Origin: Rebecca billardiae RCC1528
Taxonomy: Eukaryota > Protista > Haptophyta
Direction of reading: 5' to 3'
Assembly: GCA_965240325.2 (NCBI GenBank)
Contig: OZ251253.1
Coordinates: 186,001 to 250,000, forward strand
Length of the DNA stretch: 64,000 nucleotides
Both the position numbers and the translations under genes were made by a program. Within the stretch, counting starts at the first letter, position 1. Each line of letters opens with the position of its first letter. Below are positions 1 through 64,000 of the stretch, one piece after another. The notes beneath the pieces were generated by a model that searched no databases, was not told the DNA's origin, and was given only the letters and a program-made list of their open reading frames with translations.

Positions 1-3000
1 CGCGTGGCCGAGGGGATGGAGGGGGCGAACGCGCGGCGTGAGCCGCTTGACGAGCAGTCGGCGGCGGGCATGACGCGGCGGTCGTTCGCGGACGCGATGC
101 CGACGGCGCACTACCCTGGGCAGGTGACGCACGTCGACATCTTCTCTATGGCGCGCATCGACTTACCAGTTGGGGCCGATGGCGCACGTGGAGGGTATCC
201 TCATGGGATCATATTCATCGATGGGCATTCACGTCGATGGCAAGTGTACGCGCTACGCAGCTTGGATGACGCCGAGGTTGGTCGGGCATTCCGCTGGTAC
301 GCGCAGTTGCTTGGAACAGGGGCCATGCACATGTCGCATTGGGTCCTGGCGTCGGGGTGTACTATGGCGCGACGTCATATTCACACCGACGGTGGCTCGA
401 CGTTACTGAGTACGTACGTCGAGGGTGAGCTGGCGAAGCTTGGGTTCTCGTCGACGGTCACGTCGGCGCCCGACTCGCCGAGCTCGAATGGCGTGGCGGA
501 ACGCGCTATCCGCACGCTGAAGTCGAGACTGCGCGCCACGGTCGTTGCGCGTGGAGTCTCGAGGGTCGATTGGCACTACGCGGCGTGGCACGCCTGCGCG
601 TCGCGCAATCGACTGGCGTCACGTGGTATCATTCGTGACGATGGAGACATCGAGTGGCTCACGCCGGATGAGCTGTTCTTTGGGAAACGCCCGACGTGGA
701 AGCATCACGTGGCGTTTGGCGCGCGCTGCCGCGTGCTGATGCTGGGCGCACGGCGCAATGCATTGGGGCAGCTGAAGCAGCGCGCACTACCCGGACGTGT
801 CTATCTCTGGGGTGGGCACGGCGTGCAGTGGCGCGGTACATGGCGCTACGTGCTCGGGTACGTATGTCGTTTAGACGACGGACGTCTCGTTCACTCACGT
901 GACGTACGCATCGACGAGACCGACCTGGTCGAGGGGGGGCACTCGTCGTTGGGCGCACCTGACGGTGGCGCGTACGTGGGTGATGGTGACGACGCCGCGG
1001 TAAGCGGCGGATATCGTCCAGTCGGCGGTGACGCCGACGGTGAGGACGAGGACGGCGATGGCGGCGAGACGCCAGCCGACGCCGGGGATGACGACGCGAC
1101 AGAGTTCGACGTCGGGTACGACGACGACGCAGATGCGTCAACGTCGGGGCGCGGGCGCAGCAGCGTGGACGCGGGACAACGCGGGTGCAGCAGCGCGGGC
1201 GCACAGCCGTCGACGCCGACGCCGCAGGGCGGGCGTGGCGGGGCAGGCGCGTCGATGACGCAGCCGGGTCGGCAGGATCAGATACCGCCGACGGAATCAC
1301 GGCGCGGGGCCGCAGCAGATGCTGGCGGGCCGCCGCGCGGCGCAGACGGTGACGACGGCGTGATCGAGGACGCGCCGCCGCCCGGCCTGGATATGGGACA
1401 CGATCCGCTTCGCAGGGATCGGACGTCGCGCCGACGGCCGCAGCTGCTTACTGCCGTCGTCAGCGCCGCGTCGGTGTTCCAGAAGATCAACGTGAAGGTG
1501 CCGACGAACTATCGCGAGGCGATGCGGTCGGCGGAGGCGCCCCAGTGGCAGGGCGCCATGCTCGAGCACTTGGAAGGTCACAAGTTGCTCGGCACCTCGG
1601 AGGAGGTGGTGGTTCCGGAGGGCACGCGGGTGTTGCCGAGCCAGTGGGTCTTTGACGTCAAGTCGAACCCGGAGGGCGAGGTGACGCGCTTCAAGGCGCG
1701 GTCGGTGCTACTGGGGAACCTACAGCGGCCGGGGATCGACTTTCAGGAGGTCTTTGCTCCGACGATCCGGCCGGAACAAGTGCGACTACTCGTGGCGATC
1801 GCCGCTCAGCAGGCTGGCGCGAGAGTTGACTTGGGTGCAGCGTCGGTTGCGGCGCTGGGCATACTGTCGAAGGGCGACGTCAAGGACGCGTACCTCAACT
1901 CGGAGTTGAAGCCGGATGAGCGGCCTCTCTTCTCATTCCCGCCGGGCTACGTGCCGAGCACGCAGGCGCCGCCGGGGTACAAAGTCGTGGGCCGGAGCCT
2001 CAAGGCGTATCCGGGCCTACGCCAGTCTGGGCGCGCGTGGCATCGCACGCACCGCACCCAGCTGCTCGCGCGCGGCTTCTCGGAGTGTCCGAGTGCGCCG
2101 TGCATCTACGTCAAGGAGTCGGCGCCGGGCGAGTTCATCATCGCGGGCGGCTTTGTCGACGACTTGCTGTTTCTCAACCTGACGCGCGACGCGCGCGCGG
2201 TGGAGAAGCTGGCGGCTGACCTGAAGGAGCACTACGAGATCAAGCTGAGTGAGCGGCTCGATAAGTTCCTGGGCGCCGTGTTTGAAGTTCATGACGACGG
2301 CATCCTGATGCACCTGGGGCCGTACGTCGAGAGCGTGCTTCAGCGGTTCGGTTTGAACGCGAGCACGCCGGCGCGCACGCCGGAGCCGGCGGCGCGGGCG
2401 CAGCTGAGCGACGACGACGAGGCGTTGCTGCAGCGCGCAGAGATTGAGAACTACCAGGCGATGGTGGGATGTCTCATGTTTGCGATGGTCACGGCGCGGC
2501 CGGACATCGCGCACGCGGTGAACATGCTGACGCGACGCATGTCATGTCCGCGGGCGGTGGATCTGGTAAGTGCGAAGCGCGTGCTGCGCTACTTACGTGG
2601 ATGCCCGCGATTGGGAATCTTGTTCAAGTTTGCGACAGATTCCGAGCACCCCGACCTACTTGCTTTCGCTGACTCCGATTGGGCAAGCAATCCGGTGGAG
2701 ACCAAGGGCAGGTCGACGGGTGGATACATTGTGTTCTACAATGGGGCGCCGGTGTCGTGGCACAGCGGGCTGCAAGGTACAGTCTCGCTGAGCTCGACGG
2801 AGGCGGAGTACGTCGCGCTGAGCGATTGCTGCCGCGAGGTGAGCTACTTGCGGAGCATACTCGAGTCCATGCGGCAGCCGCCGCGGGCCGCGACGGAGGT
2901 GCGAGAGGACAACAAGGGGGCTATCGACCTCGTGGAGAATCCTGTGCACCACAAGCGCTCGAAGCACATCGAGATCAAGCATCACTATGTGCGTGACGCG

Positions 3001-3902
3001 CAGGAGGGTGGCAAGGTGAAGGTGGTCAAGGTACACACCTCACTCAACCACTCTGACATCATGACGAAGGCGACGGACGGTGCGACGTTCAAGCGGCACG
3101 TCGACGCCATCATGGTGGACCGACACCCGACGCGCGCGCGGTAAGCGGCGCAGCTCGCGGCTATGGCTGTCGAGGGGGGGTGTTGAGCTGACGCAGCCTG
3201 GGGCGCGCATCTCAGCAGATGGCGTCGCCGCTGGGACGTCAGGGCCGGCGCCGCACCAGGCGGGCCGGCGGCATCAGCTACGCAGTGGCTGGCTCTGGCG
3301 GCGCGCGCGCGCGGCGCGCGCGGCGGCAGGAGCGCGAGCGCAGCAGCGCTGGCGCGGAGCGACGTGGACGCGGAGCGCGGACGCGGCAGCGCGGACGCGG
3401 AGCGACACGGACGCGGCGCGTGCGCGGGCGGTACGGCCCGGCGCAGCGCGGCACGGATGGCACGCCGGTGGCACAGGCGGGCGCCATCGTGGAAGAGTCC
3501 AAGGAACAACGGACTCGATCACTTCATTCATGGACGCCCGGATTCTCAGTTTTGAGAATCGAGAATCCGGGATCATGGGTCCGGGCGCAGCTTACCCAGG
3601 TCCGATGACATTACCGAGTACCTGGGGGAAAGATGAGCTTACGGCGGTGCGTCGGTAACGCCTGCGATTGGCGGACGCACGGAAGCGGGGCTCAGGAAGG
3701 TTACAAGATTCCCGAGCCGGGCCGCAAAACGCCGTGTCACCCTGCGCAACCGAAAGTTGGTTGCGGCAGGAGGATTAGCTTCGCTCGTCAGAGGAGCGAG
3801 GGTCGAGATTGCCTTCGTGGGCGTCACCGACGACGCGCCCGAGGACGTGCCGGTGAGCTCTTAGCAGGGCTCGAGACGCTCGGAGCTCGCGTTTACCCAA
3901 TA
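1..3902 (+). mobile_element. Copia LTR retrotransposon (3' part) with PPT at 3172-3180 and 3' LTR at 3181-3902
   Basis: A GAGGGGGGG polypurine tract directly precedes TGTTGAGCTG. The end CCCAATA is shared with both LTRs of the related element at 57441-62598. Confidence 0.92.
4..3144 (+). CDS. Ty1/Copia pol polyprotein, 5'-truncated by the window edge (integrase core, reverse transcriptase, RNase H)
   Basis: Domain order is INT-RT-RH. Motifs: integrase HVD...HTDGG...SNGVAER; RT WVFDVK, FKAR, DVKDAYL, GLRQSGRAW, FVDD; RNase H FADSDWA, STEAEY, EDNKGA, KHIEIKHHYVRD. Confidence 0.97.
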   Translation: MAEGMEGANARREPLDEQSAAGMTRRSFADAMPTAHYPGQVTHVDIFSMARIDLPVGADGARGGYPHGIIFIDGHSRRWQVYALRSLDDAEVGRAFRWYAQLLGTGAMHMSHWVLASGCTMARRHIHTDGGSTLLSTYVEGELAKLGFSSTVTSAPDSPSSNGVAERAIRTLKSRLRATVVARGVSRVDWHYAAWHACASRNRLASRGIIRDDGDIEWLTPDELFFGKRPTWKHHVAFGARCRVLMLGARRNALGQLKQRALPGRVYLWGGHGVQWRGTWRYVLGYVCRLDDGRLVHSRDVRIDETDLVEGGHSSLGAPDGGAYVGDGDDAAVSGGYRPVGGDADGEDEDGDGGETPADAGDDDATEFDVGYDDDADASTSGRGRSSVDAGQRGCSSAGAQPSTPTPQGGRGGAGASMTQPGRQDQIPPTESRRGAAADAGGPPRGADGDDGVIEDAPPPGLDMGHDPLRRDRTSRRRPQLLTAVVSAASVFQKINVKVPTNYREAMRSAEAPQWQGAMLEHLEGHKLLGTSEEVVVPEGTRVLPSQWVFDVKSNPEGEVTRFKARSVLLGNLQRPGIDFQEVFAPTIRPEQVRLLVAIAAQQAGARVDLGAASVAALGILSKGDVKDAYLNSELKPDERPLFSFPPGYVPSTQAPPGYKVVGRSLKAYPGLRQSGRAWHRTHRTQLLARGFSECPSAPCIYVKESAPGEFIIAGGFVDDLLFLNLTRDARAVEKLAADLKEHYEIKLSERLDKFLGAVFEVHDDGILMHLGPYVESVLQRFGLNASTPARTPEPAARAQLSDDDEALLQRAEIENYQAMVGCLMFAMVTARPDIAHAVNMLTRRMSCPRAVDLVSAKRVLRYLRGCPRLGILFKFATDSEHPDLLAFADSDWASNPVETKGRSTGGYIVFYNGAPVSWHSGLQGTVSLSSTEAEYVALSDCCREVSYLRSILESMRQPPRAATEVREDNKGAIDLVENPVHHKRSKHIEIKHHYVRDAQEGGKVKVVKVHTSLNHSDIMTKATDGATFKRHVDAIMVDRHPTRAR

Positions 3903-3911
3903 GACGATGAT

Positions 3912-3946
3912 TATATATATATATATATATATCGATATATATATAT
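3912..3946. repeat. (TA)n microsatellite
   Basis: Seen directly. Confidence 0.95.
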
Positions 3947-4590
3947 CATACTACGACACTCCGATCAGCCCGTGCCGCGGCGGCCGACTGGCGCATACAG
4001 TCGTCCGATAAGCCGGCTTGTCTCATAGTCAGTCGACTCGGTCGTCGTCCGCCCAGGCCTCGGGCTAGGCTCAACGTCGTCAGCCCGATCACCGATGCCG
4101 CCTGCGCTCGGCTGGCATCGCTGAGTGGCATACCGCGTCGGTCACGGTGCCCCCACCGCGAATGTCGCGCCCGGCACTCTACCTCGCGCCTACTGCGCCC
4201 GCGTCGAGACGGCATCTGCATGAGCCCAGCGCAGGCCCAGCACTCTTCGTTCGTCTTGCCCGGGCGGGTGCTTGATGATCAATCTTGGCACCGCCACAGC
4301 AGCAGCCGTGATGGGAGCGCGGCCGCGTAACGGCCGCGTAACGGCCGTGGGCCGGGGCGCTGCATCCGTCGCGGCCGCACGCACGGCGCCACGGCTCGCG
4401 CGAGGGCGCCTGCGCGCGCGGCGCCGCGACGCGGGCCGCGCTGCCCCGGCTGCGCGCAGCTCGCCGCCGCCGCCGCCGCTGCTGCTCGCCGGCCGCGCGC
4501 CCGGCCAGCACCGCCGTGCTCAGTGCTGCCGCGGCGCGGCGAGGGCGGGCGCGGCCGCGCGCAACCACGCCGGCGTGGGGCCGTCCGTCG

Positions 4591-5643
4591 TCATGCCAGC
4601 CCGTCCTCGGCTCCGCCCGCCACCCCGCCCGCCGCGCGCTCGGGTCGCTTGCCCTCGAGCGAGTGGTGTTGGTGGTGCGGCGGCTGCGGCTGCGGCTGCG
4701 GCTCCGGCGGCTGCGGCGGCCGGCGCGCGGGCGCCTGCTTGTAGAGCGCGCCGCCGCAGAGGCAGAGGAGGAGGCCGAGCATCGAGCGCGCGCTCCACGC
4801 GTTGTGGAAGAGGGCGAGCGACACGCCCACGCTCACCACCTTGCACATCACGCCCACCACCGTGAACGTCGTCGCCGAGACCACCGAGCGGAACCCAAAC
4901 CCGAAGAAAGAAATCGCGAGCCCGAGCGCGCACGAAAGACTCACCAGGACGGCGCCGTGCGCGAGCGCGGCGACGGAGAGCTCGCTCGTGTCGAGCAGGC
5001 GCGCGGGCTCGCCGGTCATGAGCACGAGCACCGCGCCGAAGCCCACGCTCAGCGCGTTGTTGTACAGCACGCGCGTGTACGTGCTCATGTGCACCGTGTT
5101 CAGCACGTGCTTCACGTAGACCATTTCGAAGGAAAGGAGAAAGACGTAGAGAGCGCCGATGGCGACGGTGGCGGGGTCGATGGCGTCGGTGGCGCGGGCG
5201 AAGAGGGAGGAGCCGAGCAGCACGGTGAGCAGCGCGCTCCACGACCGGCCGCTCGGCAGCGCCAGCCCGAGGCACGCGTAGTCCGCGACAGACGTCACGA
5301 GCGGGACGGTGCAGCGGAACACGATCACCGTCTCGACCGTCGTGCGCTGGAGGACGAGCATGTTGGCGAAGATGGTGAGGCAGAAGACGAGCGTGACGGT
5401 CCAGAAGCGGCGTACCTGCGCCCACACCAGCGGCTCGGCGTCGACCGCGCCCAGCGCCGCGAGCAGCTGCACGGCGAGCGCGGAGGCGGCGTACTGCACG
5501 ACGCTCAGCGCCGCCGGGAACGGGAAGGCGCGGAGCGCGGCCTTGTTGGCGACGAGCATGAGCGAGGAGGCGAGGAAGTAGCCGACGCCCTGGCGCAGCA
5601 CGTGCGACCGCGGCGGCGCGGGCGCGCCGGCAAAGCCCAGCAT
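4591..5643 (-). CDS. Nucleotide-sugar transporter (GDP-mannose/GDP-fucose, GONST/SLC35-like; DMT superfamily)
   Basis: About 10 hydrophobic segments with motifs LMLVANKAAL, FPFP, VETVIVFR, YNN, GLAISFFGF and SATTFTVVGVMCK, as in plant GONST transporters. Confidence 0.88.
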   Translation of the reverse strand: MLGFAGAPAPPRSHVLRQGVGYFLASSLMLVANKAALRAFPFPAALSVVQYAASALAVQLLAALGAVDAEPLVWAQVRRFWTVTLVFCLTIFANMLVLQRTTVETVIVFRCTVPLVTSVADYACLGLALPSGRSWSALLTVLLGSSLFARATDAIDPATVAIGALYVFLLSFEMVYVKHVLNTVHMSTYTRVLYNNALSVGFGAVLVLMTGEPARLLDTSELSVAALAHGAVLVSLSCALGLAISFFGFGFRSVVSATTFTVVGVMCKVVSVGVSLALFHNAWSARSMLGLLLCLCGGALYKQAPARRPPQPPEPQPQPQPPHHQHHSLEGKRPERAAGGVAGGAEDGLA

Positions 5644-5873
5644 CTTCGCCTCGCGCGAGTCAGCGCGGCCACGCATCGTCGGCGGCCGCGCAACGCGGCA
5701 TCGTGCGCGTTGGTGCCGGTCGGGCCAAACTCCCGATCCCGGCACGGGTCAACTTTCCAGTTTCACGCCCGCCGCCATCGCCCACACACACACAGCAAGG
5801 CTGGGCTGGGCGCTCTTGCCGTGCCGGTGGCGACGCGCGCACCAGCGGGTGCGCTGCGCACAAGCTGGCCGGC

Positions 5874-6443
5874 ATGGTCGACCTGAAGAAGCGCAAGTGT
5901 GATCACACTGGCTGCACCAAGCGGCCATACTTCGGCATGCCGGGCGACGCGCGCGCCAGCCGGTGCGCTGCGCACAAGCTGGCCGGCATGGTCGACCTGA
6001 AGCACCCCAAGTGTGATCACACTGGCTGCACCACGCAGCCTTACTTCGGCATGCCGGGCGACGCGCGCGCCAGCCGGTGCGCTGCGCACAAGCTGGCCGG
6101 CATGGTCGACCTGAAGAACCCCAAGTGTGATCACACGGGCTGCACCACGCAGCCTGCGTTCGGCATGCCGGGCGACGCGCGTGCCAACCGGTGCGCTGCG
6201 CACAAGCTGGCCGGCATGGTCGACCTGAAGAGCCGCAAGTGTGATCGCACAGGCTGCACCACGCAGCCTTCATTCGGCATGCCGGGCGACGCGCGCGCCA
6301 GCCGGTGCGCTGCGCACAAGCTGGCCGGCATGGTCGACCTGAAGCACCCCAAGTGTGATCACACTGGCTGCACCAAGCGGCCATACTTCGGCATGCCGGG
6401 CGACGCGCGCGCCAGCCGGTGCGCTGCGCACAAGCTGGCCGGC
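5874..6443 (+). repeat. 114-bp coding tandem repeat, 5 copies
   Basis: ATGGTCGACCTG recurs at 5874, 5988, 6102, 6216 and 6330. Confidence 0.97.
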
Positions 6444-6680
6444 ATGAAGTGCCTTTGGAGGGGTGCGCACAAGCGCGGGCTGGCGCAAGACATGACGAGC
6501 ACCAAAGCAGTGAGCGCCGCCAAGCGACAGCGGAAGCGCACCAGCAGCACAGCCACTGCCTCGGACGTTGTGGCAGCGCGGCGGCCGCAATCGCAGCTGC
6601 CGCCACTGGTCACAGCCAGCGTCGTAACGACGCCGTCGCATGTACGACCCGTGGTGATGGCCAGGCGGGTGAGGGCCTGA
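5874..6680 (+). CDS. EsV-1-7-type cysteine-rich repeat protein; 5' end uncertain
   Basis: Five 38-aa repeats CxxxGCTxxPxFGxPG....RCAAHKLAGMVDLK match the EsV-1-7 C3H pattern. A partial repeat lies upstream of the ATG, from about 5830. Confidence 0.82.
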   Translation: MVDLKKRKCDHTGCTKRPYFGMPGDARASRCAAHKLAGMVDLKHPKCDHTGCTTQPYFGMPGDARASRCAAHKLAGMVDLKNPKCDHTGCTTQPAFGMPGDARANRCAAHKLAGMVDLKSRKCDRTGCTTQPSFGMPGDARASRCAAHKLAGMVDLKHPKCDHTGCTKRPYFGMPGDARASRCAAHKLAGMKCLWRGAHKRGLAQDMTSTKAVSAAKRQRKRTSSTATASDVVAARRPQSQLPPLVTASVVTTPSHVRPVVMARRVRA

Positions 6681-6757
6681 GCAGCACTTCACATAATCTC
6701 CGCGCCGTTTGCAGTGTCACTGTCCGACAGGTTGCACGGGAAACTGCTGACCTTATT

Positions 6758-8802
6758 CACAGTGAACAAAAACGGGATTATCGTTACCGTAACCCGTCCG
6801 ACACGAGCCGATTTTCGGGGAATTTCTCGCGCGGGCCGCACGAGCGCACAGACGACGCTACGGTGGTCGCGCAGGCGCCTGGCGAGTGCCCCGGGCATGG
6901 GACTGCAACATCCCACCCAGCCTCCCCATCCCTCCGCCCCTCTCTGCCTCGCCGGGTTGCACGCGGCTGGCCGGTCACGCCAGCTCGTGGTGAGCCATTC
7001 GTGAGCGTGGAGCCCTGCTGCTCAGTGCGGCGATGCAGCGAGGCGAAGCGGCGCGTAAGATGGCGCATCTTACTCCGAATGCAGTCTGCTACCAGCACAG
7101 CCGCCCTCGCCGGAGTGCCTGGTCGTCACCTTCGTCGTGTGCACGTGTCGCGCGCTGCCCATCAACGAGCGATCGTAAGCCTTCTCCGGAGCCATCCAAA
7201 CACGCTCGTCCTCGACGAGGCGTGCGCGAGGCACCGCGCGAGCGCGGGAGCGGCCCTTCCTAGCGTAGACCTGCACGGCCATCCACCTCGCCACAGCCTG
7301 CCATGTCACACTCCTCCCCACACACACTGCTCGCGTGCCGCGTGCCGGCCGGTCGACTAGCCAGACAGAAGGGTGCACAGATATTTTCGACTGCGAGGAG
7401 ACGGCGGCGAGCACAGGCGCGCAGCGCCGTCCCGCGCTTCATTGGGATGTTCTAGACCAGTCGCGCGCCCGCGGCACCGCGCCCGCCATCTCCGCGTCGC
7501 GTGCCAGTCCACGCCGCGCGCGCCCTCTCGGGCGATGCGAGTCTCGCCATCGACAGCGATCTTGCGGCTGATTCGTACCCGCATGTATTCAACAAATACG
7601 ACAAATCGCCGAGCTGAACGCACCTCGTCGCGCGATGGCATGGTCGCGCTGTGTGACGTCGCTCACCGCAGGAAAATCGGTACGCGACGAGAGCACGGCG
7701 CACGCGCACGGCGCGGCGTGGGAGGCGGGGCGGTGGTGTCCTCGAGCCATCCCGCCCACGCCGCGGTGCGCCAGCCGCCACCTCGCCGCGCCGTGGCCCA
7801 TGCCGCGCGGCAGGTGTCGACCAGGCCGACCTTGCCGCCCAAAAGAGGGCCGCACCGGAAATTCTGTATTTGTTGAATACGGACTTACCCATGTGCCCGC
7901 GGTGCGGCGGCGCCCTGGGCTGCGGCGTGGCGCGGCGGCGGCGGCGCGGGCAGCCTGACGGGCCAGATAGGGCGCGCCAGGTCGGGGCGATCGTGATGGG
8001 ATGGTTCCATACGCATCAGTGCGTGCTCCTGTGCATCTCAAGAGCGCGCTGGGCGCCCTCTCTCGCGCCTATGCCCATCCCACGCGGTCTGAGAAGCCTC
8101 CCGGTTTGGCCATTGTCGTGCCGTGCTCGGTCGTGGCTGCCCGGCGGGTCGGAGAGGTCGAGGCGAGCCGGGTCGTTCGCGACGGACGATGCCTATGGGT
8201 CATGGCGAGTGGCAGCACGCAGCTCGGGCGCGCGCCCGGCGCCTCCTCGCCGCGCTACATCCACACCAAGATCTGGCCCCAAAACAGGCTTCAAGAGCGA
8301 AACTCAGTCTGGGAGCTGCTCAGGCCGCTGTGTGCGGTTTGAAAGCGTACAAACTTGTGGAGCGGGTGCCCACATGGGTTGAGCACAATGCTACAGAACG
8401 TTTTTCCGCCAAACACCACTTCCTCGCCTCTCCGCGCGCGTGCCGTGCGGCTCCCGTGAACTCATCTCAACAGGTCACGTGTGGCCGCCCGTGGGGCGAG
8501 GGTGGGCGAGGAGGGGCGGGGGAGGGTGACGCCGCCCCAGGGAACCGCCTTGGCAAGCCGGCCGACGCCTCGCAGCCCCCCTCGCGGCAGTCATGCGCGC
8601 ACGCCCGCCGCTCGGAGCGCGCCATCGATTCGAATGGGCGTGCGCACGACCGACCATGCTCAAACGGCTTCCGGCCCGATCTTTCTCCACTGTGGCGGCG
8701 CGAAGTGCCGCGAACGGGGCATGAAAAAAATTCCAGCGCATCCCCACCGGGCGGAAGTGCGGACGGGTTACGGTAACGCCGAAAATCGATTTCTTTACTG
8801 TG
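6758..8802. mobile_element. Non-autonomous CMC (EnSpm/CACTA-like) DNA transposon
   Basis: Termini are CACAGT...ACTGTG, flanked by TT on both sides. A 19-bp subterminal inverted repeat CGTTACCGTAACCCGTCCG lies at 6782-6800 and 8760-8778. No transposase ORF was recognised. Confidence 0.7.
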
Positions 8803-8949
8803 TTGGTGTTACATTTCGGCCGCCCTTTGGTGAGTTTGGAGCATGGCTGCCCGCCCATTCGGGTGCCCTCGCGGGTGCGGCCGTAGAGTTGCTGCCGCGC
8901 CATGTACGACTCAATGAGTCTTGCGCACGGTTTAGGCCATGACTACTGA

Positions 8950-10260
8950 CGCACATGTAGCAGACCGAGCCCTCCTCCCAAGCTCGCCAAGGGCCCGACC
9001 GCGTCATTTGAAGAGCAGCCGCCACGAGCGTCATGCCGATCCGCTCGACTCGGTCGGCACCATGCGTGCGAGAGCGGTTGCGACGGCGCGCAACTCCTCG
9101 TCATCATCCGAGGAGTCAGCCAGCGAGCACCCTGCGGCCGCGCCTCGGCGACCCAGCACACGCAAGGTAGACTCGACCTTGGGCGAGCCTCGGCGACCTC
9201 CGCCTCGAGCTGGATGCCACGCGTAGCAGCCTAAGCCGACGTCGTGGAAAGCCACGCGCACGCATAGAGCATCAGACAGTGCGCCGCATCTGCCTGCCGG
9301 ATTGTACCATCACCGCGCCCGCGCGACAGGGTTGAAGAAGAAGTCGTCAACGACGAGCAAGCTGGCGTCCAGCGGAACGGGCGGTGCAGCCGGCGCCGCG
9401 CTGTGCGAACAGGGTGGAAGCCGACCGCCGCCGCGCGCGACGTGAGCGAGCTGGCGGGTGCACGCCAGTCAGCTGCAGATGATGCGGCGAAGAGGCGCGC
9501 GCTACCACCTACTCCACCTCGCGCGACTTAGTCTTGCTGACGTGATCACACACGCGCGCGATCAATGACATACTCAACGTCGAGTGCCTAGTGCTGTCTC
9601 CAAAGGTGCCTTCCCCCTCGCTCAGGGCGTGCCTGTCTGCGTGGTCGAGCGCTGCGCTCGTCGCCTCGGCCTGCTGAGCGTCAGCGAGGCGCTTGTCAAG
9701 GATCGCCTGCTTGCTGCGTCACAGCGCGCGAGCGCGCCACGCGCACGACCAAATGTGTGCGCTTCCGATACTTCTTGCCGGCGGCAAAGGCAGACTGCCC
9801 AGAGTTCGCCTGCTTGTCCGAGGACCCCGCGCCAGACGCCTGCACGGCCGGAGCAGCGGCCCGAGCTGCAACAGCAGAGGCCGCGCGCGCCGTAGCAAGC
9901 TTCGCCCTCGCGCGCTGCACGCGTTTGGCGAGCATCTCCTTCTGCTTCCTTAGCGCACTACGGTTGCCCGCCTTCTTCTACGAAGGCCCCGTGAGGCGAG
10001 CTCCACAAGCACTCGCGTGTGTGGTCCGAGCCACCTGAGCGCGTGCGCACGGTTGCGCGCTCGTGCGTACGGTATGAGCAGTGCAGCAGGAGACCAGCAC
10101 ACGTTCGTGCAAAGGTGCACGCGCATACCGCAACCGGCGCATCCTGCTCGTTCGCGAGAGCAGCCTCCTTGAAGGCTCTATCTACCACCTGTATCCAGGT
10201 CACCTTGTGCTTCTTCCCGATGCGCTTCGGCTTCGCGCCACTGCCGACGCGGGAGTGAGA
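8950..10260 (-). pseudogene. Possible decayed coding region of unknown function
   Basis: Protein-like fragments (KPKRIGKKHKVTWIQVVDRAFKEA; ALRKQKEMLAKRVQR; SSDDDEELRAVATALARM) are broken by stops and frame changes. Confidence 0.3.
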
Positions 10261-10730
10261 GGAACTGGGCACCAGACTGCGGTACCGATTGCGGGCGAAC
10301 GGGGAGGCGGGCCGTGGCGGCGAAGGTCGGAAACCACTACCGGCATTCGTGTGCTGCGTGGTTTCCAAGCACTCGCGCCACGCGCCGGCCGCCATGGGAC
10401 GGGCGCGATGTACCGAAAGACGGGTGGACAGGTCGCGTCCACTGTGAATGTAGCAGTGCGTAACATCTGTAGTCAGTCGCGGGCGGTCATTTCTCCGTGC
10501 TGCAACCTTTACCTGTCGTCCGCGGTGAAGCCCCGGGGCCGCGGGGCTTCGTGCATCATGGCGGCGCGCGCTTCGTCTTCGAGCCCGCCCCGGCAGAGTA
10601 CGAGATGCTGCTGATGGGCGGACCATCAACCGATTTGACGCCGTGGCACTATACGACGACGACCTATATCCGTCGTCCGCTTTTTCATCATCATCGATCC
10701 TCGATGGTGATGACGCTGAGACTCCGCGCG

Positions 10731-11149
10731 TCATGGGCTCGCGAGCTTGCACACGTCCTCGTACTCGATGCCGCCGAGCTCGGCGCCCGCGCGCGGGCCG
10801 TCGCTCAGCCGCACGCGCACGGAAAACGCGGCCTCGTCGATCTCGAGCAGCCTCGCGCGCGTCCCCCGCAGCTCGCCCCGCAGCAGCAGCACCGGCTGCC
10901 CCACCGCCGGCACCACCGTCTCGAGCTCGCCCTGGTCGAGCTGGAGCACGTCGCCGCCGACCGCGCCGCCGACCATCCGCACGCGCGCGCCGTACCCGTC
11001 CGGACTGAGCTTCTCGACGGCGCCCTTCTGCTTGTAGTAGCGCCCGCCCGCGAGCGAGCGCGACATCACCTTCACCACGATGCCGGCGTGCACCCACGCC
11101 GCGCCGTCCGCGCGCGTCGCGCCGCCGCCCGCGCCGCCCGCGGCCGCCC

Positions 11150-11180
<31 letters not shown>

Positions 11181-12104
11181 GGCCTGCGCCGTCGCCGCCT
11201 GCTTCGCCTTGCGCTGCGTCTCCTCCTCCATGATGGCGGCGAGCGCGCCGCCGCCCTTGGACGACGTGCCCACGCCCGCCGCGCCGCCGCTCCCGCCGCC
11301 GCCGCCGCTGCCCTCCGCCGCCGCGCTCGCGAACACGGACGGGACGGGCGCGGCGGCGCGCGCGCCCGCCGCGGCGCCGAGCGGTCGCTTTCCGAGCGAG
11401 CCGCCGCCGCCGCCGGTGGTCGCGGTGGCTCCGGCGGCGGTGGTCGCGGCGGGCCCGGCGCAGCTGAAGGCGAGCGGCGCCGCGTCCGCCTCGCGGCGCA
11501 GCTCGCTCGCCACCGGCTCCGACCCGCCGCCCGACCCGCCCGCGCCGCCGCCGTCCTCGGCGCGCGCGCGCTTTGCGATGCGCAGCAGCTCGCGCGTGCG
11601 GCGCTCCTCCGCGTCGAGGTCGGAGGCCTCGCGCTGGCGCTTGGACTCCTCGGCGGCGAGCTTGGCGGGGTCGCGGTCGATGAACTTGATGAACCACCCC
11701 TTCTCCGTCTGGTCCACCTCGCACTTACCCGCGCGCCCTAAGTAGATGACAAAGTCTGTAAGTGTCTCCCACATAGTCGAGTTCATATGGATGTGCTCGC
11801 GCTCGGCGATGTACTCCTGGTAGCAGAGGTTGGCGTGGACGCGGGTGCGCGCCTTGCGGGAGATGATCTCGAGCATGCCGCGCTCGAACTCCGTCGAGAA
11901 CTCGTCCATGAACGAGTTCGGGTTCTGCGCGAACAGCTGCATCTGCCGCTGGTGCGACTCGGACATGCAGTGGCACTTGAAGCCGTTCTCGTCGCGGCAC
12001 TGCTTCTGGCACATCTGGCAGTACCAGCGCAGCTTCTGCAGGCCCTTCGCCTTGATCCGGTTCGCGATCGCCTTGGGCGTGAGGAAGTTCTCGCTCTTGC
12101 CCAT
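10731..12104 (-). CDS. KIN17: DNA/RNA-binding protein KIN17
   Basis: Diagnostic N-terminus MGKSENFLTPKAIANRIKAKGLQKLRWYCQMCQKQCRDENGFKCH, winged-helix HIHMNSTMWETLTDF, and C-terminal KOW/SH3-like YYKQKG...LETVVP...YEDVCKL. Intronless. Confidence 0.97.
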
Positions 12105-12289
12105 CGCGGCGGCGGCGGCGGCGCGTGTGCAACCACGAGGAGGCCGGAGATTCTGCTGCCAAAACTTCCGGGTCCGGCCCGCGCGGCGCGCGGATCCGCG
12201 CTCCCGGACTGTCTTCTTGGAGCGACGGTTGGCCACGGCGGGCGGCGGCGGCCAGCTCTTTTCAATCCGCGTGGTGGGGCCCTGCGAGC
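12105..12289. promoter_or_regulatory. Putative bidirectional promoter between KIN17 and the SPICE1-like gene
   Basis: The two start codons diverge 185 bp apart. Confidence 0.55.
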
Positions 12290-13415
12290 ATGCTCGGGCC
12301 GGCGCGACGCGTGCCCCTGGCGGCGGCGCCGACGAAGAGCGCGAGCGCGGGCGAGAAGCACCGCCCGTCACCGCCGCGCCGCCGCAAGCCCGAGTGGAAT
12401 GTGCGCGCAGGCGTCGCGTGCCCGCCAGCCCCGGCCCCGCGCTCAGCGCGCTGAGCGGCGGCGGCGCGGCGCGCTTCTCCTCGCGCGCAGGACACGAAGC
12501 GCGACCTGAGCGTGTACAAGCTCTCGCCCGAGGAGATCCGCCGGCGCAAGGAGCGCGTGCAGTCCGCGCACATCGAGGAGGCACGCGAGGAGCTCGCCGA
12601 CAAGCTCGAGGCTCTCGGTGCGCGCCGCGGCGGCGTCCGAGCACCCGCCCCTCCCTCCCGCGCTGATCTCCCCGCGCGGCGCTCGCGCGCACGCCACCGC
12701 CGCCGCGCAGCCGACGGCTCGGGTACGGACGCCGTGCTCGCTGCGCTGCACGCGGAAGGCTACGACTCAGCTGACGAGTTCCGGAGCGCGCACGGGCGCG
12801 CGCGGCCCGGGCTGCCCGGCGGCGGCGGCGCTGAGCGCGGCGTGGGCGGCGAGGGCGCGGCTGAGCACGTGGAGGAGCACAGCTGGCTCCGCGAGCACGC
12901 CGCCCGCGCCGCCGACGCGGGCGTGAGCGGCTGGGACGGCGACGAGGCCGCGAGCCCGGCGCGCGCGCTCGGCGGCGGCGGGCTTCCAGTTGTGGGGGCG
13001 GTGGATGCGCCGCCGTCCAAGATGGCGGACGGGCACCGGCCGCACACCGCGTCGGCGGACGGCGCGGCGATCTCGTGGACGCCCGCCGCCGCCACCGACG
13101 ACGCCCCGCACGCCGCCGCGTACGGCACGCCCCCGGCCGAGCGCGCGCGCAGCTCGCGGCGCAGCGGCAGCAGCGCGCGGCGCGGCGGCGGCAGCGGCGG
13201 TGCGGCCGCGGCCGCGGCCGCCGCCTCGCCGCGCCCGCCGGACAAGCTGGGGCTCTCGCGCATCGAGCACGCGTGCAGCAGCCTCGCGGCGCAGGTGCGC
13301 GCGTACGAAGGCTCCACCGGCCGCACGGGCGCCGCCTCGTCGCGCTCGGCCGGCGGCGCGCGCTCCGCGCGCGGCGCGGGCGGCGCGGCCCGCTCTGCCG
13401 GCGCCACGCCCGCCT

Positions 13416-13450
<35 letters not shown>

Positions 13451-15491
13451 TCCGGGTACTCCGGGTACAGCGACATGCTGGTGGAGCTCACGGCGAAGCT
13501 GGTCTCGTACCTCAACGACGCGGAGGGCCGGCTCCGCGAGTCCGAGAAGGCGCGCAAGACCACCGCCGCCGACTTCGAGCGGCGGCTCTCCGCGGCCGAG
13601 GCGTCGGGGCGCGCCGCGACCGAAGCGCTTCGGGCGGTGGAGCAGGAGTTGGGTGTGACGAAGCGGGAGCACGCGGCGACGCTCGAGACGCTGGTGAACA
13701 AGGTGCGCACCGGCGCGCGCGCCCACGCACCGCGCCGCGCCGCGCCCCTCCGCGCGCCGCGCGCTCACGCGCCGCCGCGCGAACACGCGCCGTCGACCCG
13801 CCAACTCCACACTCGCCCGCGCCGCCCGCCCGCCCGCCCGCCGCCGCGGCCGCCGGCTCGGTGTCGCTGCGCAGGTGGCTGTGTTGGAGCAGGCGTCCGT
13901 GCACGCGCACGTGACGGGCCTCTTCGCCGCGCTGCAGGGCGAGGCGCCGCGCGCGCCCCCCGCCGACTTCGGCCCGGCCGATCTCGCGCCGCCGCCGCCG
14001 CCGCGCTCGCCGCGCAGCGCCCCTCACCCCTTCGACGGCCGCGCGCTCGGCCGCGGCGCCGCCGCGTCGCCGTCGGCGCACGCGCAGCACTGGCCGCTCG
14101 GCGTGTCGAGCGCGGTGGGCCCGGGCCTGTACTCGCCGGCCGCGTCCGTCGGCACCGCGCCCGGCGGCCGTCCAGCCAGCGCGGCGGCGCGCGTCTACTC
14201 GAGCCCTGCTCCGCCGCCGCCGCCGCCGCCGCTGGCGGCGGCGGCGGTGGCGGCGGCGGCGCGCGCTCGCCCGCCCGCGGCCGCGGGCGGTGGGCGCGGC
14301 GACGGCGGTGCGGCGCTGCCGCCGGCGCCGTACGCCACCGCGGCCACGCCGCCGCCGCCGCCCGCCGTCCGCCTGCCCACGGTCGCCGCCTGTCGCGCCT
14401 CCCCGCCGCCGCCCGCGCCCGCGTGGGCGTCGCCGCCGCCGGCCGAGATCGCAATCTCGGCCGGCGGTGGCGGCGAGATTGCAATCTCGGCCGGCAGCCA
14501 AGCCTCCCCTGCGCAGCCAGCCGGCAGCGCCGCGCAGCAGGGTGCGCCGTACGACGCGCACGGGTACCACGCGCCCGCGCCGTACGCGCCCACGCCGCCC
14601 GCCGCCGCGCGCGCCTCCGTCGCCCAGCGGCAGTCGCAGTCGCAGCCGCAGCCGCCGCAGCCGCAGCCGCAGCCGCAGCAGCCGCAGCAGCCGCAGCAGC
14701 AGCCGCCGCAGCAGCCGCATGCGCCTGCAGGCTCGGAGGGCGCGCACGCGGAGTCGGCGGCACCGTACGCTGCGTACGCCCGCGCCGCCGGCGGCTGGGT
14801 GCCGCCGCCGCCGCCGCCGCTGCCACCCGCCGAGCCCTCCGCCGCCGGCGCCCACGCCGCGTCGGCCGCCGAGATTGCAATCTCGGAGCAGCTGATTTCC
14901 TTCTCGCCGCCGCCGCCGCCCCGCTCCCTGACGCAGGAGCTGTTCGGTGCCGAGATCGCAATCTCGGAGCCCGCGCCGCCGGGAGCAGGCTCGTGCTCGT
15001 TCGCGCACGCCGAGCGCGAGGCCTCGATGACGCCACACTCGGAAGCGGCCGAGCCGCGCGTGGTGGTCGCCTCCGCCACCACCACCGCCGCCGGCTCGCC
15101 AGCGGGTGCGCGCGCCATCGCAGAGCCGGCGGGCGCGGGCGCGCACGGCGCGCCGCGCGCGCCGCTGCCCATGTCGGCGCTGCTGCAGGCGCAGGCGGTG
15201 GTCGAGACCCGCGAGGCGGTGCGCGCGGCCGCGGGCGCGGCGGCGCGCGCCAAGCCGCGCCATGTGGCCGCTGGCGGCGGCGGCGGCGGCGCGGGCCGCG
15301 GCGCGCACTCGCCCACAGCTAAGAGCGCGGGCCGCGGCGCGCGCTCGCCCGGCGGCGCGCGCTCGGGCGGCGGGGGCGCGCTCGCTTCGCTCCGCGACAC
15401 GAACACGCAGCCAGGCGCAGCAGAGGGCGCGGCCGCCGCCGGCTCCCCGTACACGCTCCCCCTTGGGCGCTCGCTCGCGCGCCGTCCGTGA
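12290..15491 (+). CDS. Spliced gene join(12290..12400,12491..13702,13875..15491); SPICE1-like N-terminal motif, coiled coil and low-complexity tail
   Basis: Two phase-0 GT-AG introns join the reading frames. The spliced peptide KPEWN|DTKRDLSVYKLSPEEIRRRKE resembles the conserved SPICE1 N-terminus, recalled from memory and not searched. Confidence 0.65.
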
Positions 15492-16800
15492 GTTGTCGCG
15501 CCGCAGGCCGCAGCCGCCGACACGGCCCCGCGGCGCATGACGCCCTTGACGGCGCGCGCGATGTGGCCTGTCAGCGGGATGGCGGCGGCGTGGTGCCACG
15601 CCGACTGCCTGGCACTGGCGCTGGCGGCGTGCGCACGCGGAGCGCTGCCGCGGCTGGCGTTGTCTGACCTGTCCGGCGGCCGCACCGGCCCGTGGCGTGC
15701 CGTTCACGGCCCGCCGAGACTCCAACTAGTCCAAGGAATGCGGCTGTGGCAGACTCACGGAGGCCGGGCGCGGCCCCGGTGACGGGCGGCGCCCTCCGAA
15801 GTCTGGCTCCGCCGTCCGCGCGCGGTCCGCGCCGCGGCGGCGGCCGCGCCGCGGGCAGGAGAGTAGTGTACTGATCCTGGCGCTGATGCCGCTGGCACTC
15901 TCTTGATTCACAGACTTGAATGAGACTTCATCAGTTGATGCCGCCCGCACTCCCCGCGTCCCGCGGACCGTAGACGGCGCCAGTAATAGTCGGACAGACG
16001 TTGGTGAGTACCACGCAGTATGGGAGCACTCTGCTTTTCAAAAAATGGACGCACGACTCGTGACTCGTCACCACGTCCAGTACAGCCGTGGCAATCGACC
16101 GGGTCCGTCAGGATCGACGACCCAGTGACTCTCCGACTCGGCAGACGGTCCGGTGCCGCGCGGAGCAGTCGCACCGCGGGGGCAGCCCGTCCGCGGATTA
16201 ACTCTCTACGGTCAGGCGGCTCCGATGTACCGTCAGGCAGCCCGTGCCGTCAAACGCGGGCCGCACGGGCGGCGGGGCTTACAGCTCCCGAGCTCCGCGC
16301 GTGCATGCGAGCAGTCGTTGGCGGCGTCGAATCGCTGGCCTTCGCCCGCGTCGACGGCCACGTGGGTGGGTGGACGGCGAATTCATGCGGTTGCGGTCCG
16401 TCCGGCTTGATGGAGTGGTCCGGAGGCACCGCATCAGGACGGCAGGATGCACGACGATCGCCGATCCTTTTCAACACGAAGGGCCTCGGCCCCCAAGTAA
16501 CTCTACTAGTATGTGCGAATAGCAGTTCAGAGGGTATTAGGTGGTAGCGCGCTAATTGCCGGTAAGGGGACTTGGGTACCCCTCGCTACCGCGCTCGCCA
16601 TTGGCGAGTTGGGCTTTCCGCTTCGTCACGCCTGCATGGCCAAAGTGGAAGTGAGCTGGACCAAAAGTTCGATGAGTAGCTACTCGCACGGCCTTGCGAG
16701 CAAATGTCCGAAGGAAGCTTGGAGAACAATTGCCCGACACACCCGCACGGCGTCCGCCAGCCGAATCTAGACACATAGACACGGGCTCTCGTGGCCCCCC

Positions 16801-17805
16801 ATGCCGCCTGCCACGACGCGAGTCTCGACGGCGTCAAACGCGCGGGCCGGCGGCGGCGTACGCACGCCGCGCCACCCGCGCTCGCGCTCCACGTCGCGCG
16901 AGGGCTGGGTCCCCTTCGGCCCCGCCGGCCCGCCCGGCACCACCGACCTTGCGGACGCGCTGCGAGCGCGCAAGCTCGCGGCCGCCGCGCTCAAGGCGAG
17001 GCGGAACGCGCGCAAGCTGGAGTGGAGCGCGCGGACGTTCCACCGCATGCGGCACTCGGCCGCGCGGAACATCGCCGCCGCGTGGCGAGGGTACGTCGCC
17101 AGGAGCGAGGCCACGAGGAGGCGCCTCGAGCGCGACGCCGCCGCGGCCGCCGTCGGTTCGCAGCAGTTTGGGCCGAGGCCGCCCGGCGCCGGCGCCGGCG
17201 GCGAGCAGCAGCACGACGCGGCGCTCGCGGACGACGCGGGGAGTGCCCGCACGCCAGCGACGACCACGAGCGCCACCACCGCCGCGCACCAGCCGCCGCC
17301 GCGCGCCTCGCCGCCGCCCCACGCCCATCCGGTCGACACGGCGGCCGCGCTTGTCCTGCACGTGCGCACGCTCCTGCTGGATCAGCAGCAGCAGCAGCCG
17401 CCGCCGCCGCCGCCGCCGGGCCTGACGGCGGGCGAGGGCGGGACGACGCAGCTCGACATCACCAACGAGCTCTTCCGCTTCGTGCTGCTCGCGCTGCACG
17501 GCACCTTTGGCCCCGTCGTCGGCTGGGAGGCCGGCGCATTTGTCGCTGCGCTCGAGGCCCGGCTGCGCTCGGGCGCGCGCTGCTGCATGCTCGCCGACGG
17601 CGGCGCGGCGCGCGCGGCGCCCGGCGCGTGCGCGCCCACGTGCGGCGGCGCGGCGACGACGGCGAGCATCGGCGCAAACTACATGTGGGCGGCGCCGGGC
17701 ACCGAGATGGCGAGCTCGGCAGCGGGCGCGTTCCCGGACTTTCCGCCGGACCTCCACCCGCCCGGCGCAGCCATCAGCTCGCCCAAGGCGGTCGAGTCCT
17801 CCTGA
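16801..17805 (+). CDS. Hypothetical protein with an IQ-like motif
   Basis: A 334-aa ATG-initiated ORF; AARNIAAAWRGYVAR fits a degenerate IQxxxRGxxxR. Confidence 0.6.
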   Translation: MPPATTRVSTASNARAGGGVRTPRHPRSRSTSREGWVPFGPAGPPGTTDLADALRARKLAAAALKARRNARKLEWSARTFHRMRHSAARNIAAAWRGYVARSEATRRRLERDAAAAAVGSQQFGPRPPGAGAGGEQQHDAALADDAGSARTPATTTSATTAAHQPPPRASPPPHAHPVDTAAALVLHVRTLLLDQQQQQPPPPPPPGLTAGEGGTTQLDITNELFRFVLLALHGTFGPVVGWEAGAFVAALEARLRSGARCCMLADGGAARAAPGACAPTCGGAATTASIGANYMWAAPGTEMASSAAGAFPDFPPDLHPPGAAISSPKAVESS

Positions 17806-19261
17806 CGACACCGACCGACGACGACGACGAGTCAGCCGGCGGACGGCCGGCGGCGCGCGCGCGCGCGCGCGCGCGCCGTGCCGCCGGCCGCCTCTTCCGA
17901 CGCCCTCCGCCAGTCAGCCTGCTCCGCTCAGCCAGCCGCGGCCCGCGCCGCCCGACCGTGTCCGGGTCATCCCGGCGGCCGGGCGGCCGCGCGGCCCCAA
18001 TTTCCGACCAGAAGAACGCCCGCGCCGCCAGCGGCGCTCACTCCACGCGCCGCAGTGCGGTGGCGCACACAATCCGCCCGACGACGACCAGCCAGTAGCA
18101 CCGCCGAACCGCGGCGGTGCCTTCAGTTAGCGAATTGAAGTCCTGACGCAATCTGGGGCGGCCCCTGCCAAGGGCCACTGGCCGTACAGTAGACGGCCGC
18201 TCACAGTCACACTGCCACTGGCCACTGCATTCGATTTCGAACTGACGTCGGACACAACAAGATAAGGCAACCGAATCTGAAAATCACCGGAAGCCCAAAC
18301 TACTCGATTCCAAAATGATGACGAAACGACGACGACGCGTCGACTACACTCCTGCCCGCCAGGCCGCCACAGCCCACGGTGCGACAAGGGCGGCGGCTTG
18401 CCCCCAGTTGCTCACCGTGCGCATGGCACCGATGCGTGTTACAACACCGGCTGGGATGTGCCTGCGGAACGATGTGGCCTACGAGCGCCCCGTCGGTGCC
18501 GGCTTGCCGCTATGGCAGTGCAGAGTGCTGCGCGCGTGTGATGCGGTACGCGTGCCACCTTATCGCGAGAGAAGCTGCCCATGGTATTCACACCACTCTT
18601 GAGCGCGCGGCGCTGCGACTCACTTGCGTCCCGTCTGCCACTCCCGCAACCCAGTTGCGTTTCGGAAGAAGTTGTGCGGCGCGCGCGCGCGCTGAATCAC
18701 GGAGCCGGTCGCCGGATACTCAGAATTAAATTACGCTCCGAGTGGCATCCAGCACCCGACGTGGCCAGAATGTCCTGTCTTCCCTGAAAGCACGCGGGTT
18801 GCGGTACAAGTACATCGCATCTTCCATACGTCATTGGCGTGGCGTGTGGGCGCACCGGGCGGTCCGTGTCCGTGACGGTGGGAGCCGCCGATGCGCTTGC
18901 TGACGCGGCTGAGCTTCGGTCGCAGTCGGCTGTCATTCGCTGCCGACTGAGACGGCGGCGGGCTTGGTGGCTGTGCGTGTGGTAGCTCGGCCCGCCAATC
19001 ATGGGCGCTCGAGACGTCAAGTCGGCACGTGTTTAAATGCCGCCTGCATGGCTGCGCCACCCGCCACCCTTCACCATCCCAGCATGGAGGCCGGAGCGGA
19101 CGTTACACGCGCCTTTGTCGACCGCGCTCCGGTCGGTTTCGCTCTGCAGCGGGCACCGGGCGGCCACGAAGGGGCCGGCAAGGAGCGACCAGCAGCAGGG
19201 CGGCGCCTCTGCTCACGGCCGTGGCGCAAGGCAGGAGACCGCGCGGAGCCGCGAAGCACCG

Positions 19262-19400
19262 ATGGCAACACGCCCCTCGTCGGCGGGCGCGTCGCGCGGG
19301 CCGCGCTCGGCCGCGTCCCCCGACGCGCCGTGGGCCGCCCCGGGCGCCCGCGTGACGACCACCGTCCGCCCCATCTCGGCCGGCGCGCGGCGCGGCAGCC

Positions 19401-19443
<43 letters not shown>

Positions 19444-19995
19444 TGGCGCGGCGGAGGGCGGCGCGCCGACGCTCAAGCCGGGCGAGACGACGCTCTCCAA
19501 GTTCGACACGGGCGGCTCGGCGCACGGCGACCCGCTCGCCAGCCTCGCCGCCGCGCTCGGCGCGCCGGCGGCGGGCTCGGCGGCGAGCGCGGCGCGCGCG
19601 CGGCCGCGGCCGCCGCCGCCGCCCGGCGAGGTGCTCGCGGCGGCGGCGGCGCGTCGGCGCGCGCAGGAGGAGGCCGCGGACACGAGCCCGTCCGGCGCGC
19701 TGCTCGCGCGCCGCCACTCCGTCGCCGCCGCGCGCGCTATGGGCCTGGGCGACCCGAGCGCCGCCGCGCGCTCGCGCGCCGATGGCACCGCTTACGGCCC
19801 CGGGCTCAAAGCGCATGGCGGCGCGTCGGGCGGCGGTGCGGAGGGCGGCGAGGGCGGCGGCGTGTGGGCCGCGGCGCGCGCCCTCGGCGGCGGGGCCTCC
19901 CCGGGCGGCAGCGCCTCCTTCTCCCACCGCCGGCGAGACTCAGCGCCTGGCCCGGCGGCGGCGGGCGGCGCCGGCGGCGCTGTTGGCTTCAGCTT

Positions 19996-20030
<35 letters not shown>

Positions 20031-20403
20031 TGCCCGCCGGTGCGAGGCCGCAGCACTCGAAGGCGCACGCGTACAACCGCTCGCCGTACCACTTCGCCTC
20101 GATCCCGCTCGGCGTCGCCGGCGGCGGCCCCGCCGCACCCACCGCGGACGGCCCACTCGGCGAGGCCGCGCCGCCGCCGCCGCGCTCGGATCGGCAACGG
20201 GAGGATGAGCGCTTCGAGGCGGCGCGCGACGCGCGGCGCGCGGAGCGGCGCGCGTCGGCGCGGCGGCTGTCGGCGGAGCTCACGCTCGGCGTGGGCTTGC
20301 TGGGCGCGCACGCCGGCGCCGAGGGCAGCCTCGGCGCCGCCGCGCGCGCGCCGGAGCAGCAGGCTGGGCGACACGCGGCCGCTGAGCGCGCACCGCGCAC
20401 GCA

Positions 20404-20456
<53 letters not shown>

Positions 20457-23400
20457 AGGCGGAGGGAGCGGAGGAGGACGAGGAGGGCTTGGCGCTGGAG
20501 GCGTCCGCGGCGCGCGCGGCGGGCACGCTCGCCGCGACCGAGGGCAGCGTCGTCCCACGCGGCGCCGCCGCCGCGCTCCGCCGCGCCTTTGTCGCGCAAG
20601 CACACGGCTCTGCCGCCGCCGCCGCCGCCGCCGCCGCCGACGTGCCGGCATTTCAGCTCGAAATTATCGCGCTCCGAAAAAAGAATTCGGAGCTCGAGGC
20701 GGAGAACTCGGCGTGGAAGGCGACGTTCGCGACGCAGCTCGAGGAGGCGCTGGCGGCGGCGGGGCTCGACCCGAGCCGGCGCGCGGGCGGGCCCGCCAGC
20801 CTCGTTGACGCCGAGACACACGCCGAAGCGCTCGCAGCGCTCGAGGGCGCGCGCGCGGCCGAGGCGGCGGCGCGCGCCGACGCGGCCGCGGCGCGCGCCG
20901 ACGCGGACGCGGCCACCGGCGCGAAGGCGGGGCTTGCGAAGGAGCTGAAGCGGCTGCGCGAGCGCACGGCGCGCGCGGAGCGGCTCGCCGCGTCCGAGGC
21001 GCTCGCCGCGCGCAACGCGCAGACGCGCGCGGCCAACGTCGAGATGGCGGCGGCCGGCGCGGCGGTCGACGCGGCGGCGGGCGACAAGGCCGCGGGCGCT
21101 GCGCTCGCGGCCGCGCGCGCCGACGCCGAGCGCGCGAGGGTGGAGGCGGAGCGCGCGCGCGGCGCGGCGGCGGCGCGGCCGGGGCTCAGCGCCGCAGACG
21201 CGGACGCGCGGCGCGCCGCCGACGCGGCGCGCTGCGACGCCGAGTCGTCGGCGGCGGCGGCGGCCGCGCGCGCCGACAAGGCCGCGGCCGAGGCGCGCGC
21301 GGCGCGCGCCGACGCGGACGCGGCGCGCGCAGACGCCGCGTCCGCGCGCAAGGAGGCGGCGGGCGCGCGGCGCGACGCGGCGGGCGCGGCGAAGCGCGCG
21401 GACGCCGCCGAGGCCGCCGCCGCCGCCGCCGCCGCGCGCGGCAGCACCGCCGCCGCCGCCGCCACCGCCGACGACGCAGCCGCTCTGACTGCGGCGCGTG
21501 CCGACGCGTCGCAAGCGCGCGCCGCCGAGCGCGCCGCGCGCGCCGCCGCCGACGCCGCCGCCGCCGAGACCGCGGCGGCGGCGAGCGCGGCGGAGAGTGC
21601 GCGCGCCGACGCCGCGGCGGCGCGCGAGCGCGCGGCCGCGGCCGAGGCCGCCGCCGCCGCCGCAACCGCCGAGCGTGACGCGGCGAGCTCGCGCGCGGCG
21701 GAGGCGGAGGCGGCGGCGGCCGCGGCCGCAGCCGCGCCGTCTGGTGCCGCCGCCGCCGCCGCCGCCGCCACCGAAGTAGCAGCGACCACCGCCGCCGCCG
21801 CGGCGGCGGTTGCGGAGCGCGAGCGGTGGTCGGACGCCGCGGCCGCCGCGATCTCGCGCGCGCTCGGCCTCGAGCTGCGCGCGGCCGAGGCCGCGGCCGC
21901 CGAGGCCTCCTTCGCCGCGGCCGCGGCGGCTCGCGCGCGCGACGCGGAAGCTACAAAGGCGGCGCGCGAGCGCGCGGCGCACGCGTCGGCGCTGTCGAGC
22001 GCGCGGCAGGCGGCGGAGTCGGAGCTGGCGGCGGCGCGGTCGGAGGGCGAGCGCGCCGCGAGGTCCGCCGAGTCCTCCGCCGACGGGCGCTTCGCCACGC
22101 ACGCCGCGGGCCTCAAGCGCGAGCTCCACGCCGCGCGCGCGCACGCGGACGAAGCAACCGCAAGCGCGGCCGCGGCCGAGGCGCGCGCGGCCGCGGCCGA
22201 AGCGCGCGCGGCCGAGGCCGAGGCGCGCGCCGCGCGCGGCGCAGAGGCTAGCGACGGCGTTGCGGCGGGCCTGAAGGCGCGCATCGGTGCGCGCGCGCGT
22301 AGCGGGGTCGAAGCGGAGGGCTGGCCGCGCCCCGCGCCGCCCTCGCCACCGCGCCGCCAGCCATCGGCCGCCCGCCCCGCCGCGCCGCTCCGCTCACGCG
22401 CGCCCCATGCGCACGCGCGCACGCACGCGCGCGCACACACGCCGCCGCGCGCCTGCACCCCGCGCAGCCGAGCTGCGCGTCGAGCTCGACGCCGAGCGCG
22501 CGCGCGCGGGCCGCGAGCGCGAGGGCGCGTACACGCTCGAGGCGGCGATCCAAGCGGGTGCGCGCGCATGCATGCGCATTCGCGCCGAAGGCGGTGGGCG
22601 GCGGTTGTGGTTGCGGTGGCGTGTGCGCATGCGCATTCGCGTCGAAGGCGGTGGGCGGGTGTGGTTGCGGTGGCGGCGTGGCGGTTGTGCGGGCGCATGC
22701 GGGCTCGCATCGTGTGCTGTATGCGCGCCGTGTGCGCGTGTGGTGTATACTGCGTGGGTGTGTGCTGTGTGCGCGCTGTGCGTGTGTCACGACAAGCCCA
22801 CCGCCCACCTCCGCGTCCGCCGCGCGCGCCCGCGCCGCGCCGCGCGCAGAGCGCGCCGTGCTGCAGGCCCTGGGCACGCAGCTGCGGCAGAGCATGTCCC
22901 TGCGCGCGGCGGACGTGGCGGCCGGCGTCGAGCCCACCGCCGCCGGCGGCGGCGCCGCCACCGACCTCACCGCCGCCGCCGACGCGGCCGCGTGCGCGGG
23001 CGCGCTCGCGCGCTGCGCGGACCTGGAAGACGCGCTGCGATCGCGCGACGCGGCGCTGCATCGGCTGTCACACGCGGCGCTGGGGGCGCGGCACGCGCTG
23101 CGCGAGGCGGCGGACGGCGCGGCGGGCGCGGAGGAGGCGGCGGCGACGGCGGGGCTGGGCTGGTCCCGCGCGGCGGCCATGCTGGAGGCCGCGACCGCCG
23201 CGGCCGCGGCGGGCGGCGGCGACGGCGGCGGCGCGGACGGCGGCGGCGCGGGCGGCGTGGCGGCGCACTGGGCGCTGGTGGCGCGCGCGTGCGAGGGTGA
23301 GGCGAGCGCGGCGGCGCGGGCGGCGAACGCGCTGCTCGTCAAGCTGCGCGCGTGCATGGACGCCGCCGCCGCCGCCGCGCTGCAGACGCCGCAGCGAGAC

Positions 23401-24024
23401 GCGCTCGACGCGATGACGCCCTACAAGCATCGGAGCCCAAATCGCATGGCGGCGGCGGCGGCGGCGGCGGGTGGTGGTGGCGGTGGCGCAGCGCGGGGTC
23501 ACGGCGGCGGGAGGGGCGGCGCGGGCGGCGGCCTCGGGCGGAGCGAGTCACACGACGAGCGCGTGGCGGAGGCGCGACGCGCGCGCGCGGGCAGCGACGA
23601 CGAGCCGCCCGGCGCACGCCGACTCTCCCGGACTCCCTCCGGACCGCTCCCGGATTCTCCGGACCTCGCCAGCACTCTCCCGGCCGGCGGCAGCCGGTCG
23701 CGCCGGTCGGCCGGCGGCGTCGCGCCGCGGCCGGGCTCGGCGGGCAGCGGCGGCACGCGCGGCCGCGCGGCAAGCCTGGGGCCTGCAGATGTGCCGGCAG
23801 TTGCGCACGGCGGGGGCCGCGCGCCCGCGGGCGCCGGCAGCGCCGCCCCGCGCGCGCGCCCGGGCAGCGCCGCCGGCAGCCGCCCACCCGTCGGCATCCG
23901 CGGCAGCGGCGGCCGGCGGCGCGGTACCGGCGGCAGCGGCCACAGCGGCGGCGGCAGCGGCGGGGACGCCTTCTCGTCGTCGGAGAGCATCCACGAGCGG
24001 CCGGCGCCGGCGGCGGATGAATGA
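19262..24024 (+). CDS. Large Ala-rich coiled-coil protein, join(19262..22286,22468..22557,22850..24024)
   Basis: Two phase-1 GTGCGC...GCGCAG introns link three frames. Heptad segments include FQLEIIALRKKNSELEAEN and LAKELKRLRER. Confidence 0.7.
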
Positions 24025-24390
24025 TGTGTGACGAGGATGAGCTCGCGCATGCGCGGGCGGCGGAGGACAATCCGACGCGACGGAGGCGAAGCGGAGAGTG
24101 ATGTGGGCGTCATCAACTACCGCCGCTCAGCGCGGCGGTCCGGCGTGACGGGCGCATATAGCGGGCATCAGACCGGGACGGCGGCGGAGTGCCGACGGCG
24201 TCGCGGTACTTATAACGCGCAGCGTAGCAGCCTACTGATGCTAGCAGCCGTGATGATGACGCGATATTTGCGACTGCTGCGCGCTGCGCTATACGACGCC
24301 TGCGCTGTGCGCAGTGGGCGTGGTGCTACGCGATCATCGCCGCCATTCGGCCATAGCATGCAGGCCGCCAGTACGCAAGTGCCCGGGCCG

Positions 24391-25926
24391 TCAGCCCGCG
24401 CGATAGGGCGGCCCCGCGAAGAACTCGGGCAGCGTGCGCCCCAGCGTGCGCAGGTACGTGCCCGCGTCCGCGGGCGGGCCGCACATGCGGCGCAGGTGCG
24501 CGAGCAAGGCAACAGTCTCGGGCGCGTGCGCCGTGCGCTCGCCCGCGCTCATGTGGTGCACGGCGTGCTCGGTCGCGCGCGCGGGGCGGATGGCGAGCTT
24601 GCCCTTCGCGCCGCCCTTGTAGTGCGGCGTGGCCGAGAGCGGGCCGCACGCGCGCTGCTCGCTCGCGTTGGGCGCGGGCGCGCCCGGCGCCGCGCCCGCC
24701 GCGCCCGCCGCCGCCGCCGCCGCCGCGCGCGCGTGCTTCGGCTTGAGCGCTCGGTACTCCGCGAGCTGGAAGGCGGCGGCTTCGGGCTGCGCGGCGGCGA
24801 GCGCGGCGAGCGCGCCGAGCAGCGCGCCGCCGCGCAGCGAGCCCGCCGCGCCCGGCGCGGGCCCGCCCAGCTTGACGTACTCGTCGACGTCGGTCGAGAG
24901 CAGCCATCGTACGGAGCGCCCGGCGAGCTTGGCCGAATAGAGCGCGTGGGTATTCTGGGTATTTTGGTCCGGCGACGGCTTGTGCTCGGCGCGCTCGCCC
25001 CACCACCACGGCACGAAGACCGCGCCGAGCGGCGCGTACCGCGCGCGCAGCGCCGCGAGCGCGCCCACCCGCCCCGCGCTCGGGTCGTTCAAATACACCA
25101 GCGTGCGCCACACGCCCGCGTGCCGGTGGTACCGCAGCCACCGGAGCAACGGGTCGCTCGGCCGAGCGATCGTGCGCGCGTGGAGGAAGAGCGCGGCCGC
25201 GAGGCGCGGCGGGCCCGGGGAGGGCTCGTGCAGCGGCGAGGCGTGGACGCGCACCGGCCCGTACGCGCGCGCGCCGAGCAGCTCGGGCGCCGAGAGCCGC
25301 ACCGCCCAGCCGCCGCCGCCGCCGCCGCCGTCGGCGCACGGCGGCGCGGGCGGCAGCGGGCACACCAGTAGTAGGTGGTGCCTCACGCCGCCATGCGCTT
25401 TGGCGCCGGCGCGTACGGGCGCGGCGCAGGGCGGGCCGTGCGCCGCGCACCCGCCGCCGCCGCGCACGCCGCCGGCGCTCGCCGCGCCCACCGGCACCAC
25501 GTCACACCACCACTGCGCGCGCCGCAGTGCCTTGAGGCTTAGGGCGCGCGGCCCCGCGCCGCGGACCCGCGTGCCGCCGGAGGTGGCGTTGGCGACGGCT
25601 GGGTCGTTGAGCAGGCAGAGCACGCTCGGGCCTGACGCGTTGAGCATGCAGTCCACCAGCTCTGGGCCGTCCGGTGGGCCCGAGTCCGGGTAGTACGGCC
25701 GCATGATGCTCGACGCCGCCGTGCACGGCGCGCCGTCCGCCTCCGCGGCAACGCTCGACAGCGCGCGCGAAGCGGCGGCGCCGGCTGTGGTCGGCTGCGT
25801 TGGGAGCGTGGGCATGCCCTCGGACGGTGCGTGGGGCGCGGCACGCCCCGCCGTGGCGTCATCGGAGCTGACGACGCATGCCAGCACGGCCAGCGTGCTG
25901 CGACGCCATGCTGGCGGTGGTCGCAT
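24391..25926 (-). CDS. Glycosyltransferase of GT92/DUF23 (GT-A) type
   Basis: WLRYHRHAGV..TLVYLND, WLLSTDVDEYV (DxD), GKLAIRP..AVHH, plus a hydrophobic N-terminus. Confidence 0.72.
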   Translation of the reverse strand: MRPPPAWRRSTLAVLACVVSSDDATAGRAAPHAPSEGMPTLPTQPTTAGAAASRALSSVAAEADGAPCTAASSIMRPYYPDSGPPDGPELVDCMLNASGPSVLCLLNDPAVANATSGGTRVRGAGPRALSLKALRRAQWWCDVVPVGAASAGGVRGGGGCAAHGPPCAAPVRAGAKAHGGVRHHLLLVCPLPPAPPCADGGGGGGGWAVRLSAPELLGARAYGPVRVHASPLHEPSPGPPRLAAALFLHARTIARPSDPLLRWLRYHRHAGVWRTLVYLNDPSAGRVGALAALRARYAPLGAVFVPWWWGERAEHKPSPDQNTQNTHALYSAKLAGRSVRWLLSTDVDEYVKLGGPAPGAAGSLRGGALLGALAALAAAQPEAAAFQLAEYRALKPKHARAAAAAAAGAAGAAPGAPAPNASEQRACGPLSATPHYKGGAKGKLAIRPARATEHAVHHMSAGERTAHAPETVALLAHLRRMCGPPADAGTYLRTLGRTLPEFFAGPPYRAG

Positions 25927-26225
25927 GCTCTTTGATCCAGAGTCCGGCCAGCCCGAGCGGGCGGCTGCCGCTGCTCCTCCGCACTGCGTCTGCTGAGCAG
26001 TCGCGACTGCATCATCATAGCGGTCGCGAGCCTGGCCTGCTACGGAGTGCTGAGTGCCATCGGGTCGGCTGGCGGCACTAGCAAAGGCCACGTTCTGAGC
26101 CTACTTACGGTCATCGCCAGAGTCGGCGGCTCAGATAGACGGGCTGGCGTTCCGTCAGCACCGCGCCGCCCGGCGCCGCGGGTCTGGTCTTCACTTTCAG
26201 TCGAACCCGGCCCCGCGGCCGCGGG

Positions 26226-27187
26226 TCAGAGCATAGCGGCACCGCCGCCGCCCGAGCTCGGCAGCGCGGTCCCCGCGGACGCCCCGGCCGCCGCCGCGGA
26301 CTCGCCCGCGGCCGGTTGCGCGCTCGAGTGCCCGGCACCCGTGGGCGGTGCGGTCTGCCCGTCCGCCGCCGCGGCGCGCTCGGTCGGCGCGCCGGTCCGT
26401 CGCACAGTGGCGACGAGTGCGCCTGTCCCGGCGATGCCGACGACTAGAAGCACGATGGCGGCGGTGGGCGGCAGCATCGGCCGCACGCGCGCGGTGCGCG
26501 GGTGGCGCCCGGCCTCGCTCGTCTGCGCCGCGCCGAGCACCGCGCCCGCGCCGCCCTCCGACCTGTCCGCGGCGGCGGCGCCAATAAGCGGGTAAGTGTA
26601 GATACTGTGGCCGGTCAGGTTGGCGGCGCACGGCGGGCGCGCCAGCTCACACGACGCGCGCAGCGAGGGCGGGAGCCCGCCGTAGCAGCCGAGGAGCTCG
26701 AGGCCCGAGCAGCCCATCTGCGTGAGGCCTGCGGGTCGGTGCGACGGCGCCCACCCGCGCGCGCGCGCGTCAATCGGCCGCGTGGATCGCGGCGCGCTGG
26801 GCCGGCGCGGATCGATTGAGGCGCGCGCCTGCCCGCGCCCGGTCGCGGCGCACCTGCAAGACTGTGCGCCGCCTCCCCGCACGCGGGCGTGGAGCAGGCG
26901 CCGAAGCAGCTGCGCGCCTTCTCGAGGGTCTGCGCGAGCTTCTCTATGCTCCCGCCCGTCGGGAGCGCCGTCGCGCCGCCATAGGCCATCTTCTCGCAAA
27001 ATTGCTTCCGCTTGGCGTTGTCACCCTGCGCCGCCTGCAGCACGTAGCCGAGCGTCTGTCGGTTCCAGCGGAGGACCCACTGCCGCGCGGACTGGAGCTC
27101 GGACTCGCAGTGCTTGTCGTCCGAGGCCGCGCACGGCGCCGCGAGCAGTGCGAGCGCGCACGCGAGGGCCGCCCACGACCTCGCCAT
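26226..27187 (-). CDS. Cys-rich type I membrane/secreted protein, join(27187..26854,26728..26226)
   Basis: Signal peptide MARSWAALACALALLAAPCAA, a phase-1 GT-AG intron at 26729-26853, and a C-terminal TM segment AAIVLLVVGIAGTGALVATV followed by RR. Confidence 0.75.
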
Positions 27188-27307
27188 TGTGCTTTGTGAG
27201 ACGCCCCCGCCCGGCCGTCGTACTGTACAGCACCCGGATCCGATCGCGAGCGATCTCGCGAGCTCGCGGGAGTCGCGGCGTGCCGGTTCGCTCGGCAACT
27301 ACTACGC

Positions 27308-28408
27308 CAAGGGGAGTCAGGGTGCAGCACGTCCAGTCACTTTGGGCTGCAGCTGGAGCTTGGGTCCAAAAGCTTCCCGCGGCGCAGCGGCACTCGCCGC
27401 CGCCGCCGCCGTCGAGGGGCGGTTGTGGCGCGCACGGCGTGAGCCGCTGCGGGCGCTGAGGTGCGCGCGACGGCGGCGCGCCCGGCGGCGCTGCTGTAGG
27501 AGGCCACTGCCCTCCTCTCTGCCCCGCGCGCTTCGCTCGTCGTCGCCGTCTCCGCGCCTGCGACTCAGCGCGCACGCGAGCGCGGCACCGCCCGGCAGCC
27601 GGGGCAATCTCAGCCGTGACTGCGCATGTGCGTCGCGACCTGGTCGGCTCAGCGCGCGAGGCGCGTGCGGGCGAGGTAGGGCCAGTATGGGCGCGCGCCA
27701 TGCCGCCTCGACCTTGCGCCGGTGGGCATGTCGCGGGCCTTGCACCTCTGTCGACAACGTTGACAAACAATGCGGCACCCAAGCGCAGACGTCAGTGTGC
27801 ACGATCGAGGCAGTAGGCGTACAGACGCGATAGTTGCAGAGCCTTTTGTGATCATGCGAGTCATACATTGTCAGTGACTCTCGCCCAGGTCGTCTGCGCG
27901 CTGAACTGACGTTTTGACTGAGTGCCTCGAGATCGCCTCGACGATGGCCCGTGCATTGCTTGAACACTCAACACAGTCCAAGCGGCCAACCAGACACACG
28001 TGCTCAGTTCCCTGTTGTACGCTCTGATGGGCTTACTTGAGGCGGCATGGCGCGCGCCCATACTGGCCCTACCTCGCCCGCACGCGCCTCGCGCGCTGGG
28101 CCGACCAGGTCGCGACGCACATGCGCAGTCACGGCTGAGATTGCCCCGGCTGCCGGGCGGTGCCGCGCTCGCGTGCGCGCTGAGTCGCAGGCGCGGAGAC
28201 GGCGACGACGAGCGAAGCGCGCGGGGCAGAGAGGAGGGCAGTGGCCTCCTACAGCAGCGCCGCCGGGCGCGCCGCCGTCGCGCGCACCTCAGCGCCCGCA
28301 GCGGCTCACGCCGTGCGCGCCACAACCGCCCCTCGACGGCGGCGGCGGCGGCGAGTGCCGCTGCGCCGCGGGAAGCTTTTGGACCCAAGCTCCAGCTGCA
28401 GCCCAACT
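27308..28408. mobile_element. Foldback element A, copy 1 (P/Galileo-like ends); right end cut by element B and displaced to 45531-45562
   Basis: Starts CAAGGGGAGTCAGGG and has inverted arms of about 390 bp. The 7-bp TSD ACTACGC is at 27301-27307, and its reverse complement GCGTAGT is at 45524-45530. Confidence 0.9.
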
Positions 28409-29472
28409 GAGTGCACTCGAGCGAAAACGTGCCAGGCTAGGCATGCGCGGCCCAGTGCGGGCTAGGCATCGGGGGCGATGCCTAGCCCGGCCAGGCTAGG
28501 CATTCGCCCATACCCTCGCGTCGTCAGAACTTTCGGAAACGAAATTACGAAATTCGCGCAAAGGCGGCCCCGGTCTTCTTTCACGGCGGCGCAAGGGGCG
28601 CGGGGGCGCTGGCTCGCGATCCGAAGGGCAGTCGCTCGCGACCTCGCTTGGGCGGCGGCAGCGGCGCTGCGGCATACTGTTTGCCACCCGCGCGGCTGTG
28701 TGCGATCGCGCGGTCCCGTTCGTCGCCACGCCGCGCGCGACCGTTCACGGCACAGTCTTTCCGCACTGTGAGCACCCCTTGCCAGCGCACGGCGGCGGAG
28801 AGCCCAGACAGCCCGTCACGCGCGCGACGTCCTTGTGGGATGCGATGTACTCACCCTAATGCTAGCATGCGCCTGCGTTTTGGTGAGCCTGTTCAGCATC
28901 CAGACCACTCTCTACTGCTGCAAGATGAGTCATCGTCTGCCAATCGGTCAACGAGGCATGGACAGCGCAGCAGTCGTCCATGATCCTCTTGCCCACCCCG
29001 TGGGCAAGCGCATGCCTCCGGGAACCCAAAGAACCTGGGTACATCGCATCCCACAAGGACGTCGCGCGCGTGACGGGCTGTCTGGGCTCTCCGCCGCCGT
29101 GCGCTGGCAAGGGGTGCTCACAGTGCGGAAAGACTGTGCCGTGAACGGTCGCGCGCGGCGTGGCGACGAACGGGACCGCGCGATCGCACACAGCCGCGCG
29201 GGTGGCAAACAGTATGCCGCAGCGCCGCTGCCGCCGCCCAAGCGAGGTCGCGAGCGACTGCCCTTCGGATCGCGAGCCAGCGCCCCCGCGCCCCTTGCGC
29301 CGCCGTGAAAGAAGACCGGGGCCGCCTTTGCGCGACTTTCGTTTCCGAAAGTTCTGAAGACGCGAGGGTATGGGCGAATGCCTAGCCTGGCCGGGCTAGG
29401 CATCGCCCCCGATGCCTAGCCCGCACTGGGCCGCGCATGCCTAGCCTGGCACGTTTTCGCTCGAGTGCACTC
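28409..29472. mobile_element. Foldback element B, copy 1
   Basis: Inverted arms of about 435 bp start with GAGTGCACTCGAGCGAAAACG around a spacer of about 190 bp. A second copy is at 45563-46705. Confidence 0.92.
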
Positions 29473-29554
29473 GGTCCGGCTGCCGCAGGGGGCTTTGCCT
29501 TCCGGACTGGCGCTGCGCCAGTGGCGGCCGCCAACCCGGACTGCGGCGAACCAG

Positions 29555-30455
29555 CGCTTGGCGCGCGCGCGGCGCGGCGCGCTGCGGCCGTCGAGTTGCC
29601 GTGCGAAGGCGGCGCGTTGCGTGCGTGGCATCGGAACGCTGCCGTGCTCCGCACTGCGCCCCGCAGCTCGCTCCTCGTCGACTTTGCCGCGCCTACGATC
29701 AGCGCGCATGCGAGCGTCGCCTCGGAATGAGCGGCCCGCGCCAGCCTCAGCCGTGAGCGCCCGCCTGGCGCGCGATGCGATCAACTCGGGGCACGAGCTG
29801 CGGCTGGGCGAGGAAGCATGTGCCTACGCGCAAGCCGCGCCGTCTTGAGACACCGACCGTGAGCAGGGCATGCACCTTGCACGCAACTATTCTTCTTGCC
29901 CTTGCGCATTGTCGCGGTGTCCTTGAAAGGACCCCTCATCAGAGCAACTACTCAAGCATGGCATGACGGCAGCCACGCGCGCATGCGATGCATAGATGTA
30001 CACGAGTCGCTGCGCGCACACGCAACCCGAAGACTCCTATTAATCGCTTCAGGGCGCTCACGATCTGTTGTTTCATCTCCACTGCATGCAAGGCTCGTGC
30101 AGGCTGATCGGCATTCGTCGACAGCCGTCTGAAGCTGCATGAACGCGCACGATCGATGTCTCAAGGCGGCGCGGCTTGCGCGCAGGCACATACTTCCTCG
30201 CCCAGCCGCAGCTCGTGCCCCGAGTTGATCGCATCGCGCGCCAGGCGGGCGCTCACGGCTGAGGCCGGCGCGGGCCGCTCATTCCGAGGCGACGCTCGCA
30301 TGCGCGCTGATCGTAGGCGCGGCAAAGTCGACGAGGAGAGAGCTGCGGGGCGCAGTGCGGAGCACGGCAGCGTTCCGATGCCACGCACGCAACGCGCCGC
30401 CTTCGCATGGCAACTCGACGGCCGCAGCGCGCCGCGCCGCGCGCGCGCCAAGCGC
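29555..30455. mobile_element. Foldback C: inverted arms of about 300 bp around a spacer of about 305 bp
   Basis: 29555-29852 is the reverse complement of 30157-30455 with few mismatches. The true termini and TSD were not resolved. Confidence 0.75.
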
Positions 30456-31025
30456 CCATCGACGCCAGCGCGCCTTTACGCCAAGCGCGTTTTCATTTTC
30501 CGCGCTTTGTTTTCGCGCGTGAGTTTTCATTGGCGCATGACCCGCGCCCGGCCGCCCGCGGGGAACGCCCCTGCCTTGCAGATGGCAGAATCAAGCTGAA
30601 AGCATTATTCAAGCAGGTGATCCGCGGCGTGGGCGACGCGGGCGGCGCGCGCATTTCGGACGCGCTGTCCTGTGTCCAAACACGTCGCGCGCTGGGACGC
30701 GCGCGTCGCCGGGCTGCGCGCGCCGGAAATGCGCGACGAGCCGTTTGTCGACCTGGCGCGCCTCGCCGTGCAGCCGCACGAAGCCACGCGCCCCGCGGTT
30801 CGCGCGCGCCCGCGGCCTCGCACCCGCAAACTCCGAGTCCGTGACGCCGGCGGCGCCTCACGACGCGTGCCTCGCGCTGCTGCGCGCGCGGCTGGCGAGC
30901 ACGCTGAACGACGTGGACGACGCGCGCAACGCGGCGCGCCGCGGCACACGCCGCGCGCAACAGAATACTCACTCACTTGCTCAAGTGCGCATCACGTACA
31001 TCATGATCAAATAATATATAACCCA

Positions 31026-32279
31026 TTATATTCCGTCAGGCGCACGATATAATGCCAATATGAATAATACAATCTGCAGCATCATAAACTGTCTGCCCTG
31101 GCGGGCGGTGGGGTCGGCGGGCCGTGCCAGTGCTGTCGCAATGTTTCCTCTGTGGGTTCGCGGCTTTCCACATTCGCTCGTGGCCGTGGGTGACGGACAG
31201 TCGGACCAGTGACACCTGTGAAGTTCTCCCACGCGCCCGCGGTCGGCGGTGCGGTACGCGTCCGTGCGCATCAGCGAGGGCCACACCCACGAGGGAATAA
31301 TGTGCAGCACGCGAGGCGGGGCGGGTAGCCCGTTGCTCCGCGCGAGCGCGGGTACGCGCTGCGTGTGCCGCATCTCGACCGCGATGGCGTAATCGAGCGC
31401 CTCGCCGCCGACGAAGCCGCAAGAGTAGATCATGAGCATGTCCTCCTGCCGCCAGGCTCCGAGAGCGGTCGTCCTTTGAGGATGCTTGCCGATGTCCACT
31501 CCGGACATGATGGGCTCGGCGCAGGTCGCGTTGACATCGTACACGGCCGCCACGCTGAGCACGAGCGCGTTGACGTTCAGGCGGTTGTCGCTCTTTGCAT
31601 CTTCGACAGGTCTGGCGCCCGCGTGTTCGGCGGCACGAGGAGCTGTTGGTTGTGCGCGCGCGTGCACAGCGACAGCGTGTGTCTCGCGATCGAGAGTGGG
31701 CACGAGCTGCTCACGCCGGCACACGAATCACAGCGCATTCCTCACCGGCGTGACGACTTCCGCCTTGTCCCGCAGCGCCTGCGCCATGGACGAAGATGGC
31801 GCGGCGATGTTGCATGCTCGACGTTTCATCTCTCTGCGGATGGCATCACGGGCTTGTCTGTGTCGCGCTGCGGCGAGGGTCGCCAACTCGCGATGACGCG
31901 GTTGCTGCCACGGCGACAGACCCGGGAGGTGCGTCCGCTGCGCGTCGTACGCCGTTGGCGCTGCGCTTCCGTCGCATTGGTCACCGTCGACGCCATGCAG
32001 GCCGGACGTGGGCTTCGGCTGAGGGACCGCGACAGATACTGTAGTCCGGTGCGCGGATTGCCGGATTCCGGCGATCGAGTTCAGAAGGCCGCGCCAAATC
32101 TTGCGTCGCGTGCGATGGCGCTTCCCGCCCGCGAGACACCTCGTGATGAGGGCCTTTCCGCACCGAGCCCGACGCGTGGCGGTGGATCGTGCGAGGTGGT
32201 TGTCGTGCGCAGCGCTTGATGCTATGGCCCGTGCGAGCGCTCGACATGCAAGTCGGGCGAGGATCGCCCCAGGTCGCAC
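31026..32279 (-). pseudogene. Element-F ORF with one in-frame TGA (31728-31730); possible partial Ulp1-like domain
   Basis: ORFs 31728..32279 and 31026..31724 are in the same frame. The stop codon is CGA in copies F1 and F2. Confidence 0.5.
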
Positions 32280-32620
32280 GATTGTGTGGACGCGCCGAGC
32301 GTACCTCCAAACGCGTCGACTTTGGCCCTCGTTCGACCTGCACGCGAGACGACGAGGGCAGCAATCGCGAATCGGGCGAAAAACCGTCAGGGAATCATCG
32401 CGCGATGTCCGCGCCGGCGTTGGATCTGGCGCGCGCCGCCCACGCGCTCCGCGCCGTGACGCACTCGCTTTTCGGCCGAGCGTCCCCAGTGGGAGCTGCG
32501 AGGGCGCCCGGTAGTGAGCGAGGCGATTTTCTTTTCTTTGCGAGGCGATTTTCTTTTATTGTCTTTTCTTTTTCTGATCTTTTCCCCGGGCACTACAAGG
32601 GGCGGACCTACGGCCCGCCA
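31087..32620 (-). mobile_element. Element F, copy 3 (TSD-less, rolling-circle-like)
   Basis: An inverted, more diverged homologue of 35061-36625 and 36639-38200, with the same ends TGGCGGGCCGT...CAGTT. Confidence 0.85.
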
Positions 32621-33697
32621 CATCAATATTTCGCACGTATGCATTCCGACGCAGCGGCGCCAGCAGGAAGATAGCCGCTAGCCACAGACGATGCTCAATG
32701 CCACCACCTGTGACCTGATCGTCACATTCGTCACGGCCCGGCTTGCGTCGCTGTCCGAGTACCATCACAAACAAGACGATCATCAGCGCGCACATTCACA
32801 CAACACATCGCAGCCTCCCGCTGAATGTAAGATTAATACGGCATAGCACGGCCAACGGATCTCGACTACAGTACTCAGAACTGAAATATGATATGCCGAA
32901 CAGTCGTTCGAACTAAACCGGCCATAGCAGCGTGCGCATCCTCCCGCGCCCTCGCCGCGCTGTGTTCGACCAGCCCCACCTTGACCTGGACAAGGCCGCT
33001 AGGTCCCCGCTGTTTTCAAGGTGATCGACCAATCACCAATAAACCGGTGGGAACGGTCTTCTCCTCTGGACAAGTTCTGGAACCAGTCCCGCCTCGAGAG
33101 CTCGCACCTGTCCTCCGCCTGGCGCTGCGCTAGTCATACTCAAGTCCGCCGTCGTGGCCCGCCACCGCTGCACGTCCACGACCGCGGTAGACGCCCGCTC
33201 ACCGTCCGGGCGGCCGGGACCCGGCGCGAATCCGCGTGGCAGTCACGTCGTCACCGTACTGCTACTCCGGTACCGCGATCTGGCGTGCAGGCTAAGCTAC
33301 TACTGACTGACCAGACACGTACCCGCATCATCGACCGCCACCCCGCCCACCCACCCAACCAGCCCCGCCCACGGGGCTGAACGCCCGCACGCAGGCCCAC
33401 TGTCAGTGTTACTGAGTGCCCACTCGGTGCGGCCAGTCGGTCGGCTCAGAAGTCAGGGACAGCTGACTGATATCCGCGCCCGGAGCCCGATGTCGGACCG
33501 CAGCAGGGCCGGCACCGTGACCGAGGTCAGTGGCGCCTGCCGCTGCTGGACTCTCGTGGCTGACTCGACGGTCGGCCCGGCCGTGCGTGCGCCACCCGTT
33601 GCGGTCGCCGCGGATCAGGCGTGAATGGCGACGAGCGACATCGCCTGAACCGTGACGCCGGCCTTGACTGGGCATCTCGATGCATGTGACTGCTGAG

Positions 33698-34818
33698 TCA
33701 CCAGGCAAGCTGCCTCGCAGTCGACGACTCCCCGAGCTCCTGCATCATCTCAATCTCGTCGTCGCCAGCGCCGGGCTGCTCGCTGTTCACAGCCTGCTGG
33801 CGGGTCTGGATGCGCGCGCCCGGGCCCTGCACCGCCGCGAGGCCCGGCGCGTTATTGGCATTGTCCGAGGCAGCGTTGGACTCGAAGCAAATCTGCGCGG
33901 ACGGCTGCATGGGGACAACGCGCAGCTCCGAAGGGCCAGGCTGCTGCTGTCCGACCTGCGCAGGGAACGGATCTCCGTTGAACGTGAAGAGTCCGCCGAG
34001 AGCGCGCTCGCGGAGAGCGGCGAATACGCGCTGCTGCCCCTGCGTACTCATCTGACCTGTCCCCCGACAAAGGACCTCGATGAGCTTTGCGGTGATGTCC
34101 GTAGACACTTCGGCGTCGTTCGCCTGGCGCGCAGCGTCCTCCTGGGCCTCCTCGCGGCGCTTCTTCTCGCGCGCATAGGCCTCCTCGGCCTTCTTGCGGC
34201 GCTTCGCCTCGCGCTCAGCGGTCGCCTTGGCCTGGATGGCGCGCTTCTGGCTTGCCGCCACGCGCGACTTTTCGGACTCCACGTCCGACTTGGCCTTGTC
34301 GAGGAGCTCCTTGGCCTCGATGACGCGCTTCTCGGCCTCCGCTGCGCGCGATTTGGCAGCGTCCGTCTCCTGCTTGGCCTCGTCGATCGTCGCGTTGAGG
34401 AGCATCTCCGCCTCGACGCCACGCTGCTGGGCCAACGATTCGGTCTCGCCGAGCCGCTGCTGCGCCTCGTCCGTCATAAACTGGAACGTCGCGACGAGGT
34501 CCTCGCTCGTGTCCGCGCGCTGCTTCTCCTTCTCGGCTTTGGCCTGCGCGCGCGTCCAGGGCGCAGCGAGCGCGCGTGGTGAGCTGCGGCCGCATCATGC
34601 GCATGGCCGCGCGCGATGCGCACCATGGCTTTCTGGGCCACGCCGGCCCCGACGCGTGCAACAAAGTGCGTGCTGCGGCGCTTCAGCGGTGCGCCCTTGA
34701 TAGCCTCGGCCGCGACCTTGATCTTGAACGGGGTGTCAAACGGCCCGGCGGCGGACAGGGCGTCGCGAACGAAGGGCGTGTCGGTCTCCATCTCGGAATC
34801 GGCGATGCGCGGTGCCAT
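33698..34818 (-). CDS. Coiled-coil protein of duplicated segment G, copy 1, join(34818..34624,34543..33698), 346 aa
   Basis: An 80-nt phase-0 GTGCGC...GCGCAG intron and a long EKRA-rich helix. A near-identical copy is at 48566-49686. Confidence 0.75.
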
Positions 34819-35060
34819 GTCGATGACGGGGGGAGTTGAGGGTGCTGGCGCGAGCGGCGATGGAGAGGTCGCGACGTCGGCGACTCGTGCGGGAGTGAGG
34901 CGGGAGACTCGGGCTGCGTCCTGGGTGTCCAACGACCCGTTGGCCCAGCCCCTGTTTAGTCAAAGCCAGCCGGGGAAGACAAGACGCCAGCCAATCACGC
35001 GCCTTTCGTGCAAAAAGCGATGGCGGACGGATCCGTCGCCGATGACCAAAAAGGCAAGAA

Positions 35061-36625
35061 TGGCGGGCCGTAGGTCCGCCCCTTGTAGTGCCCGGGAAAA
35101 ACATATAAGAAAAAGAAAAAGGAAAAAGAAAATCGCCTCGCAGAGAAAAGAAAATCGCTTCGCTCGACACTACCGGGCGCCCTCGCAGCTCCCACTGGGG
35201 ACGCTCGGCCGAAAACCATATGGCGCCTGGCGCGGAGCGCGTGGGCCGCGCGCGCCGAATCCAACGCCGGCGCGGACATCGTGAGAGGACTCCCGAGGGG
35301 GGTTTTCGCCCGATTCGCGATTGCTGCCCTCGTCGTCTCGCGTGCAGGTCGAACGGGGGCTAAATCGACGCGTTTGGAGCGGTACGCTCGGCGCGTCGAC
35401 ACGATCGTGAGACCTGGGGCGATCCTCGCCCGACGTGCACGTCGAAAGCTCGCACCGGCCATAGCATCATGCGCTGCGCACGATGACCGCCTCGCGCGAT
35501 CCACCGTCGCGCGTCGGGCTCGGTGCGAGAAAGCCCTCATCACGAGGCGTCTCGCGGGCGGGAAGCGCCATCGCACGCGACGCAAGATTTGGCGCGGCCT
35601 TCTGAACTCGATCGCCGGAATCCGCGCACCGGACTCAGTCAGTGCTCGCGGTCCGGTCCCTCAGCCGAAGCCCACGTCCGGCCTGCATGGCGTCGACGGT
35701 GACCATGCGACGGAAGCGCAGCGCCAACGGCGTACGACGCGCAGCGGACGCACCTCCCGGGTCTGTCGCCGTGGCAGCAACCGCGTCATCGCGAGTTGGC
35801 GACCCTCGCCGCAGCGCGACACAGACAAGCCCGTGATGCCATCCGCAGAGAGATGAAACGTCGAGCATGCAACATCGCCGCGCCATGGCCTCGTCCATGG
35901 CGCAGGCGCTGCGGGACGAGGCGGAAGTCGTCACGCCGGTGACGGATGCGCTGCGATTCGTGTGCTCGCGTGAGCAGCGCTTGCCCACTCTCGATCGCGA
36001 GTGGCACACGCTGTCGCTGTGCGCGCGCGCGCGCACAACCAACAGCTCCTCGTGCCGCCGAGCACGCGAGCGCCAGACCTGTCGAAGATGCGAAGAGCGA
36101 CGACCGCGTGAACGTCAACGCGCTCGTGCTCAGCGTGGTGGCCGTGTACGACGTCAACGCGACCTGCGCCGAGCCCATCATGCCTGGAGCCGACATCGAC
36201 AAGCATCCTCGCGACGACCGCTCTCGGCTGGCGGCAGGAGGACATGCACATGATCTACTCTGGCGGCTTCATCGGCGGCGAGGCGCTCGATTACGCCATC
36301 GCGGTCGACATGCGGCACATACAGCGCGTACCCGCGCTCGCACGGAGCAACGGGCTGCCCGCCCCGCCCCGCGTGCTGCACATTCCCTCGTGGGTGTGGG
36401 CCTCGCTAGTCGCTGATGCGCATACAATACTCTAAGAGTACAGACCGTGAAACGTGTGTACATCACGTCGGGGAGCCAACTTCACGTGTCACCGGCGGTC
36501 CTTGCACTCGACTGTCCGTCACCCACGGCCACGAGCGAATGTGGTGGAAAGACGCGAACCCGCAAAGGATACATTGCGACAGCACTGGCACGGCCCGCCG
36601 ACCCCCCGCCCGCCAGGGCACAGTT
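35061..36625 (+). mobile_element. Element F, copy 1
   Basis: Absent from the homologous empty site at 48300-48335; no TSD. Confidence 0.9.
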
Positions 36626-36638
36626 TGGTTTTTTTAAA

Positions 36639-38200
36639 TGGCGGGCCGTAGGTCCGCCCCTTGTAGTGCCCGGGAAAAAGATAAGAAAAAGAAAAATGAA
36701 AAAGAAAATCGCCTCGCAGAGAAAAGAAAATCGCTTCGCTCACTACCGGGCGCCCTCGCAGCTCCCACTGGGGACGCTCGGCCGAAAACCATATGGCGCC
36801 TGGCGCGGAGCGCGTGGGCCGCGCGCGCCGAATCCAACGCCGGCGCGGACATCGTGAGAGGACTCCCGAGGGGGGTTTTCGCCCGATTTGCGATTGCTGC
36901 CCTCGTCGTCTCGCGTGCAGGTCGAACGGGGGCTAAATCGACGCGTTTGGAGCGGTACGCTCGGCGCGTCGACACGATCGTGAGACCTGGGGCGATCCTC
37001 GCCCGACGTGCACGTCGAAAGCTCGCACCGGCCATAACATCAAGAGCTGCGCACGATGACCGCCTCGCGCGATCCACCGTCGCGCGTCGGGCTCGGTGCG
37101 AGAAAGCCCTCATCACGAGGCGTCTCGCGGGCGGGAAGCGCCATCGCACGCGACGCAAGATTTGGCGCGGCCTTCTGAACTCGATCGCCGGAATCCGCGC
37201 ACCGGACTCAGTCAGTGCTCGCGGTCCGGTCCCTCAGCCGAAGCCCACGTCCGGCCTGCATGGCGTCGACGGTGACCATGCGACGGAAGCGCAGCGCCAA
37301 CGGCGTACGACGCGCAGCGGACGCACCTCCCGGGTCTGTCGCCGTGGCAGCAACCGCGTCATCGCGAGTTGGCGACCCTCGCCGCAGCGCGACACAGACA
37401 AGCCCGTGATGCCATCCGCAGAGAGATGAAACGTCGAGCATGCAACATCGCCGCGCCATGGCCTCGTCCATGGCGCAGGCGCTGCGGGACGAGGCGGAAG
37501 TCGTCACGCCGGTGACGGATGCGCTGCGATTCGTGTGCTCGCGTGAGCAGCGCTTGCCCACTCTCGATCGCGAGTGGCACACGCTGTCGCTGTGCGCGCG
37601 CGCGCGCACAACCAACAGCTCCTCGTGCCGCCGAGCACGCGAGCGCCAGACCTGTCGAAGATGCGAAGAGCGACGACCGCGTGAACGTCAACGCGCTCGT
37701 GCTCAGCGTGGTGGCCGTGTACGACGTCAACGCGACCTGCGCCGAGCCCATCATGCCTGGAGCCGACATCGACAAGCATCCTCGCGACGACCGCTCTCGG
37801 CTGGCGGCAGGAGGACATGCACATGATCTACTCTGGCGGCTTCGTCGGCGGCGAGGCGCTCGATTACGCCATCGCGGTCGACATGCGGCACATACAGCGC
37901 GTACCCGCGCTCGCACGGAGCAACGGGCTACCCGCCCCGCCCCGCGTGCTGCACATTCCCTCGTGGGTGTGGGCCTCTGCTGTCTGTGCTGATGCGCATA
38001 CAATGGCTCTAAGAGTACAGACCGTGAAACGTGTGTACATCACGTCGGGGAGCCAACTTCACGTGTCACTGGTCCTTGCACTCGACTGTCCGTCACCCAC
38101 GGCCACGAGCGAATGTGGTGGAAAGACGCGAACCCGCAAAGGATACATTGCGACAGCACTGGCACGGCCCGCCGACCCCCCCGCCCGCCAGGGCACAGTT
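36639..38200 (+). mobile_element. Element F, copy 2
   Basis: Inserted 13 bp from F1; no TSD; differs from F1 at several positions. Confidence 0.9.
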
Positions 38201-38326
38201 TATATTCTTGCAAGCGATGGCGGACACGTTGACCAATCCCTGCTCACCATTCCTTGCAGATGGCAGAATCAAGCTGAAAGCTTATTCAAGGGATCGACCA
38301 ATCACCAACAAACCGGTGGGAAAAGG

Positions 38327-39445
38327 CAAGGGGAGTCAGGGTACAGAACGTCCAGTTGGGCTGCAGCTGGAGCTTGGGTCCAAAAGCTTCCCGCGGCGCA
38401 GCGGCACTCGCCGCCGCCGCCGCCGTCGAGGGGCGGTTGTGGCGCGCACGGCGTGAGCCGCTGCGGGCGCTGAGGTGCGCGCGACGGCGGCGCGCCCGGC
38501 GGCGCTGCTGTAGGAGGCCACTGCCCTCCTCTCTGCCCCGCGCGCTTCGCTCGTCGTCGCCGTCTCCGCGCCTGCGACTCAGCGCGCACGCGAGCGCGGC
38601 ACCGCCCGGCAGCCGGGGCAATCTCTGCCGTGACTGCGCATGTGCGTCGCGACCTGGTCGGCCCAGCGCGCGAGGCGCGTGCGGGCGAGGTAGGGCCAGT
38701 ATGGGCGCGCGCCATGCCGCCTCAAGTAAGCCCATCAGAGCGTACAACAGGGAACTGAGCACGTGTGTCTGGTTGGCCGCTCAGTGGACTGTGTTCAAGC
38801 AATGCACGGGCCATCGTCGAGGCGATCTCGAGGCACTCAGTCAAAACGTCAGTTCAGCGCGCAGACGACCTGGGTGAGAGTCACTGACAATGTATGACTC
38901 GCATGATCACAAAAGGCTCTGCAACTATCGCGTCTGTACGCCTACTGCCTCGATCGTGCACACTGACGCCTGCGCTTGGGTGCCGCATTGTTTGTCAACG
39001 TTGTCGACAGAGGTGCAAGGCCCGCGACATGCCCACCGGCGCAAGGTCGAGGCGGCATGGCGCGCGCCCATACTGGCCCTACCTCGCCCGCACGCGCCTC
39101 GCGCGCTGGGCCGACCAGGTCGCGACGCACATGCGCAGTCACGGCAGAGATTGCCCCGGCTGCCGGGCGGTGCCGCGCTCGCGTGCGCGCTGAGTCGCAG
39201 GCGCGGAGACGGCGACGACGAGCGAAGCGCGCGGGGCAGAGAGGAGGGCAGTGGCCTCCTACAGCAGCGCCGCCGGGCGCGCCGCCGTCGCGCGCACCTC
39301 AGCGCCCGCAGCGGCTCACGCCGTGCGCGCCACAACCGCCCCTCGACGGCGGCGGCGGCGGCGAGTGCCGCTGCGCCGCGGGAAGCTTTTGGACCCAAGC
39401 TCCAGCTGCAGCCCAACTGGACGTGCTGTACCCTGACTCCCCTTG
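38327..39445. mobile_element. Foldback element A, copy 2 (complete)
   Basis: CAAGGGGAGTC...GACTCCCCTTG with arms of about 395 bp and TSD GAAAAGG on both sides. A related uninterrupted flank sequence is at about 33015-33118. Confidence 0.93.
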
Positions 39446-39528
39446 GAAAAGGCGTATCCCTAATCCCGCCTCGAGAGCTCGCACCTGTCCTCCGCCGGCG
39501 GGCCGGCGCAGGGAACTCGGGCATCGCG

Positions 39529-42500
39529 ATGATGAGCCAACCGTTCGACAGCAGTCCGGGCGCGCAGGGTATGGACGCCTTGGAGATGTTCTCGGCCATC
39601 AACCAGATGTCCGAGCAGGAGTTCAGCTCGCTCGTCCACGAGATCGACAGGATGGGAGGAGAAGGAGCTCTTCCTCCTCCTCGCGGGCGCGCGGCGCAAG
39701 CCGACACGTCCGTGCCGCCCGTGCCGGCTGAGCCGACTTCGATGTCGGCGCAACAGCCTACGGGCTTTCTTGTGGTCCTGTGGCCGCAGACGCTCGCATT
39801 GACGCCCACGCAACAGCAGGAGATGATGGCACACATCGCTGCGACCATGGGCCCGCAGCAGACACAGCTGCAGCTGCAGCAGTGGCAACATCCGGCGCAG
39901 CAGGGGGGGCAGATCCAGCCGCTGCAGCAGTCAGTCGTGGCGCAACCTGCACAGGCGCAGCCGCCAGCGCCCATGGAAGTGGGCCCGCCCACTGCGCATC
40001 CGGCGGCAGCTCCGGGGCGGGTCGGCGACTGCGCCGGCGTCCCGGCAGCTCTCGCGCCCAGTTTGAGCACGGGCGGCGCGGCTGGTCCCAGCAGTGCTGG
40101 AGGCGGCGCGGCAATCGGAGCGGCGCCGAGCGGCGCCGCCGCGGCATCGAGCAGCCCAGCCGCGGGCGCGGCGCTTGCGGCGCCAAGCGGCCGCTGCGCG
40201 GCACCACAACAGGCCATCCCACCACCTTCTCTGGGCGTCGATCCAAAGTCACCGGCGGGCCGATTCCGCGACAAACTCCACACGATATTCAAGAAGGCGG
40301 CAGGGGAGTACTGCGCGTACCTGACTTCGCGGTTGCAAGCGCAGCGCGAAGGTCGCCAGCCGCCACAGGACTACTTGCTGGCGGACAAGCTGCAGAAGGA
40401 GTTTGACCGCCACATCGACTTTGGCGACGATGTCGCCCTGCGCAACGAGCTGCTGTTCAAGGCGCTTGACCCGCTCAAGGACACCTGCTTCTTTGCGTGC
40501 GCGGCGCCAGGCGGGTGCATGAAGGACGGCTTCGTCGACGCAAAAGCCACCATCGACGCTGCCGACAAGGCCCGCGCGGCGCTGGTGACGGCGCTGGATG
40601 CGGCGATGAGACACCGGCACGTCTACTTGGTTATCAAGCGCGAGGGCGAGTTGGCGAGCTACCACCCGCAGCAGGAGGTGGACGAGTTGCGGCGCATCGC
40701 CGAGCCGCATGGCAGCGAGCCGCGGAGGCGCACGGACATCACGATGAAGTCGATCGGGAGCAGGACAGGCTGCGTGCTCAACCTGCTGCTGCTGCGGCGC
40801 GACGCCGCGTTCGCGCTCCTCGCGGCTCTGCAGAGCGCACACCCGCCCACGCTGGGCGGCGAGCCGGTGCTGTGGGCCGTGATGCTCAAGATGGATTGCG
40901 AGGAGGTGGTGGAGCAGGTGCGCCTCGCCGCTCCCGCCGAGTGCTCCCTGGACGAGTGCGCCTCGATCGCGCGCGAGCTCGTGCGCGACGTGCTGCGCCA
41001 GCCTCTCGTCGTCTTCTCGAGCGCGCCCTCGGACGCAGCCGCGAGCGAGCGCGCGGCCGCGAGGGCGAGCGTGCGCACCGCCGCGCCCGCGGCCGCGGCT
41101 GCGCCGCCGCCGCCGGGGCCGAGCGCGGAGCCGAGCGAGGCGGCTGTGCTCGAGCGCTTCCGCGAGGTGAGCGGGCCCGAGCCAGCTATCATCGACGCGT
41201 TCGTCGATGAGGTCCGGCGTGAGGAGTCGGCGCTGCGCGGCGAGCTCGCGCTATTCGTCCGCGCGGCCGCGCGCGCCGCGGCCGCCGCGCCCGCATCGGC
41301 TGGCGCAACGGGCGCGCCGAGGGCCAGCCCTGGCCTGCTCTCCGGCTCCATACTGGATTCATCACGAAAGAGACGGCGCGACGATCCGCAGACCGCCGCC
41401 GAGCCGCTCACAGCGCCGCAGCCCGCCCGCACCGCTGCGGAGCAGCTCGAGGCGCTCGCGCGCGCTATGGGCGTGGGCTCGGCGGAGGAGCTGATGCGGC
41501 TGGAGGGGGCGAGTTGGGAGACGAATACAGCCGCTATGGGCGTGGGCTCGGCGGCGGCGGCGGCGCACGCGCAGGCGATCGCACACCTCGTCGCGCACAG
41601 TGCCAAGCTGAAGAAGCTCGATCTCAGCCTTGCGGACGCGGACGACGAGTGCGTGCGGCTGCTGGCGGAGGCGCTCCGCACCAACACCTCGCTGCAGACG
41701 CTCTGGCTGGGGTACGCGCACGCACGGCGCGGCGAGGCGCGCGGCGCGTGGCGCTTGCGGTGGAGTGGGGGAGGCAGGTTCGTGCGCCGTGTGTAGCGCG
41801 AGCACGCGCGCGCCGCGCCGCAGCAGCGCCGTCGCGCGAGGCTGCGGTCGTGCCCGGCGCGCGCACCGCCCCGCGCGCCACCCCCACTTTGGGCGGCGCA
41901 CGCGGCCGGTGCGGTGGCGCGCGCGCAGCATGGCGGTGCTGCGCGGTGCGCGTGGTGCGCAGCGGCGTTGGCTGACATCGCCCGTGTCATCCCGCGCGAC
42001 CACCGTGCTCGCCTCTCCGCGCGCGCCCTCCCCTCTGCGTGCCCCGCCTCGGCACACAGGGGCAACGAGCTGACGGACGTCTCCGCGCTGGCGGAGGCGC
42101 TCCGCACCAACACCTCGCTGCAGGAGCTCGACCTGACGTACGCGCATGCACGGCGTGGCGAGGCGGGCGGCGCGCGGCGCGTGCAGCGGGGTGGGGGAGG
42201 CAGGCCCGCGCGCCGCGTGCAGCGTGGGCACCCGCGCTCGGCGCCGCAGCAGCGCCGTCGCGCGAGGCTGCGGCCGCGCCCGGCGCGTGCGCCGCTCTGT
42301 GCGCGCCGCACAGCTGGCGGTGCGCAAGGCCTGGTCGGCGGCACGCCCGCGGCGGGTGCGGTGTGCGGTGCGTGGTGCGCAGCGGCGTTGGCTGACAGCG
42401 CCCTCCCCACCCCGTGCGACCGTCGTGCTCGCCTCTCTCCGCGCCCGTACTCCCCTCTGCGTGCCTCCGCTCGGCACACAGGGGCAACAAGCTGACGGAC

Positions 42501-43445
42501 GTCTCCGCGCTTGCGGAGGCGCTCCGCACCAACACCTCGCTGCAGTCGCTCGACCTGAGGTACGCGCACGCACGGCGTGGCGAGGCGGGCGGCGCGCGGC
42601 GCGTGCAGCGGGATGGGGGAGGCAGGGCCGCGCGCCGTGTGCAGCGTGGGCACCCGCGCTCGGCGCCGCAGCAGCGCCGTCGCGCGAGGCTGCGGCCGCG
42701 CCCGGCGCGTGCGCCGCTCTGTGCGCGCCGCACAGCTGGCGGTGCGCAAGGCCTGGTCGGCGGCACGCCCGCGGCGGGTGCGGTGTGCGGTGCGTGGTGC
42801 GCAGCGGCGTTGGCTGACAGCGCCCTCCCCGCCCCGCGCGACCGTCGTGCTCGCCTCTCTCGGCGCGCGCCCTCCCCTCTGCGTGCCTCCGCTCGGCACA
42901 CAGGGTTAACCAGCTGACGGACGTCTCCGGCACGGCGCTGGCGGAGGCGCTCCGCACCAACACCTCGCTGCAGTCGCTCTACCTGATGTACGCGCACGCA
43001 CGGCGCGGCGAGGCGGGCGGCGTGCGGCGCGTGCAGCTGAGTGGGGGAGGCAGGAGAGCGGGGGAGGCATGATCGTGTGCCGTTCGCAGCGTGGGCACCC
43101 ACGCGCGGCGCCGCAGCAGCGTCGTCGCGCGCGGCTGCGGCCGCACCCACAGCGAGCGCCCTGCTGCGCGCGTCGCCCCACAGCGGGTTGCGCGCGTCGC
43201 CGGTGCAGTGGTGCCTGCGCAGCAGGCGTGCACGCAGCGGTGCGGTGCGGTGCGGTGCGCGTTGTGCGCAGCAGCGTGCGCTGACGCCGCCCTTCCCACC
43301 CACCCCTTGCGACCGCCGCGCCCATCCCGCATCGTGCCCCCGCTCGACACACAGGGGCAACCGCCAGCTGAGCGATGGTTTGAGACGCGCCATTCGACAG
43401 GCCTGGGAAGGCAGTGGCCGCAAAAGCGGGGGCCTCGGCGTCTAG
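39529..43445 (+). CDS. RI/NLRC3-type leucine-rich-repeat protein, join(39529..41711,42060..42137,42482..42559,42904..42987,43355..43445)
   Basis: Four phase-2 GTACGC...CACACAG introns. Each internal exon (78, 78, 84 nt) encodes one LRR (xNxLTDVSALAEALRTNTSLQxLxLx). The terminal exon encodes a capping segment, AIRQAWEGSGR. Confidence 0.88.
41664..43360 (+). repeat. Tandem exon+intron repeat, period about 422-451 bp, 4 units
   Basis: GCGGAGGCGCTCCGCACCAACACCTCGCTGCAG recurs four times. Introns 2 and 3 are both 344 nt and nearly identical. Confidence 0.95.
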
Positions 43446-43561
43446 GGAGGCCTGGAGGATGGCGCGCGTTGGGCAGTGTTGCCACGCGCAGCCTTCGGCC
43501 CCCGCGCCCGCTGGCCGCTGCACGCAGGCGCCGACTGCTGCCGCCAGCAGCCGCCGACATC

Positions 43562-43661
43562 NNNNNNNNNNNNNNNNNNNNNNNNNNNNNNNNNNNNNNN
43601 NNNNNNNNNNNNNNNNNNNNNNNNNNNNNNNNNNNNNNNNNNNNNNNNNNNNNNNNNNNNN
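43562..43661. other. Assembly gap (100 N)
   Basis: A run of N. Confidence 1.
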
Positions 43662-44465
43662 CCGACATCGGCGGCAGCCGCGCCGTCTGTCCCCGGCACT
43701 GCTTGTGCTGCACGTGGCGCATCAGCAGTGATGGTCGCGCGGCCGGGCGGCAGTCGGCAGACGACGTCATTGATGGGGTCATCAGCAGTCGTGCACTCTC
43801 AGTAGTGATATACGTAGTGACGACGATCGAGCTAGCACAGTACCGCTGCCGGCAGCCGCCCCCGACTCGCTCAAGCTCACTCGCTGTCCGGGTCAGCAGT
43901 CGGCCATTCCGGCGCATCCCTGATCTGCCCAGGGCGCCGCGACGGCTCGGGCCGGCTCGGGCGGCGGCTGCGACGAGGGCGTGCTCCCAGCCCCCCTTGC
44001 GGGGCGTGCCTGGGGCACGGCGAGCTTTGGGCTGATTGCCAATGCGTAGGACGTTCGCCCCACCATGCCCAGTACGACACGACGGCGGACGTGTCCGTGA
44101 GCTGTACTCTACTCATCTCATAGCCTCGCCACTCATGCCGCGCATCGCCACAATGCTGCGCTCAGCGGCGGGTTTGTGCTGGTGGAAGGCTTCGCGTGGG
44201 GTCTCTGCAACGCCATCACCGCCTTCGGCCCACTCTGTCAGGACGCACGTCGCGCGTCCGTCGCCACGCGCTCGACCTCGCGTCCGCGGCCGCCATGACT
44301 TTCGGCGAAGATGATTCTGCGTCTCACCCACGGAAGGTTCGTCGCGCCGCTTCGGCCATCTCGACTTTCTAAACGCCATTTTACGCGGTGTGATCTCATC
44401 TTGCGGACATGGCCGGTGACATCACCACCGGGCACACAGCTTGTCGCCACCCTTCCAACCACAGC

Positions 44466-45400
44466 ATGGGGCAGACGGTCTCACGCCTGTTCGACAGCCT
44501 CTTCGCGCGAGACACGCGCGTGCTCATGCTCGGGCTCGACGGCGCGGGCAAGACCACCCTCCTGTACAAGCTCAAGCTCGACGAGCTCGTCACCACTATC
44601 CCCACGATCGGCTTTAATTGCGAGGAGGTGACGTACCGCAATCTGCACATGATGATCTGGGACATCGGCGGGCAGGACCGGATCCGCGCGCTCTGTGCGC
44701 GCCGCGTCGGCGCGCGCGCGCACGCGGACGCGGGGCGTCGTGCGCGCGCTCGCGGCTCCGCGTTGCGCGTCGTCACCAACGTTGACCTTCCCGACCGCGC
44801 GCCGCGGCCGCGTGCGCCCGCTGCACGACACCAGGGCGGCATTACTTCTACGCGACAGACTGCCTGGTGCGTCGAGGCGCGCGGCCCCGCCGGTGCTCGG
44901 GTGCCTCGGGGCCTGTTCGATATCCACTCATTCCGCCCCTGCCACACGCACACGCGCCACCGCTGCGCGCAGATCTTCGTCGTGGACTGCAACGACCGCG
45001 ACCGGCTGCACGAGGCGCGCGACGAGCTGCACCGCGTGCTGAACGACGAGGCGATGGACAACCCGCTCGTGCTGGTGTACGCGAACAAGTGCGCGCCGCG
45101 CGCTCCCCACGCCCGGGCCCCGCGTGGCGGCGCGCGCGCGACTCTGACTTGGGGCGCCAACCCTTGCCAACGTGCGCGGCGCTACCGCCGCCGCCGCCGC
45201 CGCGCAGGGGCGACCTGCCCAACGTGCTCACGGCGTACGAGGTGGCGGACGGCCTGAAGCTGCGCTCGCTGCGCAACACGTGGCACATCCAGCCGTGCAG
45301 CGCGGTGCGCGGCGACGGAGTCTTCGAGGGGCTCGAATGGCTCGGCGCGCAGGTGAACAAGCGACCCGTCGCGAAGGCGCGGCTCATGGCGGCGGGATGA
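44466..45400 (+). CDS. ARF: ADP-ribosylation factor family small GTPase, join(44466..44694,44835..44866,44973..45088,45208..45400)
   Basis: MG myristoylation start, [32 protein letters not shown] and CSA motifs. Three GT-AG introns restore the frame. Confidence 0.95.
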
Positions 45401-45530
45401 GGCCGGCCGGCCGGCCGGGTGTAGGAATAGAGCACCGGGTGACGTCAGTTCGCGTCATCGATGACGACATATTACCGTATACTCGGAGTTTGATCCCGTT
45501 CTTTTCCCGCGGATCAAACCCGTGCGTAGT

Positions 45531-45562
45531 CAAGGGGAGTCAGGGTACAGGACGTCCAGTTG
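45531..45562 (-). mobile_element. Displaced terminal 32 bp of element A copy 1
   Basis: CAAGGGGAGTCAGGGTACAGGACGTCCAGTTG abuts B2 and is flanked by the reverse complement of the A1 TSD. Confidence 0.9.
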
Positions 45563-46705
45563 GAGTGCACTCGAGCGAAAACGTGCCAGGCTACAGTTTA
45601 TTTGTTTTAACGTGCGTAAGGCTCACGGTGGCAGGTTGCCGCGCCATCCTTCATCGCACGCTCTCCGAAGAGAGACAGTAGGCATGCGCGGCCCAGTGCG
45701 GGCTAGGCATCGGGGGCGATGCCTAGCCCGGCCAGGCTAGGCATTCGCCCATACCCTCGCGTCTTCAGAACTTTCGGAAACGAAAGTCGCGCAAAGGCGG
45801 CCCCGGTCTTCTTTCACGGCGGCGCAAGGGGCGCGAGGGCGCTGGCTCGCGATCCGAAGGGCAGTCGCTCGCGACCTCGCTTGGGCGGCGGCAGCGGCGC
45901 TGCGGCATACTGTTTGCCACCCGCGCGGCTGTGTGCGATCGCGCGGTCCCGTTCGTCGCCACGCCGCGCGCGACCGTTCACGGCACAGTCTTTCCGCACT
46001 GTGAGCACCCCTTGCCAGCGCACGGCGGCGGAGAGCCCAGACAGCCCGTCACGCGCGCGACGTCCTTGTGGGATGCGATGTACCCAGGTTCTTTGGGTTC
46101 CCGGAGGCATGCGCTTGCCCACGGGGTGGGCAAGAGGATCATGGACGACTGCTGCGCTGTCCATGCCTCGTTGACCGATTGGCAGACGATGACTCATCTT
46201 GCAGCAGTAGAGAGTGGTCTGGATGCTGAACAGGCTCACCAAAACGCAGGCGCATGCTAGCATTAGGGTGAGTACATCGCATCCCACAAGGACGTCGCGC
46301 GCGTGACGGGCTGTCTGGGCTCTCCGCCGCCGTGCGCTGGCAAGGGGTGCTCACAGTGCGGAAAGACTGTGCCGTGAACGGTCGCGCGTGGCGTGGCGAC
46401 GAACGGGACCGCGCGATCGCACACAGCCGCGCGGGTGGCAAACAGTATGCCGCAGCGCCGCTGCCGCCGCCCAAGCGAGGTCGCGAGCGACTGCCCTTCG
46501 GATCGCGAGCCAGCGCCCCCGCGCCCCTTGCGCCGCCGTGAAAGAAGACCGGGGCCGCCTTTGCGCGACTTTCGTTTCCGAAAGTTCTGACGACGCGAGG
46601 GTATGGGCGAATGCCTAGCCTGGCCGGGCTAGGCATCGCCCCCGATGCCTAGCCCGCACTGGGCCGCGCATGCCTAGCCTGGCACGTTTTCGCTCGAGTG
46701 CACTC
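45563..46705. mobile_element. Foldback element B, copy 2 (opposite orientation to B1; 85-bp insert at 45594-45678)
   Basis: Same arms as B1, with the spacer reverse-complemented relative to B1. Confidence 0.92.
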
Positions 46706-46746
46706 GGACCGGGAGGGGGGGCTTTGCTTTTCGGGAGCCAAAGGAA

Positions 46747-48257
46747 GGTGGCACCTCCGGAACAGACGGCGGGAGGCAAGATGGCGAAGAAACAGCCCCG
46801 GCGTCGCGCTCGCTCGAGGCTCGGAGGCCCGTGCGAGCCGGCGGGGGCTCGAGCGGCACGGGGCGCACGTCGGGCGGGCAGACCATGCACGTGGGCCTTC
46901 CGAACCGCTCGCCGACGGCCTCGCTCCGCCGCTTCTCGCGCTCGCGAGCTGTGTCCGTGCGCGCGCGGTGGGCGGGCGTCGCGCAGCTCGACGCGAGGCG
47001 TCCACGGCGGAGATTGGGCCCAGCTGGGCGCTCGAACGGCTTCGACGTGCGGGGCCGGTCATGTACGTGCGCGCGCGCGCGCCGGGGCCGTCCGGCGACC
47101 TTGTGGTTGTGCTGCGGGAACGACGTCACACCCGGGCGGCACTGCGAGGTTCTGCGCGGGCCCATGTGCATGCATGTGCGCGAGGCGTGGGTGGGCTCGC
47201 GATGGCGGGGCGCGTTGGTCGAAGGTGCGCCATGGTCGTCGGCGCCGGCTAGGTGCCGTCGGGCGCGCGCGGCGGTCCACTCGGGGCCACGCGGGCCGCC
47301 GGGAGCTCGTGCGCAGCCGCTCGGCCAGATAGGTCGGGCCCCGGCGGCAGTCTGAACGAGGTCAGCACTTCACATTTCGACAAACTCCGCATCCCCGCTC
47401 GTGGTGGGCCACCATGCGGCGCACCAGGGGGTGCAAGCAAGCAGCCGTCCCGAGGAAACTGTTGGTAGGATTCGAAAATAATACGGAAATCCTTGAAAAA
47501 GCCCTTATTTCGACATTTTCGATAATATTTTCGAATCCTACCAACAGTTTCCTCGGGACGGCTGCTTGCTTGCACCCCCTGGTGCGCCGCATGGTGGCCC
47601 ACCACGAGCGGGGGTGCGGAGTTTGTCGAAATGTGAAGTGCTGACCTCGTTCAGACTGCCGCCGGGGCCACCTATCTGGCCGAGCGGCTGCGCACGAGCT
47701 CCCGGCGGCCCGCGTGGCCCCGAGTGGACCGCCGCGCGCGCCCGTCGGCGCCTAGCCGGCACCGACGACCATGGCGCAGCTTCGACCAACGCGCCCCGCC
47801 ATCGCGAGCCCACCCACGCCTCGCGCACATGCATGCACATGGGCCCGCGCAGAACCTCGCAGTGCCGCCCGGGTGTGACGTCGTTCCCGCAGCACGACCA
47901 CAAGGTCGCCGGACGGCTCCGGCGCGCGCGCGCGCACGTACATGACCGGACCCGCACGTCGAAGCCGTTCGAGCGCCCAGCTGGGCCCAATCTCCGCCGT
48001 GGACGCCTCGCGTCGAGCTGCGCGACGCCCGCCCACCGCGCGCGCACGGACACAGCTCGCGAGCGCGAGAAGCGGCGGAGCGAGGCCGTCGGCGAGCGGT
48101 TCGGAAGGCCCACGTGCATGGTCTGCCCGCCCGACGTGCGCCCCGTGCCGCTCGAGCCCCCGCCGGCTCGCACGGGCCTCCGAGCCTCGAGCGAGCGCGA
48201 CGCCGGGGCTGTTTCTTCGCCATCTTGCCTCCCGCCGTCTGTTCCGGAGGTGCCACC
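46747..48257. mobile_element. Foldback D: 1.5-kb near-perfect palindrome with Kolobok-like ends
   Basis: GGTGGCACCTCCGG...CCGGAGGTGCCACC with arms of about 730 bp and an AT-rich spacer of about 45 bp (47481-47525). Flanks are GGAA and TTAA. Confidence 0.85.
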
Positions 48258-48565
48258 TTAATGGTGAGCAGGGATTGGTCAACGTGTCCGCCATCGCTTG
48301 CAAGAATATATTTAAAAAAACCATTCTTGCCTTTTTGGTCATCGGCGACGGATCCGTCCGCCATCGCTTTTTGCACGAAAGGCGCGTGATTGGCTGGCGT
48401 CTTGTCTTCCCCGGCTGGCTTTGACTAAACAGGGGCTGGGCCAACGGGTCGTTGGACACCCAGGACGCAGCCCGAGTCTCCCGCCTCACTCCCGCACGAG
48501 TCGCCGACGTCGCGACCTCTCCATCGCCGCTCGCGCCAGCACCCTCAACTCCCCCCGTCATCGAC

Positions 48566-49686
48566 ATGGCACCGCGCATCGCCGATTCCGAGATGGAGAC
48601 CGACACGCCCTTCGTTCGCGACGCCCTGTCCGCCGCCGGGCCGTTTGACACCCCGTTCAAGATCAAGGTCGCGGCCGAGGCTATCAAGGGCGCACCGCTG
48701 AAGCGCCGCAGCACGCACTTTGTTGCACGCGTCGGGGCCGGCGTGGCCCAGAAAGCCATGGTGCGCATCGCGCGCGGCCATGCGCATGATGCGGCCGCAG
48801 CTCACCACGCGCGCTCGCTGCGCCCTGGACGCGCGCGCAGGCCAAAGCCGAGAAGGAGAAGCAGCGCGCGGACACGAGCGAGGACCTCGTCGCGACGTTC
48901 CAGTTTATGACGGACGAGGCGCAGCAGCGGCTCGGCGAGACCGAATCGTTGGCCCAGCAGCGTGGCGTCGAGGCGGAGATGCTCCTCAACGCGACGATCG
49001 ACGAGGCCAAGCAGGAGACGGACGCTGCCAAATCGCGCGCAGCGGAGGCCGAGAAGCGCGTCATCGAGGCCAAGGAGCTCCTCGACAAGGCCAAGTCGGA
49101 CGTGGAGTCCGAAAAGTCGCGCGTGGCGGCAAGCCAGAAGCGCGCCATCCAGGCCAAGGCGACCGCTGAGCGCGAGGCGAAGCGCCGCAAGAAGGCCGAG
49201 GAGGCCTATGCGCGCGAGAAGAAGCGCCGCGAGGAGGCCCAGGAGGACGTTGCGCGCCAGGCGAACGACGCCGAAGTGTCTACGGACATCACCGCAAAGC
49301 TCATCGAGGTCATTTGTCGGGGGACAGGTCAGATGAGTACGCAGGGGCAGCAGCGCGTATTCGCCGCTCTCCGCGAGCGCGCTCTCGGCGGCTTCTTCAC
49401 GTTCAACGGAGATCCGTTCCCTGCGCAGGTCGGACAGCAGCAGCCTGGCCCTTCGGAGCTGCGCGTTGTCCCCATGCAGCCGTCCGCGCAGGTTTGCTTC
49501 GAGTCCAACGCTGCCTCGGACAATGCCAATAACGCGCCGGGCCTCGCGGCGGTGCAGGGCCCGGGCGCGCGCATCCAGACCCGCCAGCAGGCTGTGAACA
49601 GCGAGCAGCCCGGCGCTAGCGACGACGAGATTGAGATGATGCAGGAGCTCGGGGAGTCGTCGACTGCGAGGCAGCTTGCCTGGTGA
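48566..49686 (+). CDS. Coiled-coil protein of segment G, copy 2, join(48566..48760,48841..49686)
   Basis: Same structure as 33698-34818. Five amino-acid differences are visible in the ORF track. Confidence 0.75.
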
Positions 49687-50446
49687 CTCAGTGGTCACAT
49701 GCATCGAGATGCCCAGTCAAGGCCGGCGTCACGGTTCAGGCGATGTCGCTCGTCGCCATTTACGCCTGATCCGCGGCGAGCGCACCGGGTGGCGCACGCA
49801 CGGCCGGGCCGACCGTCCGCGTCGAGTCCGAGCCACGAGAGTCCAGCAGCGGCAGGCGCCACTGACCTGTCACGGTGCCGGCGGCCTGGTGCGGTCACAT
49901 CGGGCCGTCCGGGCGCGGATGTCAGCTGTCCCTGAGGCCTGGCTGCTCGCGGTCAGAGCCGACGGACTGGCCTGAGCGGCGCGCACCGCGTCTGGCGCGA
50001 GTCCGGCGGGGCTGACAATCGGCCTGACTCGACAGCGAAGTCGATGGCAGCCTGCGCGGGCCCGGGCGTGGCGCATACTAGCTTTGGATTTGGGCTTCGG
50101 CTGCGCGCGGTTCCGCGACAGCACCGCCGAGCCTAGTGTCTACGGTGAGCCTGGGCGGGGCGGGGCGGGTGCCGAGGACTGGGTGCCGGGGTGGGTGCGG
50201 AGTGGTTGCCGATGCGGGTCGCGTGTCCGGTAGTCACTGCTCAGAGCTGATGATGATCGCAGGATCGGATGCGCGCCGCCGGACGATCGCGGTGCCGCCG
50301 GATATTATCGCGCGTAGCGCCAGCCGAGTACGACGGGCGGTCGTATATATATATATATTACGTTTGACGATGAATCATCACTGTAGCTTGAGTGTCGGAC
50401 GTGCCGATGACTGCCCGCCGCCGGCCACGGACGCGGATCATTCGCA

Positions 50447-50786
<340 letters not shown>

Positions 50787-50915
50787 CGTCAGTATAGCCG
50801 GCTTAGACGCAGTCGGCCACGCGGTCTGAGTCTGACTACTCACTGCTGTCCGAGCCGCAGTATGCGTACGGTCAGAAAATAAACTCAGTTATTATACGTC
50901 GCTAGCAGCGCGCTA

Positions 50916-51778
50916 AGACCCGTTGCACGGGTGAGTAACCGTGAGCGTATGAAAAAACGACAAGCGTATGAAATCTCGCGGTTTTGTCGCTCGCGCTGCC
51001 GCATGGCTGACGTCCGCGCCGATCCGAGCGCAATGGTGCATTGCGAAGCCGATTCGCAATGCACCAATCCAATCCGCATGTCAATCGACCCAACCGTCGC
51101 TGAGAACGAACGACAAAACCCAGGGCAGGTGTCCACCACGAAGCCACGCCGCGCGCGCGCTGGCAGCGTGAGCCGGCGCGGTTGCAAAGGGTTGCCCAAA
51201 GGCAGAGAGATCAGCCAATGCGGCTACCTTCGGCAAGCACGCCACCTCAGCGTCAGCATCGGGTGGGGCCGTGAGGATACATGCCCTTGGATGCGGCTCC
51301 AGCCAAACGGCTCTCGACGCGGGGAGCCGCCATCGGCCGCGAGCGCGTACACGGATACACGTGCTGTCCTCGTGAACGAGGATTCAGGAGACGAGGCGCG
51401 GCCCGCGATGCGCAGGCAAGACCTAGGGAGTGGCTCACGCTTTGATCGCGGGTACGGGTACAGAAGGCGTGCGCACGCAACCACACCGCCTTCGTGAAGC
51501 GCGTGGGCAAGCTGCTGAAGCTCTCACGATGCGCGCTTACTTCTCATCTCCGTGCGCTCGCCGACCGCTCACGCTGCCTTCCGCGCGGCGGACCTGGGAA
51601 ACCTGCCACCTGGCGCGCACGACGCAGCGCGTAACGCGGAAGGTGGTAGATCTGCTGCCACGCTCCCGCTGCCGCCGCCGGCGGCGGCAGCGGCATGCCC
51701 ACGATGCGGCGACGACGGTGCTGATGACTATCACTGCCAAAGTGTCGTTTTTTCGGCGCTCACGCGTGCAACGGGTCC
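50916..51778. mobile_element. MITE-like non-autonomous TIR element (Harbinger-like ends, or a TA-targeting type)
   Basis: GACCCGTTGCACG at the left end pairs with CGTGCAACGGGTC at the right. An inner inverted pair GTGAGCG..GAAAAAACGACA is also present. TA flanks both sides. Confidence 0.7.
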
Positions 51779-52023
51779 TAAGCGGTTCACGACACGCGAG
51801 TCAGTCGGACCACTTAGACGATATGACTGCTCTCACTCGTCAGTCGTCGTCCAGAGCCGCCGCCGAGCAGCGGCCCGGCGGCCGCGGCCTAGCGCATGTG
51901 CAGGACAGCCGGATGACTCTAAGGAGGCAGTGGTCGTCCCCGGGAGTGCCGGCCAATAGTTTGTCAGGCGGCGTCCGAGGCCGCCGACCGGGCTGTGTCA
52001 CAAGCAACCCCACCTGCCCGCGC

Positions 52024-52806
52024 TCACAGCGCGCCGCCGATCGCCGCGGTGATCGACACGCCGCCCAGGACGATCACCAGCGCGGTCACCGCCCCCGCGA
52101 ACCGCCCCGGGTCGACGCGCCGGTTGATCCACGTGCCGGCCACGCTCGCGACCAGCACGCCCGGCACCGCGGCGAGGCTCTGCGAGAGCAGGTTGGAGGT
52201 GAGCAGCCCGGCGGCGGCGAAGTTGTACATCGCGAGCGCCTGCACGGGCAGGAAGAAGCGCGAGAGCATCGTCCGCTGCTCCGCGGGCGACCACTCGCGC
52301 AACGTCCCAAACACAACCGCCGGCGGGCCGGGCTCGGCCACCGCGCCGCCGAGCAGCCCGGCGCACAGCCCGAAGAGCGCCGTCTTGGCGAAGGGCAGCG
52401 TGCGCAGCTCGGCGGCGGGGCGCGCGCCGCCGCCTTGCGCGCGCTCCTCGCCCACCAGCTCGAGCGAGGGCAGCTCGCAGAAGTCCGCGTCCGGCCGCGC
52501 GCAGTCCGGGCGGCGCAGCTTCCAGCCGCCGTACCCGACGAGCAGGACTCCGACCACGCCGCGCACGAGGTGCGGGTCGAGGCTGACGAGCGCGCGCACG
52601 CCGAGGGGCACGCCGACGAGCGCGGCGGCGAAGAGCGTGAGCGACTCGACCCACCGCCCCGTCGCGCGCATCTGCCCGTCGAGCAGGTCGGTCACCAAGT
52701 TGGCCGTGACGAGCACGGACGAGACGGCGGTCACGAGCGGCGCCGCCGCCGTCACGTCGAGGTCCGGGCGGTGAGTACGGGCTTTCCGATGGCGGCCGAG
52801 GTTCAT
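52024..52806 (-). CDS. TauE/SafE (TSUP, DUF81) family membrane protein; N-terminus uncertain
   Basis: [33 protein letters not shown] and GTWINRRVD...F pattern with multiple TM helices. Confidence 0.82.
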   Translation of the reverse strand: MNLGRHRKARTHRPDLDVTAAAPLVTAVSSVLVTANLVTDLLDGQMRATGRWVESLTLFAAALVGVPLGVRALVSLDPHLVRGVVGVLLVGYGGWKLRRPDCARPDADFCELPSLELVGEERAQGGGARPAAELRTLPFAKTALFGLCAGLLGGAVAEPGPPAVVFGTLREWSPAEQRTMLSRFFLPVQALAMYNFAAAGLLTSNLLSQSLAAVPGVLVASVAGTWINRRVDPGRFAGAVTALVIVLGGVSITAAIGGAL

Positions 52807-53202
52807 GCATGGCCGACGCCGCCATCGGCGAGCCCGCTGCGCCGCGCACCGGCTGCTTCGTCGCCAGTGCTCGACGGAGCGCGCTGCTATTACGCGCGCC
52901 GGCGCACCGGCGCGGCGCGCGCATGCTCCGCCCGAGGTGGGGCCCAAACAAACTTGGTCACGTCCTCTCACCTCCCACTCTGTTGATCTGTGTGGCTCCT
53001 GCTCAGGGACCCACACACATCACCCGGCCTCTCCCACCCCTCTGTTGGGTCTGTGTGCGCCCGCGGGGATAGCCCGCGTGCCGGGGCCATGCGTCCCAGC
53101 CATTGCGGAGTCCACGGTCCACCGCGAGTTGCGACCGGCTGCCAGCGTGCGCGCAGGATGGCTGCCGATGTGCGAACGTCGGTGTAGCTGTGTGCGCCGT
53201 GC

Positions 53203-54416
53203 GTGCATGTGCACGCGGGGACAGTGGTGCTGCACGGCGGGCACGGCGCGGCGGGCGGGGACGAGGCGGTGCTTCTGCACGGCGCGGGCACAGTGCCGTC
53301 GGCGCAGCCCGCGCGGCCGCCACCGCTGCACCCGACGAGCGCCGACGATGGCGCTGCGGCCGGCGGCGGCGGCGGCAGCGGCGGCGGCGGTGGCGGCGGC
53401 GCGGTCGAGGGTGCCTCGGGTGCGGGCGGCAGCGGCTTTGACGAGGCGCTGCTGCGCGAGAGCCTGACCCCCGGGGCTCGGGCCGTGCACCCGACGCGCA
53501 CCCTCCTGCGCGCGGTCGGCCTTGACAACGCCACCGCCGGCCGCGGCGCGCAGCAGTCCGCACCCGCCCAGCCGCCACCGATCGCCTTCTATCGGCCCCG
53601 CGCGGCGCTCGACGCGCGAGCGGTAGCGCGCGCAGAGGAGCGGAGGCCGGTCGGTGGCGTGTACGACCTGGCGCAGCCCCCGCCGCTGCACTACGAGGCG
53701 ACGGGCGCCGCCGCCGCTCCCACGACTCGGCCTCAGTCGGCCACACCGCGCGCACCCAGCTTGGCCGCCTCGGCTGCCGCCGCTGCCGAGGCGGCCGCGC
53801 GCGCGCATGCGCACGCCGCAGCCGTGTGCGGCCGGTCGCACCCCGCGACGGCGCTGTTCGCCCACGCAGCGGCGCCCGAGGGCGCCGGCGCGCACGCCGC
53901 GCGCGCGATGGACGCGCTCTCACGGCGCACGAGCGGCACAGAGCCCTCCACGAGCGCCACACCGCCGCCCTCGCGCCCAGCCTGCAGCCCGCGTGGCAGG
54001 ACCGGCCCATGCTGCCGACCTCGCGCGCCGCCCTCGCGCGGCTCAGCCTGTACCTCGAGTACATGGGCACGCGCGACTACGCGGCCGAGCTGCTCCGCGA
54101 GTCCGTGCTCGCAGACCAGCCGCAGATCCGGCGCGCGCCGCGGCCGGCGGTCGTCGTGGGCGCCGCCTCGCCCGCGCCGAGGGCGACCGGGCCGAGCGCT
54201 GCGTCGGGCCTCCGCCCCGCTGACCGTGTGGTGAGCCGGCGCCCCATGCCCGCGCCGCACGATGGCGGCTCGCCCTCGCCCGCGTCGAGCCGGAGAGCGC
54301 GCATGCTCTCGCTCAGTGCGCGCGAGCTCAACCGGCTGCCGCACAACACGCGCTACGCGCACGCCCACGGGCGCGGCGCGACGCGTCGCACTGCCGAGCA
54401 GCGCGCTGCGCTGTGA
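53203..54416 (+). pseudogene. Hypothetical gene with an apparent frameshift near 53918 (or an assembly error)
   Basis: Protein-like sequence switches from ORF 53203 to ORF 53826. Removing a TC from CTCTCA gives continuous DALTAHERHRALHERH. Confidence 0.4.
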
Positions 54417-56571
54417 GGGCGAGCATGCCGATTGAGGTCCGACACTACGCCCGGCACACGCGCAGCCTCACTCCGTGCCCACTACTCGGGCCGCTCGGCT
54501 GCCAGGCCGTCGGCGTCGTCTGGACCGTAACATATATAGATATACTCGCGGATACGGCGCATACGCCTACGGACCGCCTAGCTAGGCCGCGCCAGGCGCG
54601 GCCCGCCTGCGAGGCCGCCGTCTGCTGAGACGGATGCATAAGTATGCGCCATCAAATATATGAGTCGGATCGTCTGGGCTCCGGCTCCGGTTCACCCGCC
54701 CCCCCCCCCCACCACTGGCACCGCCCCCCACGCCCCCGGCCCCAGCCACTCATTCATTCTGCCAGCTCCGTTCACTCGTCTTGGGGCTTGCGGCCCCCGT
54801 GTTAATGCTGCTTATGCTAGCGCGCTGCTTACCTTCGGACCTTGGCGGGGCTGGGGCTAGGGGGCGGGGGCCACCGACCGCCAGTCGAACTCGCAGACGA
54901 CCGCCTTGCCGACAGCTAGACGACCCACCACAACGATTCCCCGGTGGGGTGGGCGGTCATTTTCGAGAACTTCCAAACCGGCGTTTCCGTCCCGAACTCT
55001 AAGCCAGTAAGTTACTTGGGGTACCCCAAGTAATCGGAGTACTTTATTCTTTCAGGCTCCCGCCAAGCGCTTTGATTAGGAGTTCCAAGCTGGCTCAAAG
55101 CTTTGCCAGCGCTCCACTGCGCGAAGCCAGGGCAAACCGCGAGCCCCGAGCTTTCGGGGGGCTCGAAGGTGGGCGGCTGGCGGGCGCACTGCGAGCCGGA
55201 GGGGGGGGGGGGGGGCGGCACTGCCCTGCGCGGTGCGCGCTGGTGTAGCTGCCGACGTGCCCGTGTAGGCGGCCTGCCAGCCTCAGATTGATTGGTTGCG
55301 TCCCACTGCGCCGTGCCCCCCGTCACCCAGCGTCGCTTGGGTACAGTCTCGGCCTCTCGCGGGAAAGCGGCGCCCCCGTCGGGCGGCGGCGGGCCGCAAG
55401 ATGAGATCGTGGTGCACTGCTGGGCTGACGCGCGGCGCGCTGTGCAGCTTGGCGTGGCTATGTACACATGCAATCGCGATGTGCTGTCCCCCGTAGTCAC
55501 GACAAGTACGCCACCAGTCCAAGCACGCACGTCCAGGAGGCCGCCTGCGCCGTAGTACATACAGCTTCAGCGGAACCGCCGCATCCGCGACGCGATGGCG
55601 ACACAGATGGACAATGCCTCAAACGTCTGCATGCTCATGCGGCATTGCTGGTTGCAGGATGTGCGCATGGGATGCGATCAGGGCAGTATTCGCAACCCGC
55701 TCACCTATAGCTCCTCGTGAGAGCTCGGCCACGGATGGACTTGCGCCAGTCGGAACGCTTTGAAAAGCTACGACGGCTCGTGCTGTAGCACTTGCGCAGA
55801 CGTGCGAGGCCGCATGGCGCGCAACTGAGTAGGGCTATACACCGTCAGCAGCCCTCGCTCACTCCTCGTTGACTGTCCAGTGTCACTCATTCACACGGCT
55901 GCAGCACGATCGGCGGCGGCCCGCTGAGTGCTCGCCGATTGGCAGCGTGGGCGCGCGCACTGACCAGAGGCGGCAAGGTAGCAGCGGGCGACGCTGGCTA
56001 CTGTTAGTTCACGTCTCTGATGGCGCTCCAGACCACTCCCCAGCTGCACGGCCGCGCGCGCCCCGTGCGATGCGACGTTAGCCGTCGCAAGACCGCTCGC
56101 CCCGCAATCGCCCACAACCCAACTTTTGGCCGCCTTCGCGGCCGCCTGCCCGTCTTTCGGTGTTTCCAATTCGCCGCGGGCCCGCGCGATCCCGCCGCCC
56201 GCGCAACGAAGTACTTTCATCACTTGTACGGCTTGTACCGCTCGGCTCCCCTTTCTTTGCCGAAGAACGGGCATCTGCGTGTGTTTTGCACGGCTGTAAG
56301 TTCGTTTGTCTATGTGGGTACTCGTTCTTTCGTTTGAGAAATCACGAAAATGTCCTCCCCGCCCACCCGGCAATCGTCGTGGTGATTCAGACGGGCATTG
56401 CCGGGTTGCACCCGGCAATGCTGCATTCACCCCGGTCCTACCGGAATGCAGGGCTCGCCCCGCTGGCCGCTCCAAGTAGTGCCGCGCCCGCACTGCGGCC
56501 ACTTCATCGTCATCAAATATATTGCATGTATTCAGCATCGTCAATAATGATGATATATTATTCATGCAGGA

Positions 56572-56586
56572 CTCTCTCTCTCTCTC

Positions 56587-56658
<72 letters not shown>
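56572..56658. repeat. (CT)n microsatellite
   Basis: Seen directly. Confidence 0.98.
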
Positions 56659-56660
<2 letters not shown>

Positions 56661-56924
56661 TCCCCTTTATTACGGGTTCCGGGTGATCAGACAGTGGCCG
56701 GCGGCCGAAGCCTCCCTGAGCCCTACTCCCTGGCCAGCCCCCAATTCCACTGAGGCTGCGTGCTGCAGATATCGCTCGGGCAGGAGCCTAAGTGGCAGGT
56801 GCCGGTCACCATCACATCGTCGGTCCGCCAGCGGTCGGTCACTCTCAGGCCAGGGTCCGGCAGTTCAAATACGGCGCGAGCAAACTCAGTAGGGCGCCAG
56901 CCCAGGAGCACTGGTCGGTGCCCG

Positions 56925-57440
56925 CATGATGGTATGGTACTGCTGCACGCATGGTATGGTTATGGTACTGCAGTGCGCGCATGGTATGGTAATGCAGCAT
57001 GGCCGTGTATGGCATGAGTACTGCTGCGCGCATGGTATGGTACTGCATGGTACTGTATACATATGGTATCATGGTACTGCTGCTGTGCGCATGGTATGGT
57101 ACTGATGACATGGTATTAGGTACTGCATGATGGCGTACGTACTGTAGCTATGGTATGCGGTACTGCTGCGCGCATGGTACATATATGGTACTGCTGCGCG
57201 CATCAGCATGGTATATGGTACTGCATGGTAATGTCGTAGTATGGTAGGTTATATGGTACTGCTGTGCGCATGGTATGGTACTGCATCATGGTACGGTGGT
57301 ACTGCTGTGCGCATGGTGTATGGTAATGCCGCATCAGGCTGTATGGTAGTGAGTAACTACTGCTGCGCGCATGGTATGGTACTGCATGGTACTGTATACA
57401 ATACATATGGTATGGTACTGCTGCTGTGCGCATGGTATGG
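56925..57440. repeat. Degenerate ATGGT/ACTGC(TGTGCGC) satellite, left part
   Basis: Recurrent ATGGTATGGTACTGCTGTGCGC units. Confidence 0.93.
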
Positions 57441-57714
57441 TGTTGAGCTGACGAGGCCAGGGGCGCGCATCTCAGCAGATGGCGTCGCCGGCGGTGAGTC
57501 AGGGCCGGTGCTGCAGCAGGCAGACCGGCGGCGCAGCTGCTGCAGAGCAGCAGTGCGGATGAACTGGCACAGTCTGGGGCACGCATCTCAGCAGATGGCG
57601 TTGCCGCTGGGGTGTCAGGGCTGGCGCCGCATCAGGCGGGCCGGCAGCAGCAGCTGCTGCGGAGCAGTGGCTGGCAGCGCGCGCGTCCAGGACGCGCGCG
57701 GCAGCAGACGCGCG

Positions 57715-58020
57715 AGCGCGGAGCAGCGCGGGCGCAGCGGCGCGGGCGCGGAGCAGCGCGGGCGCAGCGGCGCGGGAGCGCGGAGCAGCGCGGGGCGCGC
57801 GGAGCAGCGCGGGCAGCGCGGAGCAGCGCGGAGCAGCGCGGAGCAGCGCGGAGCGCGCGGAGCAGCGCGGAGCAGCGCGGAGCAGCGCGGAGCAGCGCGG
57901 AGCAGCGCGGAGCAGCGCGGAGCAGCGCGGAGCAGCGCGGAGCGCGCGGAGCAGCGCGGAGCAGCGCGGAGCAGCGCGGAGCAGCGCGGAGCGGCGCGGA
58001 GCAGCGCGGAGCAGCGCGGG
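57715..58020. repeat. (GGAGCAGCGC)n minisatellite inside the LTR (also at about 61927-62232)
   Basis: Seen directly. Confidence 0.95.
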
Positions 58021-59919
58021 CGTCATGCTGGTACACTGGATTTGTCCAAGGAAAGCAGGTGAGCAGCACCGGACATGGACGAGAAGCAGTGGTACAAAGT
58101 TGAGCGGCAACAGGACGGCGGACGGTGCGATCGCCGATTGGCTGATCGCGGCAAAATCTGGGTAAGTCGGCACGGCGATGATACTACCGCCCCGAGCCCA
58201 GGAGCGATCGGAGCTCGATCGCTGTTTTGGCCCGGCGCAAGAGCGCCGGAAATAAGGGCCAGGTTCAGAGGCTTGAGAGCTGATGAGATCGCGAGGCATG
58301 TGATCCTCGCGGTGGCGTCCGTCCTGTCGTGCGCGGTGAGCTTTTAGCAGGGCTCGAGACGCTCGGAGCTTGCGGTAATCCCAATATGCGCGCAGCAACC
58401 CCAGGGAGGGAGTTGTCCGCACTGTCCTTTCTCATCGATTGGGCTGATGGGCACGAGCGGCCGCGGTTGCAGGATGGGCGGAACGAGGAACTCTGGCGTC
58501 GCATGGAATGCAGCAGAGGTTCCTGGCCGAGAGCGCGGGCAAACTGGCGACGCTCTCGATGGGGCATGGCGCTACGATGCCAGGGATCATCGGCATCATC
58601 TTCGCGCATGGCCCGGACGCGGAACTTCGCGTCGATTGGGAGGAACAGTACCTGTCGGTGATGAGCCCGACACGACAGCCTCCCGGAAGCTCACGATTGG
58701 ATCTGAGCGGATGCAGCTGGTGCAGGAGAACTACTGCGTGCAGCGGCGGATGACTGAGCAGCGCTACTGGCACGATCGGCGCGAGCACGCACCCCGAGCG
58801 CCGGGTGGCTGCACGGCAGCTGACGGCGGCGACGGCGGGCTCGGCGATCTACTCGGAGAAGCTGGCTCATCAACCTGTCCGGTGGTCTAGGGCACCGGAT
58901 GGCGGCTGGCAGCTGGACTGGGTTTTGCGGTCCGGCTGGCACGGCTGGCACGACCGGACTGGACACAGGTCCGGCGGTTGGCACACCCGGATCTATCGGA
59001 ATCGTCCGGGTGGAATCTGGCGACACGAGCGCCGTTACGGCGGCGGGCAGTGCTTGGCACTGGTCCTACGCCGGCAGCTGACGCGAGGCGCAGCTGGCAG
59101 TGCCACCGAGATGGCGGCGCTGGCGCGACTGTTGAGTCGCGGGAATCGCGCGCGCGCGAGGCGCGAGCGCGGGATCATGACGGGGCGGCGCAGCGGTGCC
59201 GAGACTACGTCTGCAGCTGACGCGAGGCGCAGCTGGCAGTGCCGCCGAGACGGCGGCGCTGGCGCGATCTTTGAGTCGCGGTATCCGCGCGCGCGCAAGG
59301 CGCGAGTGCGGGGTGACGGCGGGGCAGTGCATGGCACTCGGCCCACGCCGGGAGGTTCAGCTCGATTCCATGCTGCGGGCCGAGATCATTCGGCGGCAGG
59401 TGGGGACCCGACGCTGAGGCGTCGGAAGCACACGCACGGCGCAGGACGCCGGTGCGGCGTGTGTGCGCGCAGCAGCGCGCGGCAGTGGCTCGGCGGCGCT
59501 GGGCGCACCGAACCAGGTGGTCGTACGCCCGGTGGTGGCGGCGGCACCCACACGTCCACGCACGAAGCTCATCGCCTGGCTCAGGCGGCGGTGGCGACGG
59601 CGGGGATCGTGGCGGCGGCCAAGACGGCGGAGAGATACCGACTGGCTGCGAGGGCGGAGGAGGCAGCGGCGGCGGCGATCAGCGCGCGCCGCGCGCGGAG
59701 CAGCTCCGTGGCTTCAACGTACTCTGGTACGTATGTCGTGTAGACGACGGACGTCTCTTCACTTGCGTGACGTACGCATCGACGAGACCGACCTGGTCGA
59801 GGGGGGGCACTCGTCGCTGGGCGCACCTGACGGTGGCGCGTACGTGGGTGATGGTGACGGCGCCGCGGTAAGCGGCGGACATCGTCCGGTCGGCGGTGAC
59901 GCCGACGGTGAGGACGAGG

Positions 59920-60382
59920 ACGGCGACGGCGGCGAGCAGCCAGCCGACGCCGGGAATGACGACGCGACAGAGTTCGACGTCGGGTACGACGACGACGCAG
60001 ATGCGTCAACGTCGGGGCGCGGGCGCAGCAGCGTGGACGCGGGACAGCGCGGGTGCAGCAGCGCGGGCGCGGATGACGGCGACGGCGGCGAGCAGCCAGC
60101 CGACGCCGGGAATGACGACGCGACAGAGTTCGACGTCGGGTACGACGACGACGCAGATGCGTCAACGTCGGGGCGCGGGCGCAGCAGCGTGGACGCGGGA
60201 CAGCGCGGGTGCAGCAGCGCGGGCGCGGATGACGGCGACGGCGGCGAGCAGCCAGCCGACGCCGGGAATGACGACGCGACAGAGTTCGACGTCGGGTACG
60301 ACGACGACGCAGATGCGTCAACGTCGGGGCGCGGGCGCAGCAGCGTGGACGCGGGACAGCGCGGGTGCAGCAGCGCGGGCGC
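59920..60382 (+). repeat. 156-bp tandem triplication of the Copia INT-RT linker
   Basis: The 52-aa unit DDGDGGEQPADAG...GCSSAGA occurs three times, against once in the element at 1-3902. Confidence 0.93.
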
Positions 60383-62598
60383 ACAGCCGTCGACGCCGAC
60401 GCCGCAGGGCGGGCGTGGCGGGACAGGCGCGTCGATGACGCAGCCGGGTCGGCAGGGTCAGATACCGCCGGCGGAATCACGGCGCGGGGCCGCAGCAGAT
60501 GCTGGCGGGCCGCCGCGCGGCGCAGGACGATGACGGCGACGGCGGCGAGCCGCCGGCCGACGCCGGTGACGACGACGCGACGGAGTTCGACGTCGGGAAC
60601 GACGGCGACGCAGATGCGTCGGCGTCGGCGCGCGAGCGCGGCAGCGCGGGCGCGGAACAGCGCGCGGGCGCGGCAGCGCGGGCGCGGAACAGCGCGCGGG
60701 CGCAGCAGCGCGGGCGCGGAACAGCGCGCGAGCGCAGCAGCGCGGGCGCGGAGCGCGCAGACGCGGCAGCGCAGGCGCGGAACAGCGCACGGGCGCGGCA
60801 GCGCAGGCGCGGAACAGCGCGCGGGCGCAGCAGCGCGTGCGCACAGCCGTCGACGCCGACGCCGCAGGGCGGGCGTGGCGGAGCAGGCGCGTCAGTGACA
60901 CAGCCTGGGTCGGCAGGGTCGGATCCCGCCGACGGAATACCGGCGCGGGGCCGCAGCAGATGCTGGCGGGCCGCCGCGTAGCACAGGTGCGCGGGCGCAG
61001 CAGCGCGGGCGCGGGTCAGCGCGGGCGCAGCAGCGCGGGCGCACGGGCGCACAGCCGCCGATGCAGCAGGCCGGCGATCGGGGCGGTGCGGGCGCGCCAT
61101 GGGCGCAGTCGCACTGGTGGTATGAGATACCACCGGCGCAACTTTGGCGCGGGACCGCCGCGCAGATGCGGGCGGGTTGCCGCGGGTCGCAGAGGCGATC
61201 GATGGCGGGCTCGAGCGATTCGGCACGAACGCGAGCACGCGGATACGGCTGCCAGAGGCAGCGGCGCGCGCGAGGCTGACCGACGCGGACAAGGCGTTGG
61301 TCCAGCGCGCGGAGATTGACGAGCTCGACGACTTGCTCACTTTGGGTGACTCTGTTTGGTCTAACAACCCAGGGGAATCCGGGTGGAGGTCGACGGGTGG
61401 CTGCATCATTGTCTTCTACAATGGATCGCCGGTGTCGTGGCACAGCAGCGGGCTGCAGGTTATGGCCCAGCTGAGCTCGACGGAGGCGGAGTACGTGGCG
61501 TGAGGTCAATGTACCACGCCGACATCATGACGAAGGCGACGGACGACGCTGCTACGTTTGAGTGGCACGTCGACGCCATCATGGTGTGCGACACCCGACG
61601 CGCGCGCGATGAGCGGCGCTACTCGCTCGCGGCTATGGCTGTCGAGGGGGGGTGTTGAGCTGACGAGGCCAGGGGCGCGCATCTCAGCAGATGGCGTCGC
61701 CGGCGGTGAGTCAGGGCCGGTGCTGCAGCAGGCAGACCGGCGGCGCAGCTGCTGCAGAGCAGCAGTGCGGATGAACTGGCACAGTCTGGGGCACGCATCT
61801 CAGCAGATGGCGTTGCCGCTGGGGTGTCAGGGCTGGCGCCGCATCAGGCGGGCCGGCAGCAGCAGCTGCTGCGGAGCAGTGGCTGGCAGCGCGCGCGTCC
61901 AGGACGCGCGCGGCAGCAGACGCGCGAGCGCGGAGCAGCGCGGGCGCAGCGGCGCGGGCGCGGAGCAGCGCGGGCGCAGCGGCGCGGGAGCGCGGAGCAG
62001 CGCGGGGCGCGCGGAGCAGCGCGGGCAGCGCGGAGCAGCGCGGAGCAGCGCGGAGCAGCGCGGAGCGCGCGGAGCAGCGCGGAGCAGCGCGGAGCAGCGC
62101 GGAGCAGCGCGGAGCAGCGCGGAGCAGCGCGGAGCAGCGCGGAGCAGCGCGGAGCGCGCGGAGCAGCGCGGAGCAGCGCGGAGCAGCGCGGAGCAGCGCG
62201 GAGCAGCGCGGAGCAGCGCGGAGCAGCGCGGGCGTCATGCTGGTACACTGGATTTGTCCAAGGAAAGCAGGTGAGCAGCACCGGACATGGACGAGAAGCA
62301 GTGGTACAAAGTTGAGCGGCAACAGGACGGCGGACGGTGCGATCGCCGATTGGCTGATCGCGGCAAAATCTGGGTAAGTCGGCACGGCGATGATACTACC
62401 GCCCCGAGCCCAGGAGCGATCGGAGCTCGATCGCTGTTTTGGCCCGGCGCAAGAGCGCCGGAAATAAGGGCCAGGTTCAGAGGCTTGAGAGCTGATGAGA
62501 TCGCGAGGCATGTGATCCTCGCGGTGGCGTCCGTCCTGTCGTGCGCGGTGAGCTTTTAGCAGGGCTCGAGACGCTCGGAGCTTGCGGTAATCCCAATA

Positions 62599-63140
62599 TA
62601 TGGTACTGCATGATATGGTATTGCATGATGGTACTGTATGGTATAGTGGTTCTGCTGTGCGCATGGTACGTACGGTGACCTTATGGTGCTGCAGTGCACG
62701 CACAAGTGGTATGGTCACTGCACGGTACTGTATGGTATGTACATGGTAATGCTGTGCGCATGGTACCGGTATGGTGCTGCCGCGCGCATGGTATGGTACT
62801 GCATGGTACTGTATGGTATGGTACTGCTGTGCGCATGGCAGTAGTATGGTACTGCATCATGGCATGGTACTGCTGTGCGCATGGTATGGTACCGTGGCAT
62901 CATGGTATGGTACTGCTGTGCGCATGGTACTTGGTACTGCATGGTATGGTACTGCATGATGGTACTATGTTGGATGGCGTTAATCACACCTTAACCAAGT
63001 GTGCACGTTAAATCATAGTAAACTGTATCATGGTATGCAGGTACTGCGTCTGCTGCGCGCATGGTATGGTACTGCTGTGCGCATGGTATGGTGCTGCATG
63101 GTATGGTATGGTACTGCATCGTATGGTACTGCGCGCATGC
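62599..63140. repeat. ATGGT/ACTGC satellite, right part
   Basis: Continues the array at 56925-57440. Confidence 0.93.
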
Positions 63141-63240
63141 ACATCGATCATGCGATGTACCGAGCTGACAGCATGATGCGCATCATGCGACGATTGTCGT
63201 GTACCGAGCTGACCGAGCATGATGTGAGCTCATGGCAGTC

Positions 63241-63368
63241 AGCACCACCACCATCTGCTACTACTGTCCTACCACTACAACGCCAGTCTACCGCCATCAA
63301 GCTTTTCCGACCACCACCACCTACTACTTCCACCGCCGCCACCACCGCCACCACCATCACCACCACAA
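63241..63368. repeat. Imperfect (CCA/CTA)n trinucleotide tract
   Basis: Seen directly. Confidence 0.8.
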
Positions 63369-63895
63369 CGCCTGAAGGAGGAAGCAGCCCGACACTAGGC
63401 TTGAAGGCCCGCACGCACGCGTGCGGTGCGCGCGGCTGCGGTTGGCGCTTGGATCAGTCGGGCGGCAGGGGCGAGATTGACGTACGATGCAGCAGCTTCT
63501 GAAGCTGCTGCTTCCTCCTTCCGTCGAGCTGCTGTCTGAAGGAGGAAGCAGCACTGCGCGAAGCAGCCTCAGGCAGCAAACACTAATAAGCGTTTCACAG
63601 AAACGCGCGCGCGGGGCGAGGAGCGGCGGTCGCGGCGCGGGGCTCGGAAGGACAGCCGGGGCGGAATTCACGTATGAGGGGCACTCGTCACTATGCCGCA
63701 TGCGCATCGGCACTAACCACGCGCCGCCTCCACTGGGGTGTCCGCGGTCGCAGGAGCGTGCGCCTCGCGAAAGCAGGCGCCGCGTCAACGCGGCGGCACA
63801 GGTCCGGAACGTGCCGGTTCCGGTCCGTTGAGCAGGTAGAGAGTGCACGCTATGCGAGTAATGAGTTGCTCATCCGTGCACCACTCGGCAAATAA

Positions 63896-64000
63896 AACTC
63901 TGCCCTGGCGGGCGGGGGGGTCGGCGGGCCGTGCCAGTGCTGTCGCAATATTTCCCCAGCGGATCGGCTAGTGGCTGGCCCTCTGCCCACACTGGGGCGC
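63896..64000 (-). mobile_element. 3' end of another F-family element
   Basis: About 55 bp (AACTCTGCCCTGGCGGGCGGGGGGGTCGGCGGGCCGTGCCAGTGCTGTCGCAAT) match the F 3' terminus, then the sequence diverges. Confidence 0.8.

Follow-up and report, generated by a model that had tools for sequence, protein, structure and literature searches.

Sequence signature of a probable 16-kb inversion between two opposite foldback elements in the GC-rich alga Rebecca billardiae RCC1528

The window, i.e. the whole stretch of DNA that was analyzed, spans 64,000 nucleotides of contig OZ251253.1. Its central part is a block read here as inverted (29473-45562), with a length of 16,090 letters including a gap of 100 N's, a count that does not give the true length of the gap. 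The block lies between two copies of a foldback element, B1 and B2. It carries an LRR gene with a tandem array of units of about 422 bp, each with one LRR exon (41587-43445, plus strand), and an ARF-family small GTPase gene (44463-45400, plus strand), for which the assignment made in the earlier note agrees with Pfam Arf matches (4e-27 and 2e-05) and of which the first and last exons are confirmed. The gap, also mentioned in that note, was located at 43562-43661, about 120 bp past the LRR-exon array, and both of its edges carry CCGACATC. Neither breakpoint is affected by the gap, and the two belong to separate scaffold contigs. The inversion cuts no gene; the ARF GTPase gene and the LRR gene travel along with the block. 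When the block is flipped and element A is removed, a distance of about 241 bp would separate the stop of the ARF gene (45400) from the ATG at 27187, which places ARF close to that gene as had been predicted.

Family B consists of foldback elements of 1.06 kb with arms of about 440 nt and a loop of 182 nt. Its 21-nt ends are shared by about 22 elements of the genome. The long arms, the target duplication and the multiple copies characterize B as a foldback-structured, non-autonomous DNA transposon, which is probably non-coding to judge from this structure. Thirteen other full-length copies were compared within the genome; three more copies, of which C29 carries two and C36 one, are outside this comparison. 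Twelve of the thirteen are simple copies with 91-99% identity to B1 and perfect 5-bp target duplications, the exception being L012, a 2.2-kb composite without a duplication. Based on the copy identity of 98-99% and the perfect duplications, the family appears to be young. A non-exhaustive search of eight loci with lone B-type ends, most of which share just 33-130 bp of terminus with B, yielded no recognizable transposase for the family. The 3-kb element in L057/L058 contains no Pfam transposase, and the sole Pfam match near it is a CCCH zinc finger located outside the element.

B1 (28409-29472, plus strand, 1064 bp) is flanked by CAACT and GGTCC, and B2 (45563-46705, minus strand, opposite to B1, 1143 bp) by AGTTG and GGACC; the earlier note had given these coordinates and letters correctly. 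Neither copy has a paired duplication of its own. The flanks match crosswise (CAACT with AGTTG, GGTCC with GGACC), and the chance of ten matching letters at a G+C content of 70% is about 4e-6 by arithmetic. B1 and B2 are 99.0% reverse-complementary over 1035 nt, the 182-nt central loop included, and N's are absent at both copies. Compared to the family consensus, B1 has an 8-bp insertion and one substitution, and B2 differs by two substitutions as well as by a stretch of about 86 bp, inserted at about 45592-45679, which represents an abundant micro-element. All of these departures are private to one copy, which leaves zero informative sites for chimerism. The sequence of the B2-free site was searched in the own genome with up to three mismatches allowed and in a metagenome collection for exact matches, with no match in either.

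Flipping 29473-45562 pairs the flanks as the earlier note had claimed, and both B copies gain a 5-bp target duplication. The same operation repairs element A1, a foldback element with CA..TG ends (27306-28408) from which the terminal 27 bp, past the point where B is inserted, are missing. The left copy of the 7-bp target duplication of A1, ACTACGC, is located at 27299-27305 (plus strand), and its complement GCGTAGT at 45524-45530, next to the detached 32-bp end of A1 at 45531-45562; together these form the segment 45524-45562 (minus strand), the final five letters of which, AGTTG, are the second CAACT copy of B. The rejoining of the terminal 32 bp and of the ACTACGC duplication, which was also part of the earlier claim, is exact, with zero bases lost or gained. 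The reference for family A (CA..TG ends, 7-bp target duplications) is the intact copy A2 (38327-39445) with the duplication GAAAAGG, to which A1 is 98% identical over 1103 nt; more family-A copies exist outside this comparison. After the flip and removal of B, the A1 end is one letter off the intact A2 end.

At the other end of the block is the body of a family-C element (29488-30571, minus strand), which runs from the left end of the element, CAGGGGCG, up to the first arm of a subterminal hairpin. The segment 46706-46744 (plus strand) contains GGACC, the second duplication copy, followed by the remaining C hairpin loop, the second C hairpin arm plus 11 bp (46716-46739), and CAAAGG, which replaces the last 28 bp of C. 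The flip rejoins the C body with its right part across a junction that is continuous in nine of nine paralogues. The repeats at about 29487-29508 and 46714-46736, previously proposed to form one hairpin, are indeed the family-C subterminal hairpin, unbroken in the same nine paralogues. A local duplication with two copies gives a further test point. E1 (33453-38290, plus strand) has an uninterrupted E end and is itself interrupted by two family-F insertions (35061-38201). The body of E2 (48260-49935, minus strand) is at present inverted relative to E1 and becomes direct after the flip, whereas its last 40 bp are detached at 30574-30613 (minus strand), with 97.5% identity to 38252-38290 and otherwise unique in the genome. 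The flip rejoins these 40 bp with the E2 body, matching E1.

Next to the C remnant lies D, a 1.5-kb foldback element (46745-48259) inserted at the same E2 point as C. A second rearrangement at D was suggested by its left flank GGAA (TTAA in the other copies) and by the missing last 28 bp of C. It was ruled out, as C and D are both at one E2 point (CTGCAAGG followed by AATGG). D fits a duplication-free insertion between NN and AA, and therefore no further inversion is needed.

Because the flip restores the B duplications, A1, C and E2 alike, the flipped order can be read from the letters as the ancestral one, and the event as clean and reciprocal, with base-exact exchange at A1. A real inversion in the organism is considered probable. 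We infer that the organism itself carries the present order, the orientation of which rests on the assembly. The favored reading, to which we assign a probability of roughly 0.45, is that about 16 kb were truly inverted in the recent past, through recombination and with breakpoints within the two opposite B copies. A copy of B would have inserted into the A1 end at CAACT, and a second B in opposite orientation would have entered GGACC in the C hairpin loop, at a distance of about 16 kb; the two 99%-identical copies could then have undergone homologous recombination and thereby flipped the intervening DNA.

Inverted copies with exchanged target duplications are the described signature of Galileo inversions (PMC2775673). 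At the present locus, members of one family lie in opposite orientation at both breakpoints, B1 and B2 have exchanged their target duplications, and the uninterrupted target sequences are seen in the paralogues A2, the nine C copies and E1. The claim of ectopic recombination in the earlier note thus stands as far as the signature is concerned (inverted copies, exchanged duplications, restored neighbors), but not in its choice of cause over hybrid-element insertion, since all differences between B1 and B2 are private. In this alternative, a single B was present in A1; after replication, transposase would pair a left and a right end across sister chromatids and insert them into GGACC, 16 kb away, so that one step of aberrant transposition gives the second B, the inversion and the 5-bp duplication together. 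The outcome very closely resembles what ectopic recombination produces, exchanged duplications included, and the two are told apart solely by whether the copies are identical or chimeric (Delprat et al. 2009, PMC2775673). The absence of inherited differences between B1 and B2, the youth of the family, and the position of both new junctions exactly at B ends with the family's 5-bp duplication length are all in line with a single step. The proximity of the copies points the same way: two of about 22 family members within 17 kb (16 kb apart) in 72 Mb corresponds by arithmetic to about 1% per copy if independent, which makes independent insertions unlikely and favors a one-step origin or local hopping. 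On the other hand, so uniform a family would yield near-identical copies under recombination too, no B transposase was found at the eight lone-end loci, so that activity is deduced from copy identity alone, and the elements for which the mechanism is on record are P and Ac/Ds, family B not being among them. We regard hybrid-element insertion as somewhat unlikely and infer recombination rather than aberrant transposition as the cause. Staggered-cut breakage with end-joining was ruled out by junctions located exactly at B ends with the duplication length of the family.

An assembly artefact, rightly raised as a caveat in the earlier note, in which the organism is uninverted and the assembler misoriented the segment between inverted 1.1-kb repeats, would leave an identical sequence signature. 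As the ends of B look alike whichever order holds, it takes molecules of more than 1.1 kb to decide the orientation. The one public run that was found is represented by about 15 million Logan contigs with a mean of about 100 bases; those on 26500-32400 measure 171-520 bases, too short to bridge the 1.1-kb B, and none of these contigs of a few hundred bases was shown to cross 28408/28409 or 29472/29473. In addition, the scaffold gap in the block, with the same eight letters at both edges, shows the region to have been put together from more than one piece. Against this, each B lies N-free inside a contig with both of its flanks, and the error would need two reciprocal mis-joins in two contigs. 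The twelve other simple B copies (12 of 12), A2 and three D copies carry correctly paired flanks; the matching flanks of those B copies indicate that the assembler as a rule gets across B without error. The genome of 72 Mb in 41 pieces suggests an assembly from long reads, and in a region rich in repeats of 98-100% identity this contiguity would imply reads far above 1.1 kb. An artefact is therefore rated as improbable. Still less credence is given to a reversible flip-flop, in which continued B recombination would keep the two orientations side by side within the culture or population. The inverted B copies, with 99% identity over 1.06 kb and 16 kb between them, offer a substrate on which recombination can recur, and E1/E2, as now ordered, add another inverted pair of 1.6 kb with 98% identity, but no loose ends of the second orientation were seen in the Logan contigs, a comparison of little power. 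Very improbable is its extension to a standing invertible switch, in which the B copies would keep flipping a 16-kb cassette of the LRR array and the ARF GTPase gene, with both orientations coexisting; if true, it would change the promoter-proximal neighbors of the LRR-array and ARF genes and would represent a eukaryotic counterpart to the invertible segments of bacteria.

In the case in which the assembly is right, the locus is a base-exact textbook example of an inversion with transposons at its ends from a lineage other than animals, plants and fungi, namely a very GC-rich alga with a genome full of young foldback elements, where these elements reshape gene order besides inserting. The inversion would be a recent structural marker, easy to assay, for strain comparison or polymorphism, and the B1/B2 case doubles as a useful assembly check.

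Among known systems, alternative transposition of maize Ac/Ds (PMC8225341) and hybrid-element insertion of P (mechanism as summarized in PMC2775673) likewise produce inversions bounded by transposon ends, with a duplication of family length at the new junction. The Ac/Ds and P cases were followed genetically with active transposase, whereas the B case is compatible with such an event in its sequence. The inversions associated with BuT5, a MITE of the P superfamily, in Drosophila mojavensis and D. uniseta resemble the present one in having an element of about 1 kb, non-coding or (for B) probably so, at both breakpoints; they differ in the element family and in being fixed between species (PMC3698922). 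Family B is not a relative of Galileo: its duplications measure 5 bp instead of 7 bp, the two have no sequence or known transposase in common, and none was found for B at the eight lone-end loci. Unlike the Galileo cases (PMC2775673), chimerism of B1 and B2 has no informative sites and there is no uninverted chromosome for comparison; the inversion is also only 16 kb long, not cytologically visible, and its host is a GC-rich alga. With the Galileo inversions of Drosophila buzzatii named 2j, 2q7 and 2z3 (PMC2775673) it shares opposite, in B probably non-coding foldback copies at the breakpoints, exchanged duplications, TE-rich intergenic breakpoints, zero base loss and secondary TE insertions nearby. 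It is a known, Galileo-type kind of event, here in a GC-rich alga, and not a new mechanism.

B1 (28409-29472) and B2 (45563-46705), the oppositely oriented copies of the foldback transposon B that bound the block 29473-45562, both have foldback arms of about 440 nt and a 182-nt loop. They are mutual reverse complements, loop included, with 99.0% identity over 1035 nt. Element B is non-coding to judge by its structure, 1056-1064 bp long, generates 5-bp target duplications and has ends (GAGTGCACTC) that are 10-nt palindromes. About 22 elements with its 21-nt ends were found genome-wide (43 ends counted). A perfect 5-bp duplication flanks 12 of 13 other full-length copies examined in the genome; the thirteenth (locus L012) is a 2.2-kb composite without it. 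B1, with CAACT on its left and GGTCC on its right, and B2, with AGTTG and GGACC, are therefore exceptions, and their flanks pair crosswise. By our arithmetic, the chance of ten letters matching in this manner is about 4e-6 at this base composition. When 29473-45562 is inverted in silico, each copy acquires its 5-bp duplication, which bears out the swapped target site duplications described in the earlier note, with the other copies as the control.

This in silico flip repairs four interrupted sequences: the B1/B2 flanks, A1, an element of family C and the duplication E. The hallmarks of family A are CA..TG ends and a 7-bp duplication. A1 (27306-28408, CA..TG ends) is without its right end; the absent 32 bp are found on the opposite strand at 45531-45562, and next to them stands GCGTAGT, complementary to the ACTACGC on the left of A1. 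With B and one CAACT taken out, the rebuilt end matches that of A2 (38327-39445), an intact copy with its own 7-bp duplication (GAAAAGG), in all but one letter, and not a base was lost or gained at the breakpoint. The rejoining of A1 proposed earlier is thereby confirmed.

Family C has dozens of copies, and one of them has its body at 29488-30571 (minus strand), to the right of B1. In nine of nine paralogues the body continues as GCAAAGCCCCC-GCAGC-GGGGGCTTTGCTTTTCAGGAGC.., and the window has the second hairpin arm, with the 11 letters after it, at 46716-46739, immediately right of B2. Judged by these continuous paralogues, the hairpin that the earlier note saw split between 29487-29508 and 46714-46736 is the subterminal hairpin of C itself. 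B2 lies within its loop, which measures 21 nt in the window copy versus 5 nt in the paralogues. Of the family's right end, the window copy also lacks the final 28 bp (GTGTGGCAGGATCCCGGGAACGCCCTTG in the nine paralogues); CAAAGG, similar to the CAAGG that E has on the left of C, stands there instead (46716-46744). A target duplication is absent in all nine paralogues.

E (about 1.7 kb) has just two copies in the genome, both within the window, and is a local duplication and not a transposon. E1 (33453-35063 and 38202-38290) is uninterrupted at its end, ..CTGCAAGG AATGGTGAGC.. (38251-38290 region). The body of E2 (48260-49935 and 30574-30613) begins with AATGGTGAGC at 48260, and its last 40 bp (..CTGCAAGG) are found at 30574-30613, on the opposite strand and beyond C. 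Once 29473-45562 is flipped back, E2 becomes a single copy with one interruption point, occupied by C (carrying B2) and D. E1 was subsequently hit by two F insertions, and E2 by C, B and D. As the sequence now stands, E1 and E2 are oppositely oriented, 98% alike over 1.6 kb and 13 kb apart; this second inverted pair offers an additional substrate for rearrangement. Element D (46745-48259), of a 1.5-kb foldback family, lies between GG and AA. Three other copies (L042, L043, L048) have TT on one side and AA on the other, and these would reflect either a TTAA duplication or a duplication-free insertion; the window copy fits the latter only.

As read from the sequence, the order obtained by flipping the block back is firmly established as ancestral, and the change would be a clean reciprocal exchange inside the two B copies. 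Neither breakpoint cuts coding sequence. Within the block, an LRR gene with one-LRR exons in 422-bp tandem units (41587-43445, plus strand) and an ARF-family GTPase gene (44463-45400, plus strand; Pfam 4e-27 for the first exon, 2e-05 for the last) are both intact. Left of A1, an open frame starting at 27187 on the minus strand has a hydrophobic, signal-peptide-like beginning; a search against Pfam gave no match for it. With A removed from the ancestral order, the stop of ARF would lie about 241 bp upstream of the ATG of this frame, in agreement with the distance of about 250 bp suggested previously.

The assembly consists of 72 Mb in 41 pieces. G+C content is 62-84% across most of the window, and young repeats are nested throughout 27-50 kb. 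The block contains a gap, as had been cautioned: 100 N's at 43562-43661, about 120 bp past the LRR array, 800 bp before ARF and clear of both breakpoints. Its left edge is ..GCCGCCGACATC and its right edge CCGACATCGGCGGC.. Eight letters, CCGACATC, are common to both edges (43554-43669), with neighbouring letters partly mirror-symmetric; they may represent a tiny contig overlap, a break at a short palindrome, or chance in GC-rich DNA. Adjacency across the gap is the scaffolder's join, and open frames spanning it carry no meaning. Scaffolding joined two contigs here, one with the left junction (A1-B1-C), the other with the right one (ARF-A1 end-B2-C end). The exchange is independent of this join because each contig alone has a B copy with mismatched flanks; only the block size and the reading as a simple inversion depend on it.

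The probability that the inversion is real, with transposon copies at its borders, is put at roughly 0.8. An orientation mistake by the assembler between two inverted repeats would leave an identical signature, indistinguishable by sequence alone, but is considered improbable. N's are absent at B1 and B2, and such a mistake would take a reciprocal pair of mis-joins on two separate contigs. Flanks are properly paired in the assembly of A2, of three D copies and of the twelve other simple B copies, whose identity to B1 is 91-99%, and 41 pieces running through such repeats would imply reads far exceeding 1.1 kb. One public run yielded very short contigs, with pieces of 171-520 bases on 26500-32400, shorter than B and none shown spanning it; crossing one junction says nothing on orientation, as the ends of B are alike in both orders.

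Ectopic recombination is expected to leave copies that are inverted and chimeric, with their duplications exchanged, while hybrid-element insertion from sister chromatids has a strikingly similar outcome, but with identical copies (Delprat et al., PMC2775673). B1 and B2 were aligned with eleven other copies, and a consensus was built from the seven closest. From it, B1 differs solely by an insertion of 8 bp with a single substitution next to it, and B2 by two substitutions and a micro-element insertion of about 86 bp. All changes are private, so that no site can show chimerism; each copy is within about 0.3% of the consensus, which makes the event recent. The mechanism would be either recombination or a one-step aberrant transposition. 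Junctions exact at the ends of B, together with a duplication as long as is usual for the family, speak for junctions made by transposase, which would fit both, and make breakage with end-joining unlikely. Given about 22 elements in a 72-Mb genome, the probability that any one B copy has another within 17 kb is about 1%, which speaks against two independent insertions; transposons accumulate in this region, and local hopping is common among cut-and-paste elements. Recombination between two B copies, which would flip the block, is tentatively given a little under even odds. Of this proposal of the earlier note, the Galileo-type signature of inverted copies and exchanged duplications stands; with all differences private, this signature would fit hybrid-element insertion as well. 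Hybrid-element insertion, a single aberrant transposition yielding both copy and inversion, is possible though rather unlikely. What these two and an assembly error leave of the odds goes to other possibilities. A standing flip-flop, a variant of recombination not added to the other odds, is very unlikely.

The micro-element in B2 (45592-45679, with TA on either side) is very abundant: there were 341 genome candidates at first look, and about 35 of 40 scored were 100% identical over 85-89 bp, which points to massive and very recent amplification. At both B target sites (28398-28408; 29473-29483) GCAGCC immediately precedes the duplicated 5 bp, a position where ..TGC or ..C is frequent among other copies; this hints that the target preference may reach past the duplicated letters. 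Two 10-kb stretches on separate contigs, L057 (G000:C29:1145750-1155749) and L058 (G000:C34:355650-365649), are 99.98% identical, with a B-type terminus at the end and a CCCH zinc-finger open frame inside; a segmental duplication of very recent date or else a mobile element of large size would account for them.

The terminal 25-130 nt of B, and no more, are common to several other families, and another family of higher copy number has 82-84% of the inner arms of B in common with it. A transposase was not found at eight loci carrying lone B-type ends. This kind of event is well known; new are the host and the element family. A kinship with Galileo was ruled out on the length of the target duplication (5 bp in B, 7 bp for Galileo). 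In the inversion event B behaves like Galileo, yet it stands outside the Galileo family.
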